Virus record (IMG/VR): IMGVR_UViG_2778261152_000005
Coordinates: 1-57,958 of that record
Strand: one strand, 5' to 3'
Origin: a virus
Taxonomy: Duplodnaviria > Heunggongvirae > Uroviricota > Caudoviricetes
Length of the DNA: 57,958 nt
Position numbers and translations under genes: made by a program. The notes beneath the pieces were generated by a model that did no database searches, had not been told where the DNA came from, and saw only the letters and a program-made list of their open reading frames with translations. This document shows, piece by piece, positions 1 to 57,958 of the stretch. How positions within the stretch are numbered: position 1 is the stretch's first letter; every line of letters starts with the position of its first letter.

Positions 1-1
1 C

Positions 2-1366
2 ACCACGCACCGCCCCGCCACCCTTCAGCACCTGCGTATCGGTGCCGACCAGAGCGGGAAAATCACAGCTATCTCACATGAAAGCTGGTCCGGAAACCTG
101 CCCGGCGGCACGCCGGAAACGGCGGTACAGCAAAGCGAATTACTCTACGCCGGGGCAAACCGTCATACCGGCCTGCGGCTCGCCACGCTTGATTTGCCGG
201 AAGGGAACGCCATGCGTGCGCCCGGCGAAGCCCCCGGTCTGATGGCGCTCGAAATCGCGATCGACGAACTGGCGGAAAAAGCGGGCATCGATCCCGTCGA
301 GTTTCGCATCCTGAATGACACTCAGGTTGACCCCGCCGACCCGACGCGCTGCTTCTCTCGCCGTCAGCTTATCGAGTGCTTGCGCACCGGAGCGGATAAA
401 TTTGGCTGGAAGCAGCGCAACGCCACACCCGGACAGGTGCGCGACGGGGAGTGGCTAGTCGGCCACGGTGTTGCGGCGGGCTTTCGCAATAATCTGCTGG
501 AAAAATCGGGTGCTCGGGTTCACCTCGAACAAAACGGCACCGTTACCGTAGAAACGGACATGACCGACATTGGCACCGGCAGCTACACCATTCTGGCCCA
601 GACGGCAGCGGAAATGCTTGGCGTACCGCTGGAGCAGGTTGCGGTTCACCTCGGCGATTCCAGTTTCCCGGTTTCTGCGGGTTCTGGTGGACAATGGGGC
701 GCGAATACCTCCACCTCCGGCGTTTACGCCGCCTGTATGAAGCTTCGCGAAATGATTGCCTCGGCAGTCGGGTTTGATCCTGAGCAGTCGCAGTTTGCCG
801 ACGGCAAGATTACCAACGGTACCCGAAGCGCCACGCTACATGAAGCCACCGCAGGCGGCAGACTGACAGCGGAAGAGAGCATTGAATTCGGAACACTGAG
901 CAAAGAGTACCAGCAGTCGACCTTTGCCGGGCATTTTGTGGAGGTCGGCGTGCATAGCGCGACGGGAGAAGTTCGGGTCCGGCGTATGCTCGCTGTGTGT
1001 GCTGCAGGACGCATCCTGAATCCGAAAACTGCGCGCAGCCAGGTCATTGGCGCAATGACTATGGGCATGGGCGCGGCACTGATGGAGGAGCTGGCGGTGG
1101 ATGACCGTTTGGGCTACTTCGTTAATCACGATATGGCGGGGTATGAGGTGCCGGTTCATGCGGATATCCCAAAACAGGAGGTGATTTTCCTGGATGATAC
1201 CGACCCCATATCCTCCCCGATGAAGGCCAAAGGTGTCGGTGAGCTGGGCCTGTGCGGCGTGAGCGCGGCTATCGCCAACGCGGTGTATAACGCCACCGGT
1301 ATTCGGGTACGGGATTATCCCATCACTCTGGATAAGCTGCTCGATAAGCTGCCGGATGTGGTTTAA
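2..1366 (+). CDS. paoC: Aldehyde oxidoreductase molybdenum-binding subunit (xanthine dehydrogenase family), 5' end outside window
   Basis: Frame is open from the window edge; C-terminal ...GVGELGLCGVSAAIANAVYNATGIRVRDYPITLDKLL is typical of Mo-binding subunits of this family; gene order paoC-paoD-yagP matches E. coli as recalled from memory. Confidence 0.8.
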   Translation, partial: TTHRPATLQHLRIGADQSGKITAISHESWSGNLPGGTPETAVQQSELLYAGANRHTGLRLATLDLPEGNAMRAPGEAPGLMALEIAIDELAEKAGIDPVEFRILNDTQVDPADPTRCFSRRQLIECLRTGADKFGWKQRNATPGQVRDGEWLVGHGVAAGFRNNLLEKSGARVHLEQNGTVTVETDMTDIGTGSYTILAQTAAEMLGVPLEQVAVHLGDSSFPVSAGSGGQWGANTSTSGVYAACMKLREMIASAVGFDPEQSQFADGKITNGTRSATLHEATAGGRLTAEESIEFGTLSKEYQQSTFAGHFVEVGVHSATGEVRVRRMLAVCAAGRILNPKTARSQVIGAMTMGMGAALMEELAVDDRLGYFVNHDMAGYEVPVHADIPKQEVIFLDDTDPISSPMKAKGVGELGLCGVSAAIANAVYNATGIRVRDYPITLDKLLDKLPDVV

Positions 1367-1375
1367 GGAGGAACA

Positions 1376-2332
1376 ATGTCATACCCGCTTTTTGACAAAG
1401 ACGAACACTGGCATAAGCCAGAGCAGGCGTTTCTCACCGATGACCACCGGACCATTCTGCGCTTCGCCGTAGAGGCGCTAATGTCCGGTAAAGGAGCGGT
1501 GCTGGTGACGCTGGTGGAGATACGCGGCGGCGCGGCGCGCCCGCTCGGGGCGCAGATGGTGGTGCGCGAAGATGGTCGTTACTGCGGTTTTGTCTCTGGC
1601 GGCTGCGTGGAGGCCGCTGCCGCTTTTGAAGCGCTGGAGATGATGGGCTCAGGCCGCGATCGCGAAATTCGCTATGGCGAAGGTTCGCCGTGGTTTGACA
1701 TCGTTCTGCCCTGCGGCGGTGGGATCACGCTGACGCTCCATAAACTACGCTCGGCACAGCCTCTGCTCGCCGTGCTGAACCGCCTGGAACAGAGAAAACC
1801 GGTGGGGCTGCGCTACGATCCGCAAGCACAATCGCTGGTGTGCCTGCCCACGCAAACCCGGACGGGCTGGAATCTCAATGGCTTTGAGGTGGGGTTCAGG
1901 CCATGCGTCAGGCTGATGATTTACGGACGTTCTCTTGAGGCGCAGGCAACCGCGAGTCTTGCAGCAGCCACAGGCTATGACAGCCATATCTTCGATCTTT
2001 TTCCGGCCTCAGCCAGCGCTCAGATCGATACCGATACGGCGGTCATTTTGCTGTGCCATGATCTCAACCGGGAGCTGCCAGTGTTGCAGGCCGCGCGAGA
2101 AGCAAAACCCTTTTATCTCGGCGCATTGGGCAGCTATCGAACCCACACGTTACGTCTGCAAAAGCTCCACGAGCTGGGATGGTCCAGGGAGGAAACAACG
2201 CAAATCCGGGCACCCGTCGGGATATTCCCCAAAGCCCGGGATGCGCATACTCTGGCACTCTCCGTGCTGGCAGAAGTCGCCTCTGTACGTCTCCATCAGG
2301 AGGAGGATTCATGCCTGCCCCCGTCGTCCTGA
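1376..2332 (+). CDS. paoD: XdhC/CoxI-family molybdenum cofactor insertion chaperone
   Basis: 318-aa ORF starting 10 bp after paoC stop; XdhC-like sequence (…VTLVEIRGGAARPLGAQMVV…). Confidence 0.8.
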   Translation: MSYPLFDKDEHWHKPEQAFLTDDHRTILRFAVEALMSGKGAVLVTLVEIRGGAARPLGAQMVVREDGRYCGFVSGGCVEAAAAFEALEMMGSGRDREIRYGEGSPWFDIVLPCGGGITLTLHKLRSAQPLLAVLNRLEQRKPVGLRYDPQAQSLVCLPTQTRTGWNLNGFEVGFRPCVRLMIYGRSLEAQATASLAAATGYDSHIFDLFPASASAQIDTDTAVILLCHDLNRELPVLQAAREAKPFYLGALGSYRTHTLRLQKLHELGWSREETTQIRAPVGIFPKARDAHTLALSVLAEVASVRLHQEEDSCLPPSS

Positions 2333-2721
2333 TCCTTGCGGCCGGGCGTGGAGAGCGCTTTCTCGCCTCCGGGGGAAATACCCATAAGTGTATCGGCTGG
2401 CGTCAGTCCCCGGAGGTTGCGCCTTATCGCTGGCCATTTGAAGAAAACGGGAGAACTTTCGACCTTGCGATTGAACCGCAGATTACGACTAATGATCTGC
2501 GTCTGATGTTGAGGCTGGCTCTTGCCGGCGGAGGAATAACAATTGCCACTCAGGAAACTTTCAGGCCATATATTGAAAGCGGTAAGCTTGTATCGCTGCT
2601 TGATGACTTTCTTCCACAATTTCCGGGCTTCTATCTGTATTTCCCACAGCGTCGCAATATTGCACCAAAGCTCCGCGCCCTGATTGACTACGTCAAAGAA
2701 TGGCGGCAGCAATTGGCTTAA
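2311..2721 (+). pseudogene. yagP: LysR-family regulator fragment (C-terminal effector domain only, no HTH)
   Basis: ATG at 2311 preceded by AGGAGGAGG; 136-aa product is only the C-terminal part of a LysR-type protein (…LRLMLRLALAGGGITIATQETFRPYIESGKLVSLLDDF…); overlaps paoD stop; same size and position as K-12 yagP from memory. Confidence 0.55.
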
Positions 2722-2837
2722 ATGTCTGCACCTGCACTGCCTGATGTCAGAACAGTATTTTGATGAATTGCCAAGGTTACAATGGCACAAATACGGCACA
2801 GGAGGAAACGTGGTGTATTTAAATATGGGGTAACTCT

Positions 2838-2872
2838 TTGATTTTAATGGTGCCGATAATAGGAGTAAAACA
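2838..2872. repeat. Attachment-site direct repeat, copy 1, containing the last 19 nt of tRNA-Thr (ptwF-like)
   Basis: TGGTGCCGATAATAGGAGT at 2848-2866 is the reverse complement of the tRNA-Thr(CGU) 3' end; with flanks it repeats at 15535-15563. Confidence 0.7.
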
Positions 2873-2921
2873 CTCGATTAATCTCGTGTTAATGCCATCA
2901 CCTACGACCATTACTAATTGA

Positions 2922-4286
2922 TTGAATCTTATAGAAAAATCATCATTTTCTATGCGTCACAATCAATTTTCACATTACAAACGCTCCGACACTTTAGCCG
3001 GAGATTTTATGAGATACAAGCCTAACCAATACTTAATCTGTGATTCTTACGGTAACTACTATTTAAGGATAACGCTGCCTGTGTATATGCAGCCCTTTTT
3101 TGAAGGAAAAAGGACGTTTGTCAGAAGTCTACACACAAGTAATCTTCGTGTTGCACGTAGAAAGCGTGATCAGATTGCAGATGAATACCATTGCTTACGG
3201 GAGAGTGTCGCCCCTGTAAACAGCACAATAGAAAACACGCTGGAACTGTTACGCAGTAAGGCTAAATACGCCAAAACAGCTACCAGAATGCAAGATACAG
3301 CGTCTTCGTGTCCGTCATTGCTTAAAATTCTTGAAATCTACCTGACAATTAACAGCACGAAGAAGAAGCCAGCCACTTTAGCTAAGGCAAGAAAAGCGGT
3401 AGAGATGTTTCTCTCCTACCGTAAAAAGCCTGATATTGCATTGCAAGATGTAAGCCGCACCACTGTTACAGGCTGGATTGAACACATGCAAAAAACCCTT
3501 TCACAACAATCAATTGCAAATTATATCAGCCCAATGGCCCAGCTATGGGAATTAGCTTCATCACGTTACCACGATGCGCCAGAAAGGGCGCTCTCCCCCT
3601 GGCGAGGGCATAGGCTTGATGTGGCACAAAGTAGAGAGAGCTACGAGGCATTTTCTAACAAAGAGCTATTGCAGGTGTTGCAAGTATTTTCCGGTGATTC
3701 AGCAGAAAACAAAGAAATGATGGCTTTGTGTCTTATCGGTGCCTATACAGGTATGCGGATCAATGAGATAGCAAGTCTCACAATAGACGATGTGAAAGAG
3801 ATCGAAGGTGTGCTGTGTTTTGAAATCACACAGGGAAAGACGAAAGCAGCGGCACGTGTTGTGCCTGTACATAGCCTTATCACTCCGTTGGTGTTGTCGC
3901 TGCGTGAAAAGCCTCACAATGGCTTTTTGTTCTATCACGCCAGCATTACAGAGCGTGCTGATGGTAAACGTTCCACGTGGCATACGCAGAGATTTACAAG
4001 AGCTAAACGAAAGGCTTTAGGGGAAAAGGGAACAGAAAGGAAAGTGTTTCATTCTCTGAGACACGGAGTAGCACAGCTTCTTGATCGAAATCAAATTCCA
4101 GAAGACAGGATCGCCCTTCTCCTGGGCCATACACGCGGCAATACAGAAACATTCCGCACATATAGCAAGAATGCAGCTTCTCCAGTAGAGCTTAAAAAAT
4201 ATATTGAGCTTTTACGCTACCCTGAAATAGAGAAAGGCTTATCAATCAATAAAAAATCAAATTTAAGGCGTAAAACAACACTGTAG
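2922..4286 (+). CDS. Tyrosine-type phage integrase
   Basis: ORF begins 55 bp after the att repeat; catalytic-region motifs …HSLRHGVAQLL… and …LLGHTRGNTETFRTYSK…; listed start is TTG at 2922, alternative ATGs at 2952 and 3009 (the latter with a GGAGA Shine-Dalgarno). Confidence 0.85.
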   Translation: MNLIEKSSFSMRHNQFSHYKRSDTLAGDFMRYKPNQYLICDSYGNYYLRITLPVYMQPFFEGKRTFVRSLHTSNLRVARRKRDQIADEYHCLRESVAPVNSTIENTLELLRSKAKYAKTATRMQDTASSCPSLLKILEIYLTINSTKKKPATLAKARKAVEMFLSYRKKPDIALQDVSRTTVTGWIEHMQKTLSQQSIANYISPMAQLWELASSRYHDAPERALSPWRGHRLDVAQSRESYEAFSNKELLQVLQVFSGDSAENKEMMALCLIGAYTGMRINEIASLTIDDVKEIEGVLCFEITQGKTKAAARVVPVHSLITPLVLSLREKPHNGFLFYHASITERADGKRSTWHTQRFTRAKRKALGEKGTERKVFHSLRHGVAQLLDRNQIPEDRIALLLGHTRGNTETFRTYSKNAASPVELKKYIELLRYPEIEKGLSINKKSNLRRKTTL

Positions 4287-4293
4287 ACGTAAT

Positions 4294-4330
4294 AAAGAGG
4301 CTTCAATATAGACTGATGCCTCTTTTATGA
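4294..4330. terminator. Hairpin terminator between convergent genes
   Basis: AAAGAGGC-(16 nt)-GCCTCTTT stem followed by TTTATGA, placed between int (+) and the 225-aa gene (-). Confidence 0.4.
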
Positions 4331-4366
4331 TTATCTCGTTACAGAGCGTTTCATAGGCGTTTAAGG

Positions 4367-5044
4367 CTATTGTTTAAATACTGGCGTTACAACGTCTTGC
4401 CCTGGGCTTTTTTGATTTTTCTGTTCTGTTGTATTTACCTGCATTTTAACCTGTCCCCCTACAGATTTATTTGGTGCTGTTTTTACCGCAATTGCGCTTG
4501 TAGTTGCTTTAGAGACAAGACGGATTTGCTCAAAATCAAGAGTAAACAATAGGCTTTCGCTTGCTTCTTCTGCGTAAGACATGCCAACTAACACAACGTT
4601 GTCATAATTTTTTAACTCAGTGACAAGTAGGAAAGGTTGGCGACTGTCCATCAACTGATTTAGGTATTCAAGCATAAGCATACGTCGATTGCCGTTAATT
4701 CCCGCATTCTTAATCATATCGGGATTGAGCTTCAATACGGTTTCAGAGATACGCCCTTGTAATGTGAACTTGTTATTCCGTATTTGAACATGATCACTAA
4801 CTTCTGATCCTGATTCGACGGCATAGCTTGTAACGTCTGCATTTCGGCTAACTTTCGTCGATTCCACGCTATCAAATGATAATGCCTGGTAGTCATTGTA
4901 AGCAGCATTTGCACCACTGCCGAGGTTAGAGGTAATGATCGCAAAGCCGTTACCCCCTTTAGTTGTTCTACCGTTGCTATCGTTGCTTGTGCTGTTGATT
5001 TTCGCCTCAGTCGGGCGACCAATGGTTAACGGACCCATTGCCAT
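4367..5044 (-). CDS. Hypothetical protein (225 aa)
   Basis: ORF in a co-directional block with 5092-6933; no recognisable motif. Confidence 0.45.
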   Translation of the reverse strand: MAMGPLTIGRPTEAKINSTSNDSNGRTTKGGNGFAIITSNLGSGANAAYNDYQALSFDSVESTKVSRNADVTSYAVESGSEVSDHVQIRNNKFTLQGRISETVLKLNPDMIKNAGINGNRRMLMLEYLNQLMDSRQPFLLVTELKNYDNVVLVGMSYAEEASESLLFTLDFEQIRLVSKATTSAIAVKTAPNKSVGGQVKMQVNTTEQKNQKSPGQDVVTPVFKQ

Positions 5045-5091
5045 AATTTGTAATCCTTATTTAAGGGGGCTAAACCGCCCCACAGTGATGA

Positions 5092-6933
5092 TTAATAGGT
5101 TGACCCGCCTGACATAACACCCAGCGTTAATAGCTTGCTAAACTCAGCGGAAGATGCCTTTGATTTGAAGTCGATAAATTCGCTCAATCGTCCGGTGTCT
5201 GATTCGATAGTTAGCGGCACTTCTGCATTTACTTGTAATTCTGGATTGAAGTTAATAACAGGTGCAAAGGTGTGGGAAGGAGTCTTGATAGCTTGTTGTG
5301 CTGCACTCTGTTTCAGATTTGCAATGTTTTGTCCTTCGAGAGTGTATTGATTTACAGCCTGCGCCCCGCCTACCGTCTCTTCTGGCGTAAACCAGCCTTT
5401 AATAGTGTTAACCAGGGAATTGCTGTTATCTGGCTTAGTTGTTCCGGTGCCAGCGCCTTTATATTGGTTAGGAGTGAGATTAGAAAGATTCTGCTTCATT
5501 CCTTCGTTAGACAGTGGCGGTGCATCACCTAAATTCTTTTGAATAGCAGCCGTCTTCTCGTCGTTTTTCATCAGCCAGTTGATTGCTTTCATTACAGCGT
5601 TAACCAATCCGCCGATAGCCTCGCCTAATTTGGTAAACATTGGCAGCATTGCAACCATGCTCTTTTTAAACTCTTCAATCACTTTCGGATCAAGAGATTT
5701 CATAAAGCCATCAACAAAGGCGATCCCTTGTGAGTCAGAAAGCCCACTAAGTGCATTATTCAGTTCACGGAATTTAATAACGCTTTCCTGTTGTGCCTGC
5801 GTTACCCAGCGCCCTGATTCTCGTTGTTCTCGTGCTGATTGTTCCACTTCTTTAGCGGAGCGTGTCCAGTATTTAGAGGTGAGCATCAAATCATCAGCCA
5901 GATCTTCCAGACGACTACCGATTTGTGCATCTGAATAGCCTTTAGCTACCATTCCCTGAACTGCTTTACTAACCAGACCAGCCGGATTATCAGCAAAGTC
6001 TTTTAGATCCTTTTTAGTTAGGAATCCTTCATTCATTAAAGTATTGATGCCGCTATCGCCGCCCTTCCATTCTCCTTTACCAGTTTTCTTATCAACTACA
6101 TATTCAGCCTCATCATAAGATTTAGTAGCCTTCTCCCGTACATCTTTCATCTGATCGAGATACTTACGTTTACCTTGTTCGCCCATCATTGAATCAACGC
6201 CGTTTTTATAAGCCCATTGTTCAATATTGTTCATCTGGTTAACGTCTACACCGCCCAGCTTCGCACGGCTATACAATTCACCCAGCGTTTCAGCATTCGC
6301 AAAGCTGTTAGTAACAAATTCAGAGGCTTTGCTCATAGCCATATACGTAGCGCCAGCGCCTAAGCCACCCAGCATAACAGCCGCAGCACCGCCGCCAATA
6401 CTCCCGCTACCCTTAACAGGTGCATAGGCTTTAGCGTGAGCGTTACGATTGCCATTAATCTTACGTTGTTGCTGTTGTAGGCGTTTCATTTGGCTATTCA
6501 TACGTGCCAGACTAATAGCTCCTCTTTCATATTGGAGGGCAATTTCTCTAGCCTGTGCAATAGCTTTATATTGTTCCGCTACAGAAAGACGGTGCATTGC
6601 ACTAATGCTTGATCCAACGTCTAAAAGCTTTAATTCTGCCTTCTCTTTGCGTGCTGCCAGGGCTTTTTGTTCTCTTGCAACTACACGTTGAGCGGCTAAT
6701 TGTGCTTTAGCATTAGCTTTATCAGCCTGTGCTTGCTTTTTAGCAATATCGTCTACGTCTTTTTTTGCTTTAGCGGTTGATTGTTTATGTGTCTTAACAC
6801 GCAATTCTATATCTTTCACCGCCGCCATTTGTTTACGAAGTTTTTCTACTTCTGCTTTTGCTTTCTCTAATGATGGTCGGTTAACTTCGAAGGTGACAAC
6901 GTTCGAGAGGCGTGCCACGTTTAGCTCTAACAT
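5092..6933 (-). CDS. Coiled-coil protein with central Gly/Ala-rich hydrophobic segment, tape-measure-like (613 aa)
   Basis: N-terminal Lys/Ala/Gln-rich coiled-coil region, then …GSGSIGGGAAAVMLGGLGAGATYMAM…; function not established. Confidence 0.5.
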   Translation of the reverse strand: MLELNVARLSNVVTFEVNRPSLEKAKAEVEKLRKQMAAVKDIELRVKTHKQSTAKAKKDVDDIAKKQAQADKANAKAQLAAQRVVAREQKALAARKEKAELKLLDVGSSISAMHRLSVAEQYKAIAQAREIALQYERGAISLARMNSQMKRLQQQQRKINGNRNAHAKAYAPVKGSGSIGGGAAAVMLGGLGAGATYMAMSKASEFVTNSFANAETLGELYSRAKLGGVDVNQMNNIEQWAYKNGVDSMMGEQGKRKYLDQMKDVREKATKSYDEAEYVVDKKTGKGEWKGGDSGINTLMNEGFLTKKDLKDFADNPAGLVSKAVQGMVAKGYSDAQIGSRLEDLADDLMLTSKYWTRSAKEVEQSAREQRESGRWVTQAQQESVIKFRELNNALSGLSDSQGIAFVDGFMKSLDPKVIEEFKKSMVAMLPMFTKLGEAIGGLVNAVMKAINWLMKNDEKTAAIQKNLGDAPPLSNEGMKQNLSNLTPNQYKGAGTGTTKPDNSNSLVNTIKGWFTPEETVGGAQAVNQYTLEGQNIANLKQSAAQQAIKTPSHTFAPVINFNPELQVNAEVPLTIESDTGRLSEFIDFKSKASSAEFSKLLTLGVMSGGSTY

Positions 6934-6967
6934 GCTAATTGTTTCCCTGTATTATGATTGTTGTTTG

Positions 6968-7165
6968 TTATTGTTTTTTAGAGCAATAATATTGGATTGC
7001 TTCGAAAGTGCTACATCCAGTCTGAAAGACACGCTGACGCACATTATTTGCATCAATTGAAAGCATTCTGCATAAGGCACTGACATTGATTATTGAGTCA
7101 TCGCTAATAGCTGCCAGTTCTTTTACAGATTTAAGAATTAATGCCTGTGAATTTTCTGTATTCAT
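6968..7165 (-). CDS. Hypothetical small protein (65 aa)
   Basis: ORF between two larger co-directional genes. Confidence 0.3.
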   Translation of the reverse strand: MNTENSQALILKSVKELAAISDDSIINVSALCRMLSIDANNVRQRVFQTGCSTFEAIQYYCSKKQ

Positions 7166-7318
7166 TGGTTTTCTCTCACATATATATTTTTATTTGGGTT
7201 TGTAGACAGTAGAAAAACAAAAAGGGCAAAGAGATTCGTTACTGTATTTGCGCCTACAGGTTAGTTAATCCCTTTACCATTATTTTCCAGACGATGGGAA
7301 TCGTCTATTAATGCTTTA

Positions 7319-8350
7319 TTACGCAGCAGATCCGAAGATGATAGCTTGCGGAATGTTGTTTACTGGCAGATAAGATGTCTCAGTAACCACAGATGGGAAT
7401 TGGAATTCATCCTTGATTAGATATTGGTGATGCAACACGGCATCTTGACCTAACTCAGCATGACGCACACCAACGCCGCTATGAAGCTGGTAACACTGTG
7501 CCGCTTTATCCATTACCGGGACAATTGCGAAACCGTTCTCTCCGATGTGAGCAACAATCTCAGGAAACATTGACACATCAATAACAGTGATCCCACCAAT
7601 CTGGAAAGAGTCATAGGCTGGGTTAGAATCAACCATACGGGTAAACAGGGCCGTAGCACTCGCATCGCCTGCATATTTCACCATGTCACTGATCAGCGGG
7701 TTAGATGACAAACCATCAGCAGCAGCGCCAGCAGCAAAGATAATTACACCAGTTCGCTTTGCAGCAAGACCAGACCCCAGCTTTTCACTCTGTAAGCGCA
7801 CCGCTTTACGAATAGCAAGGAACGGGTTAACAGTAGTCGATGCAAAGTCGATAGCGGGTACCGTGGTTTTAGCCTGACCGTCGAGGAAGTCGAGATCACC
7901 TTGTCCGGCATATTCAGATTCAACTTTCAGTCCCAGCAGCGCGGTAATCAGATCCACTTCAACACGGTTTGCGTGTGAACGGTAATGAGCCTCAGAGAAA
8001 TCATTAACCGCTACCAGCATAGCATCAGAACGGTTTGGATATTGGCGGCTGTATTGTTCCAGGTCACGAGAAGTAACAGCGTTAATACTGCCGACGTGTT
8101 TCATCTGGAAAAGTTTGTTTGACCATTCCTGACGTTTAGAAGCGTTCCAGTTGCTTTGAGTGTAAGGCGAGGTTTCCCCGGCTACCTGCACAAACTGCTC
8201 AATCAGGTCGGTAAGAAGAATGCTGTTTTCTGTATGATATTGCACATCGAACAGATCGAGATTAGTAATCAGGGTATTAAGTGCATTCTCATAAGCAAAT
8301 GGAGTTACTACCGCAGTATTAACGCCAAAATATGTTGATAAATCATTCAT
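7319..8350 (-). CDS. Hypothetical protein (343 aa), possibly structural
   Basis: Long ORF with no NTPase motif; co-oriented with 8365-8748; capsid-like role is a guess. Confidence 0.5.
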   Translation of the reverse strand: MNDLSTYFGVNTAVVTPFAYENALNTLITNLDLFDVQYHTENSILLTDLIEQFVQVAGETSPYTQSNWNASKRQEWSNKLFQMKHVGSINAVTSRDLEQYSRQYPNRSDAMLVAVNDFSEAHYRSHANRVEVDLITALLGLKVESEYAGQGDLDFLDGQAKTTVPAIDFASTTVNPFLAIRKAVRLQSEKLGSGLAAKRTGVIIFAAGAAADGLSSNPLISDMVKYAGDASATALFTRMVDSNPAYDSFQIGGITVIDVSMFPEIVAHIGENGFAIVPVMDKAAQCYQLHSGVGVRHAELGQDAVLHHQYLIKDEFQFPSVVTETSYLPVNNIPQAIIFGSAA

Positions 8351-8364
8351 TATTATTTTCCTTG

Positions 8365-8748
8365 TTAAGTCGTAGGGATCGCAAGTTCTTCATAACCAGC
8401 AATTACAAAGCCGAGAGATTGCAGTTTTGCAATAACACTTGCCTTTTCCATGCTGTTAAATTCAATCCCATCTTCAGCCAGAATAACGAAAGTAGGATGT
8501 GCAACCACTACGCTTTCCTGTCCTTCATAAGCCGGTTCAACTACTACGTGAGCAATATCAGAAGCGGTTGTTGCTTTGGTGCCATCGGCTTTCAGCAAAG
8601 CCCCGACAATAAGATCGTCAGTGAGAGGTGAAGCCAGTTTGACGAGGCGATCTTGCAGCACTGGATCAGCAGCGTAAGCTACTACCTTACAGCGTGAACG
8701 GGAGTTATCCGCATTCACTGCTTTTAATTTTCCATATGGGTTAGCCAT
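8365..8748 (-). CDS. Hypothetical protein (127 aa)
   Basis: ORF ending 15 bp before the 343-aa gene start, same strand; AT-rich probable promoter region upstream. Confidence 0.45.
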   Translation of the reverse strand: MANPYGKLKAVNADNSRSRCKVVAYAADPVLQDRLVKLASPLTDDLIVGALLKADGTKATTASDIAHVVVEPAYEGQESVVVAHPTFVILAEDGIEFNSMEKASVIAKLQSLGFVIAGYEELAIPTT

Positions 8749-9945
8749 AAGATTATTTTCCTTTCAGTTGTTTAATTTTAGATTTAAGGGCATCAGCAAG
8801 ACTAACCGCATCAGCCGATTTAAATAATTGAGCAGTGGTAGAACGAAGACTTTCGGGAGTAACTCACAACAGTGCGGCAACCTTAATGAGGTTTTCATCA
8901 CTAACAATCATCGTTTCCCCGTCTTTGCTGATAATCATTTCTTGTTTCATAAATAACGTTCCTGTTAGTGCCAGACAAATAAAAAGCCCCAATGCCGTAA
9001 GAGGTTAATTCTGACCAGCAAAGGGGCTTTAACGTGCGGGCAATTACATAATTGATAAGTTAAACTATAAGAGGATTAAACATATCAGCAAATACACTTT
9101 TTAAATATACTTGATGATATGCTTAAAGAGTGAATATCAGACCTTAGAAAGGAAGGCTCTTAGGAGTTTGCCACTGGAATCACTAAGATCTGATATTCTG
9201 GGTGCGGGGGGCTAACCGCTGCCTGTTTTTGCTGTGGATGCAACAAAGTAAGGCTGTAAGGAATCACTATTCCAATTCTCATCTACTCACAGATCAAATT
9301 TTAATAGGATTAACTACACCAACAGTAATCTACCGTTTCAGAAAATCGTTTTTACAACCAAAGCTTATAGATCCGCATTCTATAAAACCCGTTTTGCTAT
9401 CAATATTTCCAAAGGTTATTGCACAATTCTTAGCTAAACTCTCTCTGCTTGCGGCTAACGCTATGCAGATGATTGTTTTTGACAACAACTTAATAGATTA
9501 TTCTGTTACTAACTTCTGTCATTAAATAAGAGTTTAATGATGTTAGTAAATAGTTATAAAATATAACTATCAGTGTAAGGCTCTTTAATGTTTTCGGACA
9601 AAATAAGGAGCTTTAGGATAAGCATAGATGAAAAATAAGAGCGGGAAGGGCAAGGAGATAACACCTACCCACCTTTATCAAAATTAAGCACAATGCCTAA
9701 CAACATTCATCAACACAACGTAGAAACAATCAACAATCAAAGAGGGAGTTATGATTATTCTAAAACTTCTTGAGAGATGGAAGGTAATATTTGTTAGAGG
9801 TTAATGCCACTCAACCCTTGAGGCTATCACCTTCCATATGCAGGGATTTATGACAATAGAAGGATTAACGCCAACTAAAATCTTTTTATCTATCCCTAAA
9901 ATTATTATATAACAAAATCATTATAAATGCAAATGATTTTCATTA

Positions 9946-10257
9946 TCATTTAGAGAAAATAGCACTTTTTGCTAAATCATCTACTAATTGCTGAATCTCT
10001 TCACTTGTAGCCTTTAACGTGCGGGCGGTGTCTGTGATAGTTCGAGTGCACAGCTTGGCATCGTCCTCAGATAGCTGCTCTAAATCGCTCACCAGAGAGA
10101 TAAAATCGTCAAGGCTTACATTCACCTTCATTAAGCTAATTACGCATTGAGAGAGCGTGTAATCGCATAAATCTGAATAGGCTTGATTGATACGTGTCTG
10201 TAGGGTGATCATCCGATCCGAAAGAGTGTCCATAACTTCCAGAATGTTGTCTGTCAT
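9946..10257 (-). CDS. Hypothetical acidic protein (103 aa)
   Basis: Start overlaps the stop of the upstream ORF (10254-10257); AT-rich. Confidence 0.4.
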   Translation of the reverse strand: MTDNILEVMDTLSDRMITLQTRINQAYSDLCDYTLSQCVISLMKVNVSLDDFISLVSDLEQLSEDDAKLCTRTITDTARTLKATSEEIQQLVDDLAKSAIFSK

Positions 10258-10484
10258 TGTGCAATCTCTCCTTGATCTGCTGATTCCATCTCTTGCTGAA
10301 TCTGTTTATCCTTGTTTAGTGCAATCTGTAGTGGTATACGATAGGTTGCAATGTCATCCAGCACATCATCAAGCAAGGCAAAATCATTTTCTTCTTTTGC
10401 TCGTTCAGCCAGTGAAATAAACACTTCTGCAAGTTGTTTTGCTTCTTTAAAAAATGTTGTTTCTAATAGTTGATAGTTAATCAT
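10254..10484 (-). CDS. Hypothetical protein (76 aa)
   Basis: Overlaps the next gene in operon arrangement. Confidence 0.4.
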   Translation of the reverse strand: MINYQLLETTFFKEAKQLAEVFISLAERAKEENDFALLDDVLDDIATYRIPLQIALNKDKQIQQEMESADQGEIAQ

Positions 10485-10542
10485 TATTTTTCCTTTTTCG
10501 AATATTTTTCATTGGGCGCTTATACATACGCCCGTCATTTTA

Positions 10543-10926
10543 TTAGTTAGAACGTTTGTTAGAAGCTAATGTATCTTCTAAATGAGCCATCAGATCGACT
10601 TCCGAAACACCACCTACACAATTATTGAAAGCGTTAAATCCCAAAAAATGATGATAGGAGCTAAACCCTAAAAGCTGCCAACGTTTCAGAGTGCCATCAG
10701 AAATGATAGTTTGTTTTCTTGTTTTTGGGCGAAAGTAAACGCCTGGCATTGATTTGATTATTTCTTGTTCTTCATAGCTTAATTCAGGGGATTCTGTTTC
10801 AAGAATAAATATTATCTCTTCCCCTGGAATTTCGTTATTGGTGTGTGTCGGTGGACGTTGTCTTGTTGAATTGAAGTTACTGTTTTTTTCAATACGTTTT
10901 AAGTTGTTCTTTTTCTTTCTTCCCAT
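10543..10926 (-). CDS. Hypothetical protein with basic N-terminus (127 aa)
   Basis: ORF beginning MGRKKKNNLKRIEK…; no recognised domain. Confidence 0.4.
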   Translation of the reverse strand: MGRKKKNNLKRIEKNSNFNSTRQRPPTHTNNEIPGEEIIFILETESPELSYEEQEIIKSMPGVYFRPKTRKQTIISDGTLKRWQLLGFSSYHHFLGFNAFNNCVGGVSEVDLMAHLEDTLASNKRSN

Positions 10927-11061
10927 TTTCCCTCTTTTTATGTGGATTATAAAAACTTGATGCCATTGTTACAATGAATATCGCCATAAATGCATTTGCC
11001 ATATGTATTGCCCGATCTGTTGTTATTGATTGTTTGTGATGTTATAAATCATTTATTCTCC

Positions 11062-11655
11062 TTAGAATGGTATTGAATCGTATATTTCACTTTTTTCTCT
11101 TAGAGATATTATCAGATCGTGAAAAGCCTGTTTCTCAAGATAGATATTCTTTGAATCTAATGCTCGTTTTACAAAATCTTCTGTTTCTTCGTGCGGTGGT
11201 TTCTTCTTATCAAGGGAAAGAAGCCAAGTAAAAATTTCGGGCCGTTCAGGGAACTCAGGCTCTTGTGTTTCTTCTTCAACGATGATTTCGGAAACATTCA
11301 ATATTTCATTAGATTCGTCTTCTTTCTCAGAAGGATCAGGTAGTGATGATTCTCCTTTTGGAATATCAAGCACTCGATAAAGGTTAGAGCTTCCTGGTCG
11401 TGCATCTTTTATAATTAATCCCATTTCGAGCAATTTCTTAACCCTTTCTTCTGCTGCTCTTGGTGTTATGCCAAAAACATCGCCTATCTTAGCGTAAGAG
11501 GGAAATGCACGATCAAACCCTCTCAAATAGCAGTAAAGGTTTTTAGCACTATCTGTAAATTTATGCCCGTTTACTTGGCTTATTTTTAGAATCCACATAG
11601 GAACTTTTACAAATTGTTCTTCATTAATCATTAAAAATCTCCTTGATGTAATCAC
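11062..11655 (-). CDS. Winged-helix DNA-binding protein, replication-initiator/regulator-like (197 aa)
   Basis: N-terminal …FVKVPMWILK…AKNLYCYLRGF…FPSYAKIGDVFGITPRAAEERVKKLLEMGLI… HTH-like region and acidic C-terminus; lies about 1.3 kb from the iteron array. Confidence 0.5.
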   Translation of the reverse strand: MITSRRFLMINEEQFVKVPMWILKISQVNGHKFTDSAKNLYCYLRGFDRAFPSYAKIGDVFGITPRAAEERVKKLLEMGLIIKDARPGSSNLYRVLDIPKGESSLPDPSEKEDESNEILNVSEIIVEEETQEPEFPERPEIFTWLLSLDKKKPPHEETEDFVKRALDSKNIYLEKQAFHDLIISLREKSEIYDSIPF

Positions 11656-11684
11656 GCTCTACGGCGCTACTATGGTGATAAAAA

Positions 11685-11855
11685 TCACTTGCTTTTGTTT
11701 GAGAGTGTTTCAGCCTCTCTTTTCAACATATCAAGAATGTAATCTGTAACAGTGATACGTTTACTTCTGGCTTCTTTAAACAACACCTGAAATACTTCAT
11801 CAGGAATATGAAAGCAAGTGCGTGGTTGTCTTTTCTTTTCTGTAGTTTCGCTCAT
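11685..11855 (-). CDS. Small ribbon-helix-helix-like DNA-binding protein (56 aa, not in ORF track)
   Basis: ATG at 11855 with AGGAG 9 nt upstream; MSETTEKKRQPRTCFHIPDEVFQVLFKEARSKRITVTDYILDMLKR…. Confidence 0.4.
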   Translation of the reverse strand: MSETTEKKRQPRTCFHIPDEVFQVLFKEARSKRITVTDYILDMLKREAETLSNKSK

Positions 11856-11876
11856 AGTTTTCTCCTTCTCCTGTTA

Positions 11877-12053
11877 TTATTCTTTCTCTGCCTTACGCAG
11901 TTCATCAATAATTTTTAGTGCATCGTCAAAGCATTTTTCACGCTCTGGATAACCACAGCGTCGCGCTGTGTTCCTGTTCATCCTTACTTTAAAACGATTA
12001 ATCTCACCACGTTTCCAGGCTTCAACTACATCTTGAGAAGTGAAATACTTCAC
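11877..12053 (-). CDS. Small hypothetical protein (58 aa, GTG start, not in ORF track)
   Basis: GTG at 12053 with AGGAGG 7 nt upstream; …KYFTSQDVVEAWKRGEINRFKVRMNRNTARRCGYPEREKCFDDALKIIDELRKAEKE. Confidence 0.4.
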   Translation of the reverse strand: MKYFTSQDVVEAWKRGEINRFKVRMNRNTARRCGYPEREKCFDDALKIIDELRKAEKE

Positions 12054-12488
12054 TAATTAACCTCCTATTCTATTTGGTTAAAAGAAAAAACACCTTGCAA
12101 GCCTGACGGCTTCAAAGTGCATTGATTTTAATTATTTAGAGGATGGGAATGTTTTCCTGTCCTAATATTACTTTACCACGACTAAAGGCTTTTGTCAACC
12201 CGTAGTCGTAAAAATATTGATCTTTTTCAGTAAGTTATGATATTGCTTAACAATTCGTGCTCTTTTTCTTCCTTATTGTCTAAAACGCTCTAAAACGCCC
12301 TCTGACGAGGTTTTGATAAATACAATAATTCCCTTATGTAGAGGCTGTTTAGCTCGCCAGAGGCTTGATTTAAGCGGTAGAATCTCATCTACTACCTAAC
12401 ATCTTTAAACCATATTTTTCTTTTTTGTCTGTTTGATGGTTGATCTATAGTTATGCGTTAGCATCCCCAAAGGGGTAACGCTACTCTA

Positions 12489-12869
12489 ATTGCATTCGCC
12501 AGAACATTGCACAAGAAATTTATTTTAGATGATTGATGATCGTTAGATTGGCGTAAGCCTCATCAATGGAACTATTGAAGCGCACAGCGCATAGACACTA
12601 ACAACCATTCGCTTACGCTCAGGTTATTGCACAAGTAAATTTCAATCGTTAGATGGTAGTTAGTTAATTATCGTTCTGCGCACAGCGCAAGACTATTTAG
12701 CCTTACGCAAGCCGTAGGCTATTTGCACATAGTAGATTACATATTCGTTGTGAGCGGCATTAGCGAACATAGATCTACTAACTAACATCAACAAACAAAA
12801 ACTATGTGTTATGACAAGCAGTCTAACGACTAACACTCTAACTTGTGCAAGGTTCTGGCGAATGCCAAT
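12489..12869. repeat. Repeat-rich 381-bp segment bounded by 27-bp inverted repeats
   Basis: ATTGCATTCGCCAGAACATTGCACAAG at 12489-12515 and its near-perfect inverted copy at 12842-12869; interior has two roughly 110-bp tandem units with TCGTTAGAT, GCGCACAGCGCA and TTGCACA motifs. Confidence 0.5.
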
Positions 12870-12981
12870 AGATTAAGGGATAGTCAAGGACTCCCCTAAC
12901 GGGTATCCCTATAATTATTCTTTAAAGATAAAAGAATTTATAAAAGATAATTTAATTGTAGTTTTATAGTTGATCTAATAG

Positions 12982-13118
12982 GTAACAAAATTCTGTAGGG
13001 GTGGCTAACAGTTTTCTGTGGGGGTGTCTAACATAATTCTGTTAGGGTTGGGGTAACAGTTTTCTGTTAGGGTGCATATTTCTTTAAAAGTTAAGGATAA
13101 CAGAATTCTGTGGGGGTA
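12982..13118. promoter_or_regulatory. Iteron array (5 copies of AACAnnwTTCTGTnGGGGT), putative origin or Rep-binding region
   Basis: Four tandem copies at about 23-bp spacing plus one spaced copy, followed by AT-rich DNA. Confidence 0.55.
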
Positions 13119-13671
13119 GTTCACAGTGACCTACCGTTATTACCGATGTGTAATATCGTTACATCCATTTATCACATAACATCTGTGCAATGATCTTCTT
13201 ATAAGTTGTAAAAGTGTTTCTTGCTATCAAAAATTAAACATCTAAAACAGGCTTAAATTCAAGATTAATTGATGATTAATCCCTGTGTAATTCCATACTA
13301 AAAAATTTAATGAAAAGTAGCTTAAAAGAGCAATGTTAGCTTTCTTCACTTTTACATCACTTTCGCAAAGCCTTGTGTAATGCGGCTTACAGAGCACTAT
13401 CAGAAATTGTTGATTAAAAATCAATCTATTATCTGTCGAACAAGTTTTCTTTAATGCAACAAAAAATTAATTTTTTCAAAATAAACACGCTATTTAATAG
13501 CTTGCTAATTTTACCAAAACATAACTACACGATTCTCATGCAAGACGTGTAGTGATAAAGCAGGCTAAATCACCACACTAAAAACCTTCGAATTTCGTAG
13601 TGAAAAAAGTCCTTTACACACCTAATCAACACGATCAATAATCACTACACACAAATCAACACAGAAGGAAA

Positions 13672-14229
13672 ATGAAAATGGCTAATATTGGATACATTAG
13701 GGTATCGACTGTCCAACAAAACACAGACCGTCAATTAGCTGGAGTAACTCTTGATAAAGTCTTTGAAGATAAAGCGTCAGGCAAGAATACCCAGCGCCCA
13801 CAGTTTGAGGCAATGATGAACTATGTGCGTGAAGGTGATGTTTTGCATGTTCACAGCATTGATCGACTTTGCCGTAATACAGCCGACCTACTGGCAACGG
13901 TTGAGCAATTAACAGAGCGCGGCGTGTCTGTGCATTTCCATAAAGAAGACTTTAAGACAGGGAAGAACTCTCCCGCAGGGAATATGATGCTCACAGTGCT
14001 TGCAGCAGTGGCACAAATGGAACGTGAAATGATGCTTGAGCGGCAACGTGAAGGGATCGCCGCAGCTAAGGCCGCTGGACGTATAGCAAAACGTGGTAAT
14101 GGAAAAGCAATTGATCGAGCGGGAATTGTTGCCGCTCTCGCGAATGGTGGATCAATTCGGAGCGTAGCAAAAGATTTCAGTGTCAGCACACAGACGGTGC
14201 AACGTATCAAGAAAGAGCAGGAAGCGTAA
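13672..14229 (+). CDS. Serine recombinase (resolvase/invertase family)
   Basis: N-terminal …GYIRVSTVQQNTDRQ… catalytic-serine motif and C-terminal HTH (…SIRSVAKDFSVSTQTVQRIKK…). Confidence 0.85.
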   Translation: MKMANIGYIRVSTVQQNTDRQLAGVTLDKVFEDKASGKNTQRPQFEAMMNYVREGDVLHVHSIDRLCRNTADLLATVEQLTERGVSVHFHKEDFKTGKNSPAGNMMLTVLAAVAQMEREMMLERQREGIAAAKAAGRIAKRGNGKAIDRAGIVAALANGGSIRSVAKDFSVSTQTVQRIKKEQEA

Positions 14230-14554
14230 TGCCTCCTGATATTTGAGAATTGTCGCTGCGTGGACCTGACGCCGCTGATCTTCGCGTTAAACATTGATCA
14301 CGTCTGCGCCGATTTCAGATAAAAAGGTAGCTATTAAGCAATACGTAACTTTTACAATTAGTGAAATTATCTAAAACACAAGTTATATAGATGAGAAAAT
14401 GAAACATTATCTTGAACAAATCAAACAAAACAACACATCATCTTGTTGACACCATGCAAAGTGAATAGTAAACTATTATATGTGAAAATTTGCATGTTGC
14501 GTGCAATAAAAAATAAATGATACTTTGCTATTGTTAAATCAATAGGGGGTATCT

Positions 14555-14713
14555 ATGCGCTTTATCTCATCCATTTTAAAAACCTGCAGAACCACAATTA
14601 CTTTAGCTGTAATTGTTACCATCATATACCTCATCTATTTTACCCCTCGAGATAAAATCGATTCACTAGCGATCATCGTTCATGCAATGGCTACATTAAC
14701 TAAAAAACTTTAA
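14555..14713 (+). CDS. Small hydrophobic peptide (52 aa, not in ORF track)
   Basis: ATG at 14555 with GGGGG Shine-Dalgarno; MRFISSILKTCRTTITLAVIVTIIYLIYF… predicted single membrane helix. Confidence 0.25.
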   Translation: MRFISSILKTCRTTITLAVIVTIIYLIYFTPRDKIDSLAIIVHAMATLTKKL

Positions 14714-15523
14714 TAATTTCACTATCAGGCGCATAAACACATCTTTGATCGCTGGATGTGTTATGCGCCTACTGGTGATTCAATCCTTAAGCCATTTCAA
14801 CTCACTAAGGAGTTTTCTTTCTTCGTTCTCTCGCTGTTTACGCTCTAGCCAGGCTTTTCCCTCTGGAGTAGACAGGAACTTACGAGCGTGAATCTTGCGG
14901 TTATTACGTTTGATAGCTGCAATGTTTTTCATCGTGTTGCCTCTGTATTCATATGAAAATGAACAAGTTACATACTACACAGGGAGACTACGCATAAAAC
15001 ACAATACAAGTAAAGATACATTTTCAAGACAATAGGAGCCATAAAGCGCCTTTGATGGTTATACCAAAAAATAAGCGCCGTAGGCGTATCCACTAAAAGG
15101 GCTTTTTCACAAAAGCTATGAAGTCTTAGCAGTTCTTCTCTTATCAGGCACCCGTTGTACTCCGGTGGACGAAACCGTGCTAGAGCTTGATTCTTTCCCG
15201 ATCAAGTTAGGTTTTGAAGAGGTGGGCTTTAATCCACTATTGCACTTAAAACTCTTCCCATCATTTAGCCTGTTTATCCTCTGCAACGTCATCTCGACGT
15301 GTAGCATCATTGGACACCGCGCCAGGTGTGGAACATCTTGCTAAGAGTTTTGGTAGAAGGTTTAGAGACGGTGGCACGTCTTCCAGCTTCAAAGGAACTT
15401 GTTACGAGGTTGAGCCTGGGAACTACTCGCCCATACGTGTTACACTACCAAAGCCCATAACAACGTATAGGCGTTTGTAATTGATAACAGAAGATACAAT
15501 TTCTTAGAGAAGTTAAGCTAAGT

Positions 15524-15563
15524 TATTGATTTTCTTAATGGTGCCGATAATAGGAGTAAAACA
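15524..15563. repeat. Attachment-site direct repeat, copy 2 (boundary between elements A and B)
   Basis: TAATGGTGCCGATAATAGGAGTAAAACA shared with 2838-2872; 15539-15557 matches the tRNA-Thr 3' end. Confidence 0.7.
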
Positions 15564-15669
15564 CAGCAAATAACCACATGTATTTACTGTATTTTGTTTT
15601 TTACAAATTAGATAGATACCCGAATTGATACCCGTTTTGATTTCGCTCCCGATTGAGGAACAAAACGGG

Positions 15670-15909
15670 CTATTCAGTAGCCCTGTACCAAGCTTGCCAA
15701 CGGTACTTATCCAGCCGTAACTGGCGTAGGCATTCCGCTGTTTCGATGTCCGCCTGCAGGTCTTCGTCGCTATCCCGCCCGGCATCACTTGCCTTGCACG
15801 GTGGGTTCATCAAATCCTGGGATATTGTTGGCCGCATCGATTGCTCGCTGCCGCAACTGCACAGCGTGATCGTCAAAATCGCACTTAGTATGATTCGGGT
15901 CGTTAACAT
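15670..15909 (-). CDS. Putative o-spanin (Rz1-like), overlapping Rz in another frame
   Basis: ORF out of frame within and beyond the Rz gene; N-terminal signal-like segment with Cys (…ILTITLCSCGS…); lipobox atypical. Confidence 0.35.
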   Translation of the reverse strand: MLTTRIILSAILTITLCSCGSEQSMRPTISQDLMNPPCKASDAGRDSDEDLQADIETAECLRQLRLDKYRWQAWYRATE

Positions 15910-16144
15910 ATTTCACCACGTCGCGATAAATGGTCCGGTAAATCACTTTTCCTTCTGCGCTGGCCGCTGCCGCTTTCTGCTCACTAGTGGCGACGGCTTT
16001 CTCAGCCTTTTTGTTTTTCGCTGCATGCTCACTGTTTACCTTGTCGCTGTGCGCATACCAGCCTTTCAGATAACCCGCGTAAAAGGTAACAGCGACAAGC
16101 GCCAGGAGAGCGGCCAGCGCTAACAGCTTTGCTTTAATGGTCAC
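15785..16144 (-). CDS. i-spanin (Rz-like)
   Basis: GTG start at 16144 overlapping the endolysin TGA; N-terminal transmembrane helix (KAKLLALAALLALVAVTFYAGYL) then coiled-coil; track ORF extends to 16237. Confidence 0.6.
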   Translation of the reverse strand: MTIKAKLLALAALLALVAVTFYAGYLKGWYAHSDKVNSEHAAKNKKAEKAVATSEQKAAAASAEGKVIYRTIYRDVVKYVNDPNHTKCDFDDHAVQLRQRAIDAANNIPGFDEPTVQGK

Positions 16145-16680
16145 TGGTCTATCCCCCAGCACGTCAGTGCGCTTTCCTGATCCCGGCGCTCGACCTGACC
16201 ATAGCAACCATTCTTCTGGCCTTTGGTCAGTCTGCAATCGCGGCCGCCGTCTTTAATCCACCAGCGGATCGCTTCGCATGCACCTTTGCGGTCACCGGAA
16301 TTGATGCGCTTGTAGAACGTCGAGGGAAAACATTTACCGGGGCCGATGTTGTACGGGCAGAACGAAGCAATACCAGCTTTCTGCGGCTCAGTCAGCGGCA
16401 CCTTGATATTGCGGTCAACCCACGCCAGCGCCTTATCGCGTTCGATGGCGTTTACCTGGTCACATTTCGCTTGCGTCAGCTTCATGCCCTGCACTACCGG
16501 CTTACCATCGACCATCGTGGCGCCACGGCAAATTGTCCAGATACCGCCGCCGTCTTTATATGCCGTGAGATTGTTACCCTCTTTCTCATTCAGGAACTGG
16601 TCGAGAATAACCGATGCTGGCGCACCGGCAAGTACCAGTCCCAGAACGGCAGCGCTGAGCTTAGTCCTGTTGCTGGCCAT
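16141..16680 (-). CDS. SAR endolysin (T4-lysozyme-like)
   Basis: N-terminal signal-anchor-release segment and catalytic …[20 protein letters not shown]… motif; resembles phage 21 R. Confidence 0.8.
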
Positions 16681-16897
16681 AGAGCTGAGCCTCTTTACGA
16701 CGATCTTCTTTAATTTTGAAATACAAATTGGTCAGATAAGTAATCAGGCCAAGGACAATACTGGCCAGAACCCCGATAGCTGCCCACTGGCTAGGGCTGA
16801 CCTTATCGAGTAGCTGTAGTAACCAATAGCCGCCGCTACCAAGAGAAGTTACGTAGGAAGCGCCCGCCGCTATGTCTGAATGGTTGTTCATCCTCAT
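16661..16897 (-). CDS. Holin (phage 21 S pinholin-like)
   Basis: 78 aa, …[48 protein letters not shown]… closely resembles the S21 pinholin from memory; overlaps endolysin start. Confidence 0.75.
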
Positions 16898-16955
16898 GCC
16901 TCACCCCCGAGGGGAAATGTGTAAGTATTGGGGGTTGAGGTTAAGACAACGATGC

Positions 16956-16970
16956 GGTCGGAATCCTGAC
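16956..16970. promoter_or_regulatory. Copy a (imperfect) of the GGTCGGAATCCCGACC palindromic motif, upstream of the holin gene
   Basis: GGTCGGAATCCTGAC about 60 bp upstream of holin start. Confidence 0.4.
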
Positions 16971-17051
16971 TATCCAATATGTTCACCCGGATCGAAAAAT
17001 GCTACTCTTTGTTTTTATATAACTTATGTTCAATCCATGGCGAGCTAAACT

Positions 17052-18041
17052 ATGAACCGTATTGGCTGGATCTCATTAACTAGAGTAATAGCAGTAACAT
17101 TTATCGTAATGCTGCATTCTGCCTCATTCTATTTCAATAATTTTGATATTGGTGTTTTTGGCTGGGAAGTTGGGAATCTTGGTAATGCGGTTAGTAGATG
17201 GGGGGTTCCAGTTTTCATTATGCTATCAGGGGCTTTATTACTAAATAATAACAATTCGAATGACTACGCCTCTTTTTACAAACGCAGGCTCTCTAAGATA
17301 CTTATACCACTTATTTTCTGGTCTATCTTTTATTCTGCGATATGGCTTTTCCAGAATAAAGGTGACGCCACTATTTACGAAGCTTTAATAAATATTATAA
17401 GTGGACATCCGTTCTATCATATGTGGTTTATGTATATGATTCTTGGACTATACGCATTTACACCTTTGTTCAGGAAAATTGCATCTGTAATAGAAGATAA
17501 AGAAGCAACTTACTTAATCACCACTGTATTTATGCTTTCTGCCGTATGGATAAGTAATAAATACATAGCTGATGCTCATGATCCATTGTGGTTTTTCTGG
17601 TTCATTCAATACATTCCGTATTATTTTGCGGGGTATTATATTTCAAAATCATCTAGAAACATAAAGCCGACTCTTCTATTAATTGTAACGATTATAACCG
17701 TAGCAGCCACTTTTATAGCCACACATTACGCCTCGGTACAGTTTGGTAAGACTCAATACTTCTACGAACCGTTATCCCCTTTCATTATTATAATGTCATT
17801 GTGTGTATTTTGTTTATTCAAAAGGTGGAATTCAGGATTCTCCGACTCTCTCGCAAATTTAAGTTTAGGTGTTTATTTAATTCACCCTTTCTTTTTGCTG
17901 GCCTTCTTTAAGGTGTTTAAGGGGTTTGCAATGTCGTGGCCTCTTATGGGTTTTATTTGTGCGTGGATTATTTGCACAGTACTGTCTTTTGCTTCGACCT
18001 TCATTATCAAAAAAGTTAAATATTTAAATGTGATAGTGTAG
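17052..18041 (+). CDS. Acyltransferase family 3 membrane protein (O-antigen acetylase-like)
   Basis: 329 aa, multiple hydrophobic segments, N-terminal …RVIAVTFIVMLHS… typical of Oac/OafA-type acyltransferases; opposite strand to flanking phage genes. Confidence 0.75.
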   Translation: MNRIGWISLTRVIAVTFIVMLHSASFYFNNFDIGVFGWEVGNLGNAVSRWGVPVFIMLSGALLLNNNNSNDYASFYKRRLSKILIPLIFWSIFYSAIWLFQNKGDATIYEALINIISGHPFYHMWFMYMILGLYAFTPLFRKIASVIEDKEATYLITTVFMLSAVWISNKYIADAHDPLWFFWFIQYIPYYFAGYYISKSSRNIKPTLLLIVTIITVAATFIATHYASVQFGKTQYFYEPLSPFIIIMSLCVFCLFKRWNSGFSDSLANLSLGVYLIHPFFLLAFFKVFKGFAMSWPLMGFICAWIICTVLSFASTFIIKKVKYLNVIV

Positions 18042-18053
18042 TTTATTAATGAA

Positions 18054-18077
18054 GGGGGAGCAGATAACTCCCCCTTT
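18054..18077. terminator. Bidirectional hairpin terminator
   Basis: GGGGGAG-CAGATAA-CTCCCCC followed by TTT, between convergent acyltransferase and tail-fibre genes. Confidence 0.4.
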
Positions 18078-18093
18078 GGGTATTAGAAAGAGT

Positions 18094-20034
18094 TCAGACA
18101 AAATCAACTGCGGTATATCTAGATAAAAATCCACCCATACCCGAATATGAGATATTGGCGACCAAACTTACATCCGTAACGACAGTCGTAGAATTTATTG
18201 TCGTTGTGGATTTTTTTAATGTACCAGTCGCGGTTGTTACCTGCACAGCTACAGAACTAGCCCCCTGCTGGAAAACCTGCATATTGCCAATAAACCCACT
18301 ACCTTGCGCCATTCCAAATTTGCTGTATGCAGAACCACTCACTCCCATGTAGGGATAATGATATTTAGATAAATCGGCCTGCAATGAAACAGGATATGAG
18401 ATATTCACTGAATTTGCAGATGATAACATTGATAAATTACACCGCCAATGGATGTATTTACCTACTTGCCGGGCCTGAAGTGTATTTGTTACACTAGTGT
18501 TTAAATAGGTATTGTTTTTTGGAAAGTCTACCCATCCTGAATCGAACTGTTTAATTGGTGTCTTAATTGCAATCATCCCCCCGGCTAGAGCCCGAGGGCT
18601 ACCATCTGCACTTGGCTGAAGATATACGTCATCCCAAAGTAACTGAGCACTTCCCCCACCATCTAATGCGATGGCATGATGAAATCCTTCGTTTACACAT
18701 AACTCCTGTAGTTCAGAATATAAAATACCAAATGAAGATGATTGCCCTTGCACTTGAAGTATGCCGTAGTCTCCATTTGGGAAAACACCAAATACGGTTC
18801 TTGCGCTTATATCAGTTTGTGATGATACATCCTCATACGCCACACCGTTTTTAACAAGCAAATAATGCCAACCAAAACAACACCATGCACCTTCATTGAC
18901 ATAATCTTGTGCCGTCTTATTATCTGTATATGCCGCAATGGAAACTGAACCATCTTTCAATATCAATAAAGAGTAACGTCCATGTGTTTCTGTTTCGCCG
19001 CCGTCAAAATCCTGGTATGCAACCCCCCCTGATATCTGCAGCCCCCATGGTTTATACCCAACGCCATCTGTAATATTTGAATGCCAACCATCGCCATTAC
19101 AAATAGCAGGAGCTTTACTTTTTGAAGCATTCTCTGTTATTGTCATCGGCTGAACGTACATCACGCCAGATGAAAAATAAGGAGTATTACCATACTCCTT
19201 ATTAATATTTTGGGAGCCTTTCGGCACTGTAATAACGTGATAATAAACGCCACTGGAATGGATTTTCCTAATGCACTGTGATGACCCACTGCCATTCGTG
19301 ATATATCCACTTAAATTTTCAATCCCAAGGCTCAATTCATCAAGTTCATCCTGAACCGTTGTTCCATCAACAGTTCCAATTTTTGATGCCCCCGTTGGCT
19401 TTGCCAGTTCAATCATTACATCCGTTGCGGAACCTGACTGCGGTAAAACAGTTATCGGTTTACCCGCAGCGTTAAATGCCAGTAATTTGTTCGCACGTTG
19501 ATCAACTGGCGGGAGCACGTCAACATAGCTTTCTGGTACCCGAAGTGTGCGGTTTAAATTATTCTGCCCGGTTTGCTGAACATAGCGCTTTGTTGCCGCA
19601 TCCTGGTCGTTAACCGGATCGGCAAGCTCGGAAATCCGGTACCCTTCGGCATCAAACGGCCCACCAAACAAAGGTCGACGCAGTGCCAGTCCCAGATGGA
19701 TCCCATAACGTTGAATAGCCATCCATAGACGGTCGAAATCTTTATTTACCGTATCTGCAAGCAAGTCCCCGTTATCCTGATAATCAGTTAATCTGTAACT
19801 GGGGACAACACGTTCAATCATTACAACCGTGCCGGTAGCCGGAGCCGTGAGGAACGTAACATCACCGCCACCCACATTGCCTACGCCGGAGACAGAATAA
19901 CCGGACGTTAACTCCACACCGTTAAGTGTGACCTGAATGTCACTGGCACTGATAACATAAAACTCGAAAGGAAAAACGGTCGTCAGACCGTTGGCGTTGT
20001 AAATAATATAGGGCGTCTGGTTAGGTACCGACAT
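18094..20034 (-). CDS. Tail fibre / tailspike with T7 gp17-like N-terminal adaptor domain
   Basis: N-terminus (…GLTTVFPFEFYVISASDIQVTLNGVELTSGYSV…VVMIERVVPSYRLTDYQDNGDLL…) parallels the T7 gp17 N-terminal domain; remainder distinct. Confidence 0.7.
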   Translation of the reverse strand: MSVPNQTPYIIYNANGLTTVFPFEFYVISASDIQVTLNGVELTSGYSVSGVGNVGGGDVTFLTAPATGTVVMIERVVPSYRLTDYQDNGDLLADTVNKDFDRLWMAIQRYGIHLGLALRRPLFGGPFDAEGYRISELADPVNDQDAATKRYVQQTGQNNLNRTLRVPESYVDVLPPVDQRANKLLAFNAAGKPITVLPQSGSATDVMIELAKPTGASKIGTVDGTTVQDELDELSLGIENLSGYITNGSGSSQCIRKIHSSGVYYHVITVPKGSQNINKEYGNTPYFSSGVMYVQPMTITENASKSKAPAICNGDGWHSNITDGVGYKPWGLQISGGVAYQDFDGGETETHGRYSLLILKDGSVSIAAYTDNKTAQDYVNEGAWCCFGWHYLLVKNGVAYEDVSSQTDISARTVFGVFPNGDYGILQVQGQSSSFGILYSELQELCVNEGFHHAIALDGGGSAQLLWDDVYLQPSADGSPRALAGGMIAIKTPIKQFDSGWVDFPKNNTYLNTSVTNTLQARQVGKYIHWRCNLSMLSSANSVNISYPVSLQADLSKYHYPYMGVSGSAYSKFGMAQGSGFIGNMQVFQQGASSVAVQVTTATGTLKKSTTTINSTTVVTDVSLVANISYSGMGGFLSRYTAVDFV

Positions 20035-20054
20035 GGCTAGAACCTCTGGCAGGA

Positions 20055-21665
20055 TTAATAATCGACTTCGACCTCATGGTCTCCGTCACTTAACTGCCAA
20101 TGTTCCCGCGACTGTCCGGTCGGAATCCCGACCACTTTACCGATACGCACAGGCGTTGCACTAACCGCCCCCGCACCTGAATCAATGAAATCGTCTGGCT
20201 GTGTTGTCAGCGCCGGGTTGAAGTCACGCATTTGATCATACATTGGGCCATCCAGAACATCTGAGTGTGCCCACAAGAAACTAGACGAAAGCGGCGCTTC
20301 AAATGCGTCGAGGATGCGCTTCTGCTTATTCGTAACGCTGAATTCCTCCCTGACACCGCAGCCAGTTCCCTTAAGCGCCTGACGCAACAGCTTACCGGCG
20401 AATGACCCGGGGCCGTTTACTTCCACGCAGACAACGGGGATCTGATATTTAAGGACAAGCTCTTTAATCTGTATTACCTGACCGCCAGTTATTTTGTCAT
20501 TGGAGTCGAACTCCGCAAGGTCGCCCGTTAACGCCTGACAGATATGCCAGTAGAGGTGGCCTCGCGCATCCGTGAGTACCAGAGAAAACGCTGAAGCGTC
20601 GGCCTTCACCTTACCTGTTGCAACATCCCACCAGGCAACGGCACCGACAATCTGCACGTTACCAAGCCACATCGACGCGGTGCGGTTTGCATAGCGAATT
20701 TCCGGATGGATGTTGTACTCCCGGATGCGCTCAGGATCGAGACGAACGTCGCCAACGGGCTTGCTGTGCAGCTGATACTGGCTATCCCACTCGTTGACCG
20801 TACGACATTCTTTTCGACGCAGCTCTAACTCGTCATGATCAAATCGCTCAGGCCAGGCGCATCCGGCATAGAAATCAATAACCGTATCCGGTGCCGCAGC
20901 AAACTCCACGCCGTCGGCAGTCAGCTTATAGTCAACGTCTTCGACCAGCAGGCTGGCCGCTTTATGGATCCCTGCAAAAACGTACTCTGGCCGGAACGGA
21001 ATAACATAGCGCAGCTGCGTGGCGTCTTTCGCCTCGATGCGCTTTTCTTTCTCAAACAGCTTTATGGTCAGACAGTCAGCGCCTGCCGATTCCATTTCAT
21101 CGTAGAGGCTGTCATGTGTGTGCGGCGTACCAATAAAAAGTTTTCGCCCGCCGGGGATCAGGATGTGAGTCTGCTCGCTCAGGCGATAACGCAACTTTTC
21201 TCGCGCCTCCGGCGTCTGAATATTGCCCGGGACTTCCACGTCGTCATTCTGGCACTCGTTAGCGCGGGCGCCGGTGACGTTCGACAGGATACCTTTTGCG
21301 AACATGCTGGCGTTACGCATATCCAGCGAACCATTAACCCACCATTGTTCGACCGTGCCGATCCCGTCGGGCAACATGCCTTTTGTCAGGGGGTGGTTGC
21401 GTAAAACGTTCTGTGTATCGCGGCTGGTTTTGCGCGCTGTGGAGTCCGATTCTGACTGGTGCAGAATACGGTACTGGCGATCGCAGTAGTATCGCCAGGC
21501 ATTATAGACGCCCAAAATAGTGGATTTACCGAAACCACGGAAACAGCGAAGCACCGCGAGGTTTCCGCGATGCTCCAGCCAGTGGCAGGCTTGATAATGG
21601 CAGTCCGGAACGTCCCAGTTCATCCGCTCCGCCCACATTAAAAAGAAGGCGAGGAACGAAATCAT
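20055..21665 (-). CDS. Terminase large subunit
   Basis: 536 aa; Walker-A-like …RGFGKSTIL… near N-terminus; follows a small terS-like gene. Confidence 0.7.
   Translation of the reverse strand: MISFLAFFLMWAERMNWDVPDCHYQACHWLEHRGNLAVLRCFRGFGKSTILGVYNAWRYYCDRQYRILHQSESDSTARKTSRDTQNVLRNHPLTKGMLPDGIGTVEQWWVNGSLDMRNASMFAKGILSNVTGARANECQNDDVEVPGNIQTPEAREKLRYRLSEQTHILIPGGRKLFIGTPHTHDSLYDEMESAGADCLTIKLFEKEKRIEAKDATQLRYVIPFRPEYVFAGIHKAASLLVEDVDYKLTADGVEFAAAPDTVIDFYAGCAWPERFDHDELELRRKECRTVNEWDSQYQLHSKPVGDVRLDPERIREYNIHPEIRYANRTASMWLGNVQIVGAVAWWDVATGKVKADASAFSLVLTDARGHLYWHICQALTGDLAEFDSNDKITGGQVIQIKELVLKYQIPVVCVEVNGPGSFAGKLLRQALKGTGCGVREEFSVTNKQKRILDAFEAPLSSSFLWAHSDVLDGPMYDQMRDFNPALTTQPDDFIDSGAGAVSATPVRIGKVVGIPTGQSREHWQLSDGDHEVEVDY
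20118..20133. promoter_or_regulatory. Copy b of the GGTCGGAATCCCGACC motif, inside the 3' end of terL about 85 bp upstream of the tail-fibre gene
   Basis: Perfect 16-nt palindrome. Confidence 0.45.
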
Positions 21666-22000
21666 TTTTCGCCTTTCTGAAGGCGTTTGATAATGGCGGC
21701 CGCTTCACGTTCAGCCTCATTGACCCGCTGACCCAGTTCGAATTCTTCATCAACTTCACCGGGTTTCGGGGGAACTCCGCCGCGTGTATGCATACCAATA
21801 AGAGAATGCACCTTAATCAGCAGCGTCAGCGAAGCCGCAGCGTTCTTCTTGTCCCAGTAGCGGTCGCCGCGCTCCTGCTTTGTCAATGCATTGACGCGTT
21901 TATTACCGCCAGCCCAGTTGTCCGGGTCGGCTTCTTCGAGCACCACGTCAGTGAGTTTATCGCTCAGAGCAGTAAGGCGTGTTTTGTAATCCTGATGCAT
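21662..22000 (-). CDS. Putative terminase small subunit (T7 gp18-like position)
   Basis: 112-aa ORF overlapping terL start by 4 nt. Confidence 0.4.
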   Translation of the reverse strand: MHQDYKTRLTALSDKLTDVVLEEADPDNWAGGNKRVNALTKQERGDRYWDKKNAAASLTLLIKVHSLIGMHTRGGVPPKPGEVDEEFELGQRVNEAEREAAAIIKRLQKGEK

Positions 22001-22045
22001 AAAAAAGCCCCGTAGTGAATACAGGGCTATGATGGCGCGGGTTTG

Positions 22046-22061
22046 AGGTCGGAATCCCGAC
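22046..22061. promoter_or_regulatory. Copy c of the GGTCGGAATCCCGACC motif, upstream of the terS-like gene
   Basis: Perfect palindrome in the 64-bp intergenic gap. Confidence 0.45.
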
Positions 22062-22064
22062 CGA

Positions 22065-24971
22065 TTACCGCATACCAGGATCTACCTGATTTATCAGCGG
22101 CGCAATCCAGAAAAGATTGTTCCCTGGCAGCAGGGTACGCACGTTGTGCAGAACACGATCACCAGCATCGCCATTCAGCACTCCAGCGGTCACGTCGGTG
22201 ATGGTATCTAACAAGCCAAACGTCGGGCCGAGTGCGGAACCGATAAAACCACGGCTGGCGTAACGCGACTGTGTGCCGGTGCCGAGCAGCGCTCCCAGCC
22301 CGACCATACCACCGGAAGCTTTTTCAGCCATGTTGTTGTATTCCATTAGTGGGCCGAGAATGCCGGAGCGGTCAACACCCTCTATCACCAGTTTTTCAGG
22401 CGACCAGTCAACCTCACGCCCGTTAGCGGTTTCTTTCAGTGCATACGTCAGCGAGCCCAGCCCTATCTGGAATGCGGTACCGTAGTAAAACTGCGCCGAC
22501 CCTTCCTGTAACCCGCCCAGCGTTGCACGGTTGTATGACGCCGTAGCAAACGATTTAAACTGGAAAACCGTTTTGCCAAGCGGTGTGCTGGCCCACAGAG
22601 GCGTATCGCCAATGCCGGGGGTGATAACAGTATTGTTAACGTCTTTCAGCACAGCAGACTGAAACACGCCGGCGACATGCTGATCGTCCCATTTTTCAAA
22701 ATTACCAATATGCCAGCCGTCAATCACCTCGCCGTGCTTCTGAAATTCAGTGCGGATACGCGCGGCCATATTGTCGTTAATGCCGAGCTTCGCCAGGCGA
22801 CGGCCTGCGAACGAACCGGAAAGAATACCGTCAGACGTGATCATGCCGTTAACCGATTTGTTCATATCGTCGAAATGCCCCATCAGCGTGAGCTTGCCGA
22901 ACATATCGGTAACGCGCTCCATACCGGCTTCCACCGCTGTGGTACGTGCGGAACTGTCCACCAGATCGCCCATCGTACGCGCGCGGGTATGCAGTATTGT
23001 TTCCAGCCCCACGGCCATCTTTTTCTGTTCGGCTTTACTCGCAACCCATGCAGGGGATTTGGTTATCATAGCGCCATAGCCGCGCGTAACATTGCGGAAT
23101 CCGTTCACCATCACGCCACGCGCCAGATCAGGTATTGCCGACACAGTCATACCCCCCAGTTTGGTGGCAAAGTTAGCACTGCGCAGAAACGCACCGGCGC
23201 GAACAAAGAACGACGACGGATCGTCGGGCATACCGTACGTACCGACAAGGCGGTCGCGCAACGCAGTAATATCGCGCAGGTCGTTATCGCGGGCTTTTGC
23301 CAGTTTTGCCTGATCTTTGGGGCGGGAACGCATCAACGCGTCGTACTCGTCCTGGATATCCTTAAGCTGTTTTTCCAGCGTCTTGTTACCAAAAGTGCGG
23401 GTCAGCTCAACCTCTGCGGACGCTTCGCGAATATGGCGCTGCAGGACATAGTTGGCGTCACTCTCCAGGTAGTCTTTCATCAGGCGATCGGGAACACTGA
23501 GCGTACGGCCTTTGGTGCTGCCAGCAGATTTGACCATAAACACATTAGCGAAATCCTGCGGGATTTTGGCACCCACAATTTTGTTAATAGTGGCGTCCGC
23601 CGTAATTTCGGCCTCTTCTCTGGACATGGTTTTTTCGCCGCGCGACCACCAGTCAACCAACATGTCGCGGAATTTATCGCGCTCGTTGACGATTTTCCCG
23701 ACCTTGTACACGCGCGGGAAATAGCTGGTCTGCCCGATGGCCTTCAGTTCTTCATCCGGTGGTAACAGTCCTAGTTTCTGCTGTGCCACCTTCACACGGT
23801 TAACGACGGTGCGCATTGCCTGCGCCGTTTCCTGCACTACCGGGTTGGCATGTACATCACCGCTGCGCATGGCGCTACCCACTTCTTCACGGAACGACGC
23901 AAAACTCAGGTCACCGCCGTCAGCCTTATATTTTGCATACGCCTGTTTGTTGGTCACGACTACCGCTGCTTCTTCACGGCGCCAGCCGCGAACGCGGGTT
24001 TCCGCTGCAATGGGTGTTTCAATACCACGCGCATTCCCCTGGAGCGTGAAGTTATTCTCTGCCAGCTCCAGCGCTGTACGGCGTGCTGTTTTTGAAGGGG
24101 ATTCTATCAGGCGGGTGATCGGCGTCAGGTAACTGCCTGCCTTGCGCGCGGCCTTGCCGAATGGCCCCCCCGCAACCGGGGTTAAATCTTCGAGTGTCGC
24201 TTCGCGGATCCGCGCTGCGCCCACACTCCCCCCATCAGGAAGCGAAGCCGCAGCGGTATCCACCGGCGATGTTACGCTCATATTATCGAGCGCCTCCGCC
24301 ACTTCCCGCGTGGCCGCAGTGCGAACAGAAGGTGAGAGCGCCGCGCCAGCAGCAGCAAATACGCCACTCATCAACGCACCAGCTGCGACGTGGGAAGCAC
24401 TTTCGCCCCACGTACGAGTGATCTGCTGGTTATTCAGCGCAACTTCGCTCGCTGCGGTTGCAGCCGCACCGATTGCAACCTGTGACGCAATGCGCGCTGC
24501 CGCACCGCCCTGTGCGCCGGGGATAAACATAGATGCGACGGTAACCGGGTCGACAACGCCCGCAGCAATACTGGCTAACACACCCTCACCGCCAGCCTCA
24601 GAAAGCACGCGGCGGTCTTCGTTTTCATCGTCAATCTGCTGTTTCAGCCAGGCTGTTTCTTCCGGAGAGCGGGAATCCGCAAACGCCGCCCCCCATTGTT
24701 CGTACCCGTGCAGCTCGTTTTTATCCGTATATGGGTTATACCCTTCAACCGGCTCAAACTGCTTAGCCGGTCGGAACATCTGACCCAGCAGGTTATTCTG
24801 GCGGAATGCAGCGCCCCACACCGACGGCTCGTCCTGCTGAGGTGCCGGGTTGGTTCCTTCTGGCAATGGGACATCAAATCCGGATGATGCCGCCAGCACA
24901 TTACCTGCCGGGATGAATCCGTTATTCAATTCTTCAGGAGTGGCGTATACCGGCATTATTCTGTGCTCCAT
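22065..24971 (-). CDS. Internal virion / ejection protein (968 aa)
   Basis: Large ORF in the T7 gp15/gp16 position; start may be at a downstream Met. Confidence 0.5.
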   Translation of the reverse strand: MEHRIMPVYATPEELNNGFIPAGNVLAASSGFDVPLPEGTNPAPQQDEPSVWGAAFRQNNLLGQMFRPAKQFEPVEGYNPYTDKNELHGYEQWGAAFADSRSPEETAWLKQQIDDENEDRRVLSEAGGEGVLASIAAGVVDPVTVASMFIPGAQGGAAARIASQVAIGAAATAASEVALNNQQITRTWGESASHVAAGALMSGVFAAAGAALSPSVRTAATREVAEALDNMSVTSPVDTAAASLPDGGSVGAARIREATLEDLTPVAGGPFGKAARKAGSYLTPITRLIESPSKTARRTALELAENNFTLQGNARGIETPIAAETRVRGWRREEAAVVVTNKQAYAKYKADGGDLSFASFREEVGSAMRSGDVHANPVVQETAQAMRTVVNRVKVAQQKLGLLPPDEELKAIGQTSYFPRVYKVGKIVNERDKFRDMLVDWWSRGEKTMSREEAEITADATINKIVGAKIPQDFANVFMVKSAGSTKGRTLSVPDRLMKDYLESDANYVLQRHIREASAEVELTRTFGNKTLEKQLKDIQDEYDALMRSRPKDQAKLAKARDNDLRDITALRDRLVGTYGMPDDPSSFFVRAGAFLRSANFATKLGGMTVSAIPDLARGVMVNGFRNVTRGYGAMITKSPAWVASKAEQKKMAVGLETILHTRARTMGDLVDSSARTTAVEAGMERVTDMFGKLTLMGHFDDMNKSVNGMITSDGILSGSFAGRRLAKLGINDNMAARIRTEFQKHGEVIDGWHIGNFEKWDDQHVAGVFQSAVLKDVNNTVITPGIGDTPLWASTPLGKTVFQFKSFATASYNRATLGGLQEGSAQFYYGTAFQIGLGSLTYALKETANGREVDWSPEKLVIEGVDRSGILGPLMEYNNMAEKASGGMVGLGALLGTGTQSRYASRGFIGSALGPTFGLLDTITDVTAGVLNGDAGDRVLHNVRTLLPGNNLFWIAPLINQVDPGMR

Positions 24972-27676
24972 GAAAAGTAATTTTTAACCCTGTCCATGCG
25001 CTCGTTATGCAGACGTTTGTACTGCTCATCCAGCGCGCGGTGTTTATCTTTGAAACCGCGAATATCCTGTCCTCGCGTAAGCTCATCCTGTGCACGCTCC
25101 TCCCGCTCCTGCTGCATTTTCTTGTAAGGTTCCCAGTCCTCAAGCGACGGCTTCCAGCGCACCGGGCGCCCGTACTTATCGTAGAACGGCTGCACGGATT
25201 CGATGCCATCCTTATCCTTCATTCGCACCATGATGGCATAATCCCCCTGGCGCGCAGTAAGAACGTCGGGTGTAATTTCCAGATCACCACCGATACGGCT
25301 TTCAGGGGTTTTTGTATCGACAAGCGGCGCTTTTCCCGATGTGATCCCGAGCTGTGTCGGGCTGGTAGTTATCGTTTCTTTGCGGTCACCGTACATCAAT
25401 TGCTCTTTTTCGGCTTTCCACTGCGCCGCCTGCCACCCTGACGGACCATAGTCATAAAGCGCCTCCGGAGCGTACTTCATGAATTTAGCGTCACCGTTTA
25501 CCTCGCTGATACTCCATGTGCGGGCTACCTGCTGGTTGGTCATCTTCTTCGCCGCGTCAGCGTTACCGCCAGTTGTACGGTAGTTAATGTCATACAACGC
25601 CTGATAGTCATTACGGAAGCGTGCCGCCTCCGGCGTCTGGTCATCAGCTGAAGGATCAAACCGGAACCACTGCGACATGCTGCTCACCGCGGAATCCATC
25701 GCCTTGCTGCGGTCTTTTTTATACTCCTTAGTGCTCTGGGTTGACGCCAGCTGCGCTTTGAGTGCATCGGTCTGGTTGTAGGTCAGGTTCTGCGCCTGCT
25801 CGATAGCCGCATCAGACGCCATACCGGAATCGGTCAGCTGTTTGACCGTCAGGTAAAAACCCTGCATATCCTTCGGCATATCGCCGACAGACGCGGGGTC
25901 TGTATCGTACAGGCGATTAAACAACTCTGCGCCCTGCCGTACCGCTTCCGGGCTGCGGGCGCGGGAAATTGCCGAAAGCTGCGTTGTCACCTGCGACGGA
26001 ATAATGCCCGTCTGCGCTACCTGCTGCACAATTCCGTCATGTGTTCCTGCGTCATTAATACAGAAATTTTGAGCGGTATCGGTAGCATCGGCGGCTTTCT
26101 GCATGGATTTATTTGACGGGTCAAGTTTCTCCCCCGTTGAAAGCGCCTCGTTAAAACGACGGGCATCACGCTGCGCCTGAATTGCCGCATTACTTTTTTG
26201 TACAAGCGCTCCCAGCTTACCGTAAGCATCGAGTTTCAGGGCGTAATCTGGATCGTTGACTTCCGGCTTCACTTTGACGAGTTCTGCCTGCTGCTCTGCG
26301 GGAGATACGTACTGGATGGCCTGGAAGGTACGCGCATTATCAATGGCTATGTCCAGTTGCTTTACGGCTTTTTCCCCCTGCTCCCCATAAGCAAACATAA
26401 TCGACGCCTTATCTGGCATTGCATCAGGCACTTCACCGTTATTCAACTGTGCCATAGTATTATTGAGGATAGGATCGATTTGCTGGCGCAGGGCTGTACG
26501 CTGTTCACGGATCTGACTTTCGGCGATATTGTCGATTTTATTGACAGATACCGGATCTAGCCCCGTTTTATTTTTACGGTACCGTGACAGCCATCCGCGC
26601 GTTTCCGCCGGCAGCTTGCTGATAAATGCCGCTTCTGTGATTTCGCCCTTACGCGGGTCGCCCACTTTAGCAATCAACGTATCAACATTACCCATTCCCC
26701 AGTTATAAGCAGCGCCAGCCAGCGTTTCGGAACCATATTTGCCGTACAGTTGGTTAGCGTAATCGCTCGCGAGTAGCGCATTCTGATCTTCATCCGCCGG
26801 GTTGTATTCTACGCCGCGTTTAGCCGCCAGCTCTTTGCCTGTGCTCGGCATTAACTGAAACTTACCCTGAGCTCTCTCACCAGATTTTGTTACAGGCCCC
26901 TCAACCAGACTGCCGTCGGCTTTAAAATGCTTACCGCCCGACTCCACAATACCGATAGCGCGCATATCAAGTCCGCCGCTATCTTTAATCGGGAAGTCAC
27001 CATTAAGCCAGCCCTGCGGATTGGTTACCGCATAGTTCTGCGCACGCTGTTCCATAGCTCGCTGATCAGCCTCCGATATCGCCTGTAGAATTTGCTCGGA
27101 AGACCAGCCCTGCGCCTGGCCATAAAGCTCAATGGAGTGCTTACGCGCCCCCCGAATCAACGCCGCCGCCTGCGAATCGTCAAATGCACCGGCTTCCTGC
27201 TCGACTGATGATTTCACCGTTGCGTCAAGCTGCTGACGCTGTGCCTGTTCGGTTTGACTACGCTCAAAGCTGTTATAAGTGCTGGTTCGTCGAATCTGCC
27301 CGGCTTTCCATTGCGCATCAAAATACTGCAACTGGCTGGCAGGAACGCGTTTGCGGGCTTCTTCATAGTCGGAAGAATCCAGCTTATCCATATCAAGACC
27401 GACGCCGGAAGACTTGAACCCCTGACGGGTCGTAAGTGCGCCGGTCTCCGGGTTTTCCCAGCGGTCGCTGGACTTTGAGTCCAGGTCAAGAAGAATGGCC
27501 TGTGTTGCCGCCACATCCGCTTTATCCTGCACGCGCTGCACATCTTCAGCAGTCTGTCCAATGGCAGCGCCAAGCCCTGCGATCGCATTGCCGATTGCGC
27601 CAGCGTTCCCCACGCTGACACGGGTCGGATTCACCTGCGGCGTAACGTTGCCAAAATTACCTGTTGGTATTCTCAC
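24956..27676 (-). CDS. Internal virion protein with lytic transglycosylase domain (906 aa)
   Basis: …GIVESGGKHF…GKFQLMPSTGKELAAKRGV…AYNWGMGNV… resembles the SLT domain, as in T7 gp16-type proteins. Confidence 0.65.
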   Translation of the reverse strand: MRIPTGNFGNVTPQVNPTRVSVGNAGAIGNAIAGLGAAIGQTAEDVQRVQDKADVAATQAILLDLDSKSSDRWENPETGALTTRQGFKSSGVGLDMDKLDSSDYEEARKRVPASQLQYFDAQWKAGQIRRTSTYNSFERSQTEQAQRQQLDATVKSSVEQEAGAFDDSQAAALIRGARKHSIELYGQAQGWSSEQILQAISEADQRAMEQRAQNYAVTNPQGWLNGDFPIKDSGGLDMRAIGIVESGGKHFKADGSLVEGPVTKSGERAQGKFQLMPSTGKELAAKRGVEYNPADEDQNALLASDYANQLYGKYGSETLAGAAYNWGMGNVDTLIAKVGDPRKGEITEAAFISKLPAETRGWLSRYRKNKTGLDPVSVNKIDNIAESQIREQRTALRQQIDPILNNTMAQLNNGEVPDAMPDKASIMFAYGEQGEKAVKQLDIAIDNARTFQAIQYVSPAEQQAELVKVKPEVNDPDYALKLDAYGKLGALVQKSNAAIQAQRDARRFNEALSTGEKLDPSNKSMQKAADATDTAQNFCINDAGTHDGIVQQVAQTGIIPSQVTTQLSAISRARSPEAVRQGAELFNRLYDTDPASVGDMPKDMQGFYLTVKQLTDSGMASDAAIEQAQNLTYNQTDALKAQLASTQSTKEYKKDRSKAMDSAVSSMSQWFRFDPSADDQTPEAARFRNDYQALYDINYRTTGGNADAAKKMTNQQVARTWSISEVNGDAKFMKYAPEALYDYGPSGWQAAQWKAEKEQLMYGDRKETITTSPTQLGITSGKAPLVDTKTPESRIGGDLEITPDVLTARQGDYAIMVRMKDKDGIESVQPFYDKYGRPVRWKPSLEDWEPYKKMQQEREERAQDELTRGQDIRGFKDKHRALDEQYKRLHNERMDRVKNYFSWSTE

Positions 27677-27678
27677 GG

Positions 27679-28146
27679 TTATTTACTCCCTGCTTTTTTC
27701 CAGCCGTTATATGCCGTTCCGCCTGCGGATAGCAGGGAACTACCAGCGTTAATGTATCCAGAGGTAGACGCATTATTCCCACTGATACGATCGGCCTGAG
27801 CCTGTGCATTTAGTCGGGCGCTCTGATTCGTACCATTCAAAATGGTCTGATACGCATCCTGCTCAGCATCACCAACGATGTCAGACTGAATACGCAGCGC
27901 AGTCCCTTCGCCGGTATCAACTCCGGACGCCGCTAATGATGCATTCGCCGCCGCGGCCTGTGCACGCCCGGCCTTGCGAATACGTTCAGCTTCAACTTTC
28001 GCCGCAGCTTTAGACGCCTCTGCATCGGCTTCAGCCTGAGCAGCCTGGTAATTAGACATTTTCTTCTGCTGTTGCCCGCTGTAAACCGCTCCGCCAGCAG
28101 CAAGGACAGAAGACGCAACAAGAGCAACCTCAACACCAGTACACAT
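27679..28146 (-). CDS. Putative internal virion protein (155 aa)
   Basis: N-terminal hydrophobic segment then Ala/Gln-rich region; T7 gp14-like position. Confidence 0.4.
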   Translation of the reverse strand: MCTGVEVALVASSVLAAGGAVYSGQQQKKMSNYQAAQAEADAEASKAAAKVEAERIRKAGRAQAAAANASLAASGVDTGEGTALRIQSDIVGDAEQDAYQTILNGTNQSARLNAQAQADRISGNNASTSGYINAGSSLLSAGGTAYNGWKKAGSK

Positions 28147-28148
28147 CG

Positions 28149-28598
28149 TTACACCTCTTTGGAATAAAGCAGACCGGTACGCGACAGACCGAGACGTGAA
28201 TACAAATCACCGGTGCGCTCTTCATGTACGCCTGTGGTGATACCCATATTGATAAGCACGGCGCCGTGTCTTTCCGCCCATGCAATGAATGATTTCGCAA
28301 GCCGCGGGGCAGCTGTGCCGCCGCGGTACTCAGGCGCAATAAAAAGCCCGTATTCAAACGCCATTAGCTGACGGCTAAACCATTGCTCAGCGATCCCGCC
28401 GGCCAGCCAGCCAATTACAGCACCTTTTTTTTCGGCCACCAGCAGACAGCCAGCAGGTGATGAAATAAGGGTGCGGGCGAGTTCAGCGCATTTTTCTTCA
28501 TCGAATGGCGAATTCTGTGAATAGCGGGACTCGATATACATCCGGGTTCCCAGTTCGATCAGCGCCGGGATATCCCCGGCCGTTGCGTTACGTACCAT
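28149..28598 (-). CDS. GNAT-family N-acetyltransferase within the virion module
   Basis: Start taken at internal Met (28598); …GAVIGWLAGGIAEQWFSRQLMAFEYGLFIAPEYRGGTAAPRLAKSFIAWAERHG… GNAT-like; track ORF extends to 28805. Confidence 0.6.
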   Translation of the reverse strand: MVRNATAGDIPALIELGTRMYIESRYSQNSPFDEEKCAELARTLISSPAGCLLVAEKKGAVIGWLAGGIAEQWFSRQLMAFEYGLFIAPEYRGGTAAPRLAKSFIAWAERHGAVLINMGITTGVHEERTGDLYSRLGLSRTGLLYSKEV

Positions 28599-28599
28599 G

Positions 28600-30588
28600 T
28601 CAGCCCCCGTTACTGGTGAACGTGAAAATAATTGCGAGAAGGTGGAATGGCAGCGGCTGGCGCTGCTGGATAAGCAGGGTGTCTTCCCCACGCTCCCAGC
28701 CGAGTTTCCCCCAGAAATGATCGCCGGTGAAAAGTGGCGCTGGCTGGTTGAGAATTTTCGGACCGAACCGGCGGAACGGAATGACCTGGCCGTTGCACTC
28801 TGCACCAGTAGTTTCGAGAAAACGCATCGTCACTTCGCTCGTACGTTTCTTCGCGTTCTGGGTGGTACCTTCGGTAGTGGAAACCTCAGGTGATAGCGTC
28901 TCAATCGTACTTTCAAAGTGCAGGCCGATCTCAACGCTTTTTGCCTGGCGCGACAGGGTTATTTGACCTGATGAAACTGTGTATTGGGGCATAACAGCGC
29001 CGTCTGCCACCACATCCACAACCTGCCCCTCGAGGTGAGCAAGGCCTGACCACGTGGCGGAACCGGCGCTACTGCTGCCGGTCACTGCGGCATCGGTATA
29101 AAGATTGCTGTCGAAAACCTCAACATACCGAACGGTCTGGCCGTTTATCTCACGACGAACAATGGCATAAACCACGTCGTCGGTATCGGATGGAATTGTC
29201 GCCACCGATTCGAACGCCCCCTCAGTGACCTGACGTGACCAGGCAATAACATCCTGAGCGCGATCGATAGCCATCGTAACCGCAACACCATCAGCCCGAA
29301 CCATCCAGATAAATGCATCGGGTTGTTGCTGATATGCCATGTCCAGCACGCCACCAGATGTGATGTGCTCGGCCAGCACTGTCATGTCGTTAGCGGAATA
29401 GGAAACAAAGCTGTCGGGGTCGTACGCTACCGCATAGAGCTTACGACCCGCACGCTGCACAAACATGATTTCGGTACCAACGCGCACCGGACGGATCCCA
29501 TTACATCCGTACGGGCTTGGGTTTTTTACCGAAATATTTGTCGGTGTGATGGCCGCATCGTTACCCGAGGTGATCGTAAACTCACCGCCATAGGTCAGCG
29601 CAATAAGGGTATTCATCTGCGCCAGATGCACAATCGGGTTGAGCTGGTCAGAAGACAGCGTAAAGCTGATTGCGTCATCATCTTCGGTACCAATCTCAAA
29701 CGACAGATAAACGCCCGTCTCACTCCACCAGATTGTTTGCGGGTATTTGGGTGAACCCGCCAGCACAAGCCGCTGCTGGTAAAGCGTCACCGCGCCCGGG
29801 TAACCAAATTCATCTGTCCAGACCGTGTCTTCACGTGTCCACGCGCCCGGAGAGGCCGCCTGAGTTGCCGATAAATCGCTACGGATGGTACCGACGGCGA
29901 CCTGCGCGCTGGTGATGCTTTTTATCAGTACCAGTCCTTCGTTAATTCGCACGTACGAACCAACGTCCTGAGATACCCAGCCGGTTCCGGTAAAAGGGGG
30001 GCTGGAGTTATCACCCGGGTCTTCATCGCTCAAAGTGAGCGTGATTTCAGAGCCCACAAATTCTTTGACGGATGGCTTACACCATTTTTGCGGTGTATCG
30101 CGTACCTCGTCGAAAGGTTCAACGATGAACGGCGCAGGCTCAAGCACCCAGTCAGTTTGACCGCGTCGCTGCAGGCGGTAAGGTTTCACAGACTGATGCA
30201 CCAAAAACATGGTGTCAGCACCCTGGACATAATTCACAGCAGGCAACATATCAGCGGTATAGGGACTGGCTATTTCATACGGTGTGTTGTCACCGTTAAC
30301 CAGTTGCTTACCGTTCTGGTAAATGCGCATATAGCCGTCGCCAAACTCCAGCATATAAGCCTGAGAGCGATTGAATACGTAGGGGATAAGCCGGGATTTT
30401 TTATTGCCATACTTGGTAGCCGCCGCGAATCGGGTGCCGGGCCTGCGGATTACGCCCCCCTGCACCACCACCACGGCGTTTTCGATAATCTTTGCGCCGT
30501 TGGCATAGCGGGCAATATCAACACGCCCCATAAGACGCGGAGATACTTCCCCGGCGGTGAAATTGGTTTTAATGAGGTTCGCGCGCAT
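28600..30588 (-). CDS. Tail tubular protein B-like (T7 gp12 position)
   Basis: About 660 aa; start chosen at Met 30588 one base from the tubular-A stop; track ORF extends to 30651. Confidence 0.55.
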   Translation of the reverse strand: MRANLIKTNFTAGEVSPRLMGRVDIARYANGAKIIENAVVVVQGGVIRRPGTRFAAATKYGNKKSRLIPYVFNRSQAYMLEFGDGYMRIYQNGKQLVNGDNTPYEIASPYTADMLPAVNYVQGADTMFLVHQSVKPYRLQRRGQTDWVLEPAPFIVEPFDEVRDTPQKWCKPSVKEFVGSEITLTLSDEDPGDNSSPPFTGTGWVSQDVGSYVRINEGLVLIKSITSAQVAVGTIRSDLSATQAASPGAWTREDTVWTDEFGYPGAVTLYQQRLVLAGSPKYPQTIWWSETGVYLSFEIGTEDDDAISFTLSSDQLNPIVHLAQMNTLIALTYGGEFTITSGNDAAITPTNISVKNPSPYGCNGIRPVRVGTEIMFVQRAGRKLYAVAYDPDSFVSYSANDMTVLAEHITSGGVLDMAYQQQPDAFIWMVRADGVAVTMAIDRAQDVIAWSRQVTEGAFESVATIPSDTDDVVYAIVRREINGQTVRYVEVFDSNLYTDAAVTGSSSAGSATWSGLAHLEGQVVDVVADGAVMPQYTVSSGQITLSRQAKSVEIGLHFESTIETLSPEVSTTEGTTQNAKKRTSEVTMRFLETTGAECNGQVIPFRRFGPKILNQPAPLFTGDHFWGKLGWERGEDTLLIQQRQPLPFHLLAIIFTFTSNGG

Positions 30589-30589
30589 G

Positions 30590-31153
30590 TCAGAACCTCG
30601 ACTCATACGTTGGGTAACCGCCAAGCTCTTCCGGTGGGTCTTCCTGACCATCGATGGCTTTTGCCTGTTTGAGCAGGAATGCGGCCTCTTGCGCCAGGCT
30701 ATCGCGCAGGCTGGTTGAGCCTGTCACCGCGTATGCCAGCTTAGACTGCATCATCATTTCAGCTACATCTACCAGCGCAGGACCCCAGGTAGACTCATCT
30801 TCATTGCGGAAGATATAGCGCAAACGAATCACATCAACATTTGCCAGCAGCCGGCTCCCTTCAATTCGATAATCGATATTATCCTGCTGTTCACCAATGG
30901 ACAGGACGCGAATATGGTCACCTGGTAAAGAAAACTGATAACCATATCCAAAGACAGGCGCTGCGCTTACAGGGGACAGTACAACGCGTTTTATTGCGCA
31001 GTTCCACGGGTGAGCACGGAGTAATTTATTACGGACAGTGGGGTAAAGGTTGGCGCAAAGACGGGCATGATCCGTGTCTTCGTCGAAATCATTTATCGGG
31101 TGAGCACCCAGCGCCAGAAGTGCGTTTGAACAGATAGAGACACTCGAAGTCAT
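30590..31153 (-). CDS. Tail tubular protein A-like (T7 gp11 position)
   Basis: 187-aa ORF directly downstream of capsid gene and terminator. Confidence 0.5.
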   Translation of the reverse strand: MTSSVSICSNALLALGAHPINDFDEDTDHARLCANLYPTVRNKLLRAHPWNCAIKRVVLSPVSAAPVFGYGYQFSLPGDHIRVLSIGEQQDNIDYRIEGSRLLANVDVIRLRYIFRNEDESTWGPALVDVAEMMMQSKLAYAVTGSTSLRDSLAQEAAFLLKQAKAIDGQEDPPEELGGYPTYESRF

Positions 31154-31170
31154 GGCATAACCTCAGATGA

Positions 31171-31196
31171 AAAAAGGCCGGGGGTACCCCCCGGCA
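31171..31196 (-). terminator. Rho-independent terminator after the capsid gene
   Basis: Minus-strand GCCGGGGGG-TA-CCCCCGGC stem followed by CTTTTTT, 15 bp after capsid stop (analogous to T7 T-phi). Confidence 0.55.
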
Positions 31197-31210
31197 AACA
31201 CACCAGCGGC

Positions 31211-32122
31211 TTAAACAATAAAATCGATGGCGACGACTTTTTTCTCGTTGGCACGACCAGCACCATAAGACGCATCAACAGAGATCTGAATGGTGTTGTT
31301 TTTATCGCGACGCGGACCGATATCGACGTTGTACTCAGCGCCGGTACCGAAATGCACGGCAGACTTACACCACGCAGCTGCGGTTTTAGTGGTTACGGCT
31401 GGGTCGCCATCGGTCACAGAGTCCAGTTTTTCGTATGCCAGCCAGTTAAAGCCCAGCCACTTGGAGGACACCGCACCTTCCTGCAGCATTTTTACAGCCA
31501 TGAAGTCAGCAGAGGTCAGCGTTGTGTCGCTGAGGATCTGCGTCAACATGTCGGCGTTGTACGTCATGTACAGTTCTTCGCCGTTCTGTTCATCGCACTC
31601 ATTACGGCGGAACATTGCTTTAGCGGCAATCAGCTTGGCTTTGGTCATGCCAGTGCCGCCAGCAACGATTTTTTGCTCGGCAGGGAGCGCAACAGGGGCA
31701 AACGCACCGCCGCTGGACGTTTTACGCAGCACGGTATCGAGCAGTGCGCGATACACAACATCATCTTTTTTGCGGTTGGCGGCCGCCAGGGTGAGCTGCA
31801 GATATGGCCCCTGCGGGTCAGCCAGCAGCTTACGCAGGTCACGCTTTTCAACGGGAACGAATACGCCGTAGTCAGCCATCAACGCATTACGGGTGCCAGC
31901 CTCTGGCAGGTCCCATACGGTGTCACCGAAACGCGTGGTAATCTGCGTCATTTCGATGGTACCCATATCGTTGATGGTGAACGCTTCACCGGTGATCATC
32001 CCACGGTCGTGTACCGCAGCCTGCAGGCGGGAATCCTTCTGCTGCGCGGCGATTTCGAAAGAATCATGAAACTGCGTGATAAACGCAGCGGTGATCATGT
32101 TCTTATTGGCATCAAATGACAT
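31211..32122 (-). CDS. Major capsid protein (T7 gp10-like position)
   Basis: Start at Met 32122 with GGAG Shine-Dalgarno; 303 aa; flanked by scaffold upstream and a strong terminator downstream. Confidence 0.6.
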   Translation of the reverse strand: MSFDANKNMITAAFITQFHDSFEIAAQQKDSRLQAAVHDRGMITGEAFTINDMGTIEMTQITTRFGDTVWDLPEAGTRNALMADYGVFVPVEKRDLRKLLADPQGPYLQLTLAAANRKKDDVVYRALLDTVLRKTSSGGAFAPVALPAEQKIVAGGTGMTKAKLIAAKAMFRRNECDEQNGEELYMTYNADMLTQILSDTTLTSADFMAVKMLQEGAVSSKWLGFNWLAYEKLDSVTDGDPAVTTKTAAAWCKSAVHFGTGAEYNVDIGPRRDKNNTIQISVDASYGAGRANEKKVVAIDFIV

Positions 32123-32271
32123 AACAATCACTCCAGAAAATATCGCCTGCTGGGTTGTCGGTTGCCCGGCCCGATTAACACAATGCGCGTGGCGCTTACG
32201 CACTGCGGGAAAATTCAGTTATCCGGCGTCCCCGCCGGGCTGGTTGTGGGGAGATTGTTAGCGAGGTGTGC

Positions 32272-32287
32272 GGTCGGAATCCCGACC
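32272..32287. promoter_or_regulatory. Copy d of the GGTCGGAATCCCGACC motif, about 150 bp upstream of the capsid gene
   Basis: Perfect palindrome immediately downstream of the scaffold-gene terminator. Confidence 0.45.
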
Positions 32288-32292
32288 AAATG

Positions 32293-32320
32293 AAAAAGCC
32301 AGCTTGACCCGCTGGCTTTT
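32293..32320 (-). terminator. Hairpin terminator after the scaffold gene
   Basis: Minus-strand AAAGCCAGC-GGGTCAA-GCTGGCTTT stem followed by TTCATTT. Confidence 0.45.
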
Positions 32321-32340
32321 GGTGTTGTCGTCGTGACATG

Positions 32341-33183
32341 TCACGCTACGGTTTGGCCGCCGTAACGCTTCTGGTAGTACGCTTTGACCTGCGCGGATAC
32401 CCGTTCGTGATCAGCGTGTTTCGAGTCCATGTAGGCCGGGGATTTCATCAGGTCGCGGATGGTCTGCTGCTCTTCGAGATTCACATCACCGCCAGCAGGC
32501 GCATCTTCCTGCATTTCAGCGCCGACTTTAGCCAGCATACGGATAACCATCGGATTATTGCCGATCTCGTCAATGCGGCCTTTATCGGCGTCATCAGCCA
32601 GGGAATTAAACGCACGGAAAGCCAGACCGATGTTTTGCTTAAACTCTGCATCGGTCTTCCACACCTCACGCAGCTGTGTGGTGGCAGACTGTGAATCCAG
32701 CTCAGCGGCACCGCCTACCAGCTCAGGAGCACGCTGTGCGTATTCACCCAGGATGAAGCTCATCTGGTCGTTGGTGATGCCTTTAGCGTGCGCAGTTTTC
32801 ATAAAGCTCTGCATGCGCGGGTCCGCTTTGAACTCTTCCCAGTTGAATCCCTCGACCTCTACCTTAGGCGCATACTCATCTGACGTTTTCGGCGGCGCGT
32901 CGCCGCTACCCATGCGTTTTTCAAGGTGAGTGTAATTTTCCGCCAGTTTGCGGGCAGAGCTTTCAATACTGAGCTTTCCGTCTTCGCCCATAACGCGGAA
33001 TTTCTCAGGTATCCAGTCATTAGCCCCCGGCTCGCCTGCGCCTGCGCCGGTGCTGAGCAGAGAATTGCCAGAAGGTTCACCAGTACCCGGATTATTGCCG
33101 CCATCGTCACCACCTCCGTTACCGCCGCCCGGCTGTTCTGCGCCCGCTTCTGCGTTCATGAATAAGTGTTTAAGCTTCCACAT
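32341..33183 (-). CDS. Scaffolding protein (T7 gp9-like position)
   Basis: 280 aa, Gly/Asp-rich acidic N-terminus, between portal and capsid genes. Confidence 0.5.
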   Translation of the reverse strand: MWKLKHLFMNAEAGAEQPGGGNGGGDDGGNNPGTGEPSGNSLLSTGAGAGEPGANDWIPEKFRVMGEDGKLSIESSARKLAENYTHLEKRMGSGDAPPKTSDEYAPKVEVEGFNWEEFKADPRMQSFMKTAHAKGITNDQMSFILGEYAQRAPELVGGAAELDSQSATTQLREVWKTDAEFKQNIGLAFRAFNSLADDADKGRIDEIGNNPMVIRMLAKVGAEMQEDAPAGGDVNLEEQQTIRDLMKSPAYMDSKHADHERVSAQVKAYYQKRYGGQTVA

Positions 33184-33403
33184 CGTCTTCTACTCCATCG
33201 GCCTTGTTGATTTCGCGCAGGATGTAATCCAGTACGGATCGCTGCCCTGCCCTGTAACACGTTTCGCGGTCGCCCTCGGTACCGCCCGGGACATATGCCG
33301 CACGCCCAAAGCGGCGGGTTAATTCTTCCAGCACCTGAGAACCACCAGGCATTTCTTCGAAAATGCGCTTAAAGTCCTGAGGCGTAGCCTGTTTTATTCT
33401 CAT
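33170..33403 (-). CDS. Hypothetical small protein (77 aa)
   Basis: Overlaps portal stop and scaffold start. Confidence 0.35.
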   Translation of the reverse strand: MRIKQATPQDFKRIFEEMPGGSQVLEELTRRFGRAAYVPGGTEGDRETCYRAGQRSVLDYILREINKADGVEDDVEA

Positions 33404-35025
33404 TGGTTACCTGCCAGTCGTTGTCCTATTGCCGCGCCTGCGGTCTGTCCTGCTGCTCCTGCTGCCTCAGTGCCCGCCTGCATCATGAGTTGCTGCTGTG
33501 CGGCCTGCTGTTGTGCTTTCTGACGTTGGTCGCGGAGATCCGCCACCGCATCGGATGAGCGAATAACCTTCGCCGGAACGCCGAGCGCATCAGCCACAAC
33601 GCGCGTGGCCTCGTCGGTATCGATGAGATCAACAACGTCCTGGCTGATACCAGCGAGATTTGCCACATTTGCGCCGAGGCGCTCAATAGCAGTTACGTCT
33701 TCCAGCTTCTGGGCACGCGCCAGCGGGGAGATGTAACGCACGTTGAAATTGGCGTTTTGCAGGCTCTCAGGCGGCGGGGAGAAAACGCCAGCGCGGAAAG
33801 CGATGCCAAAGCAGCGCACCACAAGCAACTGGAGATATTCAGCCTGGAAGCGGCCATACACCGGGCCAAGCAACTGACGAATCAGTGCTACGCGCACGTG
33901 AACTTCGGTGGCGGTCATGGCTGGCCCATCCTGCGGTTGCAACTGGTCCGCCATCATGATTTTGCGGATTGATGCCTGCAGACGTTCTTCAGCGGTGAAA
34001 GCAACGTTGAAATCTGCGCCAGTCAGCAACGGTTTCATGCTGTCGGTGCTGTTCGCCACGATGATACGACGCGGGCCGACCTTGACCGTACGCGGGTTTA
34101 GTACGCCGTCGTCTTCGGCAATCCACATGCCGGAGATAGCCAGATCCTGCGCAGCTTTCTCCATGCGTTTGGTTTCGTTCAGCTCTTTGCAATCTGGCAG
34201 CGCGTCGTATACCGGTCCGATGCCGTAGGAGCCACCAGGGATTTTCATCCAGCGCGGAACGCAGCACGGGAATTCGTGATAGCCGGATTCGCGCACCACC
34301 TGCTTGTTAGTCACGTCGACGTTGAATGACGCAAAGCGCATGTTCTTCGCCAGACGGGCATCGACCATGTAGGTTTCGCGCGGGAAAATGCAGTGCAGGA
34401 AATCAAATTTATCGTCGGGCTTTTTCTTCGCCGCGTCGCGGATCTTCTCGCTGACCTTGTCCGCGCCGAATTCTTTGATGGCCTGTTCTGCGGTCAGCTG
34501 GTAGCGGCGGTATATCGTGTCCACAATGCCATCCTTGCGGGTGGACGTGACATAGCACTGCGCCAGCGGCCACTGCTGGAAGGTGTAGCCGCCCTCGTCA
34601 CGGTCCTCGTCGATGTACAGGACGAACCAGCCAGCGCATACCACGTCGAGGTTTGCCTCGTAGCCCTCTGCGTCAAAGTTGGCCGCATGGATGTTTTCCC
34701 AGACCAGCGTTGCGCACTCTGACAACCAGGCTTTGGCGTCGTCCGGCAGCGATTCGCTGTCGAGGTTCAGCCATTGCGCGTTCGCCGGGGTCATGCCGGA
34801 CATGAGCGCAGAGGCCAGCATGCGGGCGCTGTCGGTGGCGGTACCGTCCAGTAGCTTCGCCACCTTGTGTTTTGCGCTCTGAGCGTCGAGCACTTCATCA
34901 GAGAATCCCGCGCCGCGCAGCGGATAGGTGTAGTCATAGCACTCGCGCCAGACGCTTTCATGCTGCTGGCGGTTGGCCTTCAGCGTGTCGGAACGCCTAA
35001 TCAGCTTAACGGCGAGTTCATCCAT
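33400..35025 (-). CDS. Portal (head-to-tail connector) protein
   Basis: 541 aa, size and position match T7 gp8; Gln/Ala-rich C-terminus. Confidence 0.6.
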   Translation of the reverse strand: MDELAVKLIRRSDTLKANRQQHESVWRECYDYTYPLRGAGFSDEVLDAQSAKHKVAKLLDGTATDSARMLASALMSGMTPANAQWLNLDSESLPDDAKAWLSECATLVWENIHAANFDAEGYEANLDVVCAGWFVLYIDEDRDEGGYTFQQWPLAQCYVTSTRKDGIVDTIYRRYQLTAEQAIKEFGADKVSEKIRDAAKKKPDDKFDFLHCIFPRETYMVDARLAKNMRFASFNVDVTNKQVVRESGYHEFPCCVPRWMKIPGGSYGIGPVYDALPDCKELNETKRMEKAAQDLAISGMWIAEDDGVLNPRTVKVGPRRIIVANSTDSMKPLLTGADFNVAFTAEERLQASIRKIMMADQLQPQDGPAMTATEVHVRVALIRQLLGPVYGRFQAEYLQLLVVRCFGIAFRAGVFSPPPESLQNANFNVRYISPLARAQKLEDVTAIERLGANVANLAGISQDVVDLIDTDEATRVVADALGVPAKVIRSSDAVADLRDQRQKAQQQAAQQQLMMQAGTEAAGAAGQTAGAAIGQRLAGNQ

Positions 35026-35028
35026 CAG

Positions 35029-35259
35029 TTACGCCCCCAGAGTGTTTTTCTGCTGCGCTGCCTGCGCGCCAGAGGACAGCAGAGAGCTGCCAGAATCAGC
35101 TGCACCCTCTGCACCACTGGCGAGAAGGGACGAGCCTTTCTTGCGCTTCTTGCGCGCTGCTGCATCTGCGTTTGCCGCTTTTGCCGCTGCGTCGGCAGCT
35201 GCATCCGCTTCGGCCTGCGGGTCGGTCTGTACGACCTTAGGTGCTCCACCTCCACACAT
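35029..35259 (-). CDS. Hypothetical small Ala-rich protein (alternative frame 35025-35255 also open)
   Basis: Two overlapping small ORFs; frame choice uncertain. Confidence 0.25.
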   Translation of the reverse strand: MCGGGAPKVVQTDPQAEADAAADAAAKAANADAAARKKRKKGSSLLASGAEGAADSGSSLLSSGAQAAQQKNTLGA

Positions 35260-35271
35260 AGCGATCCCCTC

Positions 35272-35691
35272 TTAGCCCGGAACGTGCCAGCCGTGCTCAG
35301 TCAGAACGGGCTTACCCGTAACCGGCTGGCGTTTGCCCTCGTCGTTCGTCACGTAGCCCAGCGGCGCGGCAGGCTCCGCCGTGGTGGCTTTTTTGACGAG
35401 CTGGAGGAATTCGATATTGTCAGTGAGCTGCTGGTCAGCCAGGTCGGTGTACCCCAGCGTTTCAAAGCGGGCGATGATGGCCGCGCCCTGCTCGTTGATG
35501 GTACCCAGCAGAGTATTGCGCTCAGTGAGCGCGGCATCGTCCAGCAGGGTAGAAACGCGCTGCTGGATAACTTCCTGCTCAGCACGGGGCTTCTCCTGCG
35601 TTACGCCTTCACCGGTGGTGTCTGAAATCAGGTCTGCGCCCGTTGCGGACTCCTGCCCGGGGACTTCAACAGTTTTCTTCTGTCGTGCCAT
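35272..35691 (-). CDS. Hypothetical protein, first gene of the structural operon (139 aa)
   Basis: Start at Met 35691 with AGGAG 10 nt upstream; the longer track ORF would run through motif copy e. Confidence 0.4.
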   Translation of the reverse strand: MARQKKTVEVPGQESATGADLISDTTGEGVTQEKPRAEQEVIQQRVSTLLDDAALTERNTLLGTINEQGAAIIARFETLGYTDLADQQLTDNIEFLQLVKKATTAEPAAPLGYVTNDEGKRQPVTGKPVLTEHGWHVPG

Positions 35692-35739
35692 TGTGGTGGC
35701 TCCTGTGATGATTGAGCCGTAAGTGTGAAACGAGGTCGC

Positions 35740-35755
35740 GGTCGGAATCCCGACC
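35740..35755. promoter_or_regulatory. Copy e of the GGTCGGAATCCCGACC motif, about 50 bp upstream of the first structural gene
   Basis: Perfect palindrome. Confidence 0.45.
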
Positions 35756-35968
35756 AAATGGAAGATTTGTTAAAAAACGGCCTGATTTAACATAATGTAC
35801 GTTATCGGCACCGCGCGATCGGCACTCGTTACCGATTTAGCGTGAAGAGGTTATTTGTTGCGGTTTGCTGGCGGGAAGGGACGAAAAATGACTGCATAAA
35901 TCGTGCATAAAACAGGGCGGTTTTTGCATAGTGTTTTTAACCGATGAACGCCCTGTTTTTGCAAGTTT

Positions 35969-36244
35969 TCATGGTGCCAGACGCTTCGATCGCCAGGCGT
36001 AAACGAAACGCCGTGATGTTACCTGCGCGGGCAGTTCGGAGCGTGGGCGCTGCGTGACGTAACACCAGAAGTCTATCAGCGCTTCGCCTGTGTGGTGGTT
36101 CGGTGCTGCGCCCTGCTTCCAGCCGATGATAGCAGACTTCGACACGTCGAGCTCTCTGGCAATCTCCTGCAGGGGAATACCGCTGCGCGTGATGTCGTTA
36201 ATCACCCGGAACCAGTCTGTTTTGAACGTTGCGACAACAGGCAT
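35969..36244 (-). CDS. Putative HTH DNA-binding protein (91 aa)
   Basis: …GIPLQEIARELDVSKSAIIGWKQG… HTH-like; sits between the origin-like repeats and the structural operon. Confidence 0.4.
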   Translation of the reverse strand: MPVVATFKTDWFRVINDITRSGIPLQEIARELDVSKSAIIGWKQGAAPNHHTGEALIDFWCYVTQRPRSELPAQVTSRRFVYAWRSKRLAP

Positions 36245-36377
36245 AGGTCACCCCCCAAAACGCGCGCACGCGCGAGCATAGAGAGCGATTTTATTGAGCT
36301 TCTGGCGCTCGTTAATCACCGTGGTGGAATCTAATCGTGTTTGCATATCGCTACCCGCAATAAATTACTTGTTCGAC

Positions 36378-36558
36378 GTGTAACCACCTGTAACCACTGT
36401 AACCACCATCTTCTTAACCTTTCCCTGAACGACTTATATATATATATGGGGTTTTTAGAAAATAGGTGGTTACAGTGGTTACAGTGGTTACAACCCTTTA
36501 AATTCAATTAGTTAAAGCGTAACCACCTAAGCGTTGTAGGTGGTTACAGGTGGTTACA
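36378..36558. promoter_or_regulatory. Origin-like region: about 10 copies of GTAACCAC/GTGGTTAC in direct and inverted arrays flanking a (TA)n tract
   Basis: Three direct TGTAACCAC copies, an AT-rich TATATATATATAT stretch, three GTGGTTACA copies, a GTAACCACCTA…TAGGTGGTTAC palindrome and further copies; abuts the primase gene end. Confidence 0.55.
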
Positions 36559-38721
36559 CAGATACCCAAACGCGTTGCACTTTGCCGTTAACACGCCTCA
36601 AAACTCGCGAATAGCCGCAATTTTGCAAAACATTGCTAATTCGCATTTCTTCACGTTTTCCGATGTGGCTGGGATTTAAGCCAATCGCATCGCGCAGGAC
36701 GTCACTAGCGCGTAAAAATTCGCAATTTCGCGGAATGTCGTTAGTCATCAGGTCTGGAGTGTCGAGCCATTTCTCTACCGTTTCGAGCCACGCATCCTTA
36801 ATGGTGTACTGCTCGTGGACACTCGCACCGAGCCGCTCAGCGTCGCGGAACTGGATACCGCCGAGGCGCTTAAACGTCTCGCGAGCCTCAGCCCACAGCA
36901 GCAGCAAATCGCGCTTAATGGCCTGCACATCGACTTTCGACACCTCAACGGGCAACCATCGGCGGTTACCGGTCTTGTCCGCGAGGAACTCATCCTCGTT
37001 GGTGGTACCGACGAACACCAGGCGACGCGGGAACTGCGTGGCGAACTCCCGGTATTTGGGGATCCAGTTCTCATGCGTACGCGTCACGAATGCCTTGATG
37101 GATTCCAGCTCTTTGGTATTGAGGCCGCGCAGCTCGCCAATCTCAGCCACCAGGCGCCCGCGCATCTTGCGTGCGAGATCGTCGTCTTTCTCAGCGAAAG
37201 AAATCTCAGTGAAGAACGCCGGATCGGGGCTCAGCGCTTCCACGCCGGAGGATTTACCGCAGCCCTGCGGACCGACGAGGATCGGCACCATATCGGCTTT
37301 AACTCCGGGCTCCAGCACCCTGCCCGCCAGCGCAGTCCACATGTACATGGATACTGCGCGGGTGTATGGCGTGTCGGCGGTACCGAAGTGCGTATGGTAG
37401 AAAGTTTCGATACGCGGTACGCCGTCCCACTCCAGCCCGTTCAGCCAGGTTGTCGCCGAGTCAAACGGCTGTTCGTCAGCAGCCAGCAGCACCACGTCGC
37501 GAATGAGCTCGCGCCCCACAGGTTTAAAGCCGCGCTTTTCCATCGTGATGCGCAGGCGCGCATAGTCCGCATCGGTGAACGCCTGCCACTGGCCGGAGCC
37601 TGCCGGGGCGAACATGATTTCGTCGCGGAACTGGTCAAAGCGGATATCTATGTCCACAAAGTCAGGACGCACAACGGCTTTGGCCGCGTTGCTGATAGTA
37701 GCCTCGATGCGGCCCCACTTATCGCGTTCGAACGCCGGCAGCGGTAACGGCTCGGCCACTTCGGTGCTGGTCAGGTCTTCGAAATCGTCGTTACGAATAC
37801 CGATGGCGTTAAGGAAATCGCCGTCATCGCGGTGCGCACAGCTGGCGTGCAGGCACTTGAAATGGCCCTGCTCAAAGCCCGCGGTACCGCCCGGGAAGTA
37901 AACTGTGCTCGTCGGGTCGCCGCCGGTGCTGTGGCCGTCTTCGAACGGGCAGCGGATGTATCGCTCGCCGTTCGCACCATCAAGCAGCGTCCAGCCATTG
38001 GCATCGAGGTATTCCGCCGTATCGTCCGTGGCACCGGGCGTGAAGGTTGAACGGTCGCGCATCTTCGTGCTGCCCGCTTCGGTGGTGACTGACACAGGCA
38101 GCTGTTCCGCCAGGCGCTGCCACAGCGTTTCGAGCTGGTCAGCAGTTATGGCTGGAGGCTCGCCCGGCAGACCGCCGTCCCATTCAATACGCGCGCCGCT
38201 GCTATGCGTACCACAGGCAACGAACTGCTGCCCGTTCGCCAGCAGCTCGATAATCCCCATATCACCCGCCAGACGGTGGATGCGCTTACGGAAATCGCCG
38301 TCAACGGCCAGCAGGTACAGGCATTTGTTGCTGTTGGCGCGCCAGCGACGCGGCGGCAGCTCGCCCAGCGCTGCACCAGCGTTTTGCGAATATCGGCCTG
38401 GACGTCTTCGTCTTCGCTGTCGCAGTCCAGCGCAAGCCAGCCATGACCTGTACGCACGCAGATGCCGTAATCCGGTTCGTTTGACCAGCGGGCAAAGTCA
38501 TGCTCAGTGACTACATGCTCGGTCCAGTCTTTAATCCCGGTAGCCAGGCGGTCGCGGTTATACAGGCTCGGCGTTTTGCCGAGCATTTTGAGTTTGCTAT
38601 TCGGGGATATGGTAGCGCCCGGGTTGCACATGACCGGCAGCAGCTGGTCAGTACGCCCCAGCACCAGATCGAAGTGGAACCATTCGTCAGGCGTCGCCCC
38701 CCAGATCTTTTTCTCTGGCAT
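36554..38721 (-). pseudogene. Primase-helicase (Prim-Pol N-terminal domain plus P4/VirE-type P-loop domain) split by a frameshift near 38364-38366
   Basis: Upstream ORF (38146-38721) carries Prim-Pol-like …GICVRTGHGWLALDCDSEDED…; downstream ORF (36554-38260) carries …GPQGCGKSS… Walker A; frames join at a C3/G3 run where one extra G would restore …LVQRWGELPPRRW…. Confidence 0.55.
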
Positions 38722-38724
38722 GGG

Positions 38725-38955
38725 TTACGCCTTTTTATCGTTTTGTGAGCCGTGCAGCAGCCAGTTGGGGTCGCAATCAAGCGCAACGGAAATTTCAAGA
38801 AGATAACGCGGGCGGGAGATAACACCACTTTCGATCCTGTTGATGGCCTGCTGACTAACCCCTGTTAGCTCAGCCAGCGTGACCTGCGTCATTTTGAGTT
38901 CCTTACGTCGCTCTTTTAATCGGGTAGCCAGAGTCATAGTTATTACCTCATACAA
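38725..38955 (-). CDS. Cro-like XRE-family HTH regulator
   Basis: 76 aa, …LKMTQVTLAELTGVSQQAINRIESG…; divergent from the cI-like repressor. Confidence 0.6.
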   Translation of the reverse strand: MYEVITMTLATRLKERRKELKMTQVTLAELTGVSQQAINRIESGVISRPRYLLEISVALDCDPNWLLHGSQNDKKA

Positions 38956-38991
38956 TTTTAGTGGTATTTAGCAACAACTAATGGTGTTTGT

Positions 38992-39014
38992 CAAATACAA
39001 CAAAAATTGTATTT
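38992..39014. promoter_or_regulatory. Operator-like palindrome in the cI/cro intergenic region
   Basis: AAATACAA-CAAAAA-TTGTATTT inverted repeat. Confidence 0.35.
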
Positions 39015-39057
39015 AATAGAGGAAGGCTATAATTTCAACTCATACAAGGTATTAAAA

Positions 39058-39681
39058 ATGTCTCTCTCAGCACGCTTTAAAGCCCGCCGTCTCGAACTAG
39101 GAATGACACAAGTAGAGGTCGCAAACGCTGCGGGGGTTAGCCAACAATCTATCGAGTCAATCGAAAGCGGAAGAACTCGAAAGCCACGTAACCTTTTAGA
39201 CCTGGCTAAAGCGTTAAAATGTAGCCCGGACTGGCTTCTGAATGGTAAAAACATCATGCCACTCACTGAGATCAGCACCCGAAGAATCCCTGTATTGAGT
39301 TATGTACAGGCTGGCTGCTTAACTGAAGCAAGGGAAGTTACCGATCTGACTGGGGATTTCGAGTATGTACTGGCAGACTCCGACGTACCAGAGACATGCT
39401 TCGCGCTGCGCATTGATGGTGACAGTATGCAGCCAGAATTTAAGGAAGGGGATATTGTAATTATTGACCCTGACTTATGCCCCACACCTGGAGAATTTGT
39501 CGTTGCCAAGAATGGCGGCCACGAAGCGACTTTCAAAAAGTATCGTCCTTTAGGGATTGGCATAGACGACTTCGAACTGGTGCCACTTAATCCTGACTAT
39601 CCGGTTTTACGTAGCGCCGACATGAAGTTGCAAATCATCGGGGTGATGATTGAGCACCGCATTTACCGCCGTAAACGCTAA
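39058..39681 (+). CDS. CI-like repressor (HTH plus LexA/S24-type peptidase domain)
   Basis: N-terminal HTH (…LGMTQVEVANAAGVSQQSIESIESG…) and C-terminal S24-like region (…ALRIDGDSMQPEFKEGDIVIIDP…FVVAKNGGHEATFKKY…); start taken at ATG 39058. Confidence 0.75.
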   Translation: MSLSARFKARRLELGMTQVEVANAAGVSQQSIESIESGRTRKPRNLLDLAKALKCSPDWLLNGKNIMPLTEISTRRIPVLSYVQAGCLTEAREVTDLTGDFEYVLADSDVPETCFALRIDGDSMQPEFKEGDIVIIDPDLCPTPGEFVVAKNGGHEATFKKYRPLGIGIDDFELVPLNPDYPVLRSADMKLQIIGVMIEHRIYRRKR

Positions 39682-39697
39682 CAACCCTACCTTCTCA

Positions 39698-39716
39698 GGA
39701 GAGCCAATGGCTCTCC
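39698..39716 (+). terminator. Hairpin after the cI-like gene
   Basis: GGAGAGCC-AATG-GCTCTCC perfect stem; weak T-tract. Confidence 0.3.
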
Positions 39717-39798
39717 CCTATCTTACTTGTAAAATCTTACCAACTAAATTCATTTAAATATCAATAAGGTGGTATTCCTTTACTGAAAAATACCACAT

Positions 39799-40110
39799 TT
39801 GTGGTTTACACAATACAACTCAAATTGTAGATTTAACCACAAGTCGAACGGCGCGACTCTAAACCATGCGTCGGAACCGTGGCGGGACAGGATGTCGGCA
39901 ATACGGGTTAGTGAATTAATCAAAGGCTTCGGGCCTTTTACTAATCCACTGAATGAGGCCACTCCTATGAGCAAACAAGAGTTAATCGGCTTTCTGATGA
40001 ACCGCTACAACGTTTCCTGGCGTGTGGCAGAAGATGCTTTAAGAGATAACGACTGGGGTCTGATGATGGCCGCCGGCGATATTCGCGACGAGCTGGCCGC
40101 CGAAGTTTAA
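39799..40110 (+). CDS. Hypothetical protein (start uncertain; internal Mets at 39892 and 39967)
   Basis: ORF-track frame; no recognisable motif. Confidence 0.3.
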   Translation: MWFTQYNSNCRFNHKSNGATLNHASEPWRDRMSAIRVSELIKGFGPFTNPLNEATPMSKQELIGFLMNRYNVSWRVAEDALRDNDWGLMMAAGDIRDELAAEV

Positions 40111-40230
40111 CCATCCCCTGAATCATCCATTGCTGTGTGTAGTCTTTGCCCGCCTCCCATGACGGGCTTTTTTATACCTGAAAGCGCATTCAGTGCAGTG
40201 CGTTCCCCGACATGAAAAGGAGCACCACCG

Positions 40231-40377
40231 ATGAAACCTGAACACCTCCACCGGCTGACGGGGCGCGACGTGCTCCTTTATCGCCGAAAACAATTCGACA
40301 TCTTCACCGGTCTGGCCCTCGCTACTGCGTTCGGCCTGGCTATTACCTTCATTCTCCTTGTAGCGAGGACTGCTTAA
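40231..40377 (+). CDS. Small membrane peptide (48 aa, not in ORF track)
   Basis: ATG with AAAGGAG upstream; hydrophobic C-terminal half; stop overlaps next gene start (TAATG). Confidence 0.3.
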   Translation: MKPEHLHRLTGRDVLLYRRKQFDIFTGLALATAFGLAITFILLVARTA

Positions 40378-41072
40378 TGCAAATCACCAAAGAACAAGTA
40401 AAAGCCTGGCATGCCTGTACTGATGGCTTCCGCTGGTTTCTGGATAAATTCCCGCAGGGCGGTGCGTATGCCGATGTGCATGGTGCACTGATCGCCGATA
40501 AGCGTTTCGATGACGCGCGCTGGCTGGTCGATAAGATGTACCGCACGCATCTGGATAAAGCTGAATTCATTCAGGCTGAAACTGCTACGACCGACAAAAT
40601 GGTCGGTGAACTCACCAGCATGGAACTTCCATCTGATCAGGAAGAGGGTGAGAACAGCTCCGGCAACTACGCCCGAATCGGCAGCTCCGGCTACGACGCC
40701 CGAATCGGCAGCTCCGGCTACGACGCCCGAATCGGCAGCTCCGGCAACTACGCCCGAATCGGCAGCTCCGGCTACGACGCCCGAATCGGCAGCTCCGGCG
40801 ACGACGCCCAAATCGGCAGCTCCGGCAACTACGCCCGAATCGGCAGCTCCGGCTACAACGCCCAAATCACCGCATCAGGTAAAGGCTCCGTTGTGGCTTG
40901 TGCCGGTAGCGTGCAGCGCATTGTTCTGGGCGAAAACGGCTGTGCATCAGTGCCGTGGCACGACGGGAAACGAACCCGCATTGCAGTGGCTTACGTCGGC
41001 GAGAACGGCATTGAAGCAAACGCCCCATATTACGTGAACGACGAAGGCCAGTTCGTCAAGGTTGAGGATTAA
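40377..41072 (+). CDS. Protein with eight in-frame tandem nonapeptide repeats (SSGYDARIG-type)
   Basis: 231-aa ORF; 27-bp tandem repeat at 40656-40871 encodes SSGNYARIG/SSGYDARIG/SSGDDAQIG units. Confidence 0.55.
   Translation: MQITKEQVKAWHACTDGFRWFLDKFPQGGAYADVHGALIADKRFDDARWLVDKMYRTHLDKAEFIQAETATTDKMVGELTSMELPSDQEEGENSSGNYARIGSSGYDARIGSSGYDARIGSSGNYARIGSSGYDARIGSSGDDAQIGSSGNYARIGSSGYNAQITASGKGSVVACAGSVQRIVLGENGCASVPWHDGKRTRIAVAYVGENGIEANAPYYVNDEGQFVKVED
40656..40871. repeat. 8 x 27-bp near-perfect tandem repeat inside a coding sequence
   Basis: Unit AGCTCCGGC(TAC/AAC)(GAC/TAC)GCCCGAATCGGC repeated head-to-tail in frame. Confidence 0.85.
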
Positions 41073-41075
41073 TCC

Positions 41076-42011
41076 ATGAGCTTAGAAGCAAATCTCGAAC
41101 TTAACAACAAACTGCTGACGCAGCAGAACGAGCTGCAGGTGCGTAATATCGCTCTGCTGGAACAACTGGTGCAGTCCCTGACCTCTGGTGCATCACTGAG
41201 CGCCAGCACACCATTGCAGGTGCAGGAGTACCACGAATCAGCATCGGATACGGCCAAAGAGCAGACAAAAGCGCTGACGCTGGACGATCTGCAGTTTAGT
41301 GATGTTATCGCGATGGCCGGCTTCTACCCGGTGGCTAAACCTATTACCGCAGAAATGCTGCAACGCGCTATCGATTACCGCGATGCTGAAGGCGATAAGC
41401 GAGTCGTACAAATTGACGCTCTGGATTGCGCTTTGCAAGGGGTGAAGCGTGCAAAAGAACTCCATCAGCCCGCGCTGCTGGATCTCTCCCGTCATATTCT
41501 TAGTTGTTGGGACGATTTACCCACTATCGAATCCCGTCGTGACTTTGCCGAACGACTGCTGAATACGCCAAACGGCGAAAGGCATACGGTTCAGCCGAAA
41601 AAGGTCAACGGAAAAGGCCAACAAGCAGAAGAACGCTCCGGGCCGTTCTACTGCAAGAACGCCGATGGTTCCGCCGCCAGCGAACTCCATACCTTACGCA
41701 AGCTGAACGAGCTGCTTAAAAAGGGCCATATCGAGATCAACCGCGTTGAGTATCTCCAACTGCAGGAAGAATTCGCGCGTAAAGATGCAGCAAACAGCGG
41801 TAAGGATAAAGACGCCGGAACGGATGATACTCCTGATTTTTCTGCACTGCGTAAACAGGCTGAAGGGTTGATCCTCCAGTTGGCGAAGGGTGGTTACCGT
41901 GCCGAGGCTGTGGCGATTCTGGAGAAACAGGGAGCCAAAAAACTCGGCGAAGTTGCTGACGAGAATCTCGCAGACGTTATCGCTCAGGCTGAAAAAGCAC
42001 TGGAGGGTTAA
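41076..42011 (+). CDS. Hypothetical protein with N-terminal coiled-coil (311 aa)
   Basis: ORF closely packed with neighbouring genes. Confidence 0.45.
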
Positions 42012-42013
42012 TT

Positions 42014-43315
42014 ATGCCAGACGTTCACGCACGACTTTCACCGTCTTCAGCGCATCGGTGGATGCGTTGCCCCGGTAGCCTGGCGCTGGAAGCCACTCAG
42101 CCAGACAAAGAAACGTCCTTCGCTTTAGAAGGTACCGCAGCGCATTCGCTTGCCGAAAAGGTGCTGCGCAACCGCCAGAATCACCCGGAACACTATGCGG
42201 GTTGCAATGTAGCGATGTTTCTCGGTTCTTATCCTCTTGCCGAGCTCCCGGATGATACTTCCAGCCCGCAGGTAGATGAGGAAATGGTCGAAGCCGTTGG
42301 CCGTTACGTCGACACCGTCTGGACGCTGTCGCAGGGTCATGAGCTCCTGGTCGAGCAGCGTGTCGACTTCTCCCACATCGTGGGGGTCGAAGAATCATTC
42401 GGCACCGCTGACGGCGTAATCATCGCAGGTAACGAGCTGCAGATCCACGACCTGAAATATGGTAAGGGTGTGCGGGTCGATGCCGAGCAGAACGAGCAGC
42501 TGCAGCTCTATGCTCTGGGCGCGCTTGAGCAGTTCAGCATGCTGTACGACTTTGAAACGGTGCGTCTGTTCATCCACCAGCCACGACTTAACCACGTTTC
42601 AGAGTGGGCGCTGACGGTGGAAGAACTCCAGGCGTTCGGCGAACGGGCGCAGGAAGCGGCGGCTAATGTGATCGTGATGTTCAACATTGCCGATTGCGAA
42701 GGCGTCGAAACCCTGCCGCTGGAAAACTTCACTCCTGGTGAAAAACAGTGCCGGTTCTGCAAAGCCAAAGCCGTCTGCACTGCACAGAAAATGCAGCACA
42801 TGCAAACAGCTGCCGGCGAATTCGAAGATCTGACAAAACCGGTTAGCGAAATCGTCACTGATGCCAGCTCACGCGTACCACTACTCACCATAGAGGAACT
42901 GGCGGAGATCTACAGCCAGGCCGACGCTATCGAATCATGGCTAAAGGCTGTGCGCGACCGGGTGAACAGTGAGCTGAACGCCGGGCATCCGGTACCGGGC
43001 TTTAAGCTGGTTACTGGCAAACAGGGCAATCGTGCCTGGAGCGATGAAGAAGCCGCCCGCGCGCTGCTGAAAGACCAGTTCCGTTATAAAACTGAGGAGG
43101 TTTTCGACCTTAAGCTGATTAGCCCAACCAAAGCCGAGAAGCTCATCAAAAAGGCCAGCCCTCGCCGCTGGACAAAGGTCGAAGCGCTGATCACTCGCGC
43201 TGACGGAAAGCCCTCCGTTGCACCTGAATCCGACCCGCGCCCTGCGCTAAATATCAACCCTGTTAACGATTTCGACGACTTGTCCGACGACGCGCTCGCC
43301 GCAGACCTCATCTGA
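42014..43315 (+). CDS. DUF2800-like PD-(D/E)xK (Cas4/RecB-like) nuclease
   Basis: N-terminal …[15 protein letters not shown]… signature and C-terminal Cys cluster (…[10 protein letters not shown]…). Confidence 0.6.
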
Positions 43316-43330
43316 TTAAGGAACGACTCC

Positions 43331-43879
43331 ATGAAAATTAAACTGAACAATGTCCGCCTGGCCTTCCCTGCTCTGTTTGAAGCAAAAACCGTGAACGGCG
43401 AAGGCGACCCGCGCTTCTCTGCTGTTTTCCTGATGGATCCGAAACATCCGCAACTGGATGAAGTCCGCAAAGCGCTTAAGCAGGTGGCGAAGGAAAAATG
43501 GGGTGAGAAGTGGGAAACCATTTACAACCAGCTGGAGAAAAAGCTCAACCTCTGCCTGCATGACGGTGACGAGAAAGCCGAATACGAAGGCTTCCCGGGT
43601 AACTTCTTCCTGAACGCTGCCAACAAAGCGCGCCCGGCGGTTATCGATCGCGACCGTTCTCCGCTAATCCAGGCTGATGGCCGTCCTTACGCCGGTTGCT
43701 ACGTCAACGCGGTGATCGACATCTGGGCGCAGGACAACAACTTCGGCAAACGTGTTAACGCATCGCTGGGTGGAGTCCAGTTCCTGCGCGACGGTGACGC
43801 CTTCGCTGGCGGCGGTGTTGCTGCCCCTGACGACTTCGACGACATCAGTGAAGGCGCTGACGCCGACGCACTTATTTAA
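43331..43879 (+). CDS. DUF2815-like phage ssDNA-binding protein
   Basis: MKIKLNNVRLAFPALFEAKTVNGEGDPRFSAVFL… pattern; paired with DUF2800 and PolA genes. Confidence 0.55.
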   Translation: MKIKLNNVRLAFPALFEAKTVNGEGDPRFSAVFLMDPKHPQLDEVRKALKQVAKEKWGEKWETIYNQLEKKLNLCLHDGDEKAEYEGFPGNFFLNAANKARPAVIDRDRSPLIQADGRPYAGCYVNAVIDIWAQDNNFGKRVNASLGGVQFLRDGDAFAGGGVAAPDDFDDISEGADADALI

Positions 43880-43912
43880 CCCAATCCATCTCTGACTCAC
43901 CTAGGACTGAAT

Positions 43913-44056
43913 ATGGACAATTACACGCTAACTGAAGACCAGGCAATCGCGCTACGAAACTTTATCGGGGAGTACTGGACCGATTTCCTTCAGAGCACCA
44001 GCTTAACAGAAGCGGAAGCCGAAACCCTTTACGAAGCCCTCGGCGGCGAAAACTAA
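43913..44056 (+). CDS. Hypothetical small protein (47 aa, not in ORF track)
   Basis: ATG with AGGA upstream, in the gap between the DUF2815 and polymerase genes. Confidence 0.25.
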
Positions 44057-44132
44057 TCCACACCCACCCGGCCATGCGCCGGGTGTTTTGCAAAGAGCCT
44101 CCCTTTTCGCAAAGCACCCGCGAGGAATATCT

Positions 44133-46199
44133 ATGCCTGAAACCATTCTCTGGGGCGACCTGGAAACCTATTGCGAGATACCCATCACGAACGGCACGCA
44201 CGCTTATGCGGAAGGTGTCGAAGTGATGTTGTTTGCCTGGGCCATCGGCGACGAGCCGGTTAGCGTCTGGGATCTGATTGCTGGCGAACCTATCCCCAGC
44301 AGGCTGCGGAAGGCCATTGCCGATCCCGACACTCTGCTTTATTTCCACAATTCACATTTTGACCGTACGGTGCTGCGCCATGCAATGCCGGAGCTGGCGC
44401 CGGACGTTACCCGCTGGCACGACACGATGGTGCAGGCGCTGGCGCACAGCCTCCCCGGCGCGCTGGGGGCACTCTGTGAGGTGCTGGGCGTACCGCAGGA
44501 CAAGGCGAAGGACAAAGAAGGTAAAGCACTGATTCAGCTGTTCTGTAAGCCACGTCCGAAGAACAGCAAGCTGCGCCGCGCAACCAGCAAAACGCACCCG
44601 GTAGAGTGGCAGAGGTTCGTTGCCTACGCCGGGCTGGATATCGAGGCGATGCGCGAAGTTTATAAGCGGCTACCGAAGTGGAACTATCAGGGCGCCGAGC
44701 TGGCGTTATGGCATCGTGACCAGCGGATCAACGACCGCGGCGTATGCATGGATGTGCAGCTCGCACAGGCCGCCATCGAAGCGGTAGACCTTGAACAGAA
44801 AAGGCTGGCAAAGCGCACGCAGGTGATGACCGACGGCGAAGTACAGGCGGCCACACAGCGCGATGCGATGATTAAGCACATTGTCGAATCGTACGGCGTC
44901 GAGCTGCCGGATATGCAGCGCAGCACGCTGGAACGTCGCATCGCCGACCCTGACCTGCCGTCACCGGTGAAAGAGCTGCTGGCTATCCGCCTGCAGGCCA
45001 GCACCACGAGCACCAGTAAGTACAAATCGCTGATGAAGGGTATCAGCAGCGACGGGCGTCTGCGCGGTACGCTGCAATTCTGCGGCGCATCGCGTACCGG
45101 GCGCTGGGCCGGGCGGTTATTCCAGCCCCAGAACCTGCCCCGCCCGACGCTTGAGCAGGAACGCATCGATGAAGGCATCGAGGCGCTTAAATCCGGCTGC
45201 GCCGATCTGCTTTTCGATAATGTCATGGAGCTGACCAGTTCGGCGCTGCGCGGTTGCATTATGGCGCCGGCGGGTAAAAAGCTGGTTGTATCTGACCTGT
45301 CGAACATCGAAGGCCGAAAGCTGGCCTGGCTTGCCGGTGAGCAGTGGAAACTTGACGCATTCCGGCAGTACGACGAGGGCACTGGCCCCGACCTTTATAA
45401 GCTGGCCTACGCCAAAGCATTCAACATCACCCCGGAAGAAGTGACCAAATATCAGCGCCAGATAGGCAAGGTGATGGAACTGGGCCTCGGGTTTGGTGGA
45501 GGTGTCGCGGCGTTCCTGACCTTCGCACTGGTTTACGGCCTCGATCTTGAGGAACTGGCAACCGCAGCGCTGCCGAATATCCCGCGCGATGTGCGGCGCG
45601 AGGCTCAGAGCTGGTATGACGAATCGGTTAAACGCAAAGCGACGTATGGGCTATCGGAGCGCGTATTCATCGCTTGCGATTCGCTTAAGCGCCTGTGGCG
45701 CCGGGCACACCCGAAAACCTGCGATTTCTGGTACCAACTCGAGCGCACTGTCCGTGCCGCTATTGTCACCCCTAAGAAAACACTCTATTGCGGCTATCTG
45801 AAAGTGCGCCGCGATGGCGCATGGCTGCGTATCCAGTTGCCGTCCGGGCGCGCACTCTGCTACCCGTCGCCGTCGATTGAGAAAGGAAATATCACCTACA
45901 TGGGGATTAACTCCTACTCGCGGAAATGGCAACGGCTCAAAACCTACGGCGGAAAGCTGGTCGAAAACGTAACACAGGCCGCCGCCCGCGACGTTCTGGC
46001 CGGGAACATGCCGCTGATCGAGGATGCCGGTTACAGCATTGTGCTGACGGTACACGATGAAGTGATCACCGAAGCGCCGGACACTGACGATTTCAACGAT
46101 AAAGCACTCTCCGCGCTGCTCTCCACTAACCCCGAATGGGCGCCCGATATCCCGCTGAACGCTGGCGGCTTCGAGGCGTATCACTACCGTAAGGATTAA
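44133..46199 (+). CDS. Family A DNA polymerase (3'-5' exonuclease plus polymerase)
   Basis: Start at ATG 44133 with GAGGA upstream; N-terminal exonuclease-like …[11 protein letters not shown]… and later …HDEVITEAP…; track ORF begins at 44088. Confidence 0.7.
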
Positions 46200-46204
46200 T
46201 CGCT

Positions 46205-46417
46205 ATGGCACAAGGTAACGTAGAAAATTTCGCAATCATTGTGTTAGTCAACGGCCGCACATCACAGGTCGAACTAACAACATCGCAAAAACGTTTGTTC
46301 GCAAAGTTAACACTCGGCGCGCTCAACGATAGTGGCCCTCTGAAACTTATGCCAATCGACGACATGGTCCAGTTACAACCCGACACCGAAGCATTTTCAG
46401 ACGGTGATCCGCTATGA
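46205..46417 (+). CDS. Hypothetical small protein
   Basis: Tightly packed; stop overlaps next start. Confidence 0.4.
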   Translation: MAQGNVENFAIIVLVNGRTSQVELTTSQKRLFAKLTLGALNDSGPLKLMPIDDMVQLQPDTEAFSDGDPL

Positions 46418-46626
46418 AATTCATTTTTATGGTGATGGATAGTCGTGCGCAGTTCGATATCGACAGCGCCGCCATTCTGGAATGCTGCGGCGATAAACAA
46501 CCCACCTGGCGCACTCTGCGCAGAGACTGGGGTGATCAGGGCGCAGTTCTGGTCCGCTTTCGTCTGGTACCAAACACTAACAGCGAAGTCGCTACCGACC
46601 CCGAAGTTGTCGGCACCATCAACTGA
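46414..46626 (+). CDS. Hypothetical small protein
   Basis: Overlapping start/stop with the upstream gene. Confidence 0.4.
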   Translation: MKFIFMVMDSRAQFDIDSAAILECCGDKQPTWRTLRRDWGDQGAVLVRFRLVPNTNSEVATDPEVVGTIN

Positions 46627-46637
46627 GGTAACCCCCT

Positions 46638-46856
46638 ATGGCATTTAAGTATCGGGACAGTCCGCTTTATTACCGGACTGCGCGGGAGGCTTTGCGCCTT
46701 GAGCAGTCCGGCGAGTATGACCGGGCGGCAAAAGTCTGGGCCAAAGCAAACCGCGAATCACGTAACGAACTGAATCAGGACTGGAGCGAACGCCGGTCTG
46801 ATTTTTGCCTGATGCAGAACATGCGCGAAAAGCGTAAGGCGGTGGACGATGCCTAA
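46638..46856 (+). CDS. Hypothetical small protein
   Basis: ORF overlapping the next gene start. Confidence 0.4.
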   Translation: MAFKYRDSPLYYRTAREALRLEQSGEYDRAAKVWAKANRESRNELNQDWSERRSDFCLMQNMREKRKAVDDA

Positions 46857-47043
46857 CATCGACAACAAGGGGTGGGGTTTTCCCGCTCTGTCGAAAAAAG
46901 CGCATTTCTTTAATTCGGGGGAAGCCATATCACTATGCGGTAAATGGATGTTCACCGGCATCAGGATTGATGAATGGCATGAACACCCTGAGAACTGCGC
47001 TACCTGCATGAAGAAACGCAAAAAACAGGAAGGCGAAAAATAA
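46849..47043 (+). CDS. Hypothetical small Cys-containing protein (possible zinc ribbon)
   Basis: …SLCGKW…ENCATCMKK…. Confidence 0.4.
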   Translation: MPNIDNKGWGFPALSKKAHFFNSGEAISLCGKWMFTGIRIDEWHEHPENCATCMKKRKKQEGEK

Positions 47044-47312
47044 TGGCTTACGAACGTGAAAGCCTCATCGAAAAGCACCTCGTCGCCGAAGTGAAAAAGT
47101 CTGGCGGGGTCGCCTTTAAGTTCGTTTCACCCGGTCGCCGCTCGGTACCGGATCGCATTGTCCTGCTACCCGGCGGCCGCCTCGTTTTCGTTGAATGCAA
47201 AGCACCCGGCAAAGCACCACGCGCCGACCAGCTGCGCGAGCACGAACGATTGCGCGCGCTGGGCTTTACCGTGGTGGTGTTGGATAGCAAAAATCTGGAG
47301 GGGATATTGTGA
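47043..47312 (+). CDS. VRR-NUC domain nuclease
   Basis: …SVPDRIVLLPGGRLVFVECKAPGKAPRADQLREHERLRALGFTVVVL… carries the PD-(D/E)xK D…E-C-K arrangement typical of VRR-NUC. Confidence 0.65.
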   Translation: MAYERESLIEKHLVAEVKKSGGVAFKFVSPGRRSVPDRIVLLPGGRLVFVECKAPGKAPRADQLREHERLRALGFTVVVLDSKNLEGIL

Positions 47313-47815
47313 ATCTTCCGGCCATTCTCGACATGTGCTGCGGTTCTCGTATGTTTTGGTTTAACAAAAGCGACCCGCGCGCCGTGTATTTGGATGCCCG
47401 TAGCGAGTCACACGTGCTTTGCGATAACAGGAAGTTGGAGATTCGCCCGGACGTACTCGGTGATTTCAGACAGTTGCCATTTGCCGACGGTCAATTTTTA
47501 CAGGTGATATACGATCCCCCTCATCTGCGCCGCGCCGGGCCTAACGGCTGGATGCGAAAAAAGTATGGCCAGTTGGATAAAGAGAACTGGCGTGAAGATC
47601 TTCGCGCAGGATTCGCAGAAGCATTTCGCGTGCTGGCACCCGGCGGCACGTTAATTTTCAAATGGAATGCTACGCAGATCCCTGTCCGCCAAATTATAGA
47701 ATTAACCGACCAGCAACCTACTATCTGGCAACGCACTGGCAAAGCAGATAAAACCCACTGGATAGTATTTTTAAAAGCCGTAGAGGGGTACCAGAACGGA
47801 TATGACCTCATCTAA
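47309..47815 (+). CDS. Putative small DNA methyltransferase (DPPH motif)
   Basis: …LDMCCGSRMFW… then …VIYDPPHLRR…; unusually short (168 aa), so assignment is tentative. Confidence 0.45.
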   Translation: MNLPAILDMCCGSRMFWFNKSDPRAVYLDARSESHVLCDNRKLEIRPDVLGDFRQLPFADGQFLQVIYDPPHLRRAGPNGWMRKKYGQLDKENWREDLRAGFAEAFRVLAPGGTLIFKWNATQIPVRQIIELTDQQPTIWQRTGKADKTHWIVFLKAVEGYQNGYDLI

Positions 47816-49202
47816 AATTTTCACCCCCCGCCCTTATCAAGACCTCATCATCAACCACGAAATCGACATCCTGCGCTGCAACATCTGGGCGGGCATGGGC
47901 ATGGGTAAAACCGTGGCGACGCTCACCACGCTGGAAGATCTCTTTATGGCGGGCGCAGAGACTCAGCCCGCGCTGGTTCTCGCGCCGCTGCGCGTGGCGG
48001 CCAGCACCTGGCCGGATGAAGCGGTTAAATGGGGGCATCTGCGCAATATCGAGGTACAGCCGATTGTTGGTAATGCCAAAGCGCGCGCGGCAGCGCTGGC
48101 GAACAGCAACGCCAGCGTGTTTACCATCAACTACGACAATCTGGTCTGGCTGGTGGAAGAACTGGGCGGCCGCTGGCCGTTCGGTACCGTTATCCCCGAC
48201 GAAAGCACCCGGCTGAAATCCTTCCGGCTGCGCGGTGGCGGTAAGCGCGCGGCGGCGCTGGGCAAAGTGGCACATAAACATATCCGACGCTGGATGAATC
48301 TCACTGGTACGCCAGCGCCAAACGGCCTGGTGGATTTGTGGGGGCAGGCGTGGTTTGTGGATCAGGGGCAGCGCCTCGGGCGAACTTACGGCGCGTTTAC
48401 CTCCCGCTGGTTCAACTCAATACAGTTTCCGGGGCAGAGCTGGACGAAGCTGGAACCGTTCACCCATTCGCAGGACGAAATACAGCGGGCACTGGCCGAC
48501 GTCACTATCTCCCTGGACGCCGCCGACTGGTTCGATATCAAAGAGCCTATCCATAACGTGATCCGCGTAGACATGCCGCCGAAGGCTCGCCAGCAGTATC
48601 GTGAAATGGAAAAGGAAATGTTCCTCGAGCTGAACGGCGAAGGCATCGAAGCGCCTAACGCCGCGGCAAAAACGGTGAAGTGTCTGCAAATCGCCAGCGG
48701 CGCGGTGTACACCGACGACGCCGGGAGCTGGTCAGAACTGCACGACGCGAAGCTGCAGGCGCTGGACAGTATTCTCACCGAAGCAGCTGGCGCGCCGGTA
48801 CTGGTGGCCTACCACTGGAAACACGACCTCGAGCGTTTGCTTAAAGCATTCCCTCGCGGTCGCCACCTCGACCAGGATCCACAGACGCTGCGCGACTGGA
48901 ACGCCGGAAAGATACCGGTTCTGTTCGCACACCCGGCCAGCGCAGGCCACGGCCTGAATATGCAGGACGGTGGCAACATATTGGTGTTTTTCTCGCACTG
49001 GTGGGACCTGGAACAGTACCAGCAAATTATCGAACGCATCGGTCCAACCCGGCAGATTCAGGCCGGACACAACCGCCCGGTGTTCATTCACCACATTATC
49101 GTCGCCGACACTATGGACGAAATGGTGATGGAACGCCGCAACTCAAAACGAACAGTGCAGGACATCCTGCTCGATGCCATGAAAAAGAGAGGTATAGCAT
49201 GA
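47802..49202 (+). CDS. SNF2-family superfamily-2 helicase
   Basis: …GMGMGKTVATL… Walker A and …VIPDESTRLK… DExx box. Confidence 0.7.
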   Translation: MTSSKIFTPRPYQDLIINHEIDILRCNIWAGMGMGKTVATLTTLEDLFMAGAETQPALVLAPLRVAASTWPDEAVKWGHLRNIEVQPIVGNAKARAAALANSNASVFTINYDNLVWLVEELGGRWPFGTVIPDESTRLKSFRLRGGGKRAAALGKVAHKHIRRWMNLTGTPAPNGLVDLWGQAWFVDQGQRLGRTYGAFTSRWFNSIQFPGQSWTKLEPFTHSQDEIQRALADVTISLDAADWFDIKEPIHNVIRVDMPPKARQQYREMEKEMFLELNGEGIEAPNAAAKTVKCLQIASGAVYTDDAGSWSELHDAKLQALDSILTEAAGAPVLVAYHWKHDLERLLKAFPRGRHLDQDPQTLRDWNAGKIPVLFAHPASAGHGLNMQDGGNILVFFSHWWDLEQYQQIIERIGPTRQIQAGHNRPVFIHHIIVADTMDEMVMERRNSKRTVQDILLDAMKKRGIA

Positions 49203-49387
49203 CACCGGTTATCTCTGACACTGACCTGATTAACATCAAAGAGGTTGAGCGCTCTGTTGGCCTGAAAAAATCCAGCATTTATGAGCGCATCAGTAATAAC
49301 GAGTTTCCGAAGCCTAAGAAGCTCGGGAGCCGAACCTCCCGCTGGGTACGCGGCGAGGTCGAAGAGTGGAAAAAACAGTTTCTTTAA
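49199..49387 (+). CDS. AlpA-family transcriptional regulator / excisionase
   Basis: 62 aa, …LINIKEVERSVGLKKSSIYERISNNEFPKPKKLGSRTSRWVRGEVEEW…; convergent with the integrase. Confidence 0.7.
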   Translation: MTPVISDTDLINIKEVERSVGLKKSSIYERISNNEFPKPKKLGSRTSRWVRGEVEEWKKQFL

Positions 49388-50646
49388 ATCAAACGAAGCT
49401 GGTCAATATAATCCGCATACCACTGCATCATTTCCCGACGCCCTTCCATATACAGGGCATGGTTATAAACCCCGCGTATATTGTTCTTGTCCACGTGGGC
49501 GATCTGGAGTTCAACCCAGTCAGAGTTGAATCCTTTATCGTTCAGGATAGTGCTGAACGTATGCCGGAAGCCATGCCCTACTACCCTCCCCTTATACCCC
49601 AGCGTGTGGATCATCCTGTTTATTGTGTTCTCGCTCATGACCTTTGACGGGTCATTCCTGCCGGGGAACATATTCACGTATCGACCTGTCAGCCCGTGCA
49701 GTTCTTTTAGCAAGACGACAAGCTGATCGGAAAGAGGTACCAGGTGCGGGCGGTCCATCTTCATAAATTCGGCGGGTATCTCCCACAGCCGATTATCGAA
49801 ATCTACCCATTCCCATTTTGAATGCCGCAGTTCGTAAGTACGCAGCCCCGCCAGCATCATGATCTGCAACCCCAGCCGGGGCAGCGGGCTCCCCTTGTAA
49901 CTCTCAAGCGCCGCGAGAAAATCAGGCAGTTCCTCCGCCGTCAGGAACGGGAAGGACTCTCCTTTATGCCCGGTCATTGCGCTATTCAGTTCGCTGACGG
50001 GGTTATACTTCGCGCGCCCAGTCGCAACTGCATAGCTGAATACTTCACCGCACCACCGGCGCGTTTTGGCTGCTTTCTCGGTTGCGCCGCGATTCTCAAT
50101 TTTGCGCAGTGCCCTCAGCATCTGGACAGGCTCGATTTCAGCAACTGGCAGCTTACCCACCGCTGGGAAAATATCTTTGTTGAATGCTTCGAGAATGTCA
50201 GAGGCATAGCCAGGCGACCAGCGCGGCTTCTTGAATTCATGCCATTCTATCGCGATCTCTTTTAACGTGATCGTCTTTACTGCCGCAGCTGCGGCATGGC
50301 TTTTGACTTTTACCGGGTCAACACCTGCCGCAACGTTACGCCGGGCCTCGTCGCGTTTTTCGCGAGCGGCCGCCAGCGAAACAGCCGGGTATACCCCGAG
50401 CGCCAGCATCTTTTCTTTACCGGCGAAAGTATAGCGATAGCGCCAGTATTTTGCCCCGCTGGTTTTCACCAGCAGGATAAGCCCGTTGCCGTCTGGCAGC
50501 TTATAGTCTTTCTCGGCAGGCTTTGCCGTCTCGACCTGTCGCGCGTTTAGTTTCATAGGTACCCGCCTCAAACTCAGATACCCGATTATGTACCCGTTTT
50601 TAATTTGGATTGCAACGGCAAAAGGTGGATTATGGCGGACAAACAA
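49384..50646 (-). CDS. P4-type tyrosine integrase
   Basis: 420 aa; N-terminal arm-binding pattern (…LPDGNGLILLVKTSGAKYWRYRYTFAGKEKMLALGVYP…) and C-terminal …GHGFRHTFST…; next to the tRNA-Thr 3' fragment. Confidence 0.85.
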   Translation of the reverse strand: MFVRHNPPFAVAIQIKNGYIIGYLSLRRVPMKLNARQVETAKPAEKDYKLPDGNGLILLVKTSGAKYWRYRYTFAGKEKMLALGVYPAVSLAAAREKRDEARRNVAAGVDPVKVKSHAAAAAVKTITLKEIAIEWHEFKKPRWSPGYASDILEAFNKDIFPAVGKLPVAEIEPVQMLRALRKIENRGATEKAAKTRRWCGEVFSYAVATGRAKYNPVSELNSAMTGHKGESFPFLTAEELPDFLAALESYKGSPLPRLGLQIMMLAGLRTYELRHSKWEWVDFDNRLWEIPAEFMKMDRPHLVPLSDQLVVLLKELHGLTGRYVNMFPGRNDPSKVMSENTINRMIHTLGYKGRVVGHGFRHTFSTILNDKGFNSDWVELQIAHVDKNNIRGVYNHALYMEGRREMMQWYADYIDQLRLI

Positions 50647-50709
50647 AACGCCTAATATGGCGAATTTAAAGGAAAAATGGAGGACTAAGGATGTTAGCGG
50701 ATTAAAAAA

Positions 50710-50755
50710 TGGTGCCGATAATAGGAGTCGAACCTACGACCTTCGCATTACGAAT
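50710..50755 (-). other. tRNA-Thr(CGU) 3' fragment (46 nt, anticodon loop to CCA), attachment core, not an intact tRNA
   Basis: Reverse complement ATTCGTAATGCGAAGGTCGTAGGTTCGACTCCTATTATCGGCACCA matches the 3' part of thrW from memory; the expected 5' D-arm half is absent. Confidence 0.75.
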
Positions 50756-50975
50756 TATAAGAATCCGCTTCTAATTCAAAGCATTACCCCATCAACACTG
50801 CGCTCACACGTCCCACCACATCAAAACATGTAAAGCCTTGCAAGCCATTGTGAGGCCTTATGTGTCTCAGTTTTGTCCCACTACGACCTGCACAGAAAAT
50901 AAGAAAATAGCGGTGATATCAAACAGTACAGAAGTCTTTTTTCTTTCAAATGGAGAAACTGATTAACCCGTTTAA

Positions 50976-51149
50976 TTGTACTCCTCATGGGCAATCAGCA
51001 GTCCTCAGAGTAATGGAATGGCAGAAAGGTTCGTGAAAACGATGAAGGAAGACTACATCGCGTTCATGCCGAAACCGAATGTAAGAACGGCATTGCATAA
51101 TCTTGCAGTGGCGATCGAACATTACAATGAAAACCATCCGCACAGTGCG
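50976..51149 (+). pseudogene. IS3-family (IS2-like) transposase C-terminal remnant, cut by IS1
   Basis: …[51 protein letters not shown] parallels the IS2 OrfB C-terminus from memory; the frame runs straight into the IS1 left end. Confidence 0.6.
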
Positions 51150-51204
51150 GGTAATGCTGCCAACTTACTGATTTAGTGTATGATGGTGATTTTAAGGTGC
51201 TTGC

Positions 51205-51480
51205 GTGGCTTCCATTTCCATCAGATGTCCTTCCTGCTCCGCTACTGAAGGCGTGGTGCGTAACGGCAAAAGCACTGCCGGACATCAGCGCTATCTCTGC
51301 TCTCATTGCCGTAAAACATGGCAACTACAGTTCACTTACACCGCCTCTCAGCCCGGTAAGCACCAGAAAATCATTGATATGGCCATGAATGGCGTCGGAT
51401 GTCGCGCCAGTGCACGCATTATGGGCGTTGGCCTCAACACGGTTTTACGTCACTTAAAAAACTCAGGCCGCAGTCGGTAA
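51205..51480 (+). CDS. insA: IS1 InsA
   Basis: 91 aa, [43 protein letters not shown]…; A6C slippery site near its 3' end. Confidence 0.9.
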
Positions 51481-51902
51481 CCTCGCGCATACAACCGGGC
51501 AGTGATGTGATTGTCTGCGCTGAAATGGACGAACAGTGGGGCTACGTCGGTGCTAAATCACGTCAGCGCTGGCTGTTTTACGCGTATGACAGGATACGGA
51601 GGACGGTTGTGGCGCACGTCTTCGGTGAACGCACTCTGGCCACACTGGAGCGTCTTCTGAGCCTGCTGTCGGCCTTTGAGGTCGTGGTATGGATGACGGA
51701 TGGCTGGCCGCTGTATGAATCACGCCTGAAGGGAAAGCTGCACGTTATCAGCAAGCGTTATACTCAGCGCATTGAGCGACATAATCTGAATCTGAGACAA
51801 CATCTGGCAAGGCTGGGACGGAAGTCACTGTCGTTCTCAAAATCGGTGGAGTTGCATGACAAGGTCATCGGGCATTATCTGAACATAAAACACTATCAGT
51901 AA
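51399..51902 (+). CDS. insB: IS1 InsB frame (expressed as InsAB' by -1 frameshift)
   Basis: …[33 protein letters not shown]…[46 protein letters not shown]…. Confidence 0.85.
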
Positions 51903-52236
51903 GTTGGAGTCATTACCGTACTCTCCTTGGAGTATGAAGACGTTACTCACTTTAAGATTAGCATCCTCAAACCACTGTGAATTTGCTCCCATACGGAAAG
52001 AGGTGACTCAGACCTACAAAAATTTGTCAGGCCCGAAGGGTATCTTGCGCCAGCATAAAATACTGGATATAACCTAACTATTCATTTTAGCAATAGCCAT
52101 TGCTTACGAGAGCTAGCTAATCTACGTAAATGCTAGGCATAACAGTGTCTTTAAAAGATATAGGTGGAATAAGTTCTGAAGTATGAGTGCTCTTCTTTTT
52201 CATCTATTCGTAATCAAAATGTGGATGTGATTGTTA

Positions 52237-55200
52237 ATGACAAATAAAAAAAATTTGAGTAATCCTTTTTCTACAGGCGGAGGCGGTGTTCATTTTGAAG
52301 CACATGTCCAAGCGTCTTTTGTTGCTCTAATGCTAACAGGCGGTAATGCACCTTGTCTTCCTTGTTGGCCCATAGTGGAGATAAATCTCCAGGGCAAGAT
52401 TGATGGTTTTGATACCGACGACTTGATCGTCGTTGTTAAAGATTTCAACAGCAATGAAAAACGGAAGCTATTAGGACAAATAAAGCATTCTATTTCATTT
52501 ACGCAAGGTAATGCGATACTTGGGGAAGTTATACAGGCTGCTTGGAACGATTTCAACAATCCTGACTTGTTTACCAAGAACAAGGATGTTATTGCACTGA
52601 TCACCGGTCCGCTCAGTTCGACCGATACACACAATGTGCTCTGGTTATTGAATCAGGCTAGACACACAAAAACAGTCGATGAATTTTTGAGGAACGTTCA
52701 AAAAGCCAAGTTCAGCCCGCCTAAAAGTACTGAGAAACTGGAGGCCATCCAGTTTCATCTGAAGATGGCAAACAGTGGGAACGATTTAACAAACGATGAG
52801 CTTTATGACTTTTTGAACCATTTCCATTTACTAGGGTACGATCTGGGTAATGAATCAGGCGTCGTCCTTTCTTTGCTGCACTCCCACATAGCGCAATTCC
52901 ATCAACAGTATCCTCAGTGGGTTTGGTCGCGGATAGTTGATATCGTACAAACTTGGAATAAAGATGCTGGCACTATCATTTCAAGTAAGCTACCTGAAGA
53001 TCTTTTAGATGTTTTCAAACAAAGGGTTATTGCTGAAATACCTGAGAAGTTGAGGTTAGTACAACCGGTAGTCAAAACCGACTGGACTCACCACCCAGAT
53101 GCCTCTTATTTAGCCTTAGCAGTGTTGATTGGGCAATGGAATGATAAAAATGAGTGTGACCGAAATGTACTAACCCAATTGCTTGGTATCAGCTATGACG
53201 AATGGCTAAGGAAGGCTCGAGAGATTTTACATAGCCCAGACAGTCCTTTGTCCCTAAAAAACGGCATTTGGAAAGTAACAAATCGAATGGAGCTATGGAG
53301 TCTTCTTGGATCCCGCATTTTTGATCAGAATCTTGAATTGTTTAAGTCTTCCGCGATTTCCGTACTCAAAGAGCCAGACCCTGCTTTCGAATTACCTGCT
53401 GAAGAGCGTTACGCTGCTAGTATTCATGGTAAGGTGCTGAAGTTTTCATCCACGCTGCGACAAGGTATAGCAGAGGGTTTAGCCATAATCGGGAGTCGGC
53501 CAGAGGTTTGCGTTAACTGCTCTCAGGGGAATGCTGAAACTTCCGTTAACGTCGCAATACATACAATTTTGACTGATGCAAACTGGGTTTTATGGGGTAG
53601 CCTAAACGGTTTGCTACCAACTTTGGCTGAAGCAGCTCCTGCAAAATTTCTTGATGCAGTTGAGAAGGCAATGCGTCAGACTCCTTGTGTATTTGATGAG
53701 CTTTTTTCTCAAGAAGTAAATGGTATCACTGGTGGTAATTATCTGACAGGACTGCTATGGGCTCTAGAAGAATTAGCCTGGGATGAGCAATACCTAGTAC
53801 GCGTCTGTGTTGTACTGGCCGAACTTGCCAGCCACGATCCTGGGGGCAAGTGGGCTAATCGACCATCTAACTCGCTTACTACTATATTATTACCGTGGTT
53901 TCCGCAAACGCTGGCATCTATAGAAAAACGAAAAGTTGCAGTCAACGTCATCTTGCAGGAATGGCCTGACATTGCCTGGAATTTACTCGTCCAGCTTCTA
54001 CCCGGTCACCATCAAACCTCTTCTGGGTCACACAAGCCCTCTTGGCGCCGAATAATCCCAGATGATTGGGAAAGCAAAGTGACTAATCAGGATTACTGGT
54101 TGCAGACATCTTTTTATGCTGAGCTTGCCGTCAAAAACGCCGGAGAAGATATCGAACGCCTTACCTTGTTGATTGATAATTTTGATAGCCTTCCATCTCC
54201 TGCTTTCGAACATCTTCTTAAGCACCTCTCTTCGGAAACAATTAATTGTCTTAATGAAGAGCAGCGAGTTGTAATTTGGGATCATCTTCATCGATTCGCA
54301 AATAAACATCGGCGATTCTCTAATGCTAATTGGGCTTTACCTGATGATCTGCTGACCAAAATCGAAAATGTTGCCGAGCAACTGGCACCTACCAATCCAT
54401 TCAACTTATATCAGCACCTTTTTTCAAATCGAGATTTTGATCTTTACTTAGAAAATGGCGATTGGGAAGAACGGAGAAATAAACTCGAATCAAGGCGCGA
54501 ATCCGCAATATCAGAAATTCTTAGGCAAGATGGCGCAGAAGGCGTTATTCGATTTGCAGATCACGTTTCTGCGCCCCATCAAATAGGAAGTGTACTCGGC
54601 ACTATCAACGATGATGTGTTCGAAAAACTTCTTTTGCCCCGTTTCCTCAATACAAAAGAAAATAAGTATAAGGCATTGGTAAGCGCTTTTATTTGGAAGC
54701 GTTTCTATCTCAAAGGCTGGGAGTGGTTCGACAATCTGGATAAAGCTGACTGGACTCCTGAACAGTTAGGCCAATTCTTTGCTTATCTGCCTTTTAACAA
54801 GGAGACCTGGACCCGAATCTCTCATTATCCTCAAGCTTCCGAGAACGAATATTGGGCTCGCACCGATGCAAATCCTGACCTGGGTGAAGGTGATCTTACT
54901 AGTGCCATCGATAAGCTGATTGATCATGGCAGACCACTTGCGGCAATCAATTGCCTGTGCAGGATGCATCAGACAAAGCAGCCAATCGATACTGAACAGT
55001 GTATCCGCGCTTTGCTTGCTGCCACTTCAACTAACGAATCTAGCTCCAACATGGATGGTTACAACATAACTACCCTTATCCAATTTCTTCAGACTGATCC
55101 CAAAGTGAATCCGGATAATCTTTTTCAGATCGAGTGGGCTTACCTTCCATTGCTCGATGGTCACCAAGATGCTGTGCCTAAGTTCCTTGAGAATAAAATG

Positions 55201-55779
55201 GCTAATGATCCAGAATTTTTCTGCGAAGTAATCCAACTCATTTATCGTTCTGACAAAGAAGACAATATGACAAGTGAACCAACAGATGAATTGAAAGCAA
55301 TCGCAAAAAATGCCTGGACTCTTTTGTACAACTGGAAGACACCGCCAGGAAGCCAATCAAATGGGACGTTCAACGGAGAACGCTTTACTGAATGGCTTCA
55401 GAAAGTTAAGGAGGGTTCTACGGCATCAGGTCACCTGGACGTTGCACTCAGCAAAGTTGGTGAAGTCTTGATTTATACTCCCTCCGATCCGAATGGCTTG
55501 TGGATAAACCGAGAGGTCGCAGCTGCTCTCAACGATCGAGATGCTGAGAGTATGCGCAGGGGCTACATGACAGGAGCCTACAACTCACGAGGTGTTTATT
55601 GTGTTGATCCAACAGGAAAACCTGAGAGAGAGCTAGCTGACCAGTTCCGGGCAAAAGCAGAAGAAGTGGAAAACGCTGGTTTTCAGCGATTCGCCGTTAC
55701 CTTAAGAGATTTAGCGGTTGGCTATGACCACGAAGCTGCACAGGTTATCAGCAATCTAAATATTGGAGAGGATGATTAA
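52237..55779 (+). CDS. Large uncharacterised protein (about 1180 aa), candidate accessory or defence-island gene
   Basis: Single long ORF (track start is TTG at 52231; first ATG 52237); visibly AT-richer than surrounding DNA; no P-loop seen by eye; N-terminus …NPFSTGGGGVHFEAHVQASFVALMLTGG…GFDTDDLIVVVKD… unrecognised. Confidence 0.7.
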   Translation: MTNKKNLSNPFSTGGGGVHFEAHVQASFVALMLTGGNAPCLPCWPIVEINLQGKIDGFDTDDLIVVVKDFNSNEKRKLLGQIKHSISFTQGNAILGEVIQAAWNDFNNPDLFTKNKDVIALITGPLSSTDTHNVLWLLNQARHTKTVDEFLRNVQKAKFSPPKSTEKLEAIQFHLKMANSGNDLTNDELYDFLNHFHLLGYDLGNESGVVLSLLHSHIAQFHQQYPQWVWSRIVDIVQTWNKDAGTIISSKLPEDLLDVFKQRVIAEIPEKLRLVQPVVKTDWTHHPDASYLALAVLIGQWNDKNECDRNVLTQLLGISYDEWLRKAREILHSPDSPLSLKNGIWKVTNRMELWSLLGSRIFDQNLELFKSSAISVLKEPDPAFELPAEERYAASIHGKVLKFSSTLRQGIAEGLAIIGSRPEVCVNCSQGNAETSVNVAIHTILTDANWVLWGSLNGLLPTLAEAAPAKFLDAVEKAMRQTPCVFDELFSQEVNGITGGNYLTGLLWALEELAWDEQYLVRVCVVLAELASHDPGGKWANRPSNSLTTILLPWFPQTLASIEKRKVAVNVILQEWPDIAWNLLVQLLPGHHQTSSGSHKPSWRRIIPDDWESKVTNQDYWLQTSFYAELAVKNAGEDIERLTLLIDNFDSLPSPAFEHLLKHLSSETINCLNEEQRVVIWDHLHRFANKHRRFSNANWALPDDLLTKIENVAEQLAPTNPFNLYQHLFSNRDFDLYLENGDWEERRNKLESRRESAISEILRQDGAEGVIRFADHVSAPHQIGSVLGTINDDVFEKLLLPRFLNTKENKYKALVSAFIWKRFYLKGWEWFDNLDKADWTPEQLGQFFAYLPFNKETWTRISHYPQASENEYWARTDANPDLGEGDLTSAIDKLIDHGRPLAAINCLCRMHQTKQPIDTEQCIRALLAATSTNESSSNMDGYNITTLIQFLQTDPKVNPDNLFQIEWAYLPLLDGHQDAVPKFLENKMANDPEFFCEVIQLIYRSDKEDNMTSEPTDELKAIAKNAWTLLYNWKTPPGSQSNGTFNGERFTEWLQKVKEGSTASGHLDVALSKVGEVLIYTPSDPNGLWINREVAAALNDRDAESMRRGYMTGAYNSRGVYCVDPTGKPERELADQFRAKAEEVENAGFQRFAVTLRDLAVGYDHEAAQVISNLNIGEDD

Positions 55780-56338
55780 TCTAAACACCTAAATGTGGAG
55801 AAACTGGCTGTCAATCGATGTTCCTGTCACAGACAGCCAAGTTTTAGTTATTCGCTGATCTGCACTTAGTTGATGAATATAAACTCATCTTAGCAACGTA
55901 CCTCTCCCTCTTGATTAAAGGTAGCGTACATCGCCCCGTTGAACTCACAGTACTAACAGTCCTCGTGACAGTGGTTATCTGTGATGTAGAGTCTGTGGAG
56001 GCGGTTCAAATCCTCTCAGGCAAAAATATGTAAAATCGGTAGCAGCTGGAAATCATTCAATACTCGCACTATCGAAAGTTAGACAGCCAGCCGTGGCTCG
56101 TGCTTGCATACGACGTGCTGCGGTTTCATTTATCTCCGACCGGAAACTTCTTATACAGAGTCGATACGCCAACATCATAGATGATCGCCACCTTCTGGCG
56201 AGAAACTCCTGATGCAATTTGTCGTCCGGCCTGTGCCTATTGCTCCGGCGTGAGAGTAATACAGTAAACTGTAGAAAAAGCCCATTAAACCTAATATAAT
56301 AATAAGTTACAGAATTATCTTTACTGAATAATAGATAT

Positions 56339-56884
56339 ATGAATATTAGTGAACTTAAAAAGTGTATACACTATGAAGTAATAGGTTGTAAACGCCCTTT
56401 CTCCTGGCGAAAAGCAATTGTTCGCGCAATAAAACACAGAAGATCACGTTATTTATTTTGGTGGCGCGTAGCAAAATATCTTTTTGATAAAGGCGGATAC
56501 CGGCGAAAGATTGCAGGAAAAATAGAACGCTTCATTCTTGATAAATACAATGTAACCGTTCCCTTAACTGTAAATATTGGTAAAGGGTTCGACATATCTT
56601 ATCTCAATGGCGTTGTTATCGGTCACAAAGTTACAATAGGTGAAAATTGTTCAATTAAGCCTGGGGTAACTATTGGACTTCGCGGTGAATTTAATGATAT
56701 GGATATTGTCATAGGAAATAATGTAACCATTGGCTGTAACGCCACCATCCTTGGTGGCAAAGTGCATATAGGGAATAATGTAAAAATAGGAGCTCATGCA
56801 TTGGTACTGCATGACATTCCTGATGACTCCACATTCATTACCAAATTTCACTCTGAAATTATTTATAATTCATCTCACACATAA
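56339..56884 (+). CDS. Hexapeptide-repeat (left-handed beta-helix) acetyltransferase
   Basis: …VIGHKVTIGENCSIKPGVTIGLRG…IVIGNNVTIGCNATILGGKVHIGNNVKIGAHALVL… is a run of hexapeptide repeats; very AT-rich. Confidence 0.7.
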   Translation: MNISELKKCIHYEVIGCKRPFSWRKAIVRAIKHRRSRYLFWWRVAKYLFDKGGYRRKIAGKIERFILDKYNVTVPLTVNIGKGFDISYLNGVVIGHKVTIGENCSIKPGVTIGLRGEFNDMDIVIGNNVTIGCNATILGGKVHIGNNVKIGAHALVLHDIPDDSTFITKFHSEIIYNSSHT

Positions 56885-56894
56885 TTCCGTTTAA

Positions 56895-57467
56895 TCACAG
56901 CTCAGGCCATACGATATCCGGGGCTGTATTTATATCAATCCGACTCACTAATACCCGGTATTTTTTCCAGGAAGATAGCATCGAGACCTCCTCATCAGTT
57001 GCCATTTCAAAATTAACAGCATCCTGCAGAATTGTTATGTTATCAGTCGCTTCCTGGATTAATCTTGTCTTTTTCTCTTCCGCCTCCCGGATCCGGAAGA
57101 GTTTTTCTGCTTCCGTATCCTTCACCCAGGCTGTGCCGTTCCACTTCTGAAACTCCCCTCCCGGCGACAACCAGGTGACATTTTCCGGTAATGGGCCAAG
57201 TTCAGAAATAAATAACGCGTCGCCGGAAGCCACGTCATAGACGGTTTTACCCCGATGGTCTTCAACGAGATGCCACGATGCCTCATCACTGTTGAAAACA
57301 GCCACAAAGCCAGCAGGAATATCTGGCGGTGCAATATCGGTACTGTTTGCTGGCAGACCTGTATGAGGTGGAATATATGCGTCACCGTCACCAATAAATT
57401 CATTAGTTCCGGCCAGCAGATTATAAATTTTGATGGTTCGTGATTGTTCACTCATTCTGAATGCCAT
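56895..57467 (-). CDS. Tail fibre assembly protein (Tfa-like)
   Basis: 190 aa resembling lambda-type Tfa chaperones; directly downstream of the side tail fibre gene. Confidence 0.75.
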
Positions 57468-57958
57468 TATGCAAGCCTCACAATATAGTTAAATGCGATG
57501 TTTTTGACGGTGTTTTCCGCGTTACCAGCAGCGTTAACGGTGATGGTGTGTCCATGTGAGCCAATCGCAACGGAGTGCGTATGAGCACCAATACCCACAG
57601 TATGTGTATGCGCCCCAGCACTTGCTGCAGTACCTGATACTGAGTGGGTATGCGCGCCAGCAGAATTCGTTGCACCTAAGTGAGTTTGAGCAGAGTTCGA
57701 CGAAGCTACTCTACCGGAGCTAACGTTAGCATTATCCCCCTGAGATATCGGATGCGTATGTGCACCTGCTGAAGCTGCTGTTCCGCTAACGCTATGGGTA
57801 TGCGCACCAGTGTTATTCGTAGATTTAGTTCCATAATCAAACGATGATGTGTTTTTTGTCCCTAAATCTGTATTTGAAGCACTGGCGCTGTGGGTGTGCG
57901 ATTTAATGCCGTCCTGTTCCTGAGACAATACGGCACGACCACTGGCGGGCTTGCCCTT
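57467..57958 (-). CDS. Side tail fibre protein, C-terminal portion (5' end outside window)
   Basis: GAHTHS(V/T) repeats (…[22 protein letters not shown]…) typical of lambdoid side tail fibre C-termini; frame open to window edge. Confidence 0.7.

Follow-up and report, generated by a model that had tools for sequence, protein, structure and literature searches.

An early-region gene of a tailed phage encodes a YdhT-family protein whose body is an array of nonapeptide repeats, predicted by homology to form a beta-solenoid. The 27-bp units of the array are identical within a gene outside a few designated codons, and their copy number, order, and type differ between near-identical prophages. The window analysed is the whole stretch of 57,958 nucleotides (IMG/VR record IMGVR_UViG_2778261152_000005), and the gene, taken from the list of open reading frames (40377..41072, + strand; 231 amino acids), comprises an N-terminal domain, a linker, the nonapeptide array, and a C-terminal cap. 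The structural and hypervariability parts of this explanation, taken alone, are considered highly probable. The explanation as a whole, in which the hypervariable beta-solenoid would present a binding surface in phage–host conflict, is put forward tentatively, at a little short of an even chance, and its functional part is one that we infer.

The array lies at 40656..40871 (+) and consists, as a first-pass annotation of this DNA had described, of eight in-frame 27-bp units; they encode S-S-G-x-x-A-[R/Q]-I-G. Both Tandem Repeats Finder (40655-40868, period 27, 7.9 copies, 92% matches, score 358) and in-frame reading confirmed the repeats, and the former returned an additional 81-bp super-period of three units (96% matches). 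From 5' to 3' the units read SSGNYARIG, SSGYDARIG twice, SSGNYARIG, SSGYDARIG, SSGDDAQIG, SSGNYARIG, and SSGYNAQIT; the nonapeptide by which the array had first been named, SSGYDARIG, is therefore present, but as just one of four unit types. The degenerate 27-mer AGCTCCGGCNACNACGCCCRAATCGGC has eight matches in the window, every one inside the array, and none in each of 100 dinucleotide-preserving shuffles. Differences between units fall at nucleotides 10, 13, and 20 of the unit (first base in codons 4 and 5, second base in codon 7); the eighth unit additionally has a GGC to ACC change. None of the differences is synonymous.

The protein had been described as being of unknown role. It is not an orphan, although the catalogued family to which it belongs (NF007410, PF27195) is itself uncharacterized. 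The NCBIfam model NF007410 ('protein YdhT') matched it with an E value of 5.5e-69 (232.7 bits), and BLASTP aligned it end to end, repeat body and cap included, with chromosomal YdhT (P0137; 34% identity over 269 columns, E 1e-46). An identical protein, P0007, occurs on two E. coli assemblies and carries a precomputed PF27195 (YdhT_N) assignment. Because the score is below the equivalog cut-off of 300 bits and the gene is located in a prophage early operon, not in ydhYVWXU, it is regarded as a family member and paralogue of YdhT and not as YdhT itself. Pfam searches with the window protein gave sub-threshold Collagen and DUF4774 matches only, and a profile of the N domain matched no solved structure in the PDB and no Pfam family. 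At the nucleotide level, neither megablast nor blastn matched the gene to any of 50,697 phage records or to any complete E. coli genome. The prophage's early/replication region (14 kb) had matches in three Escherichia phages only, over the replication genes. A search of the literature on YdhT, DUF7666/PF27195, phage nonapeptide repeats, and 27-bp prophage VNTRs found nothing on the family.

Residues 1-80 (40377..40616, +) make up the YdhT_N domain, with the motif W-x-A-C-x-D-G-x-R-W-F-x-x-K-F-P-Q-G-G, and are predicted by AF2 to be helical, with helices at residues 5-10, 15-24, 31-40, 46-58, and 62-80; block means of pLDDT were 58-88 for the window protein, and the same residues of YdhT had about 57-93. 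The acidic linker that follows (residues 81-93, SMELPSDQEEGEN; 40617..40655, +) had low pLDDT in both AF2 models, and in the alignment the Salmonella P0100 allele group has a shorter junction in its place. Beyond the array, residues 166-231 (40872..41069, +) make up a predicted C-terminal beta cap with the motif ...VVACAG...LGENGCA...DGxRxRxAVAYVGENGI...G-F-V, which is kept across family representatives; its block-mean pLDDT in the window protein ranged from 49 to 82 and was mostly 67-82, and in YdhT the pLDDT was 93-97.

The fold of the array was approached through the paralogue. The AF2 model of the window protein, built from 57 aligned sequences of uneven copy number, had a pLDDT of only 23-38 in the array, and chromosomal YdhT was therefore modelled instead, so that the fold is drawn from a paralogue of 34% identity. 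The YdhT model (mean pLDDT 87.8) contained 15 strands at an exact 9-residue spacing, one short strand per nonapeptide, and its closest structural matches were RTX-type and antifreeze beta-solenoids. RTX and curli were likewise matched by the model of the window protein itself, which has low confidence in the repeats, and a BFVD structure search returned uncharacterized phage proteins only. By homology to the YdhT model, the array is predicted to be a beta-solenoid body in which each unit contributes one strand ([R/Q]-I-G-S) and one turn (S-G-x-x-A), with approximately two units per coil. With this geometry, gain or loss of a unit would alter the length of the rod and leave the YdhT_N domain and the cap undisturbed. 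The variable residues would then form ladders along the rod exterior, an orientation suggested by the strand/turn pattern only.

The predicted two-nonapeptides-per-coil arrangement is that of the RTX beta-rolls (CyaA, AlgE R-modules); the Ca-dependent beta-helix of MpAFP is a further close known system. However, the window units depart from the RTX consensus GGxGxDxUx, in that Ser replaces the second Gly, the Asp position is variable, and the hydrophobic residue is at 9, with Ala at 7. Among the RTX family models, HemolysinCabind did not match the window protein and RTX_toxin scored 20.7 bits against a cut-off of 1000; the top PDB RTX sequence match had an E value of 0.07. No secretion genes were found among the neighbours of the gene. 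As the protein is predicted to be cytoplasmic, with neither a signal peptide nor a type I secretion context, Ca-dependent folding would be unlikely. A role as a DNA mimic was also considered and was rejected because the array carries almost no charge (+0.5; pI 8.0), though the whole protein is acidic.

It had been proposed from the window alone that the near-identical units would expand and contract with the frame kept, and that copy number should be compared among related prophages; the comparison bears this out. Among the 120 closest homologues, arrays range from 4 to 15 units and protein lengths step by 9 amino acids; an odd number of units (66) is common, as is an even number (54). Salmonella prophages carry 9-, 10-, and 12-unit alleles (241, 13, and 7 contigs, respectively, with several independent assemblies each) on 12 kb of flanking DNA that has 0-2 mismatches to the 9-unit reference. 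Copy number thus differs between near-identical genomes, as in a VNTR. The variation consists of reshuffled unit types as well as length, and 34 proteins with identical flanks carried 34 different arrays. A published laboratory evolution experiment reported the in-frame loss of 54 bp (2 x 27) from a Serratia symbiotica gene that carries the annotation 'ydhT_1' (PMC12505973). Slipped-strand mispairing and unequal recombination between units would account for such changes in copy number and for the reshuffling of a small set of unit types.

An artefact of assembly could underlie the array or its precise number of units, as many public contigs break inside such arrays (Trabulsiella, Lonsdalea, and roughly 15 of the 43 IMG/VR loci) and the window is probably a draft assembly, the identical protein being on contigs of about 73 kb. 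However, common reads or inserts are longer than the 216 bp of the array, two assemblies share the identical protein, related alleles are reproduced in up to 241 assemblies, and arrays are found in complete records too (phage GF-2; chromosome contigs of 4-5.6 Mb), all of which makes an artefact extremely improbable. Note that array alleles come mostly from short reads, and with contigs broken inside the array some singleton alleles may be mis-assembled.

The positions at which units differ were the same well beyond the window. Five genes, each from a different genus, have arrays whose units are identical at 20-23 of 27 nucleotides, and the internal differences are all in codons 4, 5, and 7; the backbone codons differ from gene to gene, and no synonymous variants are present inside the arrays. 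This is a picture of concerted evolution in which variation is maintained. The family pattern, counted in the 130 of 150 listed representatives that have an array of at least four units, is an invariant backbone in which the di-residue varies and position 7 holds either Q or K/R: the number of distinct residues within a protein is 4.0 at position 4, 4.1 at position 5, and 3.5 at position 7, and 1.0-3.1 elsewhere. The turn di-residue is mostly D/Y/N/H followed by Y/S/D/G, and the variable positions are rich in D, Y, N, S, G, and H, with aliphatic residues nearly absent, a bias that fits an exposed, selected surface. In the phage GF-2 array, the Q and basic residues are encoded by CAA and CGT, codons that differ in two bases, so the position-7 dimorphism is not one recurrent mutation. 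A diversity-generating retroelement was considered as the source of this variation and was rejected, because within the window the degenerate 27-mer is confined to the array, leaving no template copy, and each gene has a few discrete unit types in place of random substitutions.

The array may instead be a weakly constrained spacer or scaffold with high slippage, whose length polymorphism is neutral and has no adaptive meaning. The range of copies tolerated, from 4 to 15 and in both parities, is what such a scaffold would allow; di-residue type and R/Q assort independently of each other, with no positional pattern beyond mild end preferences; and chromosomal YdhT works with fixed, degenerate repeats. 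Even a rapid turnover of exposed residues could be neutral, which counts against reading them as a binding surface. On the other hand, it is the same three positions that vary in at least 130 divergent representatives, and they draw on a narrow set of polar and aromatic residues; the Q-versus-basic dimorphism is family-wide, including the two-base codon pair of GF-2; and the arrays are without synonymous variants. Neutral length polymorphism is accordingly judged rather unlikely, while still carrying real weight.

The genomic neighbourhood was examined next to these data. The gene had been placed between the repressor and the replication genes, which is correct, and the same placement recurs in unrelated phages. 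Upstream is a CI-type repressor (HTH and S24 peptidase; 39007..39681, +; phrog_4 transcriptional repressor, E 2.6e-51), and in locus L005 the gene called as repressor likewise has Pfam HTH_3 and Peptidase_S24. At 39792..39833 (+), a 14-bp palindrome, ACCACATTTGTGGT, overlaps a sigma-70-like promoter (TTTACA-17-TAGATT); as the promoter scan was not statistically enriched, this site is offered solely as a candidate repressible early promoter. Upstream of the cassette, an RprA-like sRNA/intrinsic terminator element at 40073..40177 (+) matched Rfam RF00034 with 53.7 bits (E 3e-6), which is below the gathering score of 70; the match spans the full model and ends GCCCG...CGGGC-UUUUUU, with the terminator-like part at 40150-40177. 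The element is also 5' of the gene in L017 (62.5 bits), and blastn found it in 14 further related loci as partial matches of 20-97 nt (L002-4, L007, L016, L019-22, L026, L059-61).

Immediately 5' of the gene is a 48-residue open reading frame with a hydrophobic tail (40231..40377, +; phrog_11981, E 2.8e-32), which is kept in that position in related enterobacterial loci. Its stop codon overlaps the YdhT-like start (TAATG), and the two are thus probably translationally coupled. The next gene of the operon encodes a 311-residue protein (41076..42011, +; phrog_6784, E 9e-145), followed, according to PHROG matches, by a DUF2800 exonuclease, a gp2.5/Enc34-type ssDNA-binding protein, and DNA polymerase A; the region of the 311-residue gene is syntenic in Salmonella and IMG/VR relatives. 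The array gene is 1-2 kb 3' of a CI-type repressor in L016, L017, L019, L020, L023, L028, and L031. In Edwardsiella phage GF-2 it comes immediately after the antiterminator gene N, in the pL operon, and a search beside that copy for a conserved partner gene revealed no counterpart of the 311-residue neighbour or of the small upstream frame. Gene order makes it probable that, in lytic growth, the array gene is expressed as part of the early (pL-type) operon.

The location close to replication genes raises the question of whether the repeats act as DNA, for example as replication-origin iterons or as a recombination hot spot inside the reading frame. The lambda origin is located inside gene O, and here too direct repeats that are perfectly homogenized in nucleotides adjoin replication genes. 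Against this, the peptide repeat is kept with other codons, and even with other backbones, in distant phages and in chromosomal YdhT, where distant phage backbones include ASGxxSxLA and TTGxxANAA; all of the variation is non-synonymous; the O/P replication module of GF-2 is far from its array gene; and a far better origin candidate is present in the window at 36379-36558, where 9-bp iterons in both orientations surround an AT-rich tract. A role of the repeats as DNA is accordingly very improbable.

A further explanation is that the protein is a prophage exclusion or abortive-infection factor that shields the lysogen, with the array serving as a sensor surface for incoming phage proteins. The anti-defence or exclusion role suggested from the window alone is an argument from position: genes of the rexAB, sieB, and bstA types are located beside the immunity region, which the array gene also adjoins. 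Hypervariability would suit a sensor. However, the GF-2 copy follows N in the pL operon, and the window gene is 3' of both the promoter-like site with its palindrome and a strong hairpin that resembles a terminator, an arrangement that suggests repression in the lysogen. In addition, no toxic effector domain was recognized, and neither the window protein nor the two small upstream open reading frames matched the defence-protein models of PADLOC-DB 2.0, in which the 311-residue neighbour had a marginal match (E 0.008). An exclusion factor of this kind is therefore considered distinctly unlikely.

The preferred interpretation of these data remains that the variable turn di-residue and the Q-versus-basic strand residue would form ladders that amount to a rapidly re-writable binding surface. 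The protein would engage a variable host or competitor component, in anti-defence, host takeover, or exclusion, and the swappable N-terminal domain would act as an effector or adaptor; it is the probable early-operon transcription that makes such a component the most likely partner. Chromosomal YdhT counts against a role in conflict, since it shows that the scaffold can serve a housekeeping role outside it. That protein is encoded by the last gene of the anaerobic oxidoreductase operon ydhYVWXUT and shares the YdhT_N helical domain, the 9-residue x-I-[GA]-S strands, and the C-terminal cap, but it has a fixed length of 269-270 residues and degenerate, non-identical repeats, whereas the window gene is prophage-borne and built of perfect 27-bp units in variable copy number. 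If the ladders are indeed a selected binding surface, they would represent a very widespread and so far undescribed diversification route for a temperate phage early protein, in which 27-bp cassettes, each setting three exposed residues on a rigid rod, replace point mutation or a retroelement.

The arrays resemble two known systems in their genetics. Like the bacterial surface and contingency VNTRs of the alpha C/Rib type, they have homogenized in-frame units whose number shifts by slippage or recombination with the frame kept; unlike those surface antigens, they belong to a predicted cytoplasmic, early phage protein and have three designated variable sites per unit. TAL-effector arrays share near-identical DNA units, a hypervariable di-residue, a small set of unit types per protein (often about four), and the gain, loss, and shuffling of units, but they are made of 34-residue helical repeats, in place of 9-residue beta-solenoid units with a third variable position (Q versus R/K) in a roughly neutral array. 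The likeness to TAL effectors is one of genetics only. A bolder proposal, which we regard as quite improbable, is that the arrays are a programmable recognition code, with letters (about four di-residue types plus Q/basic) at 4.8-A spacing on the beta-solenoid. The rod would then read a ligand of periodic structure, for instance a glycan, a filament of protein, or a strand of nucleic acid; shuffling of the cassette-like 27-bp units would re-write its specificity, as a beta-strand analogue of TAL-effector RVD arrays; and the YdhT_N, DUF7666, Macro, and PcfJ-like domains would be payloads.

The family is large. A first database search gave 3,848 matches, and a search of 1.84 billion representative proteins gave at least 1,209 clusters (50% identity, E <= 1e-3), which span the Proteobacteria and, via a repeat-only match, Bacteroides phages. 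The N-terminal domain is swappable, the repeat-plus-cap module being fused to YdhT_N, DUF7666 (53 of 149), Macro, or PcfJ-like domains. YdhT_N was detected in 65 of 150 family representatives with the local HMM (residues 1-70), and the C-terminal cap is kept in 93 of the 150. Since the family includes the core E. coli gene ydhT, the function of one member would annotate many.

Some database annotations point to another identity, namely a virion structural, collagen-like tail fibre protein. The GF-2 copy is annotated as a 'putative collagen-like protein', and there are weak PHROG matches to tail fibre and structural families as well as the weak Pfam Collagen match. However, Gly-X-Y periodicity is absent, since the units repeat every 9 residues and have Gly only in their third and ninth positions; PF01391 scored 18.1 bits against a threshold of 27.2; the PHROG matches are restricted to the low-complexity repeats; and the gene is always in the early/immunity region, never in the structural module. 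A structural protein of this type is considered extremely improbable. The arrays cause spurious 'collagen-like' and 'tail fibre' annotations, in addition to breaking short-read assemblies. A 'ydhT' feature in a machine-learning host-range paper was set aside; the model was built on a combined Salmonella and E. coli pangenome, the feature is suspected to be a species separator, and the paper does not discuss it. The arrays could be usable as high-resolution typing markers for Salmonella prophage lineages.

Tandem Repeats Finder placed a 27-bp array at 40655-40868 (7.9 copies, 92% matches, score 358), with an 81-bp super-period also present. The reading frame of the 231-aa ORF at 40377-41072 (+) gave exactly eight units at 40656-40871 (+), which in order encode SSGNYARIG, SSGYDARIG, SSGYDARIG, SSGNYARIG, SSGYDARIG, SSGDDAQIG, SSGNYARIG and SSGYNAQIT. 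A degenerate 27-mer derived from these units matched eight times in the window and nowhere outside the array, and zero matches were obtained in each of 100 dinucleotide-preserving shuffles. The eight in-frame tandem units described in the first-pass annotation are real. Differences between units were confined to three nucleotides, namely the first bases of codons 4 (A/T/G) and 5 (T/G/A) and the second base of codon 7 (CGA/CAA), aside from the last unit, which additionally carries GGC->ACC; no synonymous differences were found between the eight units. Other-frame and antisense ORFs across the array are by-products of the stop-free repeat.

By sequence comparison, the gene is a member of the catalogued YdhT family. 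The protein matched NCBIfam NF007410 'protein YdhT' (E 5.5e-69) with 232.7 bits, short of the 300-bit equivalog cut-off, and could be aligned end to end with chromosomal YdhT (34% identity, E 1e-46). The latter (P0137) stands for 6,294 clustered sequences, and in Citrobacter the gene for its orthologue (P0278) closes the ydhYVWXUT operon. The Pfam domain YdhT_N (PF27195) is present in E. coli protein P0007, which is identical to the window protein; a Pfam scan of the window protein gave no YdhT_N match because PF27195 is newer than the release scanned. Residues 1-80 of the protein form a helical N domain; an acidic linker leads to the nonapeptide array (residues 94-165), and residues 166-231 make up a beta cap.

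The AF2 model of the window protein was confident in both end domains and had a pLDDT of 23-38 in the array, probably because the alignment mixes copy numbers. Chromosomal YdhT, in which the repeats are fixed and degenerate, gave a model of mean pLDDT 87.8 (86-96 across the repeats) containing fifteen strands of 4-5 residues spaced by exactly 9 residues, with [R/Q/H]-[I/V]-[G/A]-[S/T] as the strand and S-G-x-x-A as the turn. Curli CsgA was among the structural matches listed in the fold comparison, and the window-protein model, searched itself, likewise retrieved RTX and curli. On the basis of the YdhT model and its structural matches, the array is best read by homology as a rod resembling a beta-roll, each coil taking up about two units, and the eight window units would then form about four coils. 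A genuine RTX repeat was rejected, since the units do not fit the GGxGxDxUx consensus, the hydrophobic register is off by one and the family models gave no match; so was collagen, as the array lacks G-X-Y periodicity and its Pfam match was sub-threshold. The window repeat is real and part of a YdhT-family solenoid protein.

Copy number was found to differ among related prophages. The 120 closest homologues, mostly from Salmonella, Citrobacter, Enterobacter and Klebsiella prophages, had flanks 72-92% identical to the window protein and arrays of 4-15 units, odd and even numbers being about equally frequent. For 34 cluster representatives the 93-aa N-terminal and 66-aa C-terminal flanks were 100% identical, yet 34 distinct arrays of 7-14 units were present, in which the unit types YN, DD, ND, NY, YY, YD and DY were freely combined with R or Q. 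Within a second identical-flank group (n=17), the differences between arrays were mostly small and included gain or loss of 1 to 3 units and conversions of unit type. Three Salmonella alleles, of 9 (P0100, 241 contigs), 10 (P0079, 13 contigs) and 12 units (P0055, 7 contigs), were compared over 6 kb upstream and 6 kb downstream with a 9-unit reference prophage (L002). Prophages with these alleles differed from the reference flanks by 0-2 bases in total, other 9-unit copies by up to 5, and one prophage pair had zero mismatches in 12,000 bp of flank and unlike arrays. The number and order of units turn over much faster than the DNA around them, and the in-frame expansion and contraction anticipated in the first-pass annotation is borne out by both the Salmonella alleles and the 34 identically flanked arrays. 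In a published evolution experiment, a 54-bp (2 x 27) in-frame deletion is listed for a Serratia symbiotica gene annotated 'ydhT_1', at nt 803 of 1,413 nt (PMC12505973), a position that would fit its putative array.

Public contigs, from isolate genomes and IMG/VR, often terminate inside nonapeptide arrays (loci L007/L008, L009, L021-L027, L034, L038-L041 and L046). Trabulsiella and Lonsdalea are examples, and by our own count roughly one in three IMG/VR loci stops there. Short-read assemblers break systematically at such arrays, so some singleton alleles may be wrong; the YdhT-like gene is also often split or truncated in databases. That the array is itself an assembly artefact is unlikely. 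The alleles observed many times and the arrays of complete genomes show that the variation is real, with 21 units in Edwardsiella phage GF-2 and 13-15 units in chromosomes of 4-5.6 Mb. The hypervariable array is well documented as a phenomenon.

An exhaustive phmmer search of 1.84 billion representatives returned at least 1,209 clusters at 50% identity (E <= 1e-3). Among the 150 listed representatives, the 130 with arrays of at least 4 units had a mean of 2.2, 2.5, 1.0, 4.0, 4.1, 2.0, 3.5, 1.8 and 3.1 distinct residues at unit positions 1-9. In these 130, D, Y, N or H predominated at position 4 and Y, S, D or G at position 5, position 7 being Q or K/R, and many proteins used about four di-residue types (HY/HS/DS/DY, EG/DW/DG/VR, YR/EG/GG/NW). 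When genes from E. coli, Salmonella, GF-2, Limnobaculum and Variovorax were compared, units within each gene were identical at 20-23 of 27 positions and differed at codons 4, 5 or 7 exclusively; variation is limited to three positions per unit. The 'backbone' codons vary between the five genes (TCC/TCA, GGC/GGT, GCC/GCG, CGA/CGT), and this combination of within-gene identity and between-gene codon differences is the signature of homogenisation within arrays with a few unit types retained. Judged from its codons, the R/Q alternative in GF-2 is an old dimorphism and not recurrent point mutation, since CGT and CAA differ at two linked bases. A role of the repeats at the DNA level is unlikely.

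Changes in copy number and order would arise through slippage and unequal recombination among units, and the variable positions 4, 5 and 7 would line up as exposed ladders, serving as a binding surface that evolves fast. A neutral spacer with drifting exposed residues is the main rival reading; it is weakened by the narrow residue alphabet and by the family-wide conservation of which positions vary. The proposed binding surface would belong to an early-expressed accessory protein, probably active in phage-host or phage-phage conflict. The N-terminal fusions of the repeat-plus-cap module vary (YdhT_N, DUF7666, Macro, PcfJ-like), YdhT_N being present in 65 of 150 and DUF7666 in 53 of 149 listed representatives. 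No paper describing these array and family patterns was found in the literature, and hypervariable, cassette-like phage members with a repeat-variable di-residue on a beta-solenoid appear to be undescribed.

The window DNA is E. coli chromosome near paoCD with an integrated podovirus-like prophage, which carries a T7-type tail-fibre N-terminus, a capsid protein and a head-tail connector. The tail-fibre gene (18094-20034), encoding the T7 tail-fibre N-terminus fused to a NAGPA phosphodiester-glycosidase domain, adjoins an acyltransferase gene (17052-18041). At the other end of the prophage, an IS1 transposase (51399-51902) comes after the integrase (49384-50646, -). A virion-fibre role for the YdhT-like protein is unlikely. 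As the first-pass annotation had placed it, the YdhT-like gene lies between the repressor and the replication genes. Primase/helicase (-) and Cro-like HTH (-) come first, and the CI-type HTH-S24 repressor (+) is then followed by a small ORF and the RprA-like terminator element. Next is a hydrophobic ORF of 48 aa, the stop of which overlaps the start of the YdhT-like gene; beyond the latter are a 311-aa protein with no assigned role, DUF2800 exonuclease, gp2.5/Enc34-type ssDNA-binding protein and DNA polymerase A. This layout recurs in Salmonella and IMG/VR relatives. In unrelated lambdoid genomes, too, the gene is located just downstream of the repressor, and in the leftward early operon of GF-2 it directly follows antiterminator N and precedes cIII and the recombination genes; no partner gene conserved across these contexts was found. 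A palindrome and promoter-like site (39792-39833) and a terminator (~40150-40177) upstream suggest that the gene would be expressed in lytic growth rather than in the lysogen.

The RprA-like sRNA element (40073-40177, +) matched Rfam RF00034 over the full model length (E 3e-6) with 53.7 bits, below the gathering score of 70, and its 3' half, including the terminator, almost matches the consensus. The element precedes the 48-aa ORF by ~55 bp and the YdhT-like gene by 200 bp. Recurrence at the same position in related prophages (L017, 5708-5798, and a further 14 loci: L002-4, L007, L016, L019-22, L026, L059-61) suggests that phages carry it as an RprA mimic or have borrowed the terminator.

The VapE-like primase/helicase gene (36554-38721, -) is split into two ORFs, 38146-38721 and 36554-38260, that overlap in different frames; the Salmonella and IMG/VR relatives have one 722-aa protein instead. 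A frameshift is probable, in which case replication of the prophage may be defective, or an indel error may be present in the assembly. Immediately 3' of this gene, a cluster of 9-10-bp repeats (36379-36558) contains three copies of TGTAACCAC(C), an AT-rich tract (TATATATATATAT), three copies of GTGGTTACA in opposite orientation, GTAACCACC and two copies of GGTGGTTACA, and looks like a candidate replication origin or operator cluster. Its half-site is shared by the palindrome ACCACATTTGTGGT (39792-39805). Outside the prophage, a 23/48-bp tandem repeat, TTCTGTTAGGGGTGGCTAACAGTT, is present at 12983-13074 (3.5 copies, 76-84% matches). The related prophage locus L019 has an IsrK-like match (48.2 bits) and a C4 antisense RNA match (66.4 bits) at 12228-12412, ~5 kb downstream of the YdhT-like gene of that locus and within the same early region; the two are a P4/P1-type immunity RNA pair.

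Follow-up and report, generated by a model that had tools for sequence, protein, structure and literature searches.

Analysis of a 57,958-nucleotide stretch of viral DNA (hereafter the window) indicates that a VRR-NUC nuclease gene and the small methyltransferase (MTase) gene overlapping it most likely have independent functions, and lie side by side among the early replication genes of an integrated podovirus-like prophage. The MTase is one of many alternative cargo cassettes that occupy a hypervariable slot between VRR-NUC and an SNF2-family helicase. Our preferred reading, which we regard as probable, is that VRR-NUC is a nuclease of branched DNA and Holliday junctions, and that the MTase, as independent cargo, methylates a base nitrogen, most likely of DNA, as a measure against restriction.

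The replication operon and its VRR-NUC nuclease

The operon is headed by a gene for a family A DNA polymerase (PolA; 44088..46199, + strand; Pfam DNA_pol_A 8.1e-12), which is followed on the + strand by four small ORFs, one of them PerC/ANR-like (46205-47043), then by VRR-NUC (47043..47312), the MTase (47309..47815) and a gene for a 466-aa helicase of the SNF2 family (47802..49202; phrog_62 DNA helicase 5.6e-158, Pfam SNF2-rel_dom 5.9e-11). The genes are tightly packed, with intergenic distances of -8 to +11 nt from PolA to SNF2. The SNF2 gene overlaps the 3′ end of the MTase by 14 nt, an overlap that the preliminary description of this DNA did not mention. Taken more widely, the order of genes is a CI/LexA-like repressor (39007-39681, upstream of the replication genes), a DUF2800 PD-(D/E)xK nuclease, an Enc34-type ssDNA-binding protein, PolA, the small ORFs, VRR-NUC, the MTase cargo, the SNF2 helicase, AlpA and, on the opposite strand, a P4-type integrase. 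A VapE-type primase/helicase and podovirus-like structural genes also lie upstream of the operon.

E. coli prophages and phages keep the order PolA...VRR-NUC...SNF2. The replication module is present in E. coli phage vB_EcoM-606R2 and its relatives, as well as in 103 of 5426 complete E. coli genomes, and at megablast sensitivity none of these 103 genomes carries the small MTase in the module slot. Complete E. coli genomes gave no contiguous match to the right flank of the window, and no tRNA gene that would mark an attachment site was found in the window.

The first gene of the overlapping pair had been described as a VRR-NUC nuclease, and this identification is borne out. The stand-alone protein of 89 aa, encoded from an ATG start, matches phrog_93 ‘endonuclease’ (5.8e-30) and the PDB sequences 4QBO (stNUC, 1.8e-13) and 4QBN (saNUC, 8.3e-10), and it is identical in sequence to RefSeq WP_096935345.1, a ‘VRR-NUC domain-containing protein’. 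Its Pfam VRR_NUC (PF08774) score of 13.7 bits lies under the gathering cutoff of 23.8, a shortfall that is offset by the matches to phrog_93 and 4QBO. The catalytic signature PD...ExK of a PD-(D/E)xK nuclease is found at P36-D37 and E51-C52-K53, within an alpha/beta core of about 90 residues, and aligns with the active-site region of stNUC.

The closest characterized counterparts are stNUC from Streptococcus phage P9 and saNUC from Salmonella phage SETP3. Like the 89-aa protein, these are single-domain proteins of about 90 aa with a PD...ExK signature, and they share with it a setting in a phage replication module alongside an SNF2 helicase; the protein described here differs in its sub-threshold match to Pfam VRR_NUC. 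Single-domain VRR-NUCs (stNUC, saNUC and psNUC) are dimers with a Holliday-junction-resolvase fold that make symmetric cuts in four-way junctions (Pennell et al., PMC4103454). By homology to stNUC and saNUC, the product of this core module gene would be a dimeric, structure-selective nuclease, and it may cut the four-way junctions and branched intermediates that arise from phage replication and recombination.

A cargo slot between VRR-NUC and SNF2

The interval between VRR-NUC and SNF2 was surveyed in 80 viral contigs, those whose VRR-NUC is most similar (at least 89% identical), of which 78 were evaluable. Across the 80 loci, VRR-NUC and SNF2 are separated, from stop to start, by -4 nt, a direct overlap, to 2163 nt. 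The slot variously holds a C5 DNA MTase (PF00145) in 13 loci, a D12 Dam-type MTase (PF02086) in 2, Rha and Arc-like regulators in about 10, HNH in 2, a PAPS-reductase-like gene in 1 and the small MTase in 1, in addition to several uncharacterized minus-strand ORFs, some of them for membrane proteins. In 7 further viral loci the small MTase is found immediately upstream of VRR-NUC, and in E. coli E62 a 68% identical small MTase likewise lies directly upstream of it. A cleanly bounded slot in which DNA MTases, regulators, HNH and membrane proteins are swapped shows modular accessory-gene exchange in compact form, and the VRR-NUC/SNF2 interval is a place to look for anti-defence genes.

The left boundary of the slot is a coupling junction in the 3′ end of VRR-NUC (47297..47312, + strand), whose sequence GGAGGGGATATTGTGA is kept in most of the 78 evaluable loci; the conserved boundary sequence reads ...CTGGAGGGGATATTGTGA. 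Its parts are an SD motif, GGAGG (47297-47301), placed eight bases upstream of the MTase start, the GTG start itself (47309-47311) and the TGA stop of VRR-NUC (47310-47312). The SNF2 gene forms the right boundary, where the junction ...GGATATGACCTCATCTAA is conserved and includes the ATG of SNF2. Cargo ORFs that end within this right junction (...YDLI/...RDLI) are those of the small, C5 and Dam-type MTases and of the PAPS reductase. Because unrelated cargo of the same slot shares this ending, the C-terminal tail of the small MTase (aa 158-168; 47780..47815, + strand), which ends in ...GYQNGYDLI before the stop codon, is explained as about 11-12 residues of read-through into the conserved right junction and the SNF2 start. 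The tail is non-homologous, with homologues ending at about aa 156-160; its residues 164-168 are predicted to be disordered, and the final 10-residue block of the protein has a mean pLDDT of 48.

It had been noted earlier that the nuclease and MTase ORFs overlap by 4 nt, which is confirmed (GTGA, 47309-47312), and proposed that the two genes could act as a pair. One possible explanation for the arrangement would indeed be a functional unit, R-M-like or anti-restriction in character, whose nuclease is directed or held in check by methylation. The two genes are translationally coupled through the overlap, and the adjacency of the MTase to the other side of VRR-NUC in E. coli E62 and the 7 viral loci also speaks for such a unit. 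However, the GTG of the left junction is the start of SNF2 itself in two cargo-free loci, and it begins at least 9 unrelated ORFs, with C5 and Dam-type DNA MTases among them. Since the GTGA end serves whichever gene comes next, the overlap is a property of the VRR-NUC end as a docking site, and not evidence of partnership.

The co-occurrence of the two genes was counted from both sides. Three viral-contig scans, seeded with E. coli, Streptococcus T12 and Gordonia Pickett proteins, yielded 239 MTase loci, and VRR-NUC lies within 4-6 kb of the MTase in 3 of them and is absent from the other 236. One of the three is a near-identical prophage. Another, a divergent relative of the replication module (VRR-NUC 50% and MTase 54% identical), retains the order VRR-NUC, MTase, SNF2 with unchanged overlaps, a recurrence that would favour a functional unit. 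The last is a streptococcal phage in which VRR-NUC and SNF2 are followed, after 436 nt, by the MTase. From the side of the nuclease, the small MTase is carried by 11 of the 78 evaluable loci among the 80 closest. Neither count shows the co-occurrence looked for in a restriction-modification system. Phages T12, LP-101, Pickett, Eho49 and 1127AP1 have the MTase amid unrelated early genes, with no VRR-NUC, and across 80 enterobacterial loci the immediate neighbours of the MTase fall into 71 unrelated clusters.

Further evidence against a functional unit comes from the nuclease, as stand-alone VRR-NUCs are specific for structure, and not for sequence or methylation (PMC4103454), and a PADLOC search with VRR-NUC gave no defence-system match. 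The proposal that nuclease and MTase form one system is already largely refuted by the co-occurrence counts, and we consider it very improbable. The part of the original suggestion that remains plausible is a role in anti-restriction or DNA processing, as opposed to joint action of the two proteins.

The other neighbour of the MTase raises an analogous question, namely whether MTase and SNF2 together constitute a DISARM-, Dpd- or Zorya-like anti-phage defence island on the prophage. The two genes adjoin, and SNF2 has weak PADLOC matches to DpdE, ZorD and DrmD (1e-10 to 1e-6), but these matches are limited to the generic helicase core of far larger proteins, and the protein is assigned to the phage replication helicases of phrog_62, at the E-value given above. 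SNF2 is moreover fixed in the PolA/VRR-NUC/DUF2800 module with or without the MTase, the other components of these defence systems are absent, and PADLOC detected no defence system in the prophage region. A defence island is contradicted by the conservation of the module without the MTase, and we hold it to be exceedingly improbable. The reading of two independent genes in a replication operon is retained in what follows.

The methyltransferase family and its predicted fold

A single-sequence search with the MTase returned 2141 matches among 90%-identity clusters, and 1897 50%-identity clusters match it. Neither gene of the pair is a chance ORF; both are real and conserved. A profile search with the family extends this to at least 7999 matching sequence clusters. 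Both proteins are already present in RefSeq, and both families are catalogued in public resources. For the MTase (168 aa, GTG start), phrog_954 ‘DNA methyltransferase’ covers aa 4-160 over its full length (2e-78), PADLOC gives full-length matches to MTase_II (PDLC03288, 5.1e-65) and to the ‘orphan methyltransferase’ oMTase (PDLC03730, 2.8e-50), and RefSeq WP_096935343.1, a ‘class I SAM-dependent methyltransferase’, has the identical 168-aa sequence. The 168 aa had been thought short in the preliminary description, and suggestive of a distinct family or of a mere methyltransferase-like fold. The usual length in phrog_954 is 155-162 aa, which makes 168 aa long for the family, if anything; the length is a sign neither of a distinct family nor of a degenerate fold, and the family has entries in PHROG 954, PADLOC MTase_II/oMTase and RefSeq.

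Matches in general domain collections are less specific. In Pfam, just the generic Methyltransf_11/25 families match, in the C-terminal segment (Methyltransf_11, 21.9 bits), and no DNA-MTase family (N6_Mtase, N6_N4_Mtase, MethyltransfD12, Dam) rises above threshold; weak N6_N4_Mtase matches occur in 15 of 32 family members, the best at 7e-4. A scan of NCBIfam gave nothing significant. Domain fusions and N-terminal extensions in the longer family entries were also considered as clues to the substrate and set aside, as they are heterogeneous, have no conserved or informative domains and are probably mis-called starts or assembly chimeras. The isoelectric point, with a family median of 7.65, is uninformative as a sign of nucleic-acid binding. 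Searches of the literature gave no experimentally characterized member of the phrog_954-type family, and nothing on a DPPH motif IV.

Homologues with 45-73% identity are carried by 253 phage records, with hosts that include Streptococcus, Vibrio, Acinetobacter, Porphyromonas, Listeria, Gordonia, Lactobacillus, Enterococcus, Staphylococcus and Salmonella, among others. Streptococcus phage T12 gp28, Listeria phage LP-101 gp40 and Gordonia phage Pickett gp57 are examples. Such relatives in phrog_954, PDLC03288 and PDLC03730 align with the MTase over its full length at the stated identities, and have in common with it an invariant DPPH, a core of about 155 aa and a place in temperate-phage early regions. 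The window copy differs in reaching 168 aa through its read-through tail, and in occupying the VRR-NUC/SNF2 slot of a PolA-type module, a setting that few family members share (the 3 of 239 loci described above). Its GC content is 50.5% and its GC3 is 55%, compared with 58-59% and 64-72% in VRR-NUC, SNF2 and PolA.

Sequence conservation was assessed in two diverse alignments, one of 32 cross-phylum sequences and one of 120 sequences, which between them cover phages of Proteobacteria, Firmicutes, Actinobacteria and Bacteroidota. The conserved core (aa 1-157; 47309..47779, + strand) is that of a minimal class I SAM-dependent amino-methyltransferase of the phrog_954 family. Motif I, the SAM-binding loop, is ILDMCCGS at aa 6-13 (47324..47347, + strand). 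Within it D8 is invariant in both alignments, and G12 is invariant in one, as are C10 and C11 there, and at least 90% conserved in the other. The ORF had been singled out earlier for a DPPH motif, which we place at residues D69-P70-P71-H72 (47513..47524, + strand); it corresponds to motif IV, the catalytic motif of exocyclic-amine methyltransferases, and is invariant in all 32 + 120 sequences. In the 32-sequence alignment, D29, R31, P47, Y86, W94, E104, R107, G113, K118 and W119 are invariant as well, and G12, D48 and D52 are nearly so. The conserved positions are those expected of motif I, the acidic residue of strand 2, motif III and motif IV. Directly after DPPH comes LRRAGPNGWMRKKYG, with K85, Y86 and G87 invariant.

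The preliminary description had named structure prediction as a check, and a SAM-binding class I fold with intact catalytic residues is now confidently predicted. An AlphaFold model from a shallow alignment had a pLDDT of 75, and an AF2 model built with 120 diverse homologues reached a pLDDT of 89.8 and a pTM of 0.86, with just the last five residues below pLDDT 50. The model has the seven-stranded beta sheet, glycine-rich motif I and acidic residue at the end of strand 2 that define class I, and DPPH lies at the end of strand 4, where it conforms to the motif IV pattern (D/N/S)-P-P-(Y/F/W/H). Helices are missing from the stretch between strands 1 and 4, an indication of a pared-down Rossmann fold. 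In the predicted structure the catalytic fold takes up the whole core of about 156 aa, so that no space is left for a target-recognition domain.

Proposed substrate and role of the methyltransferase

From its fold, motifs, cassette behaviour and context, we infer a substrate, a modified base and a biological role for the MTase. The enzyme would bind SAM through motif I (D8, G12), D29 and D52, and the invariant DPPH would methylate the exocyclic amino group of a flipped-out base. A basic loop after motif IV (R74, R75, R83, K84 and K85) may contact the nucleic acid. A precedent for histidine at the fourth position of motif IV, with a basic flexible loop right behind it, is the NPPH of TrmN (PMC3367198). 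DNA is the most likely substrate, presumably methylated at N6 of adenine or N4 of cytosine with short or relaxed sequence specificity, and the modification may shield progeny DNA from host restriction during lytic growth.

DNA is favoured because the slot alternately holds two bona fide families of DNA MTases, and because the small MTase often adjoins other DNA MTases elsewhere, both in annotated phages (Pickett gp56/57, LP-101 gp39/40) and in 11 of the 80 enterobacterial loci, where a large C5 MTase lies downstream of it. That enzymes so small can methylate DNA site-specifically is shown by PamA (141 aa, NPPY at 64-67), an adenine methyltransferase from the S. aureus prophage mΦ11 that acts on GATC (PMC12435837). 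Like the window MTase, PamA is a very small phage orphan enzyme whose motif IV falls at about residue 65-70 and which lacks a recognition domain of its own; the two differ in their motif IV, NPPY versus DPPH, and PamA is specific for GATC. We take PamA to belong to Pfam Dam (PF05869), and this family gave no match among the phrog_954 family members scanned. PamA and M.ECPA8_3172P of an Stx phage were considered as relatives of the MTase, and with no homology found they serve as functional precedents only.

The ‘DNA methyltransferase’ label in PHROG, PADLOC and UniRef may itself be a mere annotation transfer. In addition, DNA MTases that vary in specificity are seldom 45-60% identical across phyla, and such identity could mean that the substrate is a universal one. 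It is conceivable, if rather unlikely, that the MTase acts on RNA, N-methylating guanine N2 or adenine N6 at a universally conserved position of host tRNA or rRNA, with such possible purposes as adjusting translation or countering a defence or toxin that targets tRNA or rRNA. The closest structures to the MTase are tRNA/rRNA m2G enzymes. Sequence searches of the PDB, with the single sequence and with a profile, are uninformative on the substrate, as PH0226 at 2.6e-4 was their sole match. The THUMP-type tRNA m2G enzymes Trm11, TrmN and Trm14 and the rRNA m2G enzyme RsmC possess additional domains for RNA binding (THUMP or a second copy of the MTase domain), have no significant sequence similarity to the MTase (E about 0.4) and belong to a cellular housekeeping context, and not to phages.

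Taking these considerations together, we advance one broader proposal tentatively, as a minority possibility: that phrog_954 as a whole, found in prophages of at least four bacterial phyla, is made up not of conventional site-specific DNA methyltransferases but either of sequence-independent DNA amino-methyltransferases, or of phage tRNA/rRNA N-methyltransferases that act on universally conserved host RNA. If true, this would be an unrecognized and very widespread phage function in counter-defence or host takeover, now mislabelled through annotation transfer. Assignment of the substrate as DNA or RNA would correct the annotation of thousands of prophage genes.

An activity other than nucleic-acid methylation seems improbable to us. 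The protein could in principle be a catalytically dead fold that binds or depletes SAM or binds nucleic acid, or it could methylate protein or small molecules. However, D8, G12, D29, D52 and DPPH are invariant or nearly so over thousands of sequences, which argues that catalysis is retained, and the setting in a phage replication region points to a nucleic-acid substrate. Methylation of a base in DNA remains our preferred reading. A comparison of the lysogen with a cured strain could give a false negative in this case, since the MTase gene belongs to an early operon that lies downstream of a gene for a CI-like repressor, and orphan MTases of prophages have been reported to be silent in lysogens (PMC8597746).

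Two other groups of phage MTases were examined as possible relatives. The predicted m6A MTase cds16 of pneumophage SpSL1, for which no methylation was detected, is not homologous (BLASTP E 0.045) and has a beta-class layout. Non-specific adenine MTases of the Hia5/Hin1523 type were set aside because of their different architecture and because no homology was detected; Hia5 has 281 aa and is of the alpha class, with a recognition region of about 90 residues and DPPY at residue 194 (PMC3299994). As prophage-borne orphan amino-MTases that are thought to be broadly anti-restriction, Hia5/Hin1523 and M.EcoGII would nonetheless provide an analogy for the window MTase if its specificity is relaxed.

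The interval between VRR-NUC and SNF2 and other variable positions

The interval between the VRR-NUC nuclease gene and the SNF2 helicase gene is a hypervariable cargo slot, which in our window holds the small methyltransferase (MTase) gene. Across 78 related prophages (among loci L248-L327, which have the closest VRR-NUC genes), its size ranges from -4 to 2163 nt, with both boundaries conserved: on the left a Shine-Dalgarno sequence plus GTGA (window 47297-47312), and on the right the SNF2 start (47798-47815). Among these loci the slot contents include DNA MTases, both C5 and Dam, as well as Rha/Arc, HNH and PAPS reductase genes. Several minus-strand, membrane-like ORFs of unknown function also occur in the slot, and these could be superinfection-exclusion or defence genes.

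Just upstream of VRR-NUC are two small plus-strand ORFs, a 72-aa PerC/ANR-like regulator (window 46638-46856; phrog_2227, with a sub-threshold match to Pfam PerC) and a 64-aa Cys-rich ORF (46849-47043; phrog_2358). The replacement of the 64-aa ORF by the small MTase in E. coli E62 suggests a second cargo slot upstream of VRR-NUC. A further variable accessory position of the module is found in the related sequenced phage vB_EcoM-606R2, where a gene for a TIR-like domain protein (positions 4053-4814 of locus L001) lies between PolA and the small ORFs.

The small MTase family and its predicted fold

Between the E. coli prophage MTase (window 47309-47815) and its actinobacteriophage homologue, the product of Gordonia phage Pickett gp57 (L005, 3992-4468), identity is 57-60%; the Pickett protein also shares 60-76% identity with proteins on contigs that were likewise recovered when the E. 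coli MTase was the seed of the scan. Such identity across phyla represents either unusually high conservation for a phage accessory gene or recent transfer. In one family member from an ENA metagenome, P0344 (294 aa), a complete copy is joined to another that has no motif I and begins ...TKQLCDGR. This protein may be a product of tandem duplication or recombination, or an assembly artefact.

In the confident AlphaFold model of the small MTase (m508f8e241947), the chain runs from strand 1 to strand 4 without helices, and a beta-hairpin (aa 33-45) is predicted in place of the usual helices B and C. This arrangement could leave one side of the Rossmann sheet exposed or available for oligomerisation.

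Genes beyond the integrase and at the window ends

Just beyond the integrase, a plus-strand 1182-aa ORF (window 52231-55779) matches only phrog_18693, a family of unknown function (4.8e-119), with no Pfam or PADLOC match; it may encode a large accessory or defence protein that is still uncharacterised. Between it and the integrase, and adjoining it, sits a plus-strand IS1 transposase ORF (51399-51902; PF03400, 1.3e-74), which is probably why E. coli genomes gave multi-copy matches in the thousands. No tRNA gene was found in the window. The left end carries another integrase gene along with one resembling a tape-measure gene (2922-4286, plus strand, and 5092-6933, minus strand), and the right end carries tail-fibre, tail-fibre-assembly and hexapeptide acetyltransferase genes (56895-57928, minus strand). 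From the second integrase, tape-measure-like and tail-fibre genes at its ends, the window seems to take in portions of at least two prophages or remnants.

Follow-up and report, generated by a model that had tools for sequence, protein, structure and literature searches.

A prophage-carried 1,180-residue protein from a very large unnamed family is probably an NTPase-free immune receptor bearing a nuclease

The window is the whole analysed stretch of 57,958 nucleotides (positions 1 to 57,958 of the IMG/VR virus record IMGVR_UViG_2778261152_000005). On its + strand lies an intact open reading frame, 52231..55779, which encodes 1,180 residues from the ATG at 52237. The N-termini of homologues (M-x3-KKLSNPFSTGGGG) favour this start codon over the TTG at 52231. 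An identical protein is deposited in RefSeq as WP_000182525 and annotated as 'hypothetical protein'. The features discussed below are as follows.

52045..52073, + strand: candidate sigma-70 promoter TTGCGC-17-TATAAC, read from the sequence in a block conserved between E. coli and Kosakonia
52237..55779, + strand: complete coding sequence, 1,180 aa plus stop, 133.6 kDa, pI 5.2 (open reading frame call, computed mass and pI)
52285..52605, + strand: predicted PD-(D/E)xK nuclease core, aa 17-123, alpha-beta-beta-beta-alpha-beta
52297-52299 (E21), 52420-52422 (D62), 52477-52479 (Q81) and 52483-52485 (K83), + strand: putative catalytic residues
52606..53016, + strand: helical extension of the nuclease module, aa 124-260, a cassette common to Avs3, Cap4 and LmuA
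53017..53151, + strand: variable low-confidence linker, aa 261-305 (from pLDDT, entropy, split points and effector-variant alignments)
53152..53316, + strand: winged-helix-like element, aa 306-360, helix-helix-beta-hairpin-helix, with invariant W345
53317..55776, + strand: HEAT/ARM-like alpha-solenoid body, aa 361-1180, the scaffold that defines the family and would act as sensor/regulator
53743..53916, + strand: most conserved body segment, aa 503-560 (conservation in 63 sequences; lowest entropy among close homologues)
55426..55626, + strand: second conserved body segment, aa 1064-1130 (conservation in 63 sequences)

An earlier note on this DNA had placed the gene between IS1 and a prophage tail-fibre module, and this is what we find: IS1 (51150-51917, with 23-nt inverted repeats) forms the left flank, and a Pin-invertase remnant, a hexapeptide acetyltransferase with a tail-fibre assembly gene, and a tail-fibre gene follow in that order on the right. 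The AT-rich upstream region and low GC of the gene that had been remarked on are equally apparent, with a GC content of 0.38-0.40 immediately upstream and 0.42-0.46 inside the gene, compared with 0.50-0.61 farther upstream. The proposed position as prophage cargo agrees with other E. coli strains, where the gene directly follows stf-tfa of a complete lambda-like prophage. No direct or inverted repeats bracket the gene as mobility signatures of its own, and the window contains no tRNA. The candidate promoter sits in an upstream segment of approximately 190 bp that accompanies the gene in enterobacteria. It is weakly evidenced, because it falls below the threshold of a consensus scan, which found no promoter in the 330 bp upstream; scanning for promoters and terminators gave nothing convincing on either the 5' or the 3' side.

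The N-terminus had been suggested to be nuclease- or nucleotidyltransferase-like on account of GGGG and DTDDLIVVVKD segments, which we locate at aa 14-17 and aa 59-69. Fold comparison of the predicted structure reveals a restriction-endonuclease-like core with a helical extension of the Cap4/Avs3/LmuA type. In an alignment of 58 sequences D62, Q81 and K83 never vary, and E21 has a conservation of at least 90%; the positions of these residues fit the predicted secondary structure, with a glutamate in helix 1, an acidic residue in beta-2 and (E/Q)xK in beta-3. The best structural matches of the module are the activated effector nucleases Avs3, Cap4 and LmuA, not restriction enzymes. With the E-value limit relaxed to 10, Pfam still returns no match to either aa 1-150 or aa 1-285, so the nuclease relationship holds at the level of fold and motif only. 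By its fold and the conserved E...D...QxK, the N-terminal part of approximately 260 aa is assigned to the Cap4-type (DUF4297-like) PD-(D/E)xK effector nucleases, with predicted activity. The nuclease half of the earlier suggestion thus stands, and the nucleotidyltransferase half is rejected: neither fold nor motifs support it. In the DUF4297 nuclease a D-x18-ExK triad (D41/E59/K61) is needed for activity, and Cap4 activation is reported to need oligomerisation (bioRxiv 10.1101/2024.10.24.620088).

The remainder of the protein is the long helical body that had been anticipated. In the predicted structure aa 306-1180, approximately 870 aa, consist of the winged-helix-like element and an all-alpha HEAT-like solenoid, the body having a pLDDT of 84.5. 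The alignment used for structure prediction and conservation comprises 63 sequences of 34-51% identity. The most conserved segment reads tGLLWALE.LAW ... DPGG.W.NRP.NSL..ILLPW.PQT.A, with E511, P553 and W554 invariant, and the second SGHL.VAL..G.VL..P.DP.GLWI..VA..LN..R.G..NSRGV..VDP.G..E; among close homologues aa 640-960 are only modestly more variable in entropy. The body is acidic (pI 4.8-5.5) and in Foldseek comparisons bears a generic resemblance to the protein-binding solenoids karyopherins, CAND1 and MMS19; the DNA-binding solenoid FANCI is also among the matches. We confirm that the sequence carries no Walker A motif, as had been stated, and find no NTPase domain in Pfam, in NCBIfam or in the structure model.

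The linker joins these two parts. Its pLDDT is 54-60 at aa 261-280, and among close homologues its entropy is the highest in the protein, the C-terminal tail excepted. Nuclease and body are encoded by two genes that overlap translationally in Pseudomonas and in Stenotrophomonas/Xanthomonas, the split points lying at approximately aa 305 in Stenotrophomonas and aa 317 in Pseudomonas. Relatives that share only the body carry other domains above Pfam gathering cut-offs: SIR2_2, GT4-conflict, Metallophos, SLFN_AlbA_2, DUF4062, PNP_UDP_1, FRG and Abi_C, eight effector families in all; TIR_2 falls just under its cut-off. These variants align to our protein only from aa 253-292 onward. PADLOC recognises the swapped domains as those of short pAgo (pAgo-SIR2), CBASS and PDC systems. 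As read from these alignments, the linker is the site both of natural gene fission and of the joining of alternative effectors.

The family defined by the body is very large and horizontally mobile. An exhaustive search recovered 6,663 family cluster representatives (at 50% identity) from many phyla, all unnamed, 3,112 having E < 1e-30; an archaeal MAG fragment is among the members, and homologues from different phyla display 68-84% identity at fixed length. The label 'orphan' given to the protein is therefore wrong, the family being very large, though in E. coli the gene is rare, occurring patchily in 8 of 5,426 complete genomes. Viral contigs yield 15 loci among 2.9 million. Both the profile searches and the defence caller that had been recommended as checks are silent: neither the whole protein nor any of four sub-segments has a match in Pfam, NCBIfam or PADLOC. 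The single match in PHROGs is an unannotated family, so no profile library names the family, which is undescribed as the earlier note had supposed. Sequence searches of the PDB with the single sequence, a profile of the N-terminal module and a family profile gave chance-level matches only. In the literature we found neither a description of the family nor an experiment tying any member to phage resistance. The accession was not found in the readable part of the DefensePredictor supplements, and a domain-centric E. coli screen left out single-gene systems by design.

Homologues do recur beside known defence genes, in answer to another of the suggested checks. The Vibrio homologue has DSR1 immediately upstream and Menshen NsnAB nearby; the Kosakonia homologue neighbours Septu-like PtuAB and a Type I R-M system; a retron II-A is found next to the Dickeya homologue and SymE/Fic/HsdR next to that of Alloalcanivorax. 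Toxin-antitoxin genes also occur among the neighbours. One homologue lies in a P4-like island (Microbulbifer) and another in an ICE (Stenotrophomonas), and the E. coli and IMG/VR members sit at prophage ends. These neighbours come from a sample of about 12 loci and are individual observations rather than a statistical enrichment. No partner gene is conserved across these loci.

Several known systems resemble the protein in part. The defining feature of Avs proteins is a central STAND NTPase. Avs3 (SeAvs3, PDB 8dgc) has the nuclease cassette in common with our protein, which by contrast has neither the P-loop NTPase of Avs/STAND receptors nor, in the PDB sequence searches, any sequence similarity to the Avs sensor, its body being all-alpha. 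The design logic is that of DSR1/DSR2: one gene, an N-terminal effector, a helical C-terminal region of approximately 900 aa and no NTPase. In DSR2 this region is reported to be a HEAT-repeat sensor, with activity triggered by a phage tail tube protein (PMC11263360). A SIR2-bearing family member, P0307 (1,248 aa), has the same overall layout as DSR1/DSR2, whereas the effector of our protein is a predicted nuclease and not an NADase (SIR2). The PADLOC Dsr models match neither our protein nor P0307, and the fold-search matches listed include no DSR structure. The Vibrio SIR2_2 gene was considered as a paralogue of the family and rejected: it is a bona fide DSR1, negative against the family in BLASTP and with a profile-profile (hhalign) probability of 0.1%.

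CBASS Cap4 (nuclease-SAVED, PDB 7yib and 6vm6) has a similar nuclease fold, but our protein lacks SAVED/CARF and a Pfam Cap4_nuclease match. No CD-NTase/cyclase or other signalling gene is adjacent at the loci examined. Lamassu requires the SMC-like LmuB (and LmuC). LmuA (PDB 9ux8, 9hqx and 9hr5) is again alike in nuclease fold, but the regulator of our protein is a covalently fused solenoid; no SMC-like LmuB partner is found nearby, and the partner in the split forms is the solenoid body. HamA of Hachiman has the same Cap4-type nuclease, while no HamB-type helicase is adjacent at any locus examined. Upx (PDB 9wuf, 1,212 aa), reported as a sensor of phage terminase (bioRxiv 10.64898/2026.04.30.721860), was considered because of its similar size and PD-(D/E)xK domains, and it likewise is a single protein of approximately 1,200 aa without a STAND NTPase. 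Identity with Upx was rejected, since the domain order differs and the match is confined to the nuclease core; ARMADA II, an unrelated helicase/methylase system, was rejected as well.

The family of such bodies is large and unnamed, is joined to many immune effector domains and resides in defence islands; a phage sensor of a new type is the most likely interpretation. We consider it probable that the gene encodes an NTPase-free, single-polypeptide immune receptor against phages or other mobile elements, carried as prophage cargo, and we read the protein as a new sensor scaffold inside a known design logic. The earlier reading, a defence or accessory system made of one gene and so far undescribed, is supported, the defence role being one that we infer. 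In uninfected cells the solenoid would keep the nuclease inactive. The body would recognise a conserved infection cue, most likely a phage protein, with a nucleic-acid structure or a disturbed host complex as less likely cues, and a resulting conformational change or oligomerisation may bring the nuclease domains together. The activated nuclease would then degrade DNA indiscriminately, so that phage replication stops but the infected cell is lost, as in abortive infection.

Some observations sit uneasily with an immune receptor. If phage proteins, which evolve fast, are what the body senses, its degree of conservation is unusual; this conservation, together with the modest variability, is equally compatible with a trigger that is itself conserved, with a guarded host factor and with a structural or enzymatic role. 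The nuclease assignment rests on predicted structure and conserved residues below any Pfam threshold, a clear promoter was not found upstream, and the contexts of two Pseudomonas loci (L007 and L013) are not obviously defensive. One rival is a guard-type sensor, a solenoid that binds a conserved host complex (e.g. of replication, transcription or translation) and fires when a phage factor alters or displaces it, instead of binding a phage protein itself. The 68-84% identity of the body across phyla at fixed length, the strongly conserved internal motifs with only modestly variable regions and the likeness to karyopherins, CAND1 and MMS19 all suit such a guard. Gene neighbourhoods imply no host partner, however, and frequent transfer among very different hosts, including the source of the archaeal MAG fragment, would need a universally conserved guardee. 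Avs sensors (PDB 8dgc) show that conserved phage folds can be direct triggers. We regard a guard as improbable.

Slightly less credit still is given to a restriction enzyme that targets DNA directly (Type IV-like or structure-specific), in which winged helix and solenoid bind foreign DNA, such as modified or replicating phage DNA, and the nuclease cuts this DNA selectively without suicide of the cell. A winged-helix-like element after the nuclease module and the presence of FANCI among the structural matches speak for it. Against this, the body is acidic, the top structural matches are activated effector nucleases, and in other members the same body bears SIR2, TIR-like, PNP, glycosyltransferase, Schlafen or metallophosphoesterase domains, a variety which argues that the body senses a trigger rather than targets DNA. 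Very unlikely in our estimation is a non-immune protein, whether a factor in mobile-element maintenance or competition or a prophage enzyme of DNA processing (e.g. recombination or repair). Carriage on prophages, ICEs and islands, the PHROG match and the absence of any recorded phenotype for the family are compatible with such a role, but the gene occupies a variable cargo position beside differing tail-fibre modules with IS elements flanking, is found at just 15 loci in the viral contigs and lacks a conserved phage-gene neighbour. Furthermore, the swapped effectors (SIR2, TIR-like, Abi_C, PNP, FRG, GT4-conflict) are a set typical of immune and conflict systems, and the neighbours of homologues are defence systems.

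The reading of the gene as an immune receptor may extend to the family, with somewhat less than even confidence on our part: the body, headed by the winged-helix-like element and marked by the core motif DPGG-W-NRP...LLPW-PQT, could represent an unrecognised, very widespread class of NTP-independent bacterial pattern-recognition receptors, with fragments in archaeal MAGs, in which one scaffold and a conserved cue serve some ten effector chemistries. Equally tentatively, the effectors of this class would comprise DNase, NADase, nucleosidase, RNase-like, phosphoesterase and glycosyltransferase activities, and the receptors would be functional analogues of NLR/Avs proteins without the nucleotide switch. 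If confirmed, a large and taxonomically broad family, every member of which annotation pipelines now call 'hypothetical protein', would join the catalogue of bacterial immune receptors. An NTPase-free scaffold with many effectors offers a clean system for the study of signalling from ligand binding to effector by a helical-repeat sensor, and for asking which conserved phage or host feature the scaffold reads. The naturally split two-gene forms are ready material for reconstitution, and the natural effector swaps suggest that re-engineering of the scaffold may be feasible. In E. coli genomics, the gene accounts for a 3.8-kb stretch of cargo seen, rarely, at the ends of lambdoid prophages.

An exhaustive phmmer search and a word-indexed one returned thousands of relatives of the protein encoded at 52237-55779 (+), so the earlier note's description of it as an orphan was wrong. 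Run against 1.84 billion cluster representatives, phmmer retrieved 6,663 proteins at a cut-off of E ≤ 1e-3, of which 3,112 reach E ≤ 1e-30; none of the 6,663 carries a name. The word-indexed search gave 1,902 matches, the best 120 of which are all approximately 1,180 aa long and 68-100% identical to the query; they derive from Pectobacterium, Kosakonia, Serratia, Dickeya, Lonsdalea, Vibrio, Alloalcanivorax, Aliidiomarina, Microbulbifer, Chlorobium, a Planctomycetes MAG and Acidithiobacillus. Such high identity at fixed length across phyla, combined with the patchy distribution, indicates recent horizontal transfer under strong purifying selection. N-terminal fragments were found in Geobacteraceae, Nitrospirota, Anaerolineae and a Methanosarcinaceae MAG. 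P0161, 431 aa long and incomplete, stems from the MAG of a Methanosarcinaceae archaeon and shares 67% identity with the N-terminal module; the family may reach archaea, or the bin may be contaminated. Of the checks proposed in the earlier note, profile searches and a defence-system caller were run with the query: Pfam, NCBIfam and PADLOC gave no match, and PHROG 18693, of unknown function, covers aa 282-1168 alone. All PDB sequences were searched with the single sequence and with profiles, without a match, and no description of the family was found in the openly accessible literature or in the defence-system models searched, which are older than the latest sets.

The gene occupies one long open reading frame (52231..55779, +). 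Its ATG at 52237 agrees with the N-termini of homologues (pattern M-x3-KKLSNPFSTGGGG) and gives a protein of 1,180 aa, 133.6 kDa and pI 5.2. GC content is 0.50-0.61 in the DNA to the left, 0.38-0.40 directly upstream and 0.42-0.46 within the gene; together with the mapped flanks, these values confirm the earlier account of a 1,180-aa frame, lower in GC than the DNA on its left, between IS1 and tail-fibre genes. The quoted segments GGGG (aa 14-17) and DTDDLIVVVKD (aa 59-69) are present, and a motif check of the protein likewise found no Walker A motif. No promoter above the scan threshold was found upstream, only a sub-threshold promoter-like element, TTGCGC-17-TATAAC at 52045-52073, which is kept in Kosakonia.

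The suspected nuclease-like N-terminal effector is supported by a PD-(D/E)xK fold in the predicted structure and by conserved residues. In an AlphaFold2 model of the first 310 aa (mean pLDDT 83.8), aa 17-123 follow the PD-(D/E)xK core order of helix, strand, strand, strand, helix, strand; the first helix carries E21, the second strand has D62 at its beginning, and Q81-x-K83 falls within strand three. Across 58 aligned sequences of the module (51-74% identity to the query), G36, P39, Q52, G53, D62, Q81, K83, W103 and D105 are invariant, and E21, D61 and H84 nearly so. The suggested structure prediction, followed by structural comparison, places the module beside the LmuA, Avs3, Cap4 and HamA nucleases; Foldseek matches the DNA-bound LmuA nuclease tetramer with probability 1.00, and the ranking of structural matches is the same with the full-length model.

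Structural matches of the N-terminal module (match; score; extent)
SeAvs3; 14.0; 239
Lamassu LmuA; 11.3; 183
CBASS Cap4, two entries; 11.1 and 10.9; 216 and 209
Hachiman HamA; 8.8; 209
Second LmuA; 8.1; 188
Ordinary restriction endonucleases; 7 and below; about 110 (core only)

The activity of the related DUF4297 nuclease depends on D41, E59 and K61; the same study reports that Cap4 must oligomerise to become active and that such nucleases, joined to varied C-terminal regulatory domains, are widespread in immune systems (bioRxiv 10.1101/2024.10.24.620088). Because the module has the predicted fold and catalytic pattern of this type and no Pfam profile match, it is called a Cap4-type nuclease on grounds of fold and motif only.

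Two independent lines, natural gene fission and alternative N-termini, show at the level of sequence that nuclease and body are separable modules that would work together. In Pseudomonas and Stenotrophomonas/Xanthomonas the nuclease module is a separate protein of 303-321 aa, whose gene overlaps by 11 nt that of a body protein (861-879 aa) 48-55% identical to query residues ~308-1176. The split points differ between the two groups (~aa 305 and ~aa 317), which suggests independent fission events.

Split forms
L007 10001-13541, Pseudomonas
L009 and L010 10001-13541, Stenotrophomonas/Xanthomonas

Many family members align with the query only in the body, from ~aa 253-292 on, and carry other N-terminal domains; those listed below, TIR_2 excepted, exceed the Pfam gathering cut-offs.

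Swapped N-terminal domains (member protein; Pfam domain; bit score)
P0307; SIR2_2; 42.9
P0314; GT4-conflict; 269.9
P0350; Metallophos; 35.3
P0327; SLFN_AlbA_2; 75.7
P0343; DUF4062; 67.6
P0279; PNP_UDP_1; 63.3
P0316; FRG; 74.8
P0354; Abi_C; 41.3
P0345; TIR_2; 27.3 (below the cut-off of 28)

PADLOC assigns the swapped N-termini to short-pAgo SIR2 effectors, CBASS effectors and PDC-S15, PDC-S60 and PDC-S65 candidates, and holds no model for the body. Among the best 150 representatives, the Cap4-type module is present in approximately three quarters; a different N-terminus occurs in at least 24, and 14 consist of the body only.

The long helical body noted earlier appears in the full-length model (mean pLDDT 84.5, pTM 0.67) as an all-alpha solenoid running to the C-terminus.

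Predicted elements after the nuclease module
aa 261-305, low-confidence linker between nuclease module and body
aa 306-360, helix, helix, beta-hairpin, helix
after aa 360 to the C-terminus, uninterrupted all-alpha solenoid

Across 63 sequences (34-51% identity), the most conserved body segments are aa 441-560 and aa 1064-1130. The former contains the invariant E511, P553 and W554 and the motif DPGG-x-W-x-NRP-x-NSL-xx-ILLPW-x-PQT (aa 534-560; 53836-53916), whose conservation is the highest in the whole protein and exceeds that of the nuclease active site. Simple repeat scaffolds are not usually so conserved, a hint of a dedicated pocket or interface here. Variability among close homologues rises somewhat in aa 640-960 (entropy about 0.8-1.1 versus 0.3-0.5), and entropy reveals no hypervariable patch in the body. 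One 1,301-aa member with the same Cap4-type module, P0245, has a low-complexity insertion of ~100 aa before the body, so the linker tolerates large insertions.

No conserved neighbour gene was found across the examined homologue loci. As for the question of whether homologues recur beside known defence genes, DSR1, Menshen, Septu-like, Type I R-M and retron neighbours occur among these loci.

Loci of homologues
Kosakonia: island with CbtA/CbeA, antirestriction and RadC genes; homologue adjoins Septu-like PtuA/PtuB and Type I R-M
Vibrio parahaemolyticus contig L005: DSR1 at 5970-9779, homologue at 10001-13552
Alloalcanivorax: downstream of guaA, with SymE, Fic and HsdR
Dickeya: near CcdAB, ArdC and a type II-A retron (RT E 6.9e-119, NDT E 2.5e-83)
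Microbulbifer: P4-like island
Stenotrophomonas: edge of a T4SS element, or downstream of guaA
Pseudomonas L007, and L013: contexts not obviously defensive
L020 7902-10697 (also L021-L025; IMG/VR contigs): body-only member, 931 aa, 39% identical to the query

On L005 the co-directional DSR1 (SIR2 and long body, 1,269 aa, E 3.7e-94) ends 222 bp upstream of the homologue, with Menshen NsnA/NsnB 2-8 kb away. The two are tandem single-gene systems, analogous in architecture and non-homologous. The body-only member on L020 has no effector fused to it and adjoins an N6/N4 DNA methylase and a DUF2971 protein; the prophage around it is myovirus-like, with tail sheath and small terminase genes. In the 2.9 million viral contigs of IMG/VR the family was found at only 15 loci, and several of these lie where a contig ends.

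Closest in design to the query are DSR1/DSR2, which likewise join an effector to a long helical sensor without an NTPase, and Avs3, which has the same nuclease cassette and a repeat sensor. Membership of either was rejected: the query has neither a SIR2 domain nor Dsr homology, and it lacks the STAND NTPase of Avs3. It also differs from CBASS (no SAVED domain or cyclase), Lamassu (no SMC partner), Hachiman (no helicase) and Upx (no Upx domain order). On these grounds it represents a new, putative sensor family in a known kind of architecture. Four features fit the signature of a single-protein immune receptor: an effector nuclease of the type found in Avs3, Cap4, LmuA and HamA; an unchanging scaffold that exchanges this nuclease for NADase, nucleosidase, RNase-like, phosphoesterase or glycosyltransferase domains; the lack of an obligatory partner gene; and residence in defence islands and mobile-element cargo slots. 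The query protein is therefore a good candidate, and quite probably an example, of an immune receptor whose effector is a Cap4-type nuclease; apart from the orphan status, the earlier interpretation is supported overall, by inference.

By analogy to Cap4, the solenoid would hold the effector inactive in the uninfected cell; an infection cue binding to it would change its conformation or oligomeric state and bring the nuclease domains together, and non-specific DNA cleavage would then abort infection. We hold this scheme of oligomerisation and abortive infection with about even confidence. The pairing of the body with chemically unrelated effectors argues for a generic activation signal (proximity or oligomerisation) rather than substrate targeting, and because the body is acidic and strongly conserved, the sensed cue is more likely to be a conserved protein, either of the phage or in a guarded host complex, than DNA.

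Megablast finds the gene in 8 of 5,426 complete E. coli genomes, in copies at least 99.8% identical and always labelled 'hypothetical protein' (WP_000182525 or WP_044867624). Strains A28 and VTB97432v carry it directly behind the stf-tfa pair of a lambda-like prophage that is complete (portal to J, Lom, stf, tfa), with an IS element on its other side; we read this location as matching the cargo slot in the lambda b region. The segment common to the strains starts at ~52052 with the query gene as its sole gene; DNA right of ~55830 is also present in genomes without it. No repeats flanking the gene were found, nor a tRNA gene anywhere in the window.

Flanks of the gene
~41000-50650, separate integrated element, GC up to 0.61
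49384-50646 (-), tyrosine integrase with arm-DNA-binding domain, in this element
50976-51176, ORF, IS3-family transposase fragment, interrupted by IS1
51150-51917, complete IS1 with 23-nt terminal inverted repeats, left of the gene
56053-56255 (-), Pin/pinE site-specific DNA invertase remnant, right of the gene; HTH C-terminal part only, internal stop in RefSeq
56339-56884 (+), hexapeptide-repeat acetyltransferase, 181 aa, GC 0.35; 'serine acetyltransferase' in RefSeq
beyond the acetyltransferase, tail-fibre assembly gene (Caudo_TAP), then tail-fibre gene

The integrated element also encodes a DUF2800/PD-(D/E)xK protein, a family A DNA polymerase, an SNF2-related helicase and an AlpA-like ORF. 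In A28, ISSen4 (IS3-like) lies on the same side of the gene as IS1 and the IS3-family remnant do in the window; with the IS3-family fragment here, the original neighbour may have been an IS3-like element. The reduction of pinE to a remnant means that the tail-fibre inversion switch beside the gene is degraded. Between this remnant and the tail-fibre assembly gene, the acetyltransferase gene forms a second item of cargo at the prophage end, unrelated to the query; it has a good promoter-like site in front (56272-56300) and possibly encodes a surface-polysaccharide-modifying enzyme.
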